A stretch of DNA of 64,000 bases from Nemertoderma westbladi (GCA_032718475.1 JAUCBJ010001327.1:6209-70208), one strand, 5' to 3'; counted from the first letter of the stretch, positions 1 through 64,000 are shown. Made by a program: numbers and translations. Notes: generated from the letters alone by a model not told the origin.

Positions 1-1450
1 CAAAGAACTTTTGTGTAGAAGAAGAGCGCGTGGAATATTTGTGTATTGTTTGGACGGAATATTCTTTGAAAGGTTTCAGTTTTCTTATGTTTGTTAATGT
101 CGTACATAAATTTAGCTACTTCTAGGTCAAATAATTTTTCTAGTAGGAGGATTTGTAGAAATTTATAAATAGGTGCTGCATGCGCTACGTAATGGCTAAA
201 AGTTATTGCTCTGATTATCTTATTTATTTTTCTTATATTTTCCATGTGTTATAGTTGTAGCTATTTCCCCACATTAAAATTCCGTACAGTATGTGAGGGT
301 GAACTAGTGCAAAGTACAGGGTTCTCATAATGTGTAGAGGTAAAATGTGTCGCAATTTAAAGAAAATACCAGATAATTTGGATATTTTTGAGAGTATGTA
401 TTCACAATGAGTCGACCAGTTAATTTTATTATCAATATATATACCTAAGTACTTAGTGGCGGTAGCTTCCGTAAGATTAGTGGATCGTATAGTGATGTTG
501 GGTGTTATATAGTTCCTAGAGTTGTTAAAGATTATATATTCAATTTTTTTAAGGTTTAAGGATCATTTATTGTCAATGAGACAATTGTCTAGTTTAGAGA
601 GTTCCGAGAGAGTTTAGAGTAACAATCTAATTTTTTCAGTAGTATGTCATGTGGTAGGGTGTCGAAGGCTTTCTTTAAGTCTACTGATATTAAACATGCA
701 GAGCTACCGTTGTCGAGTGTTTCCTGTAGTTGTTCCGTAACAGTAAGAATAGCGTCCGTTGTCGTTATGGGTTTACGAAATCCGTGTTGACATGGTGATA
801 ACAGGTCGTATTTGTTTAAGAAAGTCAGTAATTGGGAATTGACTACACGTTCATATATCTTTGTGAATAAGGGTAATATTGATATCGGGCGGTAATTGTT
901 TTTATCGGTTGGATCTCGGGATTTGAAAACTAGGATTATTTTAGCCTTTTTTAGAGCATCTGGGTAGAATCCATTTTTAATTGAAAGGTTAATGAGATAA
1001 GTTAGGTGAGAGGCAAGGCTGTGGGCTGCTAATTTGACCAATAAGACAGGAAAATCCTCATAAGTTGAGACATTTTTGTCGTTATCTAACAAAAAATATA
1101 TTATTTCAGTTTCACTGGGTTCTATGAGTGTGAAAGAATTAAATTTATTATTTTTTACATAACGAGTTGGTTACCTTTGTGATTCTTTACTCACTAATTG
1201 AGGTCCAATTGATGCAAAGTGTTTATTTAATATATTAGCAATAATAGATTTATCTGTTCAGTTGTAGTTGAATCTAGTGAATCTATCTTGATTTTCATGG
1301 GGGACGATAATTTTTTGGATCTATGTAGTGCCGTATTTATTGTTTTCCATGTTTTTATGCTATTGTTTTGATTTTTCAGAAACTCATTTTCGTAATAACT
1401 TTTCTGGGCATTACGCATAATTTTTGTGAGTGTTTTGGTAGGTTTTACAT
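1..1450 (-). pseudogene. Decayed non-LTR retrotransposon (CR1/L2/Crack-like LINE) ORF2 reverse transcriptase fragment
   Basis: ORF 589-1092 has LINE RT motifs NYRPISILPLFTKIYE, QHGFRK and VDLKKAFDTLPHDILLKKL. Minus-strand translation of ~265-460 gives KYLGIYIDNKxNWSTH...LYFALVHPHILYGILMWG (thumb/C-terminal region). ORF 1227-1418 (KTWKTIN) is the pre-RT region. The YADD core appears deleted and frames are broken. Confidence 0.9.
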
Positions 1451-1604
1451 TCTGAAAGATTTGTATCCGACGGGTGTATCAAAGGTAAATTTTAATGAAG
1501 CTTCCATATTAACAATCACAGATTTCCCTTAATTCAGGTGATTTTCTGAGGTAAATCCGAAGCGTCTCAGGACCTTATCTCCATTAGAAATTGCAATTTG
1601 GTTG

Positions 1605-4600
1605 GGAACTTATCGCCCCCCTGTACTGAGTTTATAGGAACTTATCGGCCCCCTGTACTGAGTTTATAGGAACTTATCGCCCCCCTGTACTGAGTTTATA
1701 GGAACTTATCGCCCCCCTGTACTGAGTTTATAGGAACTTATCGCCCCCCTGTACTGAGTTTATAGGAACTTATCGCCCCCCTGTACTGAGTTTATAGGAA
1801 CTTATCGCCCCCCTGTACTGAGTTTATAGGAACTTATCGGCCCCCTGTACTGAGTTTATAGGAACTTATCGCCCCCCTGTACTGAGTTTATAGGAACTTA
1901 TCGCCCCCCTGTACTGAGTTTATAGGAACTTATCGCCCCCCTGTACTGAGTTTATAGGAACTTATCGCCCCCCTGTACTGAGTTTTTAGGAACTTATCGC
2001 CCCCCTGTACTGAGTTTTTAGGAACTTATCGCCCCCTGTACTGAGTTTATAGGAACTTATCGCCCCCCTGTACTGAGTTTATAGGAACTTATCGGCCCCC
2101 TGTACTGAGTTTATAGGAACTTATCGCCCCCCTGTACTGAGTTTATAGGAACTTATCGCCCCCCTGTACTGAGTTTATAGGAACTTATCGCCCCCCTGTA
2201 CTGAGTTTATAGGAACTTATCGCCCCCCTGTACTGAGTTTATAGGAACTTATCGCCCCCCTGTACTGAGTTTATAGGAACTTATCGCCCCCCTGTACTGA
2301 GTTTATAGGAACTTATCGGCCCCCTGTACTGAGTTTATAGGAACTTATCGCCCCCCTGTACTGAGTTTATAGGAACTTATCGCCCCCTGTACTGAGTTTA
2401 TAGGAACTTATCGGCCCCCTGTACTGAGTTTATAGGAACTTATCGCCCCCCTGTACTGAGTTTATAGGAACTTATCGCCCCCCTGTACTGAGTTTTTAGG
2501 AACTTATCGGCCCCCTGTACTGAGTTTATAGGAACTTATCGCCCCCTGTACTGAGTTTATAGGAACTTATCGGCCCCCTGTACTGAGTTTATAGGAACTT
2601 ATCGCCCCCTGTACTGAGTTTATAGGAACTTATCGGCCCCCTGTACTGAGTTTATAGGAACTTATCGCCCCCTGTACTGAGTTTATAGGAACTTATCGGC
2701 CCCCTGTACTGAGTTTATAGGAACTTATCGCCCCCCTGTACTGAGTTTATAGGAACTTATCGCCCCCCTGTACTGAGTTTTTAGGAACTTATCGCCCCCC
2801 TGTACTGAGTTTATAGGAACTTATCGCCCCCCTGTACTGAGTTTATAGGAACTTATCGCCCCCCTGTACTGAGTTTATAGGAACTTATCGCCCCCCTGTA
2901 CTGAGTTTATAGGAACTTATCGCCCCCCTGTACTGAGTTTATAGGAACTTATCGCCCCCCTGTACTGAGTTTATAGGAACTTATCGCCCCCCTGTACTGA
3001 GTTTATAGGAACTTATCGGCCCCCTGTACTGAGTTTATAGGAACTTATCGCCCCCCTGTACTGAGTTTATAGGAACTTATCGCCCCCCTGTACTGAGTTT
3101 ATAGGAACTTATCGCCCCCCTGTACTGAGTTTATAGGAACTTATCGCCCCCCTGTACTGAGTTTATAGGAACTTATCGCCCCCTGTACTGAGTTTATAGG
3201 AACTTATCGCCCCCCTGTACTGAGTTTATAGGAACTTATCGCCCCCCTGTACTGAGTTTATAGGAACTTATCGCCCCCCTGTACTGAGTTTATAGGAACT
3301 TATCGCCCCCCTGTACTGAGTTTATAGGAACTTATCGCCCCCCTGTACTGAGTTTATAGGAACTTATCGCCCCCCTGTACTGAGTTTATAGGAACTTATC
3401 GCCCCCCTGTACTGAGTTTATAGGAACTTATCGCCCCCCTGTACTGAGTTTATAGGAACTTATCGCCCCCCTGTACTGAGTTTATAGGAACTTATCGCCC
3501 CCCTGTACTGAGTTTATAGGAACTTATCGCCCCCCTGTACTGAGTTTATAGGAACTTATCGCCCCCCTGTACTGAGTTTATAGGAACTTATCGCCCCCCT
3601 GTACTGAGTTTATAGGAACTTATCGCCCCCCTGTACTGAGTTTATAGGAACTTATCGCCCCCCTGTACTGAGTTTATAGGAACTTATCGCCCCCCTGTAC
3701 TGAGTTTATAGGAACTTATCGCCCCCCTGTACTGAGTTTATAGGAACTTATCGCCCCCCTGTACTGAGTTTATAGGAACTTATCGCCCCCCTGTACTGAG
3801 TTTATAGGAACTTATCGCCCCCTGTACTGAGTTTATAGGAACTTATCGCCCCCCTGTACTGAGTTTATAGGAACTTATCGCCCCCCTGTACTGAGTTTAT
3901 AGGAACTTATCGCCCCCCTGTACTGAGTTTATAGGAACTTATCGCCCCCCTGTACTGAGTTTATAGGAACTTATCGCCCCCCTGTACTGAGTTTATAGGA
4001 ACTTATCGCCCCCCTGTACTGAGTTTATAGGAACTTATCGCCCCCCTGTACTGAGTTTATAGGAACTTATCGCCCCCCTGTACTGAGTTTATAGGAACTT
4101 ATCGCCCCCCTGTACTGAGTTTATAGGAACTTATCGCCCCCCTGTACTGAGTTTATAGGAACTTATCGCCCCCCTGTACTGAGTTTATAGGAACTTATCG
4201 CCCCCCTGTACTGAGTTTATAGGAACTTATCGCCCCCCTGTACTGAGTTTATAGGAACTTATCGCCCCCCTGTACTGAGTTTATAGGAACTTATCGCCCC
4301 CCTGTACTGAGTTTATAGGAACTTATCGCCCCCCTGTACTGAGTTTATAGGAACTTATCGCCCCCCTGTACTGAGTTTATAGGAACTTATCGCCCCCCTG
4401 TACTGAGTTTATAGGAACTTATCGCCCCCCTGTACTGAGTTTATAGGAACTTATCGCCCCCCTGTACTGAGTTTATAGGAACTTATCGCCCCCCTGTACT
4501 GAGTTTATAGGAACTTATCGCCCCCCTGTACTGAGTTTATAGGAACTTATCGCCCCCCTGTACTGAGTTTATAGGAACTTATCGCCCCCCTGTACTGAGT

Positions 4601-7600
4601 TTATAGGAACTTATCGCCCCCCTGTACTGAGTTTATAGGAACTTATCGCCCCCCTGTACTGAGTTTATAGGAACTTATCGCCCCCCTGTACTGAGTTTAT
4701 AGGAACTTATCGCCCCCCTGTACTGAGTTTATAGGAACTTATCGCCCCCCTGTACTGAGTTTATAGGAACTTATCGCCCCCCTGTACTGAGTTTATAGGA
4801 ACTTATCGCCCCCCTGTACTGAGTTTATAGGAACTTATCGCCCCCCTGTACTGAGTTTATAGGAACTTATCGCCCCCCTGTACTGAGTTTATAGGAACTT
4901 ATCGCCCCCCTGTACTGAGTTTATAGGAACTTATCGCCCCCCTGTACTGAGTTTATAGGAACTTATCGCCCCCCTGTACTGAGTTTATAGGAACTTATCG
5001 CCCCCCTGTACTGAGTTTATAGGAACTTATCGCCCCCCTGTACTGAGTTTATAGGAACTTATCGCCCCCCTGTACTGAGTTTATAGGAACTTATCGCCCC
5101 CCTGTACTGAGTTTATAGGAACTTATCGCCCCCCTGTACTGAGTTTATAGGAACTTATCGCCCCCCTGTACTGAGTTTATAGGAACTTATCGCCCCCCTG
5201 TACTGAGTTTATAGGAACTTATCGCCCCCCTGTACTGAGTTTATAGGAACTTATCGCCCCCCTGTACTGAGTTTATAGGAACTTATCGCCCCCCTGTACT
5301 GAGTTTATAGGAACTTATCGCCCCCCTGTACTGAGTTTATAGGAACTTATCGCCCCCCTGTACTGAGTTTATAGGAACTTATCGCCCCCCTGTACTGAGT
5401 TTATAGGAACTTATCGCCCCCCTGTACTGAGTTTATAGGAACTTATCGCCCCCCTGTACTGAGTTTATAGGAACTTATCGCCCCCTGTACTGAGTTTATA
5501 GGAACTTATCGCCCCCCTGTACTGAGTTTATAGGAACTTATCGCCCCCCTGTACTGAGTTTATAGGAACTTATCGCCCCCCTGTACTGAGTTTATAGGAA
5601 CTTATCGCCCCCCTGTACTGAGTTTATAGGAACTTATCGCCCCCCTGTACTGAGTTTATAGGAACTTATCGCCCCCCTGTACTGAGTTTATAGGAACTTA
5701 TCGCCCCCCTGTACTGAGTTTATAGGAACTTATCGCCCCCCTGTACTGAGTTTATAGGAACTTATCGCCCCCCTGTACTGAGTTTATAGGAACTTATCGC
5801 CCCCCTGTACTGAGTTTATAGGAACTTATCGCCCCCCTGTACTGAGTTTATAGGAACTTATCGCCCCCCTGTACTGAGTTTATAGGAACTTATCGCCCCC
5901 CTGTACTGAGTTTATAGGAACTTATCGCCCCCCTGTACTGAGTTTATAGGAACTTATCGCCCCCCTGTACTGAGTTTATAGGAACTTATCGCCCCCCTGT
6001 ACTGAGTTTATAGGAACTTATCGCCCCCCTGTACTGAGTTTATAGGAACTTATCGCCCCCCTGTACTGAGTTTATAGGAACTTATCGCCCCCCTGTACTG
6101 AGTTTATAGGAACTTATCGCCCCCCTGTACTGAGTTTATAGGAACTTATCGCCCCCCTGTACTGAGTTTATAGGAACTTATCGCCCCCCTGTACTGAGTT
6201 TATAGGAACTTATCGCCCCCCTGTACTGAGTTTATAGGAACTTATCGCCCCCCTGTACTGAGTTTATAGGAACTTATCGCCCCCCTGTACTGAGTTTATA
6301 GGAACTTATCGCCCCCCTGTACTGAGTTTATAGGAACTTATCGCCCCCCTGTACTGAGTTTATAGGAACTTATCGCCCCCCTGTACTGAGTTTATAGGAA
6401 CTTATCGCCCCCCTGTACTGAGTTTATAGGAACTTATCGCCCCCCTGTACTGAGTTTATAGGAACTTATCGCCCCCCTGTACTGAGTTTATAGGAACTTA
6501 TCGCCCCCCTGTACTGAGTTTATAGGAACTTATCGCCCCCCTGTACTGAGTTTATAGGAACTTATCGCCCCCCTGTACTGAGTTTATAGGAACTTATCGC
6601 CCCCCTGTACTGAGTTTATAGGAACTTATCGCCCCCCTGTACTGAGTTTATAGGAACTTATCGCCCCCCTGTACTGAGTTTATAGGAACTTATCGCCCCC
6701 CTGTACTGAGTTTATAGGAACTTATCGCCCCCCTGTACTGAGTTTATAGGAACTTATCGCCCCCCTGTACTGAGTTTATAGGAACTTATCGCCCCCCTGT
6801 ACTGAGTTTATAGGAACTTATCGCCCCCCTGTACTGAGTTTATAGGAACTTATCGCCCCCCTGTACTGAGTTTATAGGAACTTATCGCCCCCCTGTACTG
6901 AGTTTATAGGAACTTATCGCCCCCCTGTACTGAGTTTATAGGAACTTATCGCCCCCCTGTACTGAGTTTATAGGAACTTATCGCCCCCCTGTACTGAGTT
7001 TATAGGAACTTATCGCCCCCCTGTACTGAGTTTATAGGAACTTATCGCCCCCCTGTACTGAGTTTATAGGAACTTATCGCCCCCCTGTACTGAGTTTATA
7101 GGAACTTATCGCCCCCCTGTACTGAGTTTATAGGAACTTATCGCCCCCCTGTACTGAGTTTATAGGAACTTATCGCCCCCCTGTACTGAGTTTATAGGAA
7201 CTTATCGCCCCCCTGTACTGAGTTTATAGGAACTTATCGCCCCCCTGTACTGAGTTTATAGGAACTTATCGCCCCCCTGTACTGAGTTTATAGGAACTTA
7301 TCGCCCCCCTGTACTGAGTTTATAGGAACTTATCGCCCCCCTGTACTGAGTTTATAGGAACTTATCGCCCCCCTGTACTGAGTTTATAGGAACTTATCGC
7401 CCCCCTGTACTGAGTTTATAGGAACTTATCGCCCCCCTGTACTGAGTTTATAGGAACTTATCGCCCCCCTGTACTGAGTTTATAGGAACTTATCGCCCCC
7501 CTGTACTGAGTTTATAGGAACTTATCGCCCCCCTGTACTGAGTTTATAGGAACTTATCGCCCCCCTGTACTGAGTTTATAGGAACTTATCGCCCCCCTGT

Positions 7601-10593
7601 ACTGAGTTTATAGGAACTTATCGCCCCCCTGTACTGAGTTTATAGGAACTTATCGCCCCCCTGTACTGAGTTTATAGGAACTTATCGCCCCCCTGTACTG
7701 AGTTTATAGGAACTTATCGCCCCCCTGTACTGAGTTTATAGGAACTTATCGCCCCCCTGTACTGAGTTTATAGGAACTTATCGCCCCCCTGTACTGAGTT
7801 TATAGGAACTTATCGCCCCCCTGTACTGAGTTTATAGGAACTTATCGCCCCCCTGTACTGAGTTTATAGGAACTTATCGCCCCCCTGTACTGAGTTTATA
7901 GGAACTTATCGCCCCCCTGTACTGAGTTTATAGGAACTTATCGCCCCCCTGTACTGAGTTTATAGGAACTTATCGCCCCCCTGTACTGAGTTTATAGGAA
8001 CTTATCGCCCCCCTGTACTGAGTTTATAGGAACTTATCGCCCCCCTGTACTGAGTTTATAGGAACTTATCGCCCCCCTGTACTGAGTTTATAGGAACTTA
8101 TCGCCCCCCTGTACTGAGTTTATAGGAACTTATCGCCCCCCTGTACTGAGTTTATAGGAACTTATCGCCCCCCTGTACTGAGTTTATAGGAACTTATCGC
8201 CCCCCTGTACTGAGTTTATAGGAACTTATCGCCCCCCTGTACTGAGTTTATAGGAACTTATCGCCCCCCTGTACTGAGTTTATAGGAACTTATCGCCCCC
8301 CTGTACTGAGTTTATAGGAACTTATCGCCCCCTGTACTGAGTTTATAGGAACTTATCGCCCCCCTGTACTGAGTTTATAGGAACTTATCGCCCCCCTGTA
8401 CTGAGTTTATAGGAACTTATCGCCCCCCTGTACTGAGTTTATAGGAACTTATCGCCCCCCTGTACTGAGTTTATAGGAACTTATCGCCCCCCTGTACTGA
8501 GTTTATAGGAACTTATCGCCCCCCTGTACTGAGTTTATAGGAACTTATCGCCCCCCTGTACTGAGTTTATAGGAACTTATCGCCCCCCTGTACTGAGTTT
8601 ATAGGAACTTATCGCCCCCCTGTACTGAGTTTATAGGAACTTATCGCCCCCCTGTACTGAGTTTATAGGAACTTATCGCCCCCCTGTACTGAGTTTATAG
8701 GAACTTATCGCCCCCCTGTACTGAGTTTATAGGAACTTATCGCCCCCCTGTACTGAGTTTATAGGAACTTATCGCCCCCCTGTACTGAGTTTATAGGAAC
8801 TTATCGCCCCCCTGTACTGAGTTTATAGGAACTTATCGCCCCCCTGTACTGAGTTTATAGGAACTTATCGCCCCCCTGTACTGAGTTTATAGGAACTTAT
8901 CGCCCCCCTGTACTGAGTTTATAGGAACTTATCGCCCCCCTGTACTGAGTTTATAGGAACTTATCGCCCCCCTGTACTGAGTTTATAGGAACTTATCGCC
9001 CCCCTGTACTGAGTTTATAGGAACTTATCGCCCCCCTGTACTGAGTTTATAGGAACTTATCGCCCCCCTGTACTGAGTTTATAGGAACTTATCGCCCCCC
9101 TGTACTGAGTTTATAGGAACTTATCGCCCCCCTGTACTGAGTTTATAGGAACTTATCGCCCCCTGTACTGAGTTTATAGGAACTTATCGCCCCCCTGTAC
9201 TGAGTTTATAGGAACTTATCGCCCCCCTGTACTGAGTTTATAGGAACTTATCGCCCCCCTGTACTGAGTTTATAGGAACTTATCGCCCCCCTGTACTGAG
9301 TTTATAGGAACTTATCGCCCCCCTGTACTGAGTTTATAGGAACTTATCGCCCCCCTGTACTGAGTTTATAGGAACTTATCGCCCCCCTGTACTGAGTTTA
9401 TAGGAACTTATCGCCCCCCTGTACTGAGTTTATAGGAACTTATCGGCCCCCTGTACTGAGTTTATAGGAACTTATCGCCCCCCTGTACTGAGTTTATAGG
9501 AACTTATCGCCCCCTGTACTGAGTTTATAGGAACTTATCGGCCCCCTGTACTGAGTTTATAGGAACTTATCGCCCCCCTGTACTGAGTTTATAGGAACTT
9601 ATCGCCCCCCTGTACTGAGTTTATAGGAACTTATCGGCCCCCTGTACTGAGTTTATAGGAACTTATCGCCCCCCTGTACTGAGTTTATAGGAACTTATCG
9701 CCCCCCTGTACTGAGTTTATAGGAACTTATCGCCCCCCTGTACTGAGTTTATAGGAACTTATCGGCCCCCTGTACTGAGTTTATAGGAACTTATCGCCCC
9801 CTGTACTGAGTTTATAGGAACTTATCGCCCCCCTGTACTGAGTTTATAGGAACTTATCGCCCCCCTGTACTGAGTTTATAGGAACTTATCGCCCCCCTGT
9901 ACTGAGTTTATAGGAACTTATCGCCCCCCTGTACTGAGTTTATAGGAACTTATCGCCCCCCTGTACTGAGTTTATAGGAACTTATCGCCCCCCTGTACTG
10001 AGTTTATAGGAACTTATCGCCCCCCTGTACTGAGTTTATAGGAACTTATCGCCCCCCTGTACTGAGTTTATAGGAACTTATCGCCCCCCTGTACTGAGTT
10101 TATAGGAACTTATCGCCCCCCTGTACTGAGTTTATAGGAACTTATCGCCCCCCTGTACTGAGTTTTTAGGAACTTATCGCCCCCCTGTACTGAGTTTATA
10201 GGAACTTATCGCCCCCCTGTACTGAGTTTATAGGAACTTATCGCCCCCCTGTACTGAGTTTATAGGAACTTATCGGCCCCCTGTACTGAGTTTATAGGAA
10301 CTTATCGCCCCCCTGTACTGAGTTTATAGGAACTTATCGCCCCCCTGTACTGAGTTTATAGGAACTTATCGCCCCCCTGTACTGAGTTTATAGGAACTTA
10401 TCGCCCCCCTGTACTGAGTTTATAGGAACTTATCGCCCCCCTGTACTGAGTTTATAGGAACTTATCGCCCCCCTGTACTGAGTTTATAGGAACTTATCGC
10501 CCCCCTGTACTGAGTTTATAGGAACTTATCGGCCCCCTGTACTGAGTTTATAGGAACTTATCGCCCCCCTGTACTGAGTTTATAGGAACTTAT
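1605..10593. repeat. Tandem satellite, 32-bp unit GGAACTTATCGCCCCCCTGTACTGAGTTTATA, about 280 copies
   Basis: Directly visible head-to-tail repeats with no spacers. Variants are limited to CGGCCCCC, a C5 run and TTTTTAGG. Confidence 0.99.
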
Positions 10594-10775
10594 AACTATA
10601 ACTTATAACTGATTATATAGATCACGTATACTGGTACAGCACAGGCCTAATTCTGTAATTCCTGAATTCTGTAGGCCATAATTAGCCATGCACTGCAGTG
10701 CGGACTGCTGGACTGCGGTCCTGAATTAGTTTAGAGGGTCCGTTGGCGCCATACCGCCCTACTACTGTCAGACTG

Positions 10776-11928
10776 ACAAGTCCCTAAAAGGTGCCACCCT
10801 GCTCCATAGCGCGGGAAATTCAAATGATTGAAAGACATGTAATTTGTACTGGAAAGGGTGGCAGATCAGATCTGCTACCTATATTTTGGCGGTAAATTCA
10901 AATCTGTTTTAACGTTGAATACAGAATAGAGTAAGACTAAATGTAATTCATTGAATCAGAATAAATTATTTCTTATCGGTTTAACTCACTCATCCGTTAT
11001 TGTTGTTGTTTTATCTATTCTGGGACTTCGAGCAGCACGTGAACAACTAAACCAGCACGTTAACTAGTCTGGGGCTTCGAGCAGCACGTGAACAAATAAA
11101 CTGGCTGGATACCTAGTCTGGGACTTCGAGCAGCACGTGAACAAAACTAAACCAGCACGTTAACTAGTTTGGGGCTTCGAGCAGCACGTGAACAACTAAG
11201 CTGACTGGTTAACTATAGTCTGGGACTTCCAGTAGCACGTGAACAACTAAGCTGACTGGTTAACTAGTCTGGGACTTCGAGCAAAATTGCAAATTGAGGA
11301 GGGGGGGGGGGGGGGGGGGGGTCGGGGGATTTGGCTTAACTTCTATCAGTAAAATGTAAAGAACATTTATTATTTGCTTGTATCAGTTATAATTACATCA
11401 GAACATTATAATTATAACAATATAGCAGGGAACTGATAGTAAAATATATCGCAGGTAAGCCTACTGTAATAACAATAGGTGTATAATGCTTCTGCCTATA
11501 CTGCTATATCTGTCCCAGACATGTACCAGACTAGTTAACCAGTCAGCTTAGTTGTTTACGTGCTGCTCGAAGTCCCAGACTTGTTAACCAGCCAGTTTAG
11601 TTGTTCACGTGCTGCTCGAAGCCCCAGACTAGTTAACGTGCTGGTTTAGTTGTTCACGTGCTGCTCGAAGTCCCAGAATAGATAAATCAACAACATTACC
11701 GGATGAGTGAGTTAAACCGATAATAAATAATTTATTCTGATTCAATGAATTACATTGGCAGATTGGTCTTACTCTATTAATGTATTCAATGTTAAAACAG
11801 ATTTGAATTTACCGCCAATATATAGGTGGCAGATCTGATCTGCCACCCTTTCCAGTACAAATAACATGTCTTTCAATCATTTGAATTTCCCGCGCTATGG
11901 AGCAGGGTGGCACCTTTTAGGGACTTGT
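10776..11928. mobile_element. Foldback/MITE-like non-autonomous DNA element with ~400-500 bp inverted arms
   Basis: Left end ACAAGTCCCTAAAAGGTGCCACCCTGCTCCATAGCGCGGG is the reverse complement of the right end ending at 11928. The arms carry ~49-bp subrepeats (GGGACTTCGAGCAGCACGTGAACAACTAA) at 11020-11280 and inverted at 11525-11680. No clear TSD. Confidence 0.85.
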
Positions 11929-12597
11929 GCAGTACTGTAAAACCGGCTGACAGGACCAGTAGCAACTGCCAACTATATAACTACCGGTACGGTACTGAAC
12001 TACGACAGCACTACCGCATTTTCACGCTCCTGTCAGCAATGAAAGAAAATTTATTTTCTTCGTTTACGGTTTCTGCTCTTGTTAACGGTTTAATATGTTA
12101 ATTAAATACTATGTATTGGTACGACCGACGGCACCGGCAACTGGTATAATCAGATGTAGATGTACATACCAATCTGCCAATACAACAATAGCAATAGGCC
12201 TACCCCTACCAACCATCCATCGACTCGGCAACTGCAACCATGGAAGGTATGCGGACTAACCAGCTGACCGGCATTCTAAGTTCAGGTACCCACTACCAGA
12301 GTCTAGGCCTACCCAGCTGCCCAGAGAATTGTTGGAATTGAAATCAAACAACTCACCACCAAGGCCGCCTCTGTCTGTTGACCTCGACTTTCCGTATCGC
12401 TGCCGCTATGGGCAAAATAGACTAACCGTAACTGAGGATGAAATAATCCGGTTTTTTAATCTCACTCTGCCATCACCCAGTGCCCGGCGGTGTTGAAATT
12501 GACACGCATAGTACAAGCAGTAGGCCTATTGCTCCGAGTTTCCGGCTGGTCAGGTGCAAAGTGCTGCATCTACATTGCCACACTATAGCTCGGGCTC

Positions 12598-12907
12598 ATG
12601 AGGACGAGTACTGCGTAGACTATATTCCTATAAACCAAAACCATACCTGGCTTCGCCTATTGAACGCATCGGTAGTTATAAAGATCGTCAGTCTCCGTTT
12701 AGGAAAGATATTTAAATACAAAATAGGCCAAGCACAACGAGGCTTATAATGAAGACGAGTACTGCGTTGACTATATTATTATATGAACCACCTGGCTTCA
12801 CATATTGAACGCATCCCTAGTTATTATTATTATAAAGATCGTCAGCCTGCGTTTAAGAAATATATTTAAATACAAAACAGGACGAACGCAACGAGGCTTA
12901 TAATGAA
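12598..12907. repeat. Diverged ~150-bp tandem duplication
   Basis: ATGA(G/A)GACGAGTACTGCGT...CCTGGCTTC...TATAAAGATCGTCAG...CAACGAGGCTTATAATGAAG occurs twice. Confidence 0.85.
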
Positions 12908-13117
12908 GTTTGTTCTACCCTTCCGCCCCGTCAGCCCGGGTGGTAGATGTCGTGGTTATGTATTGGTTGGTGGGAAGGGAAGGGGGGGGGGGGGGGGTGC
13001 AGATTAAAAGGGCTGAACACGTACTGTCCCCCTTTCTTTGATTGATTGGCGGTATGGTTAAATTTCTCAAATACTGATTTTGTGATACAGTCGCTCAATT
13101 TTAAGTGTAATTTTCAA

Positions 13118-13750
13118 TTGTAAGTGTACGCGTAAGCGTAGGTGTATGAGTAGGTGTAGGTGTAGGTGCAGGTGTAGGCATAGCGCGTAGGTGTAAGTGT
13201 ACGCGTAAGCATAGGTGTAGGCGCAGGTGTAGGCGTAGGTGTAAGTGTACGCGTAAGCGTAGGTGTATGAGTAGGTGTAGGCGCAGGTGTAGGTATAATT
13301 GTACGCGTAAGCGTAGGTGTATGAGTAGTTGTAGGAATAGCCATTAGCATTGGCGTATGTGTAGGCGAGGTGTAAGTGTAGGCATTGGCGTATGTGTAGA
13401 CGAGGTGTAAGTGTAGGTATAGGCATTGGCGTATGTGTAGACGAGGTGTAGGTGTAGGCGAGGTGTAATTGTAGGTATTGGCGTATGTGCAGGCGAGGTG
13501 TAAGTGTAGGCGAGGTGTAAGTGTAGGTGTAGGCATTGGCGTATGTGTAGACGAGGTGTAAGTGTAGGTGTAGGTATTGGCGTATGTGCAGGCGAAGTGT
13601 AGGTGTAGGTATTGGCGTATGTGTAGGCGAGGTGTAAGTGTAGGTGTAGGCATTGGCGTATGTGTAGGCGAGGTGTAGGTGTAGGCATTGGCGTATCTGT
13701 AGGCGAGATGTAAGTGTAGGTGTAGGCATTGGCGTATGTGTAGGCGCATG
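13118..13750. repeat. Degenerate (GTGTAG)n-derived hexamer micro/minisatellite
   Basis: Built from GTGTAG/GTGTAA/GCGTAG hexamers with higher-order units such as GGCATTGGCGTATGTGTAGGCGAGGTGTAAGTGTA. Confidence 0.95.
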
Positions 13751-16306
13751 CGTAGATGTTTTTAGTCTAGTATTTACACCCAAAAAAACTAAAATAAATG
13801 AAAATATAATCCCTGCCGATATTTTGCATCAAAAACTTTGATTAATCATTAAAGAGGTTAAGAAGATTATTAATAACAATACACCACATCGATAGATGGC
13901 ATATCTCATTCAGATGAAATAACAAAATTTTGACGAAAATATGTCAGCTATTTATATAACTCCCTTTACAAAAATACAAACAATATCAACTAATTGATAG
14001 GCCTTATCGGACTCAATACTGCCACACAGCTTGGAATGCACTATTGCTGCTGGAAAAAATGCTTGAAACATAATTTTATCAATGTTCCTCATCATGAATT
14101 TACTTCTGTAATTGTAGTGTCAAAATACGCGCAAGACTCTCCGCTTTCAATTGAAATAAGCCGCGTGAGAAATGATTGAGATTAATTGTGTATTTGAATG
14201 GATTGAAAATTACTCTCCATAGAAACCAAGATAAGAAAATCTCAAAGCACTTTGTAGTGACGTCAAATCTGTAGCAGCCAATCACATCCGATTTTCAAAT
14301 TGGCTTCCCGCCATTTTGACCGTTTCCTCGTGTTCTTACAAAAATCTACCGCTACTCGATCCAGGGCAACTTTTTACCCATTTTTCAATCTTTTCAATCG
14401 CTTCTAGCCCAACAATTATTCGTGCACCTACCCTATTAGCAACCATACATACCACTGTCAAATCAAGGGTCAAACTACTATATAATAAATTCTAGAACAA
14501 TAAGAGGTTATTATTAGATTTACATTGGGAGAATTAAATTTCCTAGGGGGCAATTTTCTTGGGGTCAAATATCCGGCGGAAAATTATCCTGGGTGGCAAA
14601 GGACATCGAGGACAATTATTGTTAGACAGGTAATTTTCGTCGGGGCAATTGAAATGTTGACGGGGAGCATGTCCTAGGGTGGTATTAACTTCCTGGTACA
14701 ATTAATAGGCCGGGGGGGGGGGGGGGGGGGGGGCAGTACCATAATTTACATATAAATTCATTTAGCTTATAAAGGAGTAGATGGAATGGATATTTATTTC
14801 CCTGAGCAAAACTGCAAAAAAGAATTGAAATAATTTTTTGCACTTGTAACCTAGTTTGGTACATCCGGTGCATCCTTATTATTAAATATTATTATTTAAT
14901 GTTATAAATATAATTGTTAAAATATAATAATTATTATGGCAAATTAAGAGCAATAATTTGAATAATTAACTGCCCAACGGACAACGCACATAAATATTAA
15001 TAATGAAGTTGTAGGGAGGGCCTAAGAGTTTTCGTTATACATGCGTTCAACACACTTGAAGCAATAAATATAATTTACGAAAATAATGTACTTATATTAA
15101 TTTTGGGTAATCGAAATGTGAATTTAATATGAATTTTGGAATTAAATGATATTTATACGATCGCTACGCCGTAGTAATTACTCATATTCCCAAATTAATT
15201 TCGTTGCTTCGTACTTTGCATAATTCAAAAGGCCTTGAAGTTACATGCGGCCAATAGGATTAGTTGATTAATCAGAAACACAATCTTTTACGCCTAGCCT
15301 AGTCTCTGTCTCACCAGAGAGGTTGAGTGTTTTTGAAATTACGCCCAGGAATGTTTCCCGCGTATATTGATTTCTCGATTATGCTTCGTAAATATTTGAA
15401 TTGTATTAAAACAATATTACGGTAAAACGCCGTAATTAGAATATCCAAAATATTTGAAATGTCACCATTCAAATTACTAACTTCTATACGATAGGTTTTT
15501 ACTCGTTAAATTCTATGTGGTTCCTAAAGTTATCATTCTTCATTTTCTTTACGAATTTTTTTTTTTAGTTACATATTATATTAATTTTGGGTTGATTTAT
15601 AAAAAAAATTTATAATAATCGTCATACAAACCGTTATCACAAAACACGTTTGCTTATAAACAAACACCAGTTATAGCTTGCCTACATGTATGCATCCATG
15701 TGCAATACCTCTTCAAGTTGTTCATGGATTAACATTTGTCACAAAATTGTCATGTTACAATTTGAATAAAACTACATACATTCTTTATTAGTTACATACA
15801 GTTAATATTAATAAGTTAATTCGTGAACCACTAATAAATAAGCACTACTGATGGTAAATGTAGTTGGAAATAGGAAATAATATTAGGGAGTAGGAAATAA
15901 TGTTTGTAAAAGCTTTGATTTTGTCGTTATAACGACGAGCTTTTAGCAAAAAAATAGTTGTTGCATGTTCCAGTTGAATCCACGTTTCCTAATGGTTATA
16001 CGTTTCAAACGTCAGCCAATGATTTTGTCTCAATTGAGCTTTAAGTGATGCATTAATATCATCTTGGTGCATTAGCTTAGCAATGCACCGTATTAAGGGG
16101 AGACAAATTTTATTGTTATAATGTATAAAATAATTAAAAACAAACATTGCAAACAATAGGGAGATAAAAGCCAATTTAAATTACACAGGGAGAATTTGTT
16201 TGTTATGAAGTAATAGTTTCATGACAACATTTTAATTTCCCTGTGTCTTCAATGACCAGTTGCGCAAGATCGGTCTATTCCTACAGCAGCAGCTGGGCAG
16301 TGGATA

Positions 16307-17682
16307 GGCAGAAGGTAATCAACCAACGGCTAGCCATGCAGACAAGGTTGGTGGAAGGTAATCAACCAAAGGCTAGCCATGCAGACAAGGTTGGTGGAAG
16401 GTAATCAACCAAAGGCTAGCCATGCAGACAAGGTTGGTGGAAGGTAATCAACCAAAGGCTAGCCATGCAGACAAGGTTGGTGGAAGGTAATCAACCAACG
16501 GCTAGCCATGCAAACAAGGTCGGCGGAGGGTAATCAACCAACGGCTAGCCATGCAGACAAGGTTGCTGGGAGGTAATCAACCAACGGCTAGCCATGCAGA
16601 CAAGGTTGGTGGGAGGTAATCAACCAACGGCTAGCCATGCAGTCAAGGTTGGTGGAAGGTAATCAACCAAAGGCTAGCCATGCAGACAAGGTTGGTGGAA
16701 GGTAATCAACCAAAGGCTAGCCATGCAGACAAGGTCGCCGGAAGGTAATCAACCAACAGCTAGCCATGCAGACAAGGTTGGCGGAAGGTAATCAACCAAC
16801 GTCTAGCCATGCAGACAAGGTCGCCGGAAGGTAATCAACCAACAGCTAGCCATGCAAACAAGGTCGGCGGAGGGTAATCAACCAACGGCTAGCCATGCAG
16901 ACAAGGTTCCTGGAAGGTAATCAACCAACGGCTAGCCATGCAGACAAGATTGGTGGAAGGTAATCAACCAACGGCTAGCCATGCAGACAAGGTCGGTGGG
17001 AGGTAATCAACCAACGGCTAGCCATGCAGACAAGGTCAATGGAAGGTAATCAACCAACGGCTAGCCATGCAGACAAGGTCAGTGGTAGGTAATCAACCAA
17101 AGACTAGCCATGCAGACAGACAAGGTCGGCGGAAGGTAATCAACCAATGGTTAGCCATGCAGACAAGGTTGGCGGAAGGTAATCAACCAACGTCTAGCCA
17201 TGCAGACAAGGTCGGCGGAAGGTAATTAACCAACGGCTAGCCATGCAGACAAGGTTGGTGGAAGGTAATCAACCAACGGCTAGCCATGCAGACAAGGTTG
17301 GCGGAAGGTAATCAACCAACGGCTAGCCATGCAGACAAGGTCGGCGGAAGGTAATTAACCAATGGCTAGCCATGCAGACAAGGTCGCCGGAAGGTAATCA
17401 ACCAACGTCTAGCCATGCAGACAAGGTCGGTGGGAGGTAATCAACCAATGGCTAGCCATGCAAACAAGGTCGGCGGAGGATAATCAACCAATGGCTATCC
17501 ATGCAGACAAGGTCGCTGGGAGGTAATCAACCAACGGCTAGCCATGCAGACAAGGTCAGTGGAAGGTAATCAACCAATGGCTAGCCATGCAGACAAGGTC
17601 GGCAGAGGGTAATCAACCAACGGCTAGCCATGCAGACAAGGTCGGCGGAGGGTAATCAACCAACAGCTAGCCATGCAGACAA
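16307..17682. repeat. Minisatellite, 43-bp unit GGAAGGTAATCAACCAACGGCTAGCCATGCAGACAAGGT(T/C)GG(T/C), about 32 copies
   Basis: Direct tandem repeats with period 43 (AACCAA at 16321 and 16364) and scattered substitutions. Confidence 0.97.
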
Positions 17683-17684
17683 CA

Positions 17685-18820
17685 AGATGCACGGTTGCTT
17701 GATGCCAAAGGCCTTGTGCTGCATGGAAGGGTGAACGTAACGTTTAGGCTGAAAACCTTCCATCAAAGATTGGACATAAGGTTGGCGGTAGGCGGTGAGG
17801 TCGGCATCCTCCAGCGCTATCGCTTCGTCCTCACGCCGTTCTTTCTCTCTAGCCTCAGCTTGGAGATTGGAAAGGAAATCCGAGAAGGATTGTAGGTCTC
17901 CCTCGGCGATGCTCCATTTTATGTAATTTCTTTAAGGCTCGTACATCCACGCCGAATAAATCGCGCTCATATCCTCCATATGTGAAACGCGTATAACTGT
18001 GCTTAGGGAAACGTCCCGTGAATGTTTCCCTACAGTTATACGCGTTTCACGTATGGAGGATATGAGCGCAATTTATTCGGCGTGGATGAACGAGCCTGTT
18101 TGAATTGACCAGTCGGCCCCATCATGCATGGTCATAATGGTTTACTTGTTGGTTAGGGTGTGGTCAGTCGTCACAGTAATACCATAATTTAAAGTCCTGG
18201 TGACTTACGTGTGGAGTTCGGGAACCAGTTTTGCAATAATCCTCCATAGCGTTGAAACGATCTGGCAACACGGGTAAAGGTCTATCTGCAGTTAAGTACA
18301 TCATTGTGTGGTACAAACGTTTGAGTTCCGCTATTGGATCGGGGTGGATGCCTTTGGGGTAATGAGTTTGTTGGGTTTGGGCTGCCGCCACATTTAAATA
18401 CGTTTCTCTGAGGAAGGTAAGTAAATCCTGAAATATAGCCGCGTTGTCGCTAGCTTCTACATCGTTCGCTGACATGGTGTCCCGAATCGCATCTTCCTTA
18501 TCCATCTGGGCGGTATTCTCTCATTGTCTTCGTACATGATAGCGCCACATTTCCATATCTTGCCGCTCATGAACGTCTTCGGAGTATATGAGGTCGTGTG
18601 GATGTCCGGATATAACGAATGGTTTGTATGATCCATCGATTTTGGTGTATCTGTTCATGAAGGCGCGATAGTGAAGTCTTTTTGATATCTCTATGGGGGA
18701 CATTAGCGGTTCCATATACTGTTGTGGTGCTCCGGGTGTCAACAGGTCCTCCATCATCGCTCTCATACCTCGGTAATATTCCTCTGAAAGTTGTTGTCGC
18801 TGCGTATTGATATTATCCAT
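17685..18820 (-). pseudogene. Element A copy of the accessory ORF (N-terminal part, disrupted)
   Basis: ORFs 18521-18820 and 18164-18505 are in one frame separated by a TGA. They align to ORF 39286-40044 (FLRETYLNVA...YPxGIH...ELKRLY.TM.YLTA.RPLPV.PD.F..ME.YCKTG...LWYYCD). Translation of ~17690-17830 (EDEAIALEDADLTAYRQPYVQSLM...HPSMQHKAFGIK) aligns to EEKHIEMDEREEAALAQPEAQILM...DPSMVPHFGDK in ORF 40474-41217. Confidence 0.85.
17935..18097. mobile_element. Small (~160 bp) near-perfect palindromic MITE inside the element A accessory ORF
   Basis: AGGCTCGTACATCCACGCCGAATAAAT... pairs with ...ATTTATTCGGCGTGGATGAACGAGCCT over ~75 bp with a short loop. No clean TSD; it sits at a deletion junction. 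Confidence 0.75.
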
Positions 18821-19336
18821 TGAATCGTCTTAGAAGTATCCATTATTGTTATTATAAATAAACAATCGAGGCAACTAAAGCTACTGTGATACCGTCTGGG
18901 GTTTCACATGTAAGCGGATTCAATTCCCTGCACTACCCAGAAAGAAAGTAGAGAGGTCATAAACCATCTCAAAGGGGCTAGCAGGGCTAGCACGTTGGGA
19001 TAGTGGCAGCAGGGAGTGGCGAGATGGAAATTAATCGGGTAAGTCAATGATGGGAGGAGAAATCAGGTGATTGGAACGCATCTATTGGCCAGGCCGCTCA
19101 ATACAGTAGCAGTGATTAATATGTGTTAACAATATAACCATTGTACTTGTGGGTTATGATTCACTTGGTATCTGTAGAGTTGTGAGACCGGAACGGTTTT
19201 TAACCGTCGTCATTACCGTGCTATTATATTCTGACTGTGCTATTATTATGTTCTGTGATTATAACAACTGACACTAAAAACTCAGTTATTCCAACAGCCT
19301 TCGGCCTCAATATCCAGACCACAGCCTTTCAGCAGC

Positions 19337-22300
19337 CTACGGACGCAGCGACTCGTATAATACCAAAACAACACACCGGTCAGGGTTTAGCAACCAACTC
19401 CTAGGTCCCATCACATCGCATCTAATGTAATCTACAATCCCGACGCCTTTGTCGCTCACGTCACCGAATACATGGAGTTTGTAAGTCTGCAGGGAGTCTA
19501 CATTTGGGAAATATGCTCTGGGTAGAGAAAACTTCTCCAAGTAAGGTAAGGACCGTTCCCATCGCCACCAGTCTTCCAATAGTGCCCCTGTCAAGGGGTC
19601 GTCCCAACAATCATTCTCCTTCCACATTCGCTGAACGAGATCTCGAGCTAGTAAAATAACTGGACTGATAAATCCAAGAGGGTCGAAATAGGTGCTAAGT
19701 ATGCTGAGGCAAATACGTTTGGTTCGAATTTCACCCTTTCTTAACTTGACTTTAAATACCATAGTATCGCTTTCTGTTAGCCAACGAAGTTCTAACATTT
19801 TAGCCTCTGGCAGGTCGTCCTTGTTTAAGTCTACCCAGTGAAAAATGCGCATGCATATCCCAAGTGTTTTTAAAGCATCATGCGTTTTTATTGCGGCTCA
19901 ATAAATAGCGATAAAACTCTTGTGATGTGCATGTGAATCACATGTAAAATAGGGAAGCGATTCCACGCATGCAATTCACAACTTATTTTACGCATGTGAT
20001 TCCGTGCGTGAAAATAGCATGGGAATCACACCTCATTCAACGCTTATTTTACGCATGTTTTACACCATGATAATCTCATGCGTTAATTCAAATGCGAATC
20101 GCATGAATTTAATTACACCAAAGATTATTAATTAAAATAAAGTTGCCTAACAAGAAATAAATAGTTTTAAAATAAAAAATTGATGAATATGAATTATCTA
20201 ATATGGCTGTCGAATTCAGGAGATTATATAAATTTATTTTATAGAATTGAAAATTATAGGGAATAGTTAAAAGTGTATCATAGTTATTCTAATCTATTTG
20301 TATTATCCTTTATATAAACAACAATTTCTAGTATTGATTCATACAGCATGTTTAATGTTCTATGTCTAGAAGGTGTAATGTAATGTAATGTAAAGGTTAA
20401 AGTACAGTAGGCAGATGGTACGGAAACCCATAGTATCACACAGTAGTGGAATAATCAACTACTGTATCATATTTTCTGACACAAGGTCTAAATATATTAC
20501 ACAAAAATCCCAACCAGTAGATTTTTGCGATATTTATGCGTCATGATGCTTGAAAGTCGCAAGTGAGTCACAAGCATGTGAGTTTTATGCGTCTGGACGC
20601 AAGTTGTTGTGATTTTTATGCGACTTAACGCAAGTTGTTGCGACATTTATGTTACATAACTCAAGTAGATCGTTTGCGTAAAGGTCGGGCCATAACTCTT
20701 GGGAATCACATCAGATACGCCTGCGTTGCACGCTTGCGATACGCTTGCGCACTTTTCACTGGGTAGTTCGGTATCATCATGCTCTGCAGGGGGTATAGCC
20801 TTCAGAAACTCGCGGGAATTGCTAGTGAATTTCGTAATGCGAAATCCTCCAAGTTTCAGGCAGTTTACTGTCCCTTGAGCAATGTCTATGGCTTCCTTAA
20901 CGGTCGGGGCTATTTCAAGTTATTGTTCATGTAAATATCCCTTTTGATATTATCTACGATGGATGGTGGAAATGTATCCCGATTGTCGTCAGCTGTTACG
21001 TGTAGCACTGAACATGAGTTCGATGGGCTGGAAATGATACCGAACGCTTGAATGGTCATGCGATGCTCTACTGGATCAGAATTTAAGTCTCCTTCTGTCC
21101 ACCACAAGAAATGCATGCTGTCCCGGTCAATATCTAATGCTTTAACTTGCAGGAACATACCCTTTATGTCTGAAGCAAAGGCAATGGCATATTGTCACAT
21201 GCACATTAATATTCCGGGTAGAGACTGCAACAAGCTGGGTCCGGGTAGTAGTTCCGAGTTAAGGGATTGTCCTTGGTACTTAGCCGAACCATCAAACACT
21301 ACCCTAATACGTCCTGGTTTGTCTTCCCTTTCAACATAATGGTGAGTAAGGTAGTATATCCTGTCAGTCTTGGGGGTGTCTGGTGGGACCAGTTACGCAT
21401 ATCCCTTGCTTATGAATTTAGTCATTTGCTCCTTGTATAACTCATGAGCTGTCGGGTTGGCGGTGAGACACCTTTCCAGTTGTAAAATGCGTTTATGCGC
21501 AAGCGTCTCGTTATTAAATAGTTTGGGTTGGGGGGACCGCCAGAGAAGCCCAACTACGTATTTGCCTTGTTCCGGTAAAAACCTAGTTGTGGTTCTCTGA
21601 ATCTGTTTTGCTCGCTCCTCTTCCACTGACAATGCCTTGTCGTTGGAGTTTTGCTCAAGTATTTCCTGCTGCATCAATGTGATGGTATGCTCTTTGAGTT
21701 TTAAGATACGCCTGGCTTCCTCAAGCTCATTCAGTTCTTGCTGCAGGTCAGGAGGTGCATGCAGTAAATTACACAACTCCAACTGGGTGCTGAGCAATTC
21801 TTGGTCGGTCATTAGGGACACAATGTCGGATTCACTGTACCTTGTAAGGAAACAGTCTTGGTCTGAGGACAGGGATGCGTCACTATCACTGTCGGTTTGG
21901 TCAGGGGTAGTAAATATGTCCTCTTCAGTCTCTACGGTCTCATTACAGGGGTGGGTTACTAAATTGCAAGTGTCGGTGTCTGTATTTGTCGGTCCTTTCC
22001 GTTCTAATAGAGTTTTCCGGGAAGGCCGATACAGAACCATCCCACTCTCGCCCGACAGGCGGAGGCTGATATTGGTTCCGGATGTCTGGGTCCCGTTTCT
22101 CCAGAATATCTAAAGCCTCGGGTACATTTTGGCTTATCAACATCTGTACGCCTGGGTAGTCTGGGGTGAAACGGGGAATGTTATGATTGCGTACAAGGGC
22201 GTCATCATCCCAGTTGTAGGCTTTGGTCTTACTTTTGGCAAAATTCCGGTTGATGACCATCTTGATGTTAGAGACCCTGTCCCGGCCACTGGTATCTTGC

Positions 22301-25300
22301 GGGGTGGACAGGGATGCCTTATAGAACTTTGTCTCAATGGTAGATTGCCAACGTTTCATTATCCCAGATAATTTTAGTTTCATGTCATGGCCCTGTTCCC
22401 TGGCGAACAAGGATTCTGCTAACTCTGCGTCTATGAAGGTGCCCGTACTTCCGGTATCTATTAAGGCATTTACCACAATGCTACTACTTCCCGCGTGGAG
22501 CCGGACTTGGAGCACCGGGAACTCTCTGACTCCGACATCCTGAAATGACTGGGTGCCGGGATTGTTCTCCAATTTGAAACAATCTTCCGATGCGGGATCC
22601 TCATAGGCAAAGGCTTCATACACACTGACGTGGTTATAGCATTCATCGTCGTCAGTAAACCGTCCGTGATAGAATATCCGTGCTCGTAATCGGTGAAGTG
22701 TGCACGTTGGTCAAGCTCTTCCTTCAGGGTCTGGTCTAGGTGTAGCAAAGGGTGATGGGAGCCCTGACATACTGGACACGTTTTTACGTTCATTAGCCCA
22801 CACTTACATCTCAAATGTCCCGGTCTAAGACACAAGAAGCATGTCGACAAGTCCAAAACCGTCTTTCGTCTCTCCTTTTGTGTCTTTTTTAAGAAGGTGT
22901 TGCATCTCGCAAGTGGATGTGCGTCTATTTTACAAAGGGGGCACTTAAGGTTGGTGGTGCCGGCTGTGATTGTGTTATAGGTCTCCGTGGTCGCCTTACG
23001 ATTATCCACATATGCTTTCTTGGGGGCGCTATTAGCCTTGGAAGGAGGCATCCTCCTATTTGGTTTGTCTTGGCCACTGTGTTTATTTTCACCTCTGGAG
23101 TTCACGTCACCGTAATATATGCTTTCACATCCCTCGTTGTCAGAACCAGAATGATCAGAGGGACACTCTTCATAGTTGGTGACATAAGCGTATCGCTTCT
23201 TGGTTGCTGTCTTATCAGTGTTTTTTATGTCTGAACGGGTGCTTTTTTCCCGGTTCATTGTGATAAGATACGTGGAGGTTTCGGCCTTCAAGAAACTTCT
23301 AAACGAGTCCATATCAGGGAAACATCCGTGTTTAAGTTTGTAATTGTAAGTGTATCGATCCTATCTGGTCCCAGTGGAGCCCTTTGGAAGCGCACTGGAA
23401 ACAAGCTGTACTGTCATGATTGTATTGTACACTTGTTTCTGCCCTAGCCAATCAAGCTGGCAACAAATTTCCTCGACTTCATCTCTAAACTCTACGATCC
23501 CGTTTTGAGTAGATCTATTTTTAGAGATTAATCTGTCATACATGTTGCGTGCCAAGCTTTCTTCATTGGCATACCGTTCCTTTAGGGTATCCCAAACAGT
23601 GTTGATGCCGTCTACATGGCCCACATATTTTGCAACCATCTGTTTAGGGGGTCCTTCCAGACAACTAATTAAATATCTAAGCTTCTCACGTTCACTTAAT
23701 GGCGATTCTAGAATACTGTCTTTGCAGAACTCCGCAAAGGGTAGCCATTTCAGTTCGTCACCATCAAACTTTAAAATTTGACCTGAGGAGACGCACTGTC
23801 GAGCCTCATTCCTAGCCATATGTCTGGTGAGGTCGGTTTGGACTGCCGAAGAATTTAATAAAAGGTCGGTTAGATATGAGCTTTGGTCGTTCTGATGTAC
23901 TGTATTCTCGGCATGAATACCACTCACATCGGAGGCACGTTTTAAAATTTTTACACCCAGCAAGGGCTACACCCTCAAGAGTCGTCGTCGTCCAGGGGTC
24001 TTGGTTGCTTGATATTTTGTATATAACGGTGGGCGTTATGTAGGCTGGGACCTAACAGGGGTGCATAGGCCTCTGAAGGTGAAGGAGGGTCACCTTGTGG
24101 GAATGCCTCACCTGGGATGTCTGGCGCAAATCTGACTCCACTTCTGGGGTAGGCTTCCCTTTGCTTGTTAGGGGGGACTGATATCCGACCGCCAGATGAC
24201 AACTGCGTTCCTAGTCCCGGATGCCGGGTCCCCACTGGTGCCATTGCTTTTGTGGCTAAGTGGGTCGATCCAGGTTCCAGGTGCCTGTCCTCAAACTGGT
24301 GTTGACGGTTATAGTACATCATTCACTTTCACATCTTTCACTAGCATTGGTGGAGTTTCCTTCATCCGACGAAGCATAAGTCCATCTAATCGGCTGGTCT
24401 CATCCTCCAGTTGAGTGTACTCTTTCCTTACATTGATTTTCACTTAACCTTTTTAGCATTATTTTGTTTTTTAAAACTAGATCGGCCTCCGTGAGTTCGT
24501 TTTCCAGCTGCTCGGCTTCTAACTGCAGCCTAGCTGTTTCCTTGGCAATTTCTAACTTTATTTCAGCAGCGCGCTTACTGGTTTTATTACTTAGCTGGTT
24601 CGCGCTTAGCTGTAACTCCATTTCCAAGATTTCCTTATCAGCCTTATGTCCCTCTATCTGTGCCCGCAGGTCGCGCTCAGCGTCTATGTCATCTAGGATG
24701 GCTGCTGATTCAGGGCTGGAGGGGGCCAAACCCTTTAACCTCCTACGAAGTTCGGTCTCTCCTACCACAGCTATTTAAGACTGTAGATAATGGGATATTG
24801 CATCCATATCCTCATCTTCCTTGGAATCCTCTGAGTACGTGCGCAGATTGCTCGGTGCTACGGTACCGGAACAGGCTATATCCACACCTGGGGGAATGGT
24901 CGGCCCATGAAGCTTTTCAAGGGTGAGTGCCTTCCCAGCTATTACTGCTACTTCAGCTAACTGTCTGCAGACTATAGCAGTGAGCTCCGCGTCATGATAT
25001 CTACTAGATACATCCTGAAGGCGGATAAAAATAGCCGGATTCTGCAGACCAGTTCCTTAACCTTAAAATATGCAACTGGGTTCGTCCTAGGGTCAGGCTG
25101 CACGGTCTGTAGCTCATGTGTAAGGGTTCCTATATGCTGATTGAAGTCAGCTACATGGTCATAAACTAAAGCGGACAGCTCTTCCGTGCTGCATGGAACC
25201 TGGGGAACCTTTAGTTTGTATAGGTCTGACCATGCCATATCATCGAACCGGAAGAACTTACGAAGTTCCGGGTGGGCATAATGTAGATTTATTAAGTGGT

Positions 25301-25370
25301 GTAATTCCTCCCCATAAACTTCCTGTTCAGAAGCTCCAGTTCCGGTTGCCACCCTTTCCGGGTAACTCAA
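19337..25370 (-). pseudogene. Element A gag-pol (DUF1759-type Gag, zinc knuckles, aspartic protease, RT, start of RNase H), multiply frameshifted
   Basis: KFDGDELKWLPF/EKLRYLISCLEG (Pao Gag); CPLCKIDAHPLARC, CFLCLRPGHLRCKC, CPVCQGSHHPLLH; ALIDTGSTGTFI; MFLQV and DIYMNN (YMDD mutated); TKRICLSILSTYFDPLGFISP and LHVFGD. The integrase region is absent. Confidence 0.92.
19834..20763. mobile_element. Non-autonomous DNA transposon, CCCAG-ended (probably CMC/EnSpm type), inserted in element A pol
   Basis: TIRs CCCAGTGAAAA...TTTTCACTGGG flanked by TA on both sides. Pol coding sequence resumes across the insertion. Subterminal (C/T)GCATG-rich motifs. Confidence 0.85.
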
Positions 25371-26167
25371 CTAATAATGTCAAATTAAACTACAGTCACA
25401 CAAGTAAACTCTTTGACCCAGTCAATAATTCGCACGGAAATGCACCTGGAATAGTTGCACTCGCACAATGCCGCACAACAGAATTTACCAATGTTATTAT
25501 AATACTATAACACATCAAACCAAACTACAGTATCACTCCAAATAATCGCGGGATTGTCTATATTATCTTTTGTCAATAACGCAACTTTACGCTTCACATG
25601 TCGCCAGCCCATGGATTACGCTGCCCGCAGGGAACGCAGGTCTAACAGCTCAACACGTTCGGAGCATTACACATCGTGGACAATGTAATGTTTTAAATCC
25701 CTTAACAATTCGTCGACAAAGCATTCAGTTCTCAATATCAAATAAAATAAAAACATGTGCAAATAACACAACACTAGTTATACACGTTATTGAAGTAGTT
25801 TACTTACACGGAAACCGCTGAGTGAAGTAGGTATAATAAACTGCGCAGTTTTATTATAGCCCACTACCACAGTGCTCTTGGTGTTCGAGATGTTAATGTA
25901 ATTAATTGTACAGGGAGGTGAACACTGTCTTGGGGGCAGTGTTGGGAAGCAATGTTTCGCTGTCAAGGCTTTTATGGGGGGCTGACCTACAGATGCCGTC
26001 TGTCTGTAACTCTTATGAGTGTTATCAAGTGCCTTGGGGTACCTGCCGCATAGCAGGAACACTCACGAAAGTATGTATGTATATATATATTATCTAATAT
26101 ATATATCTGAACTATATTGTGTTGTTGGCGAGTAAATGTACGTGTGGCTTACGTATATTACAGGTAG

Positions 26168-27031
26168 TGTAAAAGCTTTTGCGGACATAACTAGTAATTT
26201 TTACGCAATGCGCAGAATACTCTAAAATAGCCCTAAAATTGTTCAACTACGCGTCGGAAAGAAATTAGAACCAAGATGACGAAATCTATCAGCTGATTCT
26301 TTGTGTACGTGGAGGTTTCTTTCTTCAGGCTTATTCAGCCAATCAGAGCAATCTTCCCCATTATGCCAGTAGAGACCTACCTGAGGAAACTAGTGCAATG
26401 CATTATGGTTATGGTTTTTCTGAGAATTAGATTCATCTCAGAATTCTGTACTAACTATGGTCGTTTCAGACTTTGGCCCAGGAACATCTGATGGCCTTAG
26501 TTATAAGAATGTAAATCTATTAACTGAATCACCTTGTCATTTGACTTAACTCAATTCATATCGCATTTCATATAACTGAACACATACTGACTGTTCACCG
26601 CACTGTTTTACTGCTGTTTTATATTGTGTTGATTGTTGTTTATTAATGGATGTTATATTTGGAGAATACCGATAAATAATCATAAACCCCCTCAATCTTC
26701 TTGATTACTGAGGTAAGCGGAGAAAGAGTCTACCGGTAGCAACTGCGACTTAAATTATAGTGGTTTTTGTGTGAATTAAATGCTATTTCATAATCCTACG
26801 TTATTATATAGTAGCGATCAATCGAATAATACAAAGTAGCTTATACCGCAATACTTCTTAAGGAACCCGAATCCAGTCTCCCACACCATGGGTCATACGC
26901 CGCGCACGGACTGGCTTCGGCAGATGAAACTTCAGTACACCAGGTAAGTGGTAAGGGCTAAAGTCGATTCATAATCAAAAGCACAATTAAAATTGGCAGG
27001 TTAAACTGCTAAAGGTCTGAAAGCGCGAACA
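26168..27031 (+). repeat. 5' LTR of element B (864 bp, ~260-bp internal deletion relative to the 3' LTR)
   Basis: TGTAAAAGCTTTTGCGGAC...AAAGCGCGAACA matches 43583-44702 except for a block missing at ~26801. Confidence 0.95.
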
Positions 27032-28611
27032 TTAATAGATTTCAGTTTCTTTATTGCGCAGTAGGCAATAAATAGATTTTGTCTAATGTTCTGGTAGAAC
27101 ATTAAAAGATTTAGACTCTTTATTGCGCAGTAGGCAATAAAATCAAACGTACCGGTCGGACGGTAAACTGTAGGCCTATTAACCCGAACCGGTACTTACC
27201 CAGTATTATTTCGATTGTGAAATATTGTATATTATAGGCTGTTAGGGGATTAAGGATTGATCACCCCTTATTCCTTTGTATGGTTTACTTATTTCTGTCA
27301 GTTTTATTTATCGGTAAGTGTAATATTGAGCAGAAGGTGTGTAAGCCTGCTCAGATTGTATAAATAATTTGTAGGCCGGATTGTTGTCTAACTGTTGTTA
27401 GGTCTCAGGCGATTGCAGTGTATGTAGAGTGTCTGTCCGATAAAGTGCTAGTTAGGAAGGTGGAGGCATCCAGTGCTGTAAGGTAAATCCTCCACGAAAG
27501 AATAAGTCGTACTACGTAGTTAAAACGCCTACTAACTAACCATTTCGGAGTTTGCATATACTGTAGTTTATTTAGGCTTGATAGTAGTCTGCCAGCATTT
27601 GGTCTGTGTTTTATTTAAATAGTCTGTGTGGGTAGCGTAATATTTATTATTCAGAGTTTATGCAAGTATTTGCAACCTACAACTCCCCAAGTTTATTCCT
27701 TACAGTAATTATGCTAGTTATGCATACCGTTATAGTTAAATTAACCCTGGTACTACTTCAGGGCTGCTTGGCATAGGTAAAGACTGGTGATTTTGTGCTC
27801 CGGTCACTCCAGCAGATACCGTGGTTCTTTTGGCTGTTTACGTATATTTAACTGCTAGTTATATGTTGTATAAGTACTTGTACCTAATTTAGGGTTTAGA
27901 GTACAGTGCTTTCCTGAAAGTAATTTAGTGTGTAGGCATTATATTTGTGTTGTAACGTGTTTAATAGGTCCGTTAGCTCTGGTTGGCTTCGATAATTAAC
28001 CTCTAGGTATAGGACACTCCGGGTACATAACATAGTGCTTATAGTTTAAGACTATAAGCCGTCAGATGGTGGTATTTCCTTATCTGGACAACGCAACTTA
28101 CTTAATACTACTTTATTGGTTTCAAATACCGTAATTTCCTGTCAGTTTGTAAGAACCAGATATTCTAACTCCTTGTTAGTCTGGTTCGTAAATTTCTTGT
28201 TAAATTACCCTAAAAATTGTACGTGTAACTTGTTTATTGTTTATTTAGAGATTGTGTAATCTCAACCCGTTACGTAAGTAATTTGTAGTGATAAATAACT
28301 TAGTTAAGTAGAATTATCAGTATTAGTGTCTAACAAGTAGCACTCCACTGAGAGCATCAAGCTTCTGTGTAGTGACTTCTTACACAGAAATAATAACATT
28401 TATTTCAAATATTGTCAAAACCCATTACGGGTATATATATATATATTTATAAATTAATTCAATCAGATTTATAAAATAATAGGCCTGTTATACATCAATT
28501 AGGTCTTAATATCAGTTGAACTACTGCTTAATATCAGTAATAAAGTAAAGGGAAGGAATTCCTAAAATTTGGAAAATCAGTTATTATTAAATAATTGACA
28601 TTACCGGTATT

Positions 28612-31600
28612 TGGACTTCACCCCATTAGTGACGGAGCCAAATTTATTTTGGACTCTTTAGATGCGGAGATATTAGCTGTGGAGCAGGCTAAATTTGACG
28701 AAAGCATTCTCATCGCAATGGACAAAGAAGAACAAATAAAGAAAAAGCAAATAGAAGACCGAAAGGTAGCAGCAGCGGCGGCAGCGGTGGCAGCGGCAGA
28801 AGCTGAAAGAAAAGCGGCAGTGGCAGCGGTAGCGGCAGAAGCTGAAAGAAAAGCAGCAGCGGCAGAGGCTGAAAGAAAAGTAGTAGCGGCAGAAGCTGAA
28901 AGAAAAGCGGCAGCAGCAGCGGCAGTGGTAGAAGCAGAAAGGAGGGCATCGGAAGCGACAGCCCAACTAGAGTTGGAGAACCTTCAGGCGAAACAAGATT
29001 AATTAAATAAACAAAGAGCAGCTACTCAGATGCAACTACTGAGTCGATCTACTCCCAGAAGACAGGGATTTACCTCCTCGGATGAAAGAGATACAACTGA
29101 TCCCGAGGGTAAAAGTAATAAATCTCGTTCAAACGGACGTAGAAGAGCGCCCCACCGGCATAAGTTGCCTAACTTACCCCCTGCGGTGAGAAGGGAGCTA
29201 GCTAGTGTAGACTTAAGTAATCGAGAGCCAACAGCCCAAATTATTAGAGTAGAAAGACTTCCTACTATAGTAGATTAGCCAGAAATAATTAGGCCTGTTG
29301 GTGAAGCCACTCCCTTGATAGAGACCCCTTTGCTCCAAGAACCTAACTCTAAATTCCCTTTGCACAGTACCAAACTACCTGTGCCCAGTAGACAACTGCT
29401 GGAATCCCAAACAGTCCTGGACGCCGAGTAAGACATTATAAACAAATTTGTCTCCCATCGTCCCGATGCGCCATCCAGCTACTACGTTGGCGACTCCCAC
29501 CTCCGCGGTTGAGTGGATGGACGAGGGACGATGGGGGATGGAGCAGTTGCTCGGACAGCTCAATGATAATAAACTTGAGTCTTCCAAACAAGGAATTGAA
29601 AGGGACTGTTCAATTGTTAAAGGGAACAGTAAGTTAGAGTTAGTAGGTTAGAGCTGCAAGAAGTACAGCAAAATATCGCTCTAGAGCGCGATAAATTAGT
29701 AAATATACAAATGGGTATACCACCACCCCCTGTAACAATGTGTCAGCCCGTTAGGTCTGAAGTATTTCATGCGCAAGGTGTTGATACTGATATCCCATAC
29801 AGATCTGATAATAATCCGAGAAATTTATATACCGATAATTCGATATTAAATAATACGATAGCTCAAGAAAGTTTTCACGTCAGATGGCTAGAACTGAAGC
29901 CCGTCAAGCGGTAAAAGTGGGAGAGGTCGTCAAGTTCAATGGAGATGAGATGAAATGGTTACCTTTTAATGAATATTACAAAGATAACATACAGAACTCT
30001 GTACTATCCAACGGAGAGAAACTACGATTCCTCATCAAATGCTTGGAAGGACCTTCCAAGTTAATGGCGTTAAAGTTTATTGGATATCCGGATGGATTGA
30101 GACAAGTTTGGGAAACATTAAACATCAGGTATGGTAATAGGACTAACATAGCTAGGTATCTGTATGCGAAATTAGTAGCGCCCCGAAAGTTTCTTAGCAG
30201 CGGGATTATAGAGTTTTCCGATGAGATTCAGGAGATCTGTAGACAGCTAGACTGGTTAGGTAAGTCTCAGGAATACCAGAGTTCTATGGTTGTTGGAGCC
30301 GTAGCTTCAACTTTGCCAAATGGTGGAGTAGGTACTCGCTGGGACAATCTCGCTGGGTTCTCTATTTAATGGACCAACAACATAGAGACCCTACAATGGC
30401 TGATCTCATGTCGTTCTTAAACGGAGAGGTAAGATTACAGCTCCTAAAACAGTCTAGAGAGAAGACACCGGAAAGTAAGGTAAGTGAAAAACCCGTTACT
30501 AGGAGAAAGGTAACACCAGTGTGTTATACAGATGATTGCGAAAGCCAAACGTCATATGACGAGAATAGCGGCAAGGACACCGAAAGATCTTATTATGTCA
30601 ACAAAGTTAGGAAAGATGTAAGTAAATCTAAGTCTCGAACCAGTGACAGGAGAGAACAGGTAACAACTCCCCCTACATCTCCTAAGAGAATTCATGGAAG
30701 CAAGCCCAAAGAAAGAGCTAGCGTACACAACACGACGCAGGTTAAGGTAAGTAACATCAAACCTAAGTGTGTATTGTGCGACGGGCCACATCGCTTGAGT
30801 GGGTGTGATGAATTCTTAAAGAAAACATTGAAGGATAGATGTGATGTCATGTGGGATAAACAGTTGTGCTATAACTGCCTCAGGCCAGGACATCAACGAA
30901 GAACCTGCTACTCAGACGCGAGGTGTGCTAAGTGCGGCGCGAAACATCATATCTTGCTGCACACCGAGTTTGATAGGACCCGTACGAGTCAGGTGAGTGA
31001 GCCCAAACTACATGTCCAATTCAGTGATATGAACGACACTGACCACAGTTCGGAGATGGAAGGATTCTGCACTGATGAATTTTCAGACGAAAATGAATCC
31101 TGTTATATGATCAACACAACTGTGTATCGAGCACTTACGTATGAGACCGAAACGGAGAACCCCAACTGTCTATTCCAGATCGACAGCTCTCTGGTAAAGC
31201 CCCAACATCATCTGTCGGTATCCATAGAGTTTCCCGTAGTGCAACTGAGGGTCCATGGGATAGGGAAGAGCTTAATAGTGAACGCCCTCCTTGACTCCGG
31301 CAGTACAGGCACTTTTATAGACAAAGACCTAGCCGAAGATATCTTTGCTGGTCAACCAAAGTTCCGAACCAAACTGAACCTTTCCGGAATTATGCAGGTT
31401 TGGAAATCCACAGTATCAACAGATTACTATGTGGGTTCGTTGTCCACTCCCCAAGATGAACTCAGAGAAAATAGTGTAAGGTCAGTCAAGATGGTGGCGA
31501 TAAAGAACTTTGCTACTAGCCAAGTGGAGCCTTACAACTGGGACGAAGATCATTTTACCCAGCAATACAACATACCTAGATTCAATACCGATTATCCAGG

Positions 31601-34600
31601 GGTACAGATTTTTCTCGGCCAAAATGTGCGCGAGGCGCTTGAGACATTAGAAAAACGGCCTGCTCGACCGCGACCACTCCAGATGTACGCGGGAAGAACA
31701 AGAGTAGGTTGGTACTTCACTGGACCTTCCCATAGGACTTTACTAGAAAGACTCCCGAGGGAACAAGTCCACCAGGTAAACAAGTGGGAGGAAACTATAA
31801 GTGAAGAAGAAATTCCAGCTGAGGAAACTCTATACTCCTCAGATAACGACGACATATGTAATTTATATGAAGAGGAAAATACCATTGAACTCCTCACTGA
31901 GAACCAAACTTGGTTAAAACAGGTCAACTTATGTAACCTTATCAGTCAACATAGCAAACAATTGACGTATGATGATGAATTAAATGAAGCGGTAGAGCGG
32001 TATAATAGTAAAATACGCAATGAACACGCCGTACGATTCTTTACTCAAGAAGCGGTAGAGCCTAATTCCTACGATAAAGCATTATCGGTCGAGGAAGAGA
32101 GAGCCAAGCAGATTCAGGAAACAACCACACGTTATCTGAAAGATGAAGGTCGTTATGAGATTGGTCTGCCATTCCAACGGAGAGAACCCAGCTTCGTGAA
32201 TAACCGACCTTTAGCGGAAAGAAGAATCGCACAACTTCATCGGCGTTTGACGGCTAACGATCGAGCCAAGGAAATGTATAAAACTCAATTGAAGAAGTTT
32301 ATAGACAAGGGATATGCGGAGCGAGTTCTGGAAGAAACACCCATAACGGAGAGAATGTATTATTTGACACATCATTACGTTCCCAAGCCCAGTAAACCAA
32401 ACGAAGTCCAGGTAGTGTTTGAAGGCTCCGCCCTTTATATGGGACAATCCCTAAATTCCGAACTGTTGCTGGGACCCAACTTACTTCAATCTTTGTTGGG
32501 AATATTACTACGACTGCGGCAATATTCGATCGCCTTCACTTCCGACATCGAAGGCATGTTTCTACAAGTAAAAGTGTTAGCTAGGGATCGACACAGCCTA
32601 CGATTTCTGTGCTGGCCTGAAGGAGACCTAAACCGAAAACTGGTAGAGTACTGGATGATGATCCAGGCTTTCGGGATCGTCTCGAGCCCCTCGAACGCTT
32701 GTTCGGTAGTGCGTACCACTGACGATCACAACAGAGACGCCTTATCTAACTGGTTATTGACAACATCAAACGGGATATTTACATGGACGACAATTTAAAG
32801 TCCCTCCCATCGGTGGAAGAAGCAATTGATGTTGCCAAGGGAATGGTAGAGTGCTTACAACGCGGTGGATTTCGTCTAACCAAATTCACTAGTAACTCCA
32901 GTGAGTTCCTGGAATCGATCCCAGTAGAAGACCGAGGTGTTAAAGACCTGGACCTCAGTAAGGACGATCTTCCAGAAACCAAAACGCTTGGATTAAAATG
33001 GGACACAGAGAGAGATATTCTATTCTTTTAATTAAAGCAACGAGATAATCCAGTCAGAACTAAACGGATTTGTCTAAGTATCCTGAGCACTTATTTCGAT
33101 CCGTTGGGATTCATTAGCCCAGTCATACTAGTTGCTCGGAGCTTAGTACAACAAATGTGGTTCGAAAACCACTCGTGGGATGATCCAGTCAAGAGAGAAC
33201 TGCTAAAGAAGTGGATGAAATGGAAAATTATTTACCATCTATCGAAAACTTTAAGATTTCCCGCTCATATTTCGGTCACGTTCTCCCCACGTATTCCTAT
33301 CAACTCCATGTTTTTGGAGACGCCAGCGATATGGGAATAGGTATAGTAGCCTACCTGAGGGTTGAAACTCCCGATGGAATTAAGGTTTCATTAGTCGCCT
33401 CTAAAGCCCTAATAAACAACAAACTGCGAGTACCCAGAGTGGAGTTAAAGGCGGCTTTATACGCTACTGCCATCGGCCGGAATGTAACGGAACAGATCGA
33501 CTATCCACTAGAGAAAACTGTCTATTGGACTGATGCTTTACTCGTTCTGGAGTATATAACTAATGAAGTCTGCCAATTCAGCGTCTTTGTTACCAACAGA
33601 GTAGCCATTATACTCAGTCGCTCTAATATAGATCAATGGAGACATTGCCCTGGGACGATTAATCCAGCTGACATCGTTTCCAGAGGTGCACCTCCTCAAG
33701 AATTGATAGATACTCCAGACTGGTTAGGTGGACGCGACTTCCTGAGTAAAGAAGAGGAGGAATGGCCCCCTCATCTCATCACAGCGGAGATCAGACAAGC
33801 CAAGGGAGCGGAGAAAGTCAAACCGAAAACCCGGACGAGTAAATCAAAGTTATTTAAGCCAGTGATAGATCTGTCTGTGCTACATGCCTCCGGTGACGAC
33901 GCTGAGGATCTAAACTCACCCGTGGATGATACCAGAGCTATAAATAAATCCGTTATAGAAATCAGGGAAAGAGACTGGAAATCTGAAACACCAGATGTCT
34001 CGCAAGGACTCTCTCCTCTCCTACAAAGAGCGATAGATCATTACAGCTCCTGGAATCGGCTTTGCAAGGCCATTGTGTATCTGAAAAGATGTTTCCATCA
34101 TCACTATTCCAGGACGAAGATCGCTAGTGATACCGCTCCAGTAGTATCTGAAAAGGTCCTTGCTACTAAAGATCTTCCCACTTATAGAGTGTCTGATAAA
34201 TTTCTGACTGAGAAGATCAGATACCAAGAACATGATGATACCAATAAGCAGATACTGAGACTCCTGCAATGTTACGAAGATTCTGAGTATTTCCTGTTGT
34301 TGAGAAATCCACAGATGCGCTTAAGGGATCGTTTCTCTAGCACAATGATAGGTGGGTTAATATGTGTTGGAGGGAGATTAACTAATGCGCCATTGTCCTT
34401 TGACACTAAGTTTCCCATACTCATTAGAAATCTTGAAATACAAATCAAGATGATTGTAGATGTTCACAGTAAGCTTTACCATGCTGGTAGAGAACGAGTT
34501 CCTAGCGAAATTCGAACTCGCTATTATTTCCATAAGCCCCATAGAGATCTAAACGAAGTTCTTAGGAACTGTATACCCTGTAGGAAAGCATTTAGTAGGC

Positions 34601-35676
34601 CTTTAACACAGCGAGAGGCAGAATTACCTAGGGAACGAGTAAGCTGTTATGAACCACCCTTTACTAATACTGGTGTGGATTTATTTGGCCCTATTGAAGT
34701 ATACCGTGCTAGGACTATAGTCAAGCGATGGTGCGACATCTTTGTTTGTATGACTTGTAGAGCGATCCATCTAGATATGGTAAATGATCTATCTACAAAC
34801 AGCTTCATACTGAGCTTACGCCAACAAATCGCTCGTTTTGGGACTAGCAACACTATGAGATCTGACAAAGGAACAAATTTCATTGGCGCCAATAACGAGA
34901 TCAAAGCTTACGTAAAGGATTGGAACCAAAGACAGATGGACGATCAGCTACGAGTAACAGCATCTAGCTGGACCTTCAACACCGCCGAAGCCCCTTGGTG
35001 GGGAGGAAGTTGGGAGAGACTCATACGAATTGTGAAGACCGCATTTTACTTTATAGTGCCGTGACGAGCGTATCTCACCGACGAACTTTTGCGGACGCTA
35101 ATGGAAGAAATCGCCGCCTATCTCAACGAGAGACCGCTTATGCCAGTCTCCTCTAGTCCCGACTCCCTAGGAGCGCTAACACCCGCGCATTTCCTACTAA
35201 AGAAACCTGTAGCCATGCTCCCACAATCGGAAATCACGGACGGAGATGAATACTGCCGACGAACTTGGCAACTTATGCAGTTATTATCCCGTCGTTTCGC
35301 TGACCATTTCAAAAAACATTATCTTCCTACGCTACAACTTCGAACAAAGTGGTTTGCGCAGCAAGAGAACGTCAGCGCCGGATACATGGTCCTTATCGTG
35401 GAATCAGATCTTCCCCGTAAGAGGTGGCAGACAGGTCGTATCATCGAGACTCATATATCCGATGATGGTTTAGTGCGATCGGTAGAACTCGTCGTCATGC
35501 GACGTAACTTTAAGAAACCTGGAATTGTGTTCGAAACACAACAACTTAATCGCCCGGTTGGTCGTTTATGTTTACTGGAAAGAGACCGAGAGTTGTCCGG
35601 TAACTATGGAAGGCAAGAGACTCTTCCCACGACCACCTCCCTAATCCAACAAACATCTAGGGACTCCGCAATGTAA
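28612..35676 (+). pseudogene. Element B gag-pol polyprotein, disrupted (Gag, 3 zinc knuckles, protease, RT, RNase H, integrase, DUF5641-type tail)
   Basis: KFNGDEMKWLPF; CVLCDGPHRLSGC, CYNCLRPGHQRRTC, CAKCGAKHHILLH; ALLDSGSTGTF; SDIEGMFLQV; YMDD at ~32780; LHVFGDAS, VPRVEL, YWTDA, NPADIVSRG; HAG...CIPC, VDLFGP, SDKGTNF, WERLIR; YLNERPL, LTPAHFL, YLPTLQ.R.KW. Several stops and frameshifts; the Gag start is deleted relative to element C. Confidence 0.95.
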
Positions 35677-35695
35677 CAGCGTTTGGAGTGGGTGT

Positions 35696-37592
35696 CCCAG
35701 TGTCCTGTGATGTCACCTTATGACAACTGTCCTGTGATGTCATCAGTGATGTAATAAAGGGTTTTAAACACGGCGGGACCAGTACTAATCTGTCATTAAG
35801 TGCGCTTAGCGACCGGCAATTATTAGAAGTTAATGTCCAATTAAATGGGAACATTTGGCGCAGTCTTCAAAGCATAAATACACAAATGGGTCTCTTGAAG
35901 AAAGGAAAGTCAATACCCAAGAGAAGAACAGAAGGTGATCAATGTGTGGATTCAGAAGATGGTGAACTTAATATTAAACCAGCATCGACATCAGAAGAAT
36001 TAAATGAGCTACTAAAGAATGTGGAGCTGAAGGCATATTTAATAGACGAAGGTGGAAAAAACCTAAAAGACGCTGTTAGGCGACAGTTGAAGTGTTTATT
36101 TACACGAGAAATGGCGAGCCAGACTTCATTTAGTGGAAAATCATCAAAGGGTCAAAAAATATCCTTAGTTGAAATGGGCGTAGTTTCATTACTAATGAAT
36201 GTGAATAAAAAACGTGATGGGTATACAAAGGCAAACGTTGAAACGGAAATAAAGTCCGCTATACACAGAATGAGCGACAGGCGCGTTTTTGCTGTGGATA
36301 AGGTTGATGGTGAAGTGCAAACGGGAACGTCAACAGCGACGACGTTGTCGACTGGAGTCGGCGACATGATGGGAGAGGTTCATGGTGAACAAAACCAGCA
36401 GAGGAATGGGAAAACAAATAATAAGAGAGTGAGGAGCTTATCTTCATCTAGTAGTGAGGTGTAGATGTAGAAATGGGCCGAAACTGTGAAATCTTATAAG
36501 ATATAAGATTATACAGTATTTGGTAATGGAAATATTATGTAACTATTTAGGTGCAAGAGGGTGTATAATCTTGTGTGATGCTGATGACATGGTATATAAT
36601 ACATTTAAGTGTAATTTTCTTGTATTTGTAATAATTCTTTAATGAAAAAATAAAACTTGTCTTTTTGTCTTATATGGCCCTTTTATTTATTATTTTCTTA
36701 TAAATAATCTTTCAATGGTGAGAATGGTTTACATACCATAGTATAATAATATATAATAAATACGTTAAATATTACAAATTGAAAGATATACTATTATTCA
36801 AAAAATCTGATTTATCATTAACTTTGGTTTTATAATCCTATATTCCCTTGTTCTATCTTCGTTTAAGACCCATAAGAAGAGACTCCTATAAGAGCCACTG
36901 TATAGAGAAAACGCATTGCATAGGTACTTTGACTTGGTACTTTGATTTTTCGTCCTACCAGACAAGCACCAATAATCATAGTTGTGTTACCACATATGAT
37001 TTTTATCGAGTTGTATCGTGATCAGCGACCTCGAAAACCAGTATATCTTCAGAATTAGCAAACCAAAGGCAAAATTTAACAGTTTATAATTTTGTGCACT
37101 TGTACTTTTCGTTCTGGGTCACCAGAATGGCACCAAAATTGGGTTTGCATTACCAGAAATATTTATAACTAGTTCATCGTGATCAGCGACCTCGAAAACC
37201 TGTATACGTTCAGAATTATCAAACCAAACACAAAATTGTTTAGTTTGACATTTTTTAACTTGTAGTTTTCGTCCTGGGGACCAAAATAGAACCAAAAGTT
37301 ATGGTTACCTTGCCAGATAATATTGTTAACAAGTTTTATCGTGATCAGCGACCTCGAAAACCCTTATAACCCGGGCCAGATGTTGGGAGTGGGGGGGGGG
37401 GGGGTAGACCTGACAATATTTAATGCGCATCACAGGCTTCACGCATTCCCCACGCACCACAATCGCATGCGCACAACGGACGCGTTACGCATGCGTATCG
37501 CAGCCCAATGCGGGTGACACTTTCCACATGCGATACGCATGCGTTTTTTGTGCGTGACCCGCATGCGTATCGCATGAGAATTTTTGACTGGG
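35696..37592. mobile_element. CCCAG-ended DNA transposon derivative (probably CMC/EnSpm type) nested just 3' of element B pol
   Basis: CCCAGT...ACTGGG ends with a 2-bp GT duplication. The empty site GGGTGTGTGACT is present in element C (reverse strand, ~51217-51228). The right end resembles the terminus of the 19834-20763 element. Confidence 0.85.
35886..36464 (+). CDS. Transposon-borne DUF4806-like (BEN-related) protein or exon
   Basis: Open 192-aa frame with GGKNLKDAVRRQLKCLFTREMASQTSFSGK...VETEIKSAIHRMSDR, matching my recollection of the DUF4806 pattern. It lies inside the nested element. Confidence 0.6.
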   Translation: MGLLKKGKSIPKRRTEGDQCVDSEDGELNIKPASTSEELNELLKNVELKAYLIDEGGKNLKDAVRRQLKCLFTREMASQTSFSGKSSKGQKISLVEMGVVSLLMNVNKKRDGYTKANVETEIKSAIHRMSDRRVFAVDKVDGEVQTGTSTATTLSTGVGDMMGEVHGEQNQQRNGKTNNKRVRSLSSSSSEV

Positions 37593-38097
37593 GTGTGACT
37601 ACATTATTTTATTTTTTTTATTTTTATATTTATGTATGCATTATTATGTAATTTTTATTAATATAATCGTTTTCTTTAATTTTATTTAGTAGAATAATAT
37701 TTTAACGATTATTCAGTAGATTAGTGCAATATATTCGTGTTTTATTACTTAATTACTTAGTATAATATATTTCGTTTAACGGCGAGAAATAATTCATTTT
37801 CTCTTTCCTTACTGTCCGTATCATACTATAAATACGTGACTACAGTAAGATGAAATGTCAGTACTTATTAAAGTACAATATACCGCCCCTACTATACTTA
37901 AGTATTATTGGTAAGTAGAGTATTAGGAATGTAAAGTTCAGATCCTCGTGTCTCGGCTAAACCAAGCTCTGGGTAGACCTTGGAAACGACTTGCCTCTTC
38001 TCACTGACATTGCTTCTTGCAATATTGCTCTCATACCGTATCTTAAATAATACATATAGTAGAATGATGTCCATTTAACAGTAGCGTTGAAACGCAA

Positions 38098-38490
38098 AAA
38101 TAAATCTGTTAAACCCTTTGACCATCTGAAATTCTAGTCGATTAAGATATCGCGGCACCCACCGATATACTTGAAAGACAAAATTCTAGAATCAGTGGTT
38201 AACGTCCCCAGACATGTTCTGGAATAAATCGGTGCCCATCCTAAATATTAAATATTTGATAAATATTTACAATGTTTGTTATAACAAATGTTGAAATAGA
38301 GGAAATACTAACAAATTAAATTTGAAATTTTATAAATAAATCTGTTAACCTTTGATCCTCTAAAATTCTAGTCTATTAAGATATCGTAGTACTTACCGAT
38401 ACTCTTAAAAGGCAAAATTCTGGAATTAAGGATCCTAGTCCCCAGACATGAGCTGGAATAAAATTGTGTCTATCTTAATATCAAATAATC
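38098..38490 (+). other. Duplicated ~155-bp putative structured RNA element in the pol-to-accessory-ORF spacer of element B
   Basis: Two diverged copies (~38098-38255 and ~38334-38490) with nested inverted repeats. Both are conserved in element C at ~50410-50725 (minus). Confidence 0.7.
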
Positions 38491-39285
38491 AAATTCATGG
38501 GAATAAATTTTGAATTCATATCCTCTCATGAATTTAATAAATTGTCATTTTATGCAATTTATAAACATTCCCAAAATTCCATTAATTAATAGATCACGGG
38601 AGCGGAGATTCACCCTATTAAGTATATCAGTGTGAGAGAATCTCCAGTGTATAGTCAATAGCCGATAAAATTCATAAAATCATGTATAAGGGGAATATTG
38701 ACAATTAAAGAATCACTATTAAATAGCATCCCAGATCTGTATGCATGAGAAATACCCTATTTCTACCGCTAGCTTTGCATAATGTCACCATAGTAACAAC
38801 CACGCTAGAATTAGAAGTGAGATAAAAGAACAATAGAAAGCTTGCCCCATTGAATAGCATGCGGAATAAATAGCACCTTGCTAGTATCTAGGGATACATA
38901 ATAATAATGTGACATTCTGGAAGGCATTTGACTAACAGACAAATGGCCCTAATTTGTACAAATTGTGGCAGGAATGTGGAATTTGTGTATTTATAGGTGA
39001 ATGTTACTACTAAAGTGTGTTTACAGTAGCGAGTCGCAATTGTGAAAGTTACTCTGCATCTGTAGCAAGTACCTCCAGTATATCCAAGCCCTTGGGACGG
39101 ACAGTGGAGTGACTCGTGCTGGTTATTGTTGTTGTTGTGTAGCTACTACGTTGGCGAGAGGCACAGCTACGACAGTACATCAGCGCTGAGGATCTCACGC
39201 TGTCTGGGGGCATAGAGGGGGAGGCAGCGACGACCGCTAGCCTTATTATTAGTAACTATAATATCGATAAACTCATATAACAGCT

Positions 39286-42200
39286 ATGACTGAGTTGATA
39301 GAAGGTGATCTTGGTATCAGGGAGCGATATACCCTACCACTGCAAGCGTTTGTTGATAGTTTGATAAGCGGCGACGCTAGTCAACATACGACGGAAGACG
39401 ATGGCCGTTATATCGAACCGCCAATGTCAAAGGAACAGCTCAAGCGTGAATTAGACTATCGGAAATTCACAGCTCGCTATACGCATCGTAATGGTACGTA
39501 TATGGACTTCTTAACTACTGGTCATCCTATCGATTTACACGATACTGACGATGTAGACACCAAAAGGGAAATGATTCTATTTAAATATCATGCCCAGCGG
39601 AGTAGGAATGATAAACTGAGAATTGAACATGAAAATTCTATTCGAAACCGACTCGAAAGAGAAGATGTTGAAGAACCGGATAAACATAGTGATTTCAATG
39701 AATATTTAGAATTCTTGAGAGAAACTTATCTCAATGTAGCTAGTCAACAAAATCTAGAAACTCAATATCCTCAAGGTATACATCATAACCCTATGGTAGA
39801 ACTCAAACGACTCTATTTTACTATGACGTATCTTACCGCCAATCGACCGCTACCTGTTGTCCCGGATAGCTTCGAACAGATGGAGGAATATTGTAAAACT
39901 GGAGAAAGATCACCAGCGTTTCCCTTACAAGACATGCGTCTTTGGTATTACTGCGATGAATGCCCTAGACCCAATCAACAAACGGAAAGACATAAAAATC
40001 CGCGGAGACGTTGCGCTAAACACAGTTTTACTCGCTATACTTAAGGGAGTTTTGAGCGAAACTTATTCGACGCATCACCTACGCTCGCTCGCTCAACTCA
40101 ATCCTTAAATAAACCTATGATCAGAGTTCCGGAATACTCGGTCAGACCTCCTCATTCCCTGGTGCGACCTCAGACTCTTGATCCTAATAGTATGACAGAT
40201 CCTCCTGAATTGTACTCATTGTTCAAAGATCTAGTGTTATCCGAACAATTAGTCGGTGGCACTCCGGTTGTGGGCTCTCTAGATATTCGCCCATCCTACC
40301 TAGCCAGATTGGGACGCGGACATCTAATATCTCTGTTCAACCCGTATAATCGTCCTGGTTTAACTCCGATACAACCTGTCACCGAGGTGGAGGAAAGTTT
40401 TGTATGAAATGCGCTAGTCGCTATTCGGCAGAAGATCGGAAAAGGAACTTACGATTGTTTAGACAAACGTAAATTGCAACAACAAGTCCAAGCGGTAAAA
40501 GAATTGGCTTTACCTCAGTTCGATCGGGAAATCCAGAATCTTGAGGAAGATATCGAACTTGGACGAACATACTCTCTACAAGAGTTCTTGGACGAACGCT
40601 TCCAACGACAAGCGGAGGAAAATCAGCTCGAGGAGAAGCACATCGAAATGGATGAGAGAGAGGAAGCAGCTTTAGCCCAACCGGAAGCTCAAATCCTTAT
40701 GACGGATCTCTATTCCAAAACCATCATTGATCCTTCGATGGTCCCCCATTTCGGAGACAAACTCTTCGCCACGGTACAACCCCAATCGGTTGATATCAAC
40801 TTAAGATCTAGAGATCTTATCGCTGACGCTCCTATGTTACAATGTCCACCAATCGAGGCTGCTCGTGTCGACGGTATACTCGTTGAACCTCTGGACAATC
40901 GAGCGGATCTTGACCGTCGTATGGTACACGAGGTCAATCTACGCGCTAGACCTTTACCGAACTCATTTTACGGGATCAAAGATCACCCCTATTATGTCAA
41001 TTTAACTCAATATTATATGGTGAAACCGGAAGATCCTACACACAGTTTAAAGTTTCTACCATTGATAAATCCCCTTGATCTTGTTGAACTCGAACAACTA
41101 CAGAAACATTTAGACCAATTGGTTAAAGTAAACTCATTCAGAAAACTTTATAATGTTTCAAGAATAGAAAAGGACATAATACCTCCGTATAATCTCAATG
41201 GATTTATTAAAACTTGATTAGTCCATTGGAATCTCGACGTATTATTCGAGGAAGAGAGAATACAGCGATACGGAGATGCAGATACTTATACCACGCATTA
41301 TCTGAAGTATAGCGATTTACCTAATGTAAGCGAATGCGCAACTTTATGGCATCCAGTGGGTATGACCATAGAAAACGCCACCAAAGAGTGGAACGAAACT
41401 CTTAATGTTATAGAAATGTATGGAGTTGTCACTTACGATAACGAAGGTAGCGTTCCGGTTGGAGAGCTGGGAACTACGCAAATGATACACATACGAGGAC
41501 TAGCTGGTTCTACTCATTTATTTACTCGAGCGTGTTCCGAAGTAATCGATTATTCTTTTGAGACTCTCACAGAGATACAAAAGAAACTCCGACATGGACA
41601 GTTCGAACTCGCACAGCGTTATGTTACCGATACCGAGCGCAAACCAGCCATGGGTATAGATGGATCTATGCTACCCCAGCCAGTGCTCGAGATGCTGTTT
41701 GACGAGATAATCCTTAAAATTGGCTCAGCTGTTTATGGAGATCTCCAAAATGACTTCAGAAACATGGAGAATATCCCATATCCTTTCGTAGACACCCAGC
41801 TGATTGCACCCTGGGCAGATGGCCGAGGTTTCTTCCGAACCATGTATGCCAATACATCAAGCAGAATCAATAAAGTACAAAGAACCTCTATCGGACATCT
41901 TGCCTTCCAAGAATACGGATGGAATTTCAAAGTTGGAAATCCTGTCAGTTATCAACAAATATATGGAGACCATTATTCTCGATTATATTTTGACAGACCA
42001 TTAACCGCACCTGGAGTCGTCTATAGCTTTATGAGTGTTCCACTCCGTCCCTCATTAGCTATCATCACCCTCACTAGCTTCGAGAACGCCGCACTTGCCG
42101 GTTGGCTAGCCGATGTGTGCAGTCGCACTATACGTGCTCATCCCTTAGTGCTTGGAACCAAACTCGCCAAGCTAGATGAACACAATAAATTCATCCGATT

Positions 42201-43493
42201 CGAATGCTTTAGGCGCTTTCTGACTCCGTTCCGCAACATTGATAGTCAGTTCAAGACTCAGAGACTAAGCTGCTGAGAAGTTGGACAGCGCTGGATTTGC
42301 CATTTTTAAGGACGTTTGTATACAGAACCTACATTCGTCTGTCATACAAAGACCCCGAATCCCCACTGGTTATTCTATTGTGGAAGTTCAAACAGTGGGT
42401 TCACTTGAAGAAACAGCTGCACCTGGAAGAAGAACCAATTTGCTTGGAATCCGAAGAGATTCAACCCACAGCCCCCAGGAGTAGCGACAATGATTATGTG
42501 TTGGAATGGTATCAGGGTCCACAATGTCTCACGGCATATGATTATCGGCATGCCAATTACAATTCTAGGAAACGTTGCCGATTATGTGCATCACGAGACC
42601 ACTTTACCCCGGTGGACTCCAGCGAACCCTGCTCCTACTTTAAAGAGCAACATATTATGGAGATTTATTGTGCGTATTGTTGACTCAACAATCTACACAT
42701 CTTTGCCGCCTGTCCTCAATTTATGACTCAATGTCACCATTGTCAGTTCAAAGGACATGCAAGTTTCGATTGCCCTTTCAACCGAGATCTGGAGAGCGTA
42801 GACGAAACAGTTACCCTGCATTTCATCAGAGCTTGGGAAGCTAACGCGGATCTCCATTGCGAATCACGTCACCGATACTATCCAGGACGTGCGTATGAAG
42901 GAGTCTATGCGTTTCACCCATACCTCTTTGCATCCGTCGAACAAAATTCTCGCATTCGCAGTTACGAACTGATGAAGCGTGTTGGCAAGAATATTTCAAC
43001 TAAATATGTTCATAAATATCTTAGGAATATTAATCCCAATAACCTGAATTCCTATAACTTGATTAACTTCATCCGTCAAGATCAGGAATACGGCGACTTG
43101 TTCATAAACTCGCATGCTGAATTACAAGAAATTCATAGACGACCCTATGAATATAAAGCCAGAGAACGCGAATTAGAGAGAACAATTAAACCGCGGAAAT
43201 TTCTCACTACACATGGTCAACCTACCGCTGTCGTACAAACGACCCATCAAGGACCGGTAAGAGCTGCCATCCTGAAACGAGCTCTAAAGGTTGTTCGCCC
43301 TCGTTCCACCGATGTTGATATCGATCAACCGGGTACCTCGACCGGCGGATACACCGACCGTAATCCAAAACCTTCTGATGCAATCGCATTGCACCCTTCC
43401 CCCAGGAGTTATAGCCCTCCTAGTAAAGTGGCTCACCCCAAAGAGAAAAAGACTCGTACTAGTCTCAAAAAACATCATAAACGCCGTTCATGA
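39286..43493 (+). pseudogene. Large accessory ORF in env position of element B (~1400 codons reconstructed), unknown function, three zinc-knuckle motifs
   Basis: ORFs starting 39286, 40117, 40474 and 41356 share one frame separated by single stops. After one frameshift at ~42280, ORFs 42297 and 42723 share a frame. Motifs CRLCASRDH...C, CAYC*LNNLHIFAAC and CHHCQFKGHASFDC; basic C-terminus ending ~90 bp before the 3' LTR. Confidence 0.85.
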
Positions 43494-43570
43494 AAGAAGG
43501 ACTAATAGTTTAGAGTATTTTTGTATTTTAGAAACTGTGATTTTTATATTTTAAGAACTTAAATCCCATT

Positions 43571-43582
43571 TTCTGGGAGCGG
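43571..43582 (+). promoter_or_regulatory. Polypurine tract of element B
   Basis: TTCTGGGAGCGG immediately precedes the 3' LTR TGT. The identical sequence abuts the element C 3' LTR (47998-48009, minus). Confidence 0.8.
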
Positions 43583-44702
43583 TGTAAAAGCTTTTGCGGA
43601 CATAACTAGTCATTTTTACGCAATGCGCAGAATACTCTAAAATAGCCCTAAAATTGTTAAACTACGCGTCGGAAAGAAGTTATAACCAAGATGACGAAAT
43701 CTGTCAGCTGATTCTTTGTGTACGTGTAGGTTTCTTTGTTCAGGCTTATTCAGCCAATCAGAGCAATCTTCCCCTTTATGCCAGTAGAGACCTACCTGAG
43801 GAAACTAGCGCAATGCATTATGGTTATGGCTTTTCTGAGAATTAGATAAATCTCAGAATTCTGTACTAAGTATGGTCGTTTCAGACTTTGGCCCAGGAAC
43901 ATCTGATGGCCTTAGTTATAAGAACGTAAATCTATTAACTGAATCACCTTGTCATTTGACTTAACTCAATTCATATCGCATTTCATATAACTGAACACAT
44001 ACTGACTGTTCACCGCACTGTTTTACTGCTGTTTTATATTGTGTTAATTGTTGTTTATTAATGGATGTTATATTTGGAGAATACCGATAAATAATCATAA
44101 GTAATCAATCTTCTTGATTACAGAGGTAAGCGGAGAGAGAGTCTACCGGTAGCAACTGCGACTTAAATTATAGTGGTTTTTGTGTGAATTAAATGTTATT
44201 TCATAATCCTACGTGTGTCAGTTGCAATCCTCCTTATATATGATCAAATTCAGTGACGGTCGGCAAATTAGTGTGAAGTAGTGTAAAGTAGTGTGAAGTC
44301 GTGTGAAGTCGTGTGAAGGTTAATAAAGCATCTCCTAAAGAATGCGCTATTTACGAAACTCTGTGGCCATCTAGTTGTGATTAGTATAAGTCATAACTCT
44401 GTTTTTATACTTAAAGCGCCACGTCCTAAAGGAACTGTTAATATTTCCCCGAAAGTAAATATAGTTGTCAGAGATTATATAGTAGCAATCAATCGAATAA
44501 TACAAAGTAGCTTACACCGCAATACTTCCTAAGGAACCCGAATCCAGTCTCCCACACCGTGGGTCATACGCAGCGCACCGACTGGATTCGGCAGATGTAA
44601 CTTCAGTACACCAGGTAATTGGTAAGGGCTAAAGTCGATTCATAATCAAAAGGACAATTAAAATTGGCAGGTTAAACTGCTAAAGGTCTGAAAGTGCGAA
44701 CA
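43583..44702 (+). repeat. 3' LTR of element B (1120 bp)
   Basis: TGTAAAAGCTTTTGCG...AAAGTGCGAACA followed by TSD GGTAG. Contains a CCAAT box (~43754), TATA-like TTATATA (~44234) and AATAAA (~44322). Confidence 0.95.
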
Positions 44703-45669
44703 GGTAGGACACTATGTTGGACTTAGTGCATGGTAAGCGCACAGTTCACTTGTGCTGCATACATAGTGTCAATAGATATAAGTTACCAGTTGGGGAATAA
44801 TATTGCAGTACTATGGATGCACACACTCGCACTAAAATGAACCGAATCTATTACAGACAGGGCGCAGTCAGCACCAACCGTGTGGAAATCGAGTTGGTTT
44901 GATCTCTGGTCTTGTATATTCATCAACAATAGTAAAGCAATAATAGTAAATAATGATAATGCAATGATATATGCAACAAGATGTTAAAATGCATGCAGCA
45001 AGCCACAATGCATGCAGGCAAGGCGAAATATTACGAGTCTGGTAGTTACAATGACTCACAACAGGGTAATATGTTGTTAGGTTACGCCCGAGAGAAATGG
45101 GATGAACATCGACTATATAAACAAGTAATACTGCAAAAATAGAACAGCCAATAGGACGCAAGAATACCTGCACCGGTAGTTACCAATGAGAGTTCAGCAC
45201 TATACCACAACTGCTGCTAGGCAACATATAAACAAGGTTCACGGTGGTATACAACACGAGTTAGGCATAAATGTTATAAGCACAGAAATTGAATGATTCT
45301 CTGATAATAAATATAAGATTTCGATATGCAGTTAGCCCGTGCAGCAAAAAGACAACTTCAAACTATAATTTTTTCTAGACAAATTCAAACTATAATTATT
45401 ATGTTGTAATCATCTAATGAATTGTAAAAGCTGTTGTGATTATAGAAGATAGAGAGCAGTTAGCGAAATGATTATTTTGTTCTATCGGATTGAGTAGTCA
45501 GAGAGGAGTCGAGGTGTTAATTGATTAATAATAATATAATAACAGCAGTTGCCATGAATTCAATACAATCGCGCACAAGAAGTGATAAGACAAATTAGTT
45601 CTTATTTTTGTAACTAGAAAGCCAGCAAGCTGGCTGGAAGGAGCCCGGGGGAAAAATCCTAGCCAAGAC

Positions 45670-46569
45670 TATGAAGCGCCGTTTACGCCAAAACTATCTG
45701 AATAAATATTATACTCAAGATGTGTCAATAAAAAATATTATACTTAAGATGTATCTAAATTCTCGGCCGAGATTCTCGGCCGAGTTTTTCCCGGCCGAGA
45801 TCTCGGCCGAGTTTTCTCGGCCGAGATTCTCGGCCGAGATTCTCGGCTGAGTTTTTCTCGGCCGAGTTTTTCTCGGCCGAGAAAGTATTAAAATATGAAA
45901 CGGCGGGAAATTTAAAATGGCGTTGTATTTGCAATAATTACAGTATTTACAGCAGTACAGTACATAAGCCTGCATCCTATTGCTACCGTTTCACTTCACT
46001 ATCCTACACGTGTGCAGCTATGCCTATGGCTGTATGGCTGATGCCAATGTAGAACTGGTTGGAGGTATCAGCGGTGGGAGGCCTCGTTACGAAATTACGG
46101 AGAGGCAGTTGCACTATTTACAGAATATTGGATTCTCTCGAAGAGATACGGCACGCATTTTGGATGTTAGCGAACGAACTATTTCAAGGCGTTGTAAACA
46201 ATATGGACTGAATAATAATAAATACTCTGATATAGATAATGTCAACCTTTATAAAGCTATACGACATATATTGAGCAATATTTCCCGCTGTTACAACTTT
46301 TAAGATTATAAATTCTCGGCCGAGAAAAACTCGGCCGAGAAAAACTCGGCAGAGAAAACTCGGCCGAGATCTCGGCCGAGAAAAACTCGGCAGAGAAAAC
46401 TCGGCCGAGAAAAACTCGGCAGAGAAAACTCGGCCGAGATCTCGGCCGAGAGAAACTCGGCCGAGATCTCGGCCGAGAATTTAGATACATCTTAAGTATA
46501 ATATTTTTTATTGACACATCTTGAGTATAATATTTATTCAGATAGTTTTGGCGTAAACGGCGCTCCATA
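45670..46569. mobile_element. Non-autonomous IS3EU-type DNA transposon (900 bp)
   Basis: ~100-bp TIRs TATG(A/G)AGCGCCGTTTACGCC...; 6-bp TSD CAAGAC (45664-45669, 46570-46575); subterminal arrays of the palindrome CTCGGCCGAG; internal HTH transposase fragment. TAY termini plus a 6-bp TSD are IS3EU hallmarks. Confidence 0.85.
46030..46303 (+). pseudogene. N-terminal helix-turn-helix fragment of an IS3EU-type transposase
   Basis: GRPRYEITERQLHYLQNIGFSRRDTARILDVSERTISRRCKQYGL...YSDID; the catalytic domain is absent. Confidence 0.75.
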
Positions 46570-46798
46570 CAAGACTATTACAAAGAACTATGTCAGTCAG
46601 CAGTAAGTAAACTAAAATTGTCTAAACTGCAAGGCGTGAGGCTAGCTGACTTTGTGGCTCGCCCCACATAATAAAAAATGCAACTTAGCTACCACTAACA
46701 AAAATATAATATGAAGCAAATAATTTCATTATCAAGCACGTTTACAAGATATAAGATGCGATTACCGAATATTTATAAAAAATGCCCATGATGCACAA

Positions 46799-47997
46799 TG
46801 TTTGCTTGCGCTTTTGAAGACCTTTGACAGTTTAACCTGCCAAAATTAGAATGTCTTTTAGATGATATATATTCTTTAGCTTTATGACGAGTATTTGATA
46901 CACTACATTAGCTGAAGCCAGTCTATGCGCAATCATTCACCCGTTGGATATACCCGGGAGACTGAGTTCGGAGCTTAATGATTGATGGTGTAAGCCTACT
47001 GTATTATTCGACTGATCGTAATATATAATCTCTGACAAATATTATTCACTTTCGGGAAATATTAACAGTTCCTTTAGGACGTGGCGCTCTAAATATGTAA
47101 ACAGAATTATGACTTAAACTAGACACAACGAAAAGGCTATAGATTCACGTATATGGCGCATTCTTTAGGAGATGCTTTGTTATCAGTTACACTCATACAC
47201 AATGCTGCACAATACTGCACACTAATCTGCCGACCTTCACTAAATTTGGTCACGTATAAAGAGAGCAACATACAATTTATGTCGGGCATATGAAATAGCA
47301 TTAGATTCACTTCAAACCACTCAACATAGGTCGCAATCGTTTATCTGTAACCGGTCTCTCTAACCTTTAGTATATCAAGAAGGTGGGGTGTCTGACTATT
47401 GATCAGTATTCCGATATAATAATTCATCAACCAATATAATGAATAACCATCAACAAAAGCAGTAATGTAAGATATGAATTGCATAGATATGTATGATAAG
47501 ATTGTAATTAACTCGGTAACTCAAGTTAGTCGTTTGCATTGATAACAGATATACGTTCTATAATTAAGCCTACTAATGTAAAGCTAAAGAACGCTGATAT
47601 ACGGAGGTGCTAAAAGCCGATGTTCTTAGGCTCTGAGCAAAAACATAACACTGAACTACTGAGTTCTGTATACACCTCCAACACAGAGACAAAAAACGCT
47701 CTGATTGGTCAACCGAACAACGAGAGAACAAAGAAACAAAGAAACGTCGACGTGGCAATATCAGCTGTTAGCCGTCGTCATGGTAGCGACACTGTTTTCA
47801 AGAGTATCCAGCTTATCGCGTCACGAGATTGCGGATTATGTCCTCTAAAGTACAAATACAGTACAAGCACAGAAGAAATGACTTTTATGTCCCCTAAAAC
47901 ACCAGCACAGCAAGGACACGGCCTCCTTATGCCTGGCAAACCAACTACAGAGTACTTTAAGGGAAAATAACCGGTTAATGACGCAAAAGCTTTTACA
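46799..47997 (-). repeat. 3' LTR of element C (1199 bp)
   Basis: Matches 58382-59571. By eye there are about three substitutions and two short indels. Confidence 0.96.
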
Positions 47998-48075
47998 CCG
48001 CTCCCAGAAAATGGGATTTAAGTCTATAAAATATAACAAATCACAGTTTCTAAAATATAAAGATACTCTAAACAG

Positions 48076-49595
48076 TTAGTCTTTCTTACGCAGACGGCGT
48101 TTACGCAGTTTTTTGAGGCTAGCAAGAGTCCTTTTCTCTTTGGGGCGAGCCACTTTACTAGGAGGGCTATAAATCCTGGGTGAAGGGTGCAATATGATTG
48201 CATCAGAAGGTGTAGGATTATGGTCGGGGTATCCGCCGTTTCGATATGCTTCTCCTCGAGCTGATTTTCCTCCGCTCGTAGCTGGATACGTCCATCCAAA
48301 ACTCTCGCAGAGAATGGGGTTGTCTAAGTTCGATATCTTCTTAGAGATTCTGGATTTCACAATCGAACTGAGATAAAGACAATTCGTTTATCGCTTGGAC
48401 TTGCTGTTACAACTTACGTTTATCTGAACAAACGCAGGTTTCCTTTCTGATCTTTGTAGAATAGCGTTTAACTCGTTTGGTACAACGCTCTCCGCCACTT
48501 TGGTGACAGGTTATATCGTGTTAAGCCGGGACGATGGTAAGGGTTAAACGGCGATATTAAATGTCCGCGTCCCAATCCGGCTAGGTAGAATGGGCTAATA
48601 TCTAGGAAGCCCACAACTGGGGTGCCACCGATTAATTGTTCAGGTAACACTAGATCTTTGAGCAGTGAGTACAGCTCGGGAGGATCCGTCATACTAATAG
48701 GATCAAGAGTCTGAAGTCTCACTAGGGAATGAGGAGTTCTGATCGAGTATTCCGAAACTCTGATCATAGGTTTATTTAAGGATCGTCTGAGTCGAACGAG
48801 CGTAGGGGATACATCGAACAAGTTTCGCTCGAAACTCCCGTAAGTATAGCGAGTAAAACCGTGTTTAAAGCAACGTCTCCGCGGATGTTTATGTCTTTCC
48901 GTTTGTTGGTTGGGTCTTAGGCATTCATCGCAATAATACCAAAAATGCACGTCTTGTAGGGGAAACGCGAGTGATCTTTCTCCAGCTTACAATATTCCTC
49001 CATCCGTTCGAAGCTATCCGGTACAACAGGTAGCGATCGATCGGCGGTAAGATACATCATAGTGGAATAGAGCCGTTTGAGTCCTACCATGCGGTCATGA
49101 TGTATACCTTGAGGATATCGAGTTTCTAGATTCTGTTGACTGGTAATATCGAGATAGGTTTCTCTCAAGAATTCCAGGTATTTGCTGAAGTCGCTGCGTT
49201 TATCCGGCTCTTCAACATCTGCACTTTCGAGTCGGTTTCGAATAGAATTTTCGTGTTCGAGTCTCAGTTTATCGTTCCGCTTCCGCTGGGTATGATATTT
49301 AAATAGACCATTTCCCTTTGGTGTCTATATCGTTCGTATCGTGTAGGTCGATAGGATGACCAGTAGTTAAGAAGTTCATATATATACCATTACGATGCGT
49401 ATAGCGAGCGGTGAATTTTCTACAGTCCAACCCACGCGCAAGTTGCTCCCGGGACATTGGCGGTTAGATATAACGACCATCGTCCTCCGTCGTAGTTAGA
49501 CCAGCGTCGCCGCGTATCAAGCTATCAACAAACGCCTGTAAAGGTAGAGTATATCGCTCCCTGATACCAAGATCATCATCTATCAACTCAATCAT
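48076..49595 (-). pseudogene. Element C copy of the accessory ORF, frameshifted, with ~2.7-kb central deletion
   Basis: ORFs 48917-49168, 48468-48950 and 48076-48360 match the N-terminus and extreme C-terminus of 39286-43493. The junction EEKHIE|...GGYxD is at ~48238. Confidence 0.9.
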
Positions 49596-51241
49596 ATCTG
49601 CTATATAAGCTTATCCATATTATAATGAGTTTATATTTAGGCGAGCGGGCGTCGCTGCCTACCCCTCTCTGCCCCCGGACGGTGCGAGATCCTCAGCGCT
49701 GGTGTACTTTCGCCGATGTGCCTATCGCCAACGTCGTAGCTGCACAACGACTACAACAACCAGCACGAGCCACTCCACCGTCCGTCCCAAAGGCTTAGAT
49801 ATACTTCAGGTTCTTACTGGAGAGTTAGGGTTACTTTCACAATTGCGACTCGCTACTGTAAACACACCTTAGTAGTAACATTCACCTACAAACGCACAAA
49901 TTCCACGTAACAGTCACAAATGGTACACATTCTATCACACATTCGGGTCATTTGTCCGTTAGTCAAGTGCCTTCCAGAATGTCACGTTGTTATTATGTAT
50001 TCTTGGATACTAGCGGTGTGCTATTTATTCCGTATGCTATTCAATACGCAAGCCTTTTATTGTTCTTTTAACTCACTTCTAATTCTAGCGTGGTTGTTGC
50101 CATGGTGACATTATGGAAAGCTAGCGGTAGAATTAGGGTAATTCTCATGCATACAGATCTGGGATGCTATTTAATAGTAAGTCTTTAATGGTCAATATCC
50201 CCTTTATACATGATTCTATGAATTTTATCGGCTATTGTCTATACATTGGAGATTCTCGCACAAAAATACACTTAATAGAGTGAATCTCCGCTCCCATGAT
50301 CTATTAATTAATGGAATTTTGGGAATGTTATAAATTGTACAAAATGACAATTTATTAAATTCATTGAAATATATGAATTTAAATTTATTCCCGTAAATTT
50401 TATTATTTAATGTTAAATAGACACAATTTTATTCCAGAACATGTCTGGGGACTGGGATCCTTGATTCTAGGAATTTTGTCCTTTTAAGAGTATCGGTAAG
50501 TGCTACGATATCTTAATCGACTAGAATTTTAAAGGATCTGATATTTGACAGATTTTTGTAAATATTAATAATTAATATTTAGGATGGGCACCAGTTTATT
50601 CCAGAACTTGTCTGGGGACGTTAACCATTGATTCTAGAAATTTGTCTTTCAAGTATATCGGTGGGTGCCGCGATATCTTAATCGACTAGAATTACAGATG
50701 GTCAAAGGGTTTAACAGATTTATTTTGCGTTATACACTACTGTTAAAGGGACATCACGCTACTATATGTATTATTTAATATACGGTATGAGAGCAATATC
50801 GCACGAAGCAATGTCAGTGTGAAGAGGCAAGTCGTTTCCAAGGTCTACCCAGAGCTTGGTTTAGCCGAGACACGAGGATCTGAACTTTGCATTCCTAATA
50901 CTCTGCCTACCAATAATACTTAAATATAGTAGTGGCTTTATTGTACTTTAATAAGTACGGATATTTCATCTTACTGTAGTCACGTATTTATAATATGATA
51001 CGGACAGTAAGGAAAGAGAAAAAGAATTATTTCTCGCCGTCGCACTAAATATATAATATACGTAATTAAATAATAAACGCGAATATATATTGCACTAATC
51101 TACTAAATAATCTCTAAAATACCATACTACTAAATAAAATTAAATAAAACGATTAAAATAAAATTACATAATAATACATACATAAATATAAAAATAAAAC
51201 AAATACAAAATAATAGAGTCACACACCCACTCCATATGTTG

Positions 51242-54200
51242 TTACGTTATGGAGTCCCTAGATGTTTGAAGGATTAGGGAGGTGGTCGTGGGAAGAGAAT
51301 CTTGCCTTCCACAGTTTCCGGAGAGTCCTCCATTCCCTTCCGGTAAACACAAACGACCGACTGGGTGATTGAGTCGCTGCATCCCGAATACAATTCCAGG
51401 TTTCCTCTTCGTCCTGGAATAGTGACGATAGAAACATCGCTCTAGGTACACGACGGCCTTACAAAGCCGATTCCAGGAGCTATAGTGGTCCGTCGCTCCC
51501 TGCAGGAGAGGTGAGAGTCCCTGCGAGACGTCTGATGTTCCAGAGCTCCAATCGCTCTCTCTGATCTTCATGAAGGATCCACTCGCGGTGGGGAGGTCCA
51601 GATCCACGGCGTCGTCCCTGGCAATATGTAATACCGACAGATCTATCCCGGGTTCAAATAACTCCGATCCACCCGTCCGGGTTTTAGGTTTGACTTTCTC
51701 CGCTCCCTTGGCTGGTCTAATCTCAGTCGGAGTAAGATGGGGAGGCCATTCATCCTCCTTACTCAGGAAGTCGGGTTCACCTAACCGGTCTGTAGTATCT
51801 GTCAGTTCTTGAGGAGTTGCTCCTCTGGAAGCGATGTCAGTTGGATTAAACTTCTTGGGGCAATATCTCCATTGATCTACATTGGAGCTAATATCGTCAT
51901 TATCTGAGGAGTATGGTGTTCCCTCAGTTGGGTCGTCTCCCTCACTAGTATCATCTTCCCATTCACTCACCTGGCAGACGCGATCTTTAAGCAGTCTTTC
52001 TCTGAGTGTCCTTCGGGAAGGTCCAGTAAGGTACCAACCTACTCTAGTTCTTACCGCATAGGTCTGAAGTGGTTGCGGTTGAGCAGGTCGTTTCTCCAAT
52101 GTCTCCAGCGCCTCATGCGCGTTTTGACCGATTAATATTTGTACTCCAGGATAATCGGTGTCGAATCTAGGAATGTTAAGTTGTTGGGCATGATCATCTT
52201 CGTCCCAATTATAAGGTTCCACTTGGGTGGTAGCGAAGTTCTTTATTGCCACCATTTTGACTGACCTTATACTGTGTTCTCCTAGTTTATCCTGTGGAGT
52301 GGACAACTCACCTATATAATAGTCGGCAGCCACAGCAGATTTCCAAACCTGCATGATCCCTGACATGTTTAGCTTGGTTCGGAACTTGGGTTGTCCAGCA
52401 AAGATGTCTTCGGCTAGTTCTTTATCGATGAATGTTCCTGTGCTGCCGGAGTCCAGGAGGGCGTTCACTATATAGCTCTTCTGAGGTCCGTGGACCCGTA
52501 ACTGGACTACAGGAAATTCTCGGATTCCTACATTTGAAGTTGGCGCTTTCCAAGATTGTTGTTGATCTGAAGTAGTTAGGGTGAGGTCGCTGTCTGTGTC
52601 TTTCTCGTACATGAGTGCTCGATACACTGCGGTGGTGTTTATTAAGTAACAGGATTCGTTTTCGTCGGAGAACTCGTCCGTATAGAATCCTTCCATCTCA
52701 GATTGATCAGTGTCGTTCACATCACTGAATTGGACATGTAGTTCGGAATCACTCACCTGACTCGGACTATTTCGCTCGAATTCAGTGTGCAACAAGATAT
52801 GATGTTTCGCACCGCACTTTGCACACCTTGCGTCGGAGTAACAGGTTCGCCGTTGGTGTCCTCGTCTGAGGCAATTATAACACAACCGCTTATCCCACAT
52901 GACTTCACGTCTATCCTTTAGTGATTTCCTCAGGAATTTATCACACGCATTTAAACGGTGGGGCCCGTCTCACAGCACACATTTGGGCTTGATGTTACTT
53001 ACTTTAACATGTGCTGTGTGGTGCACGTTCGTTCTTTCCTCGGGCTTTCTCACCTGAATTCTCTTGGGAGACGTAGGAGGATTTTTTCTTACCTGTTCTC
53101 TCCTGTCATTGGTTCGAGACTTGAATTTACTTACCTGGTCTTTAGGCATTTTATTGTCATAGTAAGATCTTTCAGTGTCTTTCCCGCTGTCTTCCTCTTG
53201 AGAAGCCTGGCTTTCGCCATCGTCTGTATAACACACTGGTATTACCCTTCTCCTAGAAACGGGTTTCTCACTTACCTTGTTTTCCGGTGTCTTCTCTCTG
53301 GACTGCCTTAGGAGCTCTAATTTCACTTCTCCATCTAAGAATGACATGAGATCAGCCATGGTAGGGTCTCGTCGTTGTTGTTCCATCATATATAACACTT
53401 TCTTGTCCCAGCGTGTACCTACTCCACCCTTGGGCAAAGTAGATGCTAAGGCTCTAATAACCATAGCACTCTGATACTCATGAGACTTACCTAGCCAATC
53501 TAATTGTCTGCAGATCTCCTGAATCTCATCGGAAAACTCTATAATTCCGCTGCTAATAAACTTTCGGGGCGCTACCAACTTTGCATACAAATACCCAGCT
53601 ATGTTATTCCTATTACCATACCTGATGTTTAGTGTATCCCAAACTTGTCTTAATCCGTCAGGATGTCCAATAAACTTTAACGCCATTAACTTGGGAGATC
53701 CTTCCAAGCACTCGATGAGGAATCTAAGTTTCTCTCCATTAGATAGCACAGAGTTCTGTATGTTATCTTTGTAATATTCATTAAAAGGTAACCATTTCAT
53801 CTCATCTCCATTGAACTTGACGATCTCTCCCACCTTTACCGCTTGCCGGGCTTCGGTTCTAGCCATTTGACGCGTAAAACTTTCTTGGGCCATCGTGTTA
53901 TTTAATATCGAGTTATCGGTATATAAATTTCTTGGATTATGATCCGGTCTATAGGGAACATCATTATCAACAGGTCTATAATTACCCTTAATAGGGTTCA
54001 CTATAGGAGTTTCTACTTCGCTAGCAGTATAGATGCGTGTAGGCTCCACACCTTGCGCATGAGATACTTCAGACCTAACAGGTTGACACATGGTTACAGG
54101 GGGTGGTGGTATACCCTTTTGTGCATTTACTAATTTATCGCGTTCTAGCGCGATACTTTGCTGCACCTCTTGCAACTCTAGCCTACTTTCCCTTACTGTG

Positions 54201-56219
54201 CCCTTGAATTGCTGAACGGTCTCCTGCATCTGTCCGAGCAGGAGATCCATCCCCCGTCGTCTCTCATCCACCCATTCAACCGCCGAAGCGGGATTCGCCA
54301 ACGTTGTAGCGGGCGGACGAGGGACAACGGGCGACAAATCATGAATATTTCGCTCGGAGTCCAGGGCATGAGCTGTCTCATGGGCTGTTCTGCTGGGCAC
54401 AGGTAGCTTAGTGCTGTGCAAAGGGAATTGAGAGGTAGGTTCAGGGAGTACAGGTGTCTCTACGACCGAAAGGGTGACTTCGGGAACAGGCCTAACTATT
54501 TCAGGCTCATCTACTATAGTAGGGAGTCTCTCTATTGTAATTATTTGTTCTGTGGGTTCTGTACTCGCTAAGTTGGTGTTATTTAGTTGCCTTCTAACAG
54601 CTGGAGGCAAATCAGGCAATTTTTGACGGTGGGATGTTCTTTTACGTCTGCTTAGGCGAGATCGATTTCCTTTGCCTTCAGTATCGGTGGTATCGCCTTC
54701 CTCAGATGATGTATAACCCTGTCTTTTGGGAGTAGATCGATTCATCATCTGCATATTACTAGCTGTTAACTGTTTACTGAAGTCGTCTTGCTTCTCTTGA
54801 AGATTTTCCAACTCCAGTTGGGCGATCTCTTCAGCCGCTCTCCGTTCTGCTTCCGCCACCGCTGCCGCTTTTGCCTCTGCCGCTGCTGCTTTTGCCTCTG
54901 CCGGTGCTTCTGCTGCTGCCGCTTTTGCCTCTGCCTCTGCTTCTGCTGCTGCCGCTTTTGCCTCTGCCTCTGCTTCTGCTGCTGCCGCTTTTGCCTCTGC
55001 CGCTGCTTCTGCCAAGGTCGCTTTTCTTTCTGCCTCTGCCACTGCTGCTATCTTTCTGTCTTCTATACGTTTTTTCCTTACTTGTTCTTCTTGGTCTCTA
55101 GCGATGCGGAGTTGTTCATCGAATTTAGCTTGGTTCGCCGCTAACCTATCCACATCAATTGCATCCAACACACGCTGGGCTCCTTCACTATTAGGGCTAA
55201 GTCCATCTAGCCTTCTCCTCAACTCTTCATCTCCCAAAAAACGCTGATAGTCCGACAGATAGATGTCAATGGCATCCTTCTTATGCGGTTTCTCTGCCGT
55301 CGCTTCACTTTCCACTTGGGAAAAAGTAGCGTCCGTTGATTCTCCATGGGTTGAGCGCTCCTCCAGCTGAGCTTTCCACTGAGCTGTTCCTTGAACCTGG
55401 CGACTCACCCGTTGAAACCAAGTCTTTACGGCAACTTGCAACGACGTGTCTTTTAGAAGCCTCTTCAAAGGCTGATAATATTAGCCTGATTCGCAGAATT
55501 CTTTCTCTAACTTGATAAAGCAGTTGTCCCTGCTCTTGAGGTCCTTTAGGTTGTTGAAACAGTTGTTTTTCTACTCGCTCCATAGAGCTGAAGAATCCTT
55601 GTGCGTATCCGGCTGCGGACCTCTTCCATACAGCTGGATCGATGGTTTCCTTGGCTACTCCCATCCGGTGTATGTCTTCCCAGACAGCTTCTGATAAATC
55701 AAACGGGAGTCCGGGTCCGGGGAAGTTCCATTGCGACTCGACCATAGACTTCAGTTCTTCCCTTGTGTATCCCTCATAACGATCTTTAGTGGATCGCTTA
55801 CTTCTCGCCCAATCGATCTGGTGTTCTTCCACTGCAATCAATATCCTAGTGAGTACGGCTGCAGGAAGGATGAGAAGGGGATCCGAATAAACCGCATCCG
55901 TCATCTTTGCTCCGCGCTCGGGTGTCAGTTCTACAGTATCTTCACTACTGGAGCTGTCGGGCCGCTGAGAAATAAGTTCTTGGCTCGCGGGTTGTTGCTG
56001 TTCCGCTGCTTCTTGGTCCCGCTTAACCTGAGCTCGAGTGCCTATGATAGACCTACGATGTTGGACCAGCCTAGGTTCTGTTATTACTACTGGAGGGATG
56101 ACCTTCCTCACAGTGGGAGGTGAACTGAACTTAGGACTAGACGGTTCTACACCTCTATCTGAGTCGCAGATAGTTACATCTAATAAACTGTCTGACAGGT
56201 TCTGCTTAGTATCAGACAT
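51242..56219 (-). pseudogene. Element C gag-protease polyprotein with RT/RNase H and integrase deleted
   Basis: ORFs 55305-56219, 52970-55468 and 51242-52900 join through one frameshift (~55468) and one TGA in CVL*DGPH. Gag, knuckles and ALLDSGS protease are retained. In-frame junctions SSDNDDI|SSNVDQW and HYSRTK|RKPGIVF. Confidence 0.93.
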
Positions 56220-57524
56220 GTTTGTTTACACAGTTGAATGTCTACTGCAATTACAGTCTAAGTAAGTCTAGTAATTCAGTATTAACTGCTAGCCTAGTAA
56301 TTAATTACCGATACTGCTACTCAGTGTAGCGTGATATATAATATATTAGTATACCGGTATGCTTATAGTATATATAAGTATTATTACAGACTAGTTTATC
56401 ACCGAAACCGGTATATAGTTTAGCATAAATATATATAAATATAATAGGCCTATCGTGGATACCGGTATGCAGTTTACACTTATAGTGTATATATAAGTAT
56501 AATTATTAACTGGAATTAATTACAGAATACCGGTATGATTTCAGCACAAATATAAATATTATAATAGGCCTATCGTAAATACCGGTATATCAATTATTTT
56601 AGAATAATTGAATTTCTGAATTTTAAGGGTTACTTGGTTACTTTAACTTACTTTATTACCGTGATTTAAGCAGTAGTCCAACTGATATTGAGACCTAATT
56701 GTGGTATGGCAGGCCTACTATTTATAAATCGTTTGAGTTGATTTATAATATATATATACCCGTTTAAGGGGTTTTGTCAATGTTGAAATAAATGTTATTA
56801 TTTCTGGGGGAGTCACTACACATAAGCTGTGCGCTCTCAGTGGAGTGCTACTTGTTAGACACTAAAACAAATAATTCTAATTTACCTAAGTTACTTAATA
56901 CTACAAATTACGTACAATTCGGGTTGAGATTACAATCTCTAAATAAACACAAAATTTTAATTACAAATACACGAATACAAATTTTTAGGGTAATTTTACA
57001 AGAAGTCTACTAACCAGCCTAACAAAGGGTTAGAATATCTGGTTATTACAACGGACAGGTTATTACGGTATTTGAAAATAATAAGTAGTAGTAAATACAC
57101 TGCGCTGTCCAGATAGGAAAATACCACCGCCTGACGACCTATAGCCGTATCGCTATAGGTACTACGTTATGTATCACGGAGTGTTCCTACCTAGAAGTTA
57201 ATAGAGCTAACGTACGTGCCTATCAACCACTTTACAACACAAATATAATGCCTACACTAATTACTTTCGGAAAGTACTGTACACTAAACCCTAAATTAGG
57301 TACAAGTACTTGTATAACAAATAATCAGTAGTTAAAAATACTTGAACAGCTAAAAGAACCACGGTATCTGCTGGAGTGACCGGTGCACAAAATCACCAGT
57401 CTTTACCTACGCCGAGCAGCCCGTATAGTACCGGGGTTAGTTTAACTATAACGGTATGTATAACAAACACAATTACTGTAGGAATAAACTTGGGGATTGA
57501 ATGTTGCGAATAATCGCATAAACT

Positions 57525-58110
57525 CTGAATAATAAATATTACGCTACGCGTACAGACTATTCAAACAAAATGCAGACCAAATACTGACAGACTACTATCA
57601 AGCCTAAACAAACTATGGTATATGTAGACTCCGAAATGGTTAAGTAGTATGCGTTCTAACCCAGTAGTACGACTTATTCTTTAGATGGGGGTTTACCTTA
57701 CAGCGATGGCTGCCCCTACTTCCTAACCGTTCTTTATCGGACAGATGCTTTACACACACCGAAATTTCCTCAAACCCAACAGCAGCCAGACAACTATCCA
57801 GCCTACAAATTATCTAAATAAAATTATACGCTACCCGTACAGACTACACAAACAAAGTACAGACCAAACGCTGGCCAACTACTATCAAGCCTAAATAAAC
57901 CACAGGACATACAGACTCCGAAATGGTTAAGTAGTATGCGTTCTAACCCAGTAGTACGACTTATTCTTTAGATGGGGGTTTACCTTACAGCAATGGCTGC
58001 CCCTACTTCTTAACCGTTCTTTATCGGACCTACACTCTACATGCACTGCAATCCGTTCAGACCTAATCAACAGCTAGCCAACAGTCAAGCCTACAAATTA
58101 TCTGTACAAT
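57525..58110. repeat. ~280-bp tandem duplication in the element C 5' leader
   Basis: AGACTCCGAAATGGTTAAGTAGTATGCGTTCTAACCCAGTAGTACGAC...GGCTGCCCCTACTTC occurs twice. It is single-copy in element B (~27340-27650). Confidence 0.85.
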
Positions 58111-58381
58111 CTGAGCGGGCTTACACGCCTTCTGCTCAATACTGGCCTACAAATAAATAAAACTGACAGAAATAAGCCTAAGTAAAATCCCAATAAAAAC
58201 CAGGCGTCCCCGATTAATTATTAAGACCTACCGGCATATAATAATCAAAATCGAATAATACTGCTGTACCTGTACTGCTGTAGGTACCGGTCCGGGTGGT
58301 TAGGTAGTCAGGCCTACTGGGTACCGGTTGCCGGTACTTCAGCTTTATTGCCTACTGCAATACAGAAGCAATATCCGTTAT

Positions 58382-59571
58382 TGTTTGCGCTTTTGAAGAC
58401 CTTTGACAGTTTAACCTGCCAAAATTAGAATGTCTTTTAGATGATATATATTCTTTAGCTTTATGACGAGTATTTGATACACTACATTAGCCGAAGCCAG
58501 TCTATGCGCAATCATTCACCCGTTGGATATACCCGGGAGACTGAGTTCGGAGCTTAATGATTGATGGTGTAAGCCTACTGTATTATTCGACTGATCGTAA
58601 TATATAATCTCTGACAAATATTATTCACTTTCGGGAAATATTAACAGTTCCTTTAGGACGTGGCGCTCTAAATATGTAAACAGAATTATGACTTAAACTA
58701 GACACAACGAAAAGGCTATAGATTCACGTATATGGCGCATTCTTTAGGAGATGCTTTGTTATCAGTTACACTCATACACAATGCTGCACAATACTGCACA
58801 CTAATCTGCCGACCTTCACTAAATTTGGTCACGTATAAAGAGAGCAACATACAATTTATGTCGGGCATATGAAATAGCATTAGATTCACTTCAAACCACT
58901 CAACATAGGTCGCAATCGTTTATCTGTAACCGGTCTCTCTAACCTTTAGTATATCAAGAAGGTGGGGTGTCTGACTATTGATCAGTATTCCGATATAATA
59001 ATTCATCAACCAATATAATGAATAACCATCAGCAAAAGCAGTAATGTAAGATATGAATTGCATAGATATGTATGATAAGATTGTAATTAACTCGGTAACT
59101 CAAGTTAGTCGTTTGCATTGATAACAGATATACGTTCTATAATTAAGCCTACTAATGTAAAGCTAAAGAACGCTGATATACGGAGGTGCTAAAAGCCGAT
59201 GTTCTTAGGCTCTGAGCAAAAACATAACACTGAACTACTGAGTTCTGTATACACCTCCAACACAGAGACAAAAAACGCTCTGATTGGTCAACCGAACAAC
59301 GAGAGAACAAAGAAACAAAGAAACGTCGACGTGGCAATATCAGCTGTTAGCCGTCGTCATGGTAGCGACACTGTTTTCAAGAGTATCCAGCTTATCGCGT
59401 CACGAGATTGCGGATTATGTCCTCTAAAGTACAAATACAGTACAAACACAGAAGAAATGACTTTTATGTCCCCTAAAACACCAGCACAGCAAGGACACGG
59501 CCTCCTCTGGCAAACCAACTACAGAGTACTTTAAGGGAAAATAACCGGTTAATGACGCAAAAGCTTTTACA
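58382..59571 (-). repeat. 5' LTR of element C (1190 bp)
   Basis: Minus strand TGTAAAAGCTTTTGCG...AAAAGCGCAAACA, adjacent to TSD CACAA. Confidence 0.96.
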
Positions 59572-60119
59572 CACAACCAGATAAATAACAACGAATAGAG
59601 CCAAATAACAAATTTAGTTTCCTTCTATAGGTATTACCCCGTCGTCAAGCGGAATATCTCTTCCCAGTGAATTCTATGTGAATATGTAATATAGGTACTC
59701 CTTAGGCGGTAGGCCAGAGCGGGCTCCTTAAATACATACAACTACTGTATTATAGTGTAGGTCAACTATAAAACATTTTGCAATCCACAGTGAGTATCGA
59801 CTGCAATAGGACACAACACACTGCTTTGTGTAACTAAAATGCATTCTCCTGATCCACCCCCTAAGATAGTAGAGTGAGTAACCTTATTGTAGATATACCC
59901 TTAGGAAGCACTGGGAGAGCAATCAGCTTATGGGGTAATACATTAGAAACCAACAGCTTATGTGTGAGTAAACATTGCCTTTCCTTATAGCCTACTAGTA
60001 AAACTTGGCAACCAACACGTTTTTCTATGACCGTGTATAACATATTAAGCCATATTTCATCATGAACACCAGCTGTTATTTTACCATTGCTTTAAATTTC
60101 GCGACAAAACAATGTCAAA

Positions 60120-60352
60120 AAACTAAATATATCGAATACCACACATAGAATCGATCTGAAATTTTGTAACGCGATTATGAACCACCAAAGCAATGTACTT
60201 GCAAAATTTTATCAAAATCGCCAGGCAGGAAGTGCCTTAACCTAGATAATTATCAGTCAGTATGTCAGTCAGTCAGTCAGTGTAATGTATCCTGAGATTT
60301 TTATCCCTGAGATTCTTACAGTAAGTATCCCGCTGACAAGCGGGCTCCTAAT
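60120..60352 (+). mobile_element. Possible Helitron/Helentron-like non-autonomous fragment
   Basis: AAATTTTATCAAAATCG motif, a (CAGT)n microsatellite at ~60254-60281 and a GC hairpin CCCGCT-GACA-AGCGGG at 60329-60344 followed by an A-rich tract. Pattern resemblance only. Confidence 0.35.
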
Positions 60353-61279
60353 AAATAAAACAAGTTGAGATGTTTCAATGTAAACCGCGATTAACAATTT
60401 ACACTGTTCAATGTAAACCACGATATTAATTAAATACAACAATTATATTATTATTATATAACAGATTTTTATATTTCAAACTATAATGTTAGCCTTATGG
60501 AGAATCATTATGAGGCTGAGTAAACATTCAGCCTTATAAGCATACAGCCTCCACAGTATTAATGTTGGCACAAAGATTTCAAAATAAAACAATAATTCGC
60601 TGAGAGCACTAGTACAATACACTGTGTAGCCAACACACTGTGTAACTAACAGTCATTTAGCTTGCACGCCAATTAATTAACATTGGGAAGAGTTATTCAG
60701 CTGAGACTGTAATTGCCAGTTAATGTTTACTTACTGTCTGGGTTGTAGAGTAGAGTGATAATACTTGGCACAGAAAGTACTTCTTTGTTAGTTGGCATTC
60801 CTATTGAATGCATTACCAGGCCATCTCTATACATTTTTATGAGTGCCAGCTGGTGTTTTTATCATTGCGCCTATGGCAATTTTCGCGTTTTGGGGCTATT
60901 TTTCGAAATAAAACAAGTTGAGATGTTTCAATTTAAACCGCGATTTCACAAGTACCCATAGAAATCTATTTTCATGGTCCATGCAAAATTTCACTTTCAC
61001 TTCAAACTTTCAGGACTGAAAATTATACAAGATATTAATTAATAAAAAGTACCTTCCCGCGTTAAATTTTATTGCGGTGTTTTAATGAAATATTATTTAT
61101 TTAGTTCTTGTTGGGAGAACCATGTGAACGACCACCTAAATTTGTATAAAATTTTGGATAATAATTTAACAATTGAACAATCTCATTTTTTGAAATTTTT
61201 CTGCTCTACTAGAAAATAGACATGTTGAACATGTAATTATTACACTTCTTATGCATTTTTGAACAAATTTATAAGAATG

Positions 61280-61509
61280 CGAGGTGGGGTTCAAGTCTCC
61301 CCCCAATGAGGGAGACTTGACGCTTTTTCGAAAATACGAATAATTAGTTTAATTAAAAAAGTTTCAGAGTTGAAATTCTCAAACTCTCACATAATGATAG
61401 CAATCATAAATGTAATGTGAAAAAGTTAAAACGGCATTGAAAAATTAATTTATCTGTTCTTTAGAGCGATTATAACTTTTGGGGTTCAAGTCTCCCTCAC
61501 TCACCCTAC
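61280..61509. mobile_element. MITE fragment with GGGGTTCAAGTCTCCC repeats
   Basis: The motif occurs twice directly and once inverted (GGGAGACTTGA), ending in CTCACCCTA like a TA-flanked Tc1/pogo-type end. The other terminus was not found. Confidence 0.4.
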
Positions 61510-61888
61510 GAATATAAGAAATAATAAAATAATAAACCAAAAAATATACAATCCTCCATCAGCCCATACCGGTACTGCCAGCATATAGCCTCAACAAAAT
61601 TCAGAAAATTCACTGTCAGACTGTACAAACTCGTTAAATTAATCAAAATTTAGTATTTTTTGTTGCTGTACCGGTATTGCATTTCATATTTGTAGGTACT
61701 GAGGTAGGCCTACCGGTACCTTGAAACCTTGGTACCTACCGGTACCTGGTACCGGTACTTGAAACGTGACTAGACTACTGGACTACACACAGACCCCAGG
61801 CCGCCAGGTACTCCAGTACATATTGCAGTATTGCTGTATTGGATATTTCTGTATTTCCATAGCTGCATAGGCGATAGACCTACATCAG

Positions 61889-62869
61889 ATGATTACTGAG
61901 CTTACAATGACGTCATACACAATCGGTAATCTTTCCAATAAGGGCTCGGACGCGGAACCCGCATGTTATAAAATAGGTCAACGAAAAATCGGAACAAACG
62001 TAACACTCGGCGTCCACTCAGCATCTAATCTACCCGTCGCAATTAAAATTATTGACATATCCGATTTAGATGACACCTCGCTACTACACTACCAGAAATC
62101 CTGCACACTTTCCTCGCTACTAAAACACGATAATTTATTGGATATCTATCGATCTTTCGTGCACAGAAACAATCTCTGGATTGTGATGCCCCGACTAAGT
62201 GCCTCCTGTAAAGACCTTCTCATTAAATCTTATCCTAGCGGTTTACCAGAGCATTGCATAAGAGCGATTGTACAAGGCGTTGTATCGGCACTCCAATACC
62301 TCCACTCCCACGGTTTCGTGCACCGAGGGGTAATGGCATCGCATGTTCTTTTAAACAACTGCAACAACGCGGTAAAACTATCCGGTTTAAGCGCTACAAC
62401 TTCTATGTATATAAACGGTCAACGTCGATTTAAACTCCACGAATTCCCGTCGATTAAACACGCTGAATCGCTACCGTTCTGGGCACCCGAAATTCTCACA
62501 CAGAATGTCTGCGGTTACAACGAACGCAGTGATATCTACAGCGTGGGAATTCTCGCTTGCGAACTCGGTAACGGTGTGACTCCATTCTGCGATATGGACT
62601 CGAGTCAGATGCTGTTATGCAAAATCTACAACCACCAGCCTCGCTTACTCGACTCAACCACGGCGCATCTGCTTCCAGAAGGTCCCGAATCCGAGAAACT
62701 TTTCTCCAAAGAGTTCCACAGTTTCGTCGATGTCTGTCTCCGGTTCAACCCCAACTCGCGGCCCGGTGCGGATCAGTTGCTACGACATCCCTTCCTCCGA
62801 CACAAACGCTCGTCGTCTCCCGTATTCCCCGAGAATAACGGCGTGTTTACTGGTCTTAATATCTCGTAG
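61889..62869 (+). CDS. STRAD: STE20-related kinase adapter protein (STRAD pseudokinase, LKB1 activator)
   Basis: Kinase fold with STRAD-specific degenerate motifs: HRGVMASHVLL (no catalytic Asp), LSGLS replacing DFG, GQRRFKLHEFP, and WAPEILTQNVCGYNERSDIYSVGILACELGNGVTPFCDM. Uninterrupted 326-aa frame. Confidence 0.92.
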   Translation: MITELTMTSYTIGNLSNKGSDAEPACYKIGQRKIGTNVTLGVHSASNLPVAIKIIDISDLDDTSLLHYQKSCTLSSLLKHDNLLDIYRSFVHRNNLWIVMPRLSASCKDLLIKSYPSGLPEHCIRAIVQGVVSALQYLHSHGFVHRGVMASHVLLNNCNNAVKLSGLSATTSMYINGQRRFKLHEFPSIKHAESLPFWAPEILTQNVCGYNERSDIYSVGILACELGNGVTPFCDMDSSQMLLCKIYNHQPRLLDSTTAHLLPEGPESEKLFSKEFHSFVDVCLRFNPNSRPGADQLLRHPFLRHKRSSSPVFPENNGVFTGLNIS

Positions 62870-63666
62870 CTCGCTGATTTTATAGCCCTAATTAATAATC
62901 AATATGAATGGTGCATTTACTAGTACTACCTGACAATCCCTGAAACTGACTGATAATTTATTAATTATTTATATTCACTTGTGACTACTGACTATAAATA
63001 TTAGGCGTTTCCCTTGTGTTGTCTCCAGCTGATGTTTAGGGCCGTCCTTGGTGGGTTTTGTGTAACAGCCTTACTATAAATAAAGTGTTTCTCCATAATT
63101 GCGCGATAACAATCAATTAATTGCAATAATAGATAACTTATTCAATAATTTATTGCTAATAAGACGCCTTAGCAATCAATTAATTATAATTGTGATTGTG
63201 AATTCCACAAATCAATTACTCTATTAATTACATAAATCCCAATTTATAAAATATATGGTTTTTATTCTTAAAAATGTGATTAACCAATTAACTGGCGGTT
63301 GAAATCTCCAAGAATAATTAATTAGGATTAATTTTAAAATATTCTGCTCAATAAATTGTTGATTTGATTGTTGTTGAGTTGCCTAAAAAAGTAAGTCACA
63401 AGTGAAGAATTTAACGTTCCCTTTGACACACACACACACACCTACACACACACACATTTGTTTGTAAGTAGAACTATTAGTGCAGTAGGGCTTTCTTTTT
63501 TACTCTCGTAAATAAAACAGGGGGAGGGGGGGGGGAAATCGACGCAAATAACAGGTGATTTTCAATAATATAACTGTAATCTGTTCTATAGACTTTCTGT
63601 ATTGTTTTGGTTAGAATAACATGCCACTGTAACCCGCTCCTTTTTATTATAAATTCGCCGAGATAA

Positions 63667-63697
<31 letters not shown>

Positions 63698-64000
63698 CCC
63701 CGCCTCCTTACAATATTGATGTCTATTGTATAAGTTCTATTTTTAATGTTGTATCACCCTCATGACTCTATTTATTATTGTATTTAATCTCATATATTTA
63801 AAATAAATAAATACTAGCAACCCGCTAATTTAACGTAACCAGCACAACTTAGTTCAGCTAAAGTAACGCTCGGACCTTTATTCCAGTTGACTAATATTTA
63901 TAATTATTCAAAAAGTACGTCAACTTAATAAAGGAGGCCTTTAAGCAAAGTTTGTTAGATTTACTTCTATATTATGTTTAAATAATAAATTAAACGATGT

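Follow-up and report, generated by a model that had tools for sequence, protein, structure and literature searches.

Third open reading frames (ORF3s) coding for an exonuclease of the DEDDy type have been described in the bdelloid LTR retrotransposons Juno and Vesta and in Athena/Terminon elements (Rodriguez, Kenefick and Arkhipova 2017, PMC5408684). According to the accessible sections of this article, a DEDDy ORF3 had previously been unreported in retrotransposons, a statement repeated in those of PMC5718144 and PMC6338049, and the ORF3s are usually separate, spliced units (PMC5408684).

BEL/Pao elements are described as composed of gag and pol only (PMC3118150), and the extra genes mentioned in the accessible parts of PMC3118150, PMC13524379 and PMC9094657 are solely of the env type. 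These env ORFs, namely the F-type ORF of Roo, the gB/Chuviridae-type ORFs of mosquito elements and the phlebovirus-type ORFs of Cer13/Atlas, occupy the slot between pol and the 3' LTR. Malik et al. (2000) reportedly pointed out an exonuclease domain in a Cer element of a nematode. No exonuclease ORF in BEL/Pao was found in a literature search, most subscription papers lying outside its scope, and the accessible text of PMC7998251, PMC2774666, PMC11662393 and PMC11599104 contained nothing on point.

While nuclease cargo is already known in bdelloid LTR elements, the BEL/Pao host and the make-up of about 1,400 aa of the gene reported here are new to the literature that was searched. The gene would share with the bdelloid ORF3s its place as a non-env third ORF 3' of pol, the predicted DEDDy type, the retention of the acidic residues with one D-to-E change and the lack of membrane features. 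As compared with the published description of these ORF3s, it differs by its host element, which is BEL/Pao whereas the bdelloid hosts are gypsy-like, and by a protein of about 1,400 aa with an N-terminal half that has no assignment and three C-terminal knuckles. In addition, its D-to-E change is seemingly located at ExoIII instead of producing DEED, and purifying selection between subfamilies was shown for its N-terminal third. With a nuclease-knuckle gene in the env slot, third ORFs of the enzyme type would no longer be confined to gypsy-like elements but would occur in Belpaoviridae as well.

Element B and its third gene

Three BEL/Pao elements, A, B and C, were found in the window, the whole stretch of 64,000 nucleotides that was analysed. 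Element B (26168-44702, plus strand) is a complete BEL/Pao copy bounded, as an LTR retrotransposon is, by a TGT...ACA pair of LTRs and a 5-bp target duplication that is identical at 26163-26167 and 44703-44707. The 5' LTR (26168-27031, plus) is identical to the 3' LTR at 828 of 862 aligned bases, the latter (43583-44702, plus) carrying an insert of about 260 bp. Its gag-pol region (28600-35676, plus, the start being approximate) matched DUF1759, Peptidase_A17, Integrase_H2C2 and DUF5641 of Pfam over the cut-offs and is disrupted by several frame changes and a stop. Pao-type gag together with pol domains in the order PR-RT-RH-IN and a YMDD motif place the element in BEL/Pao.

Downstream of pol, copy B contains an insertion (35696-37585, no strand assigned) that is absent from C, in which the end of pol runs straight into the spacer; contigs of the family depart from element B at 35723. 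A 246-codon ORF that follows pol (35724-36464) lies in this insertion and was judged to belong neither to the element nor to the accessory gene. Without the insertion, element B measures about 16.6 kb. The AT-rich spacer of 1.7 kb that separates pol from the extra gene (37586-39285, plus) has no coding signal, the dN/dS between B and C ranging from 0.76 to 1.08 across all three frames of the part at 38564-39285.

The stretch was found in 3 of the 6 public runs listed. Short contigs matching B at 85% identity at least numbered 73,515, 48,787, 24,834 and 717 in four runs, most of them at 90-99%, and they covered 30 of 30 bins of the element in each of these runs, a contig depth that is no copy number. 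This points to B as a member of a many-copy family in which the extra gene is regularly present.

The extra gene lies between pol and the 3' LTR (39286-43493, plus) and spans about 1,400 codons, with four stops and one frame switch. Six sense ORF pieces between 39271 and 43493 make up the gene: the four at 39271-42276 share one frame, and the two at 42246-43493 lie in a second. Read from the ATG at 39286, internal stops occur at 40042, 40405, 41215 and 42681, so that the first frame yields 996 aa with three stops and the second 415 aa with one (X standing at the stops); summing both and removing the overlap gives the figure of about 1,400. This is an open reading far beyond chance, since 58-100 stops per 1,402 codons were counted in the four remaining frames. 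A reading of the DNA made beforehand from the sequence only had proposed a protein of some 1,400 aa in this place, and the six pieces, the in-frame stops and the frame switch were all recovered. The same reading gave TAC in element C for the stop at 40042 and, indeed, the aligned codon of element C is not a stop; nor is the one aligned to 40405. The stop at 41215 is missing from the majority of family contigs in two runs, each belonging to a different study.

Selection and deletion derivatives

Purifying selection on the N-terminal third of the extra gene was shown by comparing copies. With the Nei-Gojobori method and 300 bootstraps, the dN/dS between B and C over 448 codons was 0.28 (0.20-0.41) in frame and 0.93 and 0.98 off frame, figures that cover the N-terminal third since A and C lack the exonuclease and the knuckles. 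For the same pair of elements, values of 0.13, 0.15 and 0.30 were obtained for gag, gag-protease and a pol piece. Between A and B, synonymous sites are saturated and 121 of 256 residues of the extra protein are identical (47%), which is close to the identity of gag (53%), RT (54%) and protease (48%); the divergence of the extra gene has therefore kept pace with that of the core genes. The earlier view of a long-maintained, selected accessory gene thus holds for this third, with a B-C ratio that is not near 1. At the other end of the protein, a basic, Pro-rich C-terminal tail (43344-43493, plus) is weakly constrained, its last 48 codons giving a dN/dS of 1.16 with a wide interval.

The copy of the gene in C (48094-49595, minus strand) is internally deleted and frameshifted. 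Codons 1-454, interrupted by six 1-nt gaps, remain on one side of a 2.7-kb deletion and the last 48 codons on the other, and the pol of C is likewise deleted. The LTRs of C (46803-47997 and 58382-59571) are flanked by a target duplication and are identical at 1186 of 1190 positions (99.7%), and its deletion joints were seen again in contigs from other runs. In the divergent element A, an N-terminal remnant (17659-18826, minus) retains only about aa 11-276 together with a piece that matches aa 425-499 and whose score was reached by 0 of 500 shuffles. This remnant then enters a 43-bp tandem array; the integrase of A is deleted and no LTR pair for A was found in the window.

Elements C and A are deletion derivatives without the exonuclease and the knuckles. 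As C-type copies devoid of both have transposed recently, it would seem that the extra gene is dispensable in cis. The sequence-only reading had the same gene in C, of which the two ends are present and nothing in between, and in the same position in A, where the N-terminal remnant exists and its position can be checked only in part owing to the lost integrase and missing LTR pair. Both A and B contain the residue blocks that it cited (FLRETYLNVA, ELKRLY, YLTA.RPLPV.PD.F and LWYYCD). Conservation across divergent subfamilies consequently stands for the N-terminal third, the rest having been lost in A and C.

Predicted domains of the product

A DEDDy/RNase D-like 3'-5' exonuclease is predicted at about aa 700-955 of the extra protein (41390-42150, plus). 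When the 996-aa part was searched with HMMER against 1,835,955,588 representatives, a single match was obtained over aa 778-905 (E 1e-4). The matching protein, P0003, is an unnamed protein of 648 aa from an ENA record, it forms a single-member cluster and comes from a contig of 9,449 bp; it shares 36 of 112 residues with B (32%). In Pfam, P0003 itself gave a weak match to DNA_pol_A_exo1 (E 0.2) and a match to zf-CCHC. Among NCBIfam models, the piece at 41218-42273 matched only two, both for RNase D (E 0.012 and 0.047), and a PHROG exonuclease matched over the ExoI region, candidate residues included (E 0.046).

A bacterial profile was built from nine RNase D/PolA exonuclease domains, namely 7 of the 25 plasmid matches listed, chosen for spread, and two E. 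coli genes. Across 853 sequences it ranked P0003 first, followed by two tiles of the window lying over the domain (7.7 and 7.3 bits, the next score being 1.2), and across 1,001 sequences including shuffles the real piece came second. With hhalign, P0003 was aligned over 127 columns comprising ExoI, ExoII and the DTQ motif (E 1.3e-4, probability 54%); the probability was 9% for B alone and 43% and 59% for the alignment of B with P0003. Direct matches of B to DEDDy families are weak and all fall on one segment of 45-60 aa around ExoII. This segment, with its acidic residue and the DTQ motif, agrees with the DEDDy type. Compared with the cellular DEDDy enzymes (RNase D, Rrp6, WRN-exo, EXD2, MUT-7/Nibbler), the ExoII segment and the P..DTQ of B align to RNase D, whereas its scores are far below the family cut-offs and an HRDC domain was not found with Pfam.

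Other searches returned little. Pfam gave no match over the exonuclease domain even at E 10, a PDB sequence search with the exonuclease piece gave only unrelated chance matches, the best tblastn hit of this piece in phage and plasmid sequences had an E of 0.1, and a scan of viral and metagenome contigs with P0003 found no match. Two AlphaFold models had a mean pLDDT of 32.9 and 29.0, too low for a fold call.

The candidate catalytic residues are D718/E720 for ExoI (41437-41445, plus) and E933 for ExoIII (42082, plus), both placed by position only, and D819 for ExoII (41740, plus), which lies in the significant segment. The ExoI alignment of B with P0003, whose score was matched by 897 of 2000 shuffles, is not significant by itself; MAFFT placed this part differently, and in B some 30 additional aa would have to separate ExoI from ExoII. 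At ExoIII, P0003 has Y-x3-E and B has the E, the position of the Y falling within a patch altered in copy B; the idea of an ExoIII without any acidic residue was dropped after the alignment with P0003. The ExoI-III positions hold four acidic residues, which makes the predicted enzyme somewhat more apt to be active than inactive. Alternatively, the exonuclease could be a dead RNA-binding scaffold like EXD1, Maelstrom or Egalitarian that, with the knuckles and the N-terminal region, would deliver RNA of the element to granules or the germ line. The ExoIII of B and of P0003, each with E instead of D, and the diverged ExoI region speak for such a scaffold, as do the inactive DEDD derivatives of piRNA biology, cited in the accessible text of PMC5408684. 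Nevertheless, none of the four positions has lost its acidic residue in B and P0003, which are only about 25% identical, and a dead scaffold is held to be quite unlikely.

Three zinc-knuckle-like motifs of the CCHC type are encoded in the second frame (42576-42773, plus; Pfam zf-CCHC_3, E 0.0016). The third is an exact canonical CX2CX4HX4C, which makes it a CCHC knuckle; the second has one extra spacer residue as well as a stop in copy B, and the first is degenerate. The second-frame protein matched the knuckle cluster of P0003 in a pairwise comparison (E 5e-6; 0 of 1000 shuffles), a match that is independent because this protein lay outside the query by which P0003 was found. In the PDB, the P0003 knuckles resembled retroviral nucleocapsid (best E 1e-4) and Air2 (E 0.064). 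Both B and P0003 have the predicted exonuclease first and three knuckles next, P0003 differing by the absence of the N-terminal 690 aa or so. Taken with the exonuclease matches, this makes it very probable that the extra protein combines an exonuclease fold with knuckles.

The two parts probably belong to one polypeptide in the intact gene as well, given that P0003 has both in a single chain. In B, the ORF pieces and the codon bias place the frame switch in the overlap of the two frames (42246-42276, plus). Codon bias keeps the first frame up to 42243 and, together with the stops, led to the rejection of a frameshift at 42064-42078, where B deviates from the majority of family contigs by small gaps (42064-42076). 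Two separate genes or a programmed frameshift, yielding an exonuclease protein of 996 aa along with a knuckle protein that is either separate or extended, would agree with this bias and with the fact that, among the gaps listed for two runs, the majority gaps are confined to 42064-42076 and none falls in the overlap. Yet no slippery heptamer was found at the overlap, two contigs cease aligning at 42251 with no listed piece spanning it, and the pol of B shows about as many breaks; along with the single chain of P0003, this renders such an arrangement improbable.

Upstream of the exonuclease, the N-terminal region (aa 1 to about 690; 39286-41350, plus) is the part to which the 47% identity of A with B and the dN/dS of 0.28 of B with C apply. 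It is conserved in A at aa 11-276 and has an acidic, likely helical stretch near aa 375-460. No credible family was found for it in Pfam, PHROGs, the PDB, word-index searches, contig scans and HMMER searching of the 1,835,955,588 representatives. The word-index searches gave no match among 7,997 protein candidates of near length, 662 longer ones (first 252 aa) and 4,035 shorter ones; the PDB search gave 0 matches for both read-through proteins and for a profile of A, B and C; viral and metagenome contigs scanned with the N-terminal piece gave none. Its possible origin as a copy of the gag N-terminal region was rejected by comparison, in one frame only. The region is a conserved protein domain for which the 1.84 billion cluster representatives searched yielded no relative. 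The earlier description of the whole gene as an unrecognised family applies to these 690 aa, while the C-terminal half is a predicted DEDDy/RNase D-like exonuclease with zinc knuckles.

The extra gene is not env, because it has neither a signal peptide nor a transmembrane segment. By simple hydropathy, the best 19-aa Kyte-Doolittle window reaches 1.44, no transmembrane segment was found in the extra protein and the N-terminus is acidic, with nothing resembling a signal peptide, as had been noted from the sequence. A furin site was looked for and not found in the first 996 aa, and motifs for N-glycosylation are about as frequent as chance predicts (7 versus 5.2 expected). In the same way, no env, glycoprotein or known fusogen family was matched in Pfam, PHROGs, the PDB or the search of 1,835,955,588 proteins, so that the gene differs in these respects from the BEL/Pao env ORFs whose slot it shares. 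The earlier reading saw no Cys-rich ectodomain, but a Cys cluster does exist, formed by the three knuckles. An envelope or other membrane protein that has diverged strongly, or an unrelated fold in which one segment resembles RNase D by chance, might be suspected from the env position of the gene, from the weakness of the individual exonuclease scores and from the F-, gB- or phlebovirus-type fusogens that are the extra ORFs known in BEL/Pao, according to the accessible text of PMC13524379 and PMC9094657. The missing membrane features, the chance-level glycosylation motifs and the two independent matches to P0003 leave very little room for it.

Possible roles of the product

The reading that we prefer, at a probability of about 0.45, is that of a selected non-env gene whose exonuclease-knuckle product trims RNA, degrades host silencing RNAs and thereby aids spread of the element. 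The gene would be expressed apart from gag-pol, behind the 1.7-kb spacer. Its knuckles would bind RNA, which the exonuclease would then trim or degrade from the 3' end. RNAs of the host silencing response could be degraded in this manner, allowing the element to spread. The least certain step is the target: that it is silencing RNA and not the RNA ends of the element itself is a tentative choice that falls somewhat short of an even chance. Counter-silencing is favoured over trimming of its own RNA because of the presumed separate expression, the family size and an analogy with viral ExoN, that of arenaviruses being described as acting in immune suppression in the accessible text of PMC7968707.

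The exonuclease might instead serve replication by trimming the 3' ends of element RNA, primer or cDNA within the particle, the knuckles acting as a second nucleocapsid. A replication role was suggested for the bdelloid DEDDy ORF3 in the accessible part of PMC5408684. Besides, the knuckles of P0003 resemble nucleocapsid and priming of B may be unusual: no primer site of the TGG type was found in it, and the first 11 bases past its LTR pair with the LTR (1 of 300 shuffles). On the contrary, the gene is separate from gag-pol, and in C only 8 bases pair where B has 11 (55 of 300 shuffles). Moreover, most BEL/Pao elements replicate, as far as is known, without an exonuclease-knuckle gene. A replicative function is accordingly considered unlikely, if worth keeping in mind, next to the counter-silencing role that we prefer.

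A more far-reaching version of the preferred role would see in the gene product an RNA-decay machine of 1,400 aa, retained throughout the divergence of gag and pol in the lineage and the first counter-defence nuclease of its kind in Belpaoviridae, uniting an active DEDDy exonuclease, knuckles like those of Air2 or nucleocapsid and a new N-terminal domain, and acting in trans as the silencing suppressor behind the expansion of the family; this version is doubtful. A selected gene of the nuclease-knuckle type in the env slot would hint that LTR elements have repeatedly profited from trimming RNA at the 3' end. The present gene also offers a testable case for the question raised in rotifers, namely whether such enzymes work against silencing by small RNAs or serve to process RNA of the element itself. 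Finally, a survey of 7,861 BEL/Pao elements merged calls with a bound of 15 kb, according to the accessible text of PMC3118150; element B exceeds this bound, which may be one reason why elements of this kind were overlooked.

A young derivative lacking pol domains

The BEL/Pao element C, which lies on the minus strand (46803-59571), is a young non-autonomous derivative, its youth being indicated by LTRs that are identical at 1186 of 1190 positions. It lacks most of the reverse transcriptase, RNase H and the integrase, as well as that part of the accessory gene (a non-env gene located between pol and the 3' LTR) which encodes a predicted DEDDy/RNase D-like exonuclease and three zinc knuckles. 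The deletion joints of C were also present in short contigs from other public sequencing runs, and C therefore represents a subfamily.

Priming, gag repeats and an insertion

No TGG-type primer site was found in the complete related element B. The first 11 bases past its 5' LTR (27032-27042) are the exact complement of an LTR stretch at about 26513-26523, situated 345 bases inside the LTR, and this complementarity was equalled in 1 of 300 shuffles. The 11-base pairing was not detected in C, where the match is limited to 8 bases (55/300 shuffles). The N-terminal gag region of both elements contains Ala/Glu-rich repeats (28792-28919 in B, 54859-55049 in C). B also carries an insertion (35696-37585), probably a fragment of a different repeat, with a 246-codon ORF that displays a faint match to DUF4806 (BEN-like; E 0.11).

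Surrounding repeats and coding pieces

A 32-bp satellite occupies 1605-10593 (281 copies, 99% matches). A 43-bp tandem array of 32 copies (16311-17682) truncates the accessory gene of A, a more divergent BEL/Pao element. Two short inverted-repeat elements with 92% arms lie at 10772-11933 and 45670-46569, the latter containing an HTH-like ORF piece (45968-46303). An intronless kinase-like ORF of 332 codons (61871-62869; Pkinase, E 5.5e-34), which resembles a STRAD pseudokinase, is possibly a retrocopy. Finally, a fragment of a further reverse transcriptase is found on the minus strand at 589-1170 (RVT_1, E 1.3e-13).
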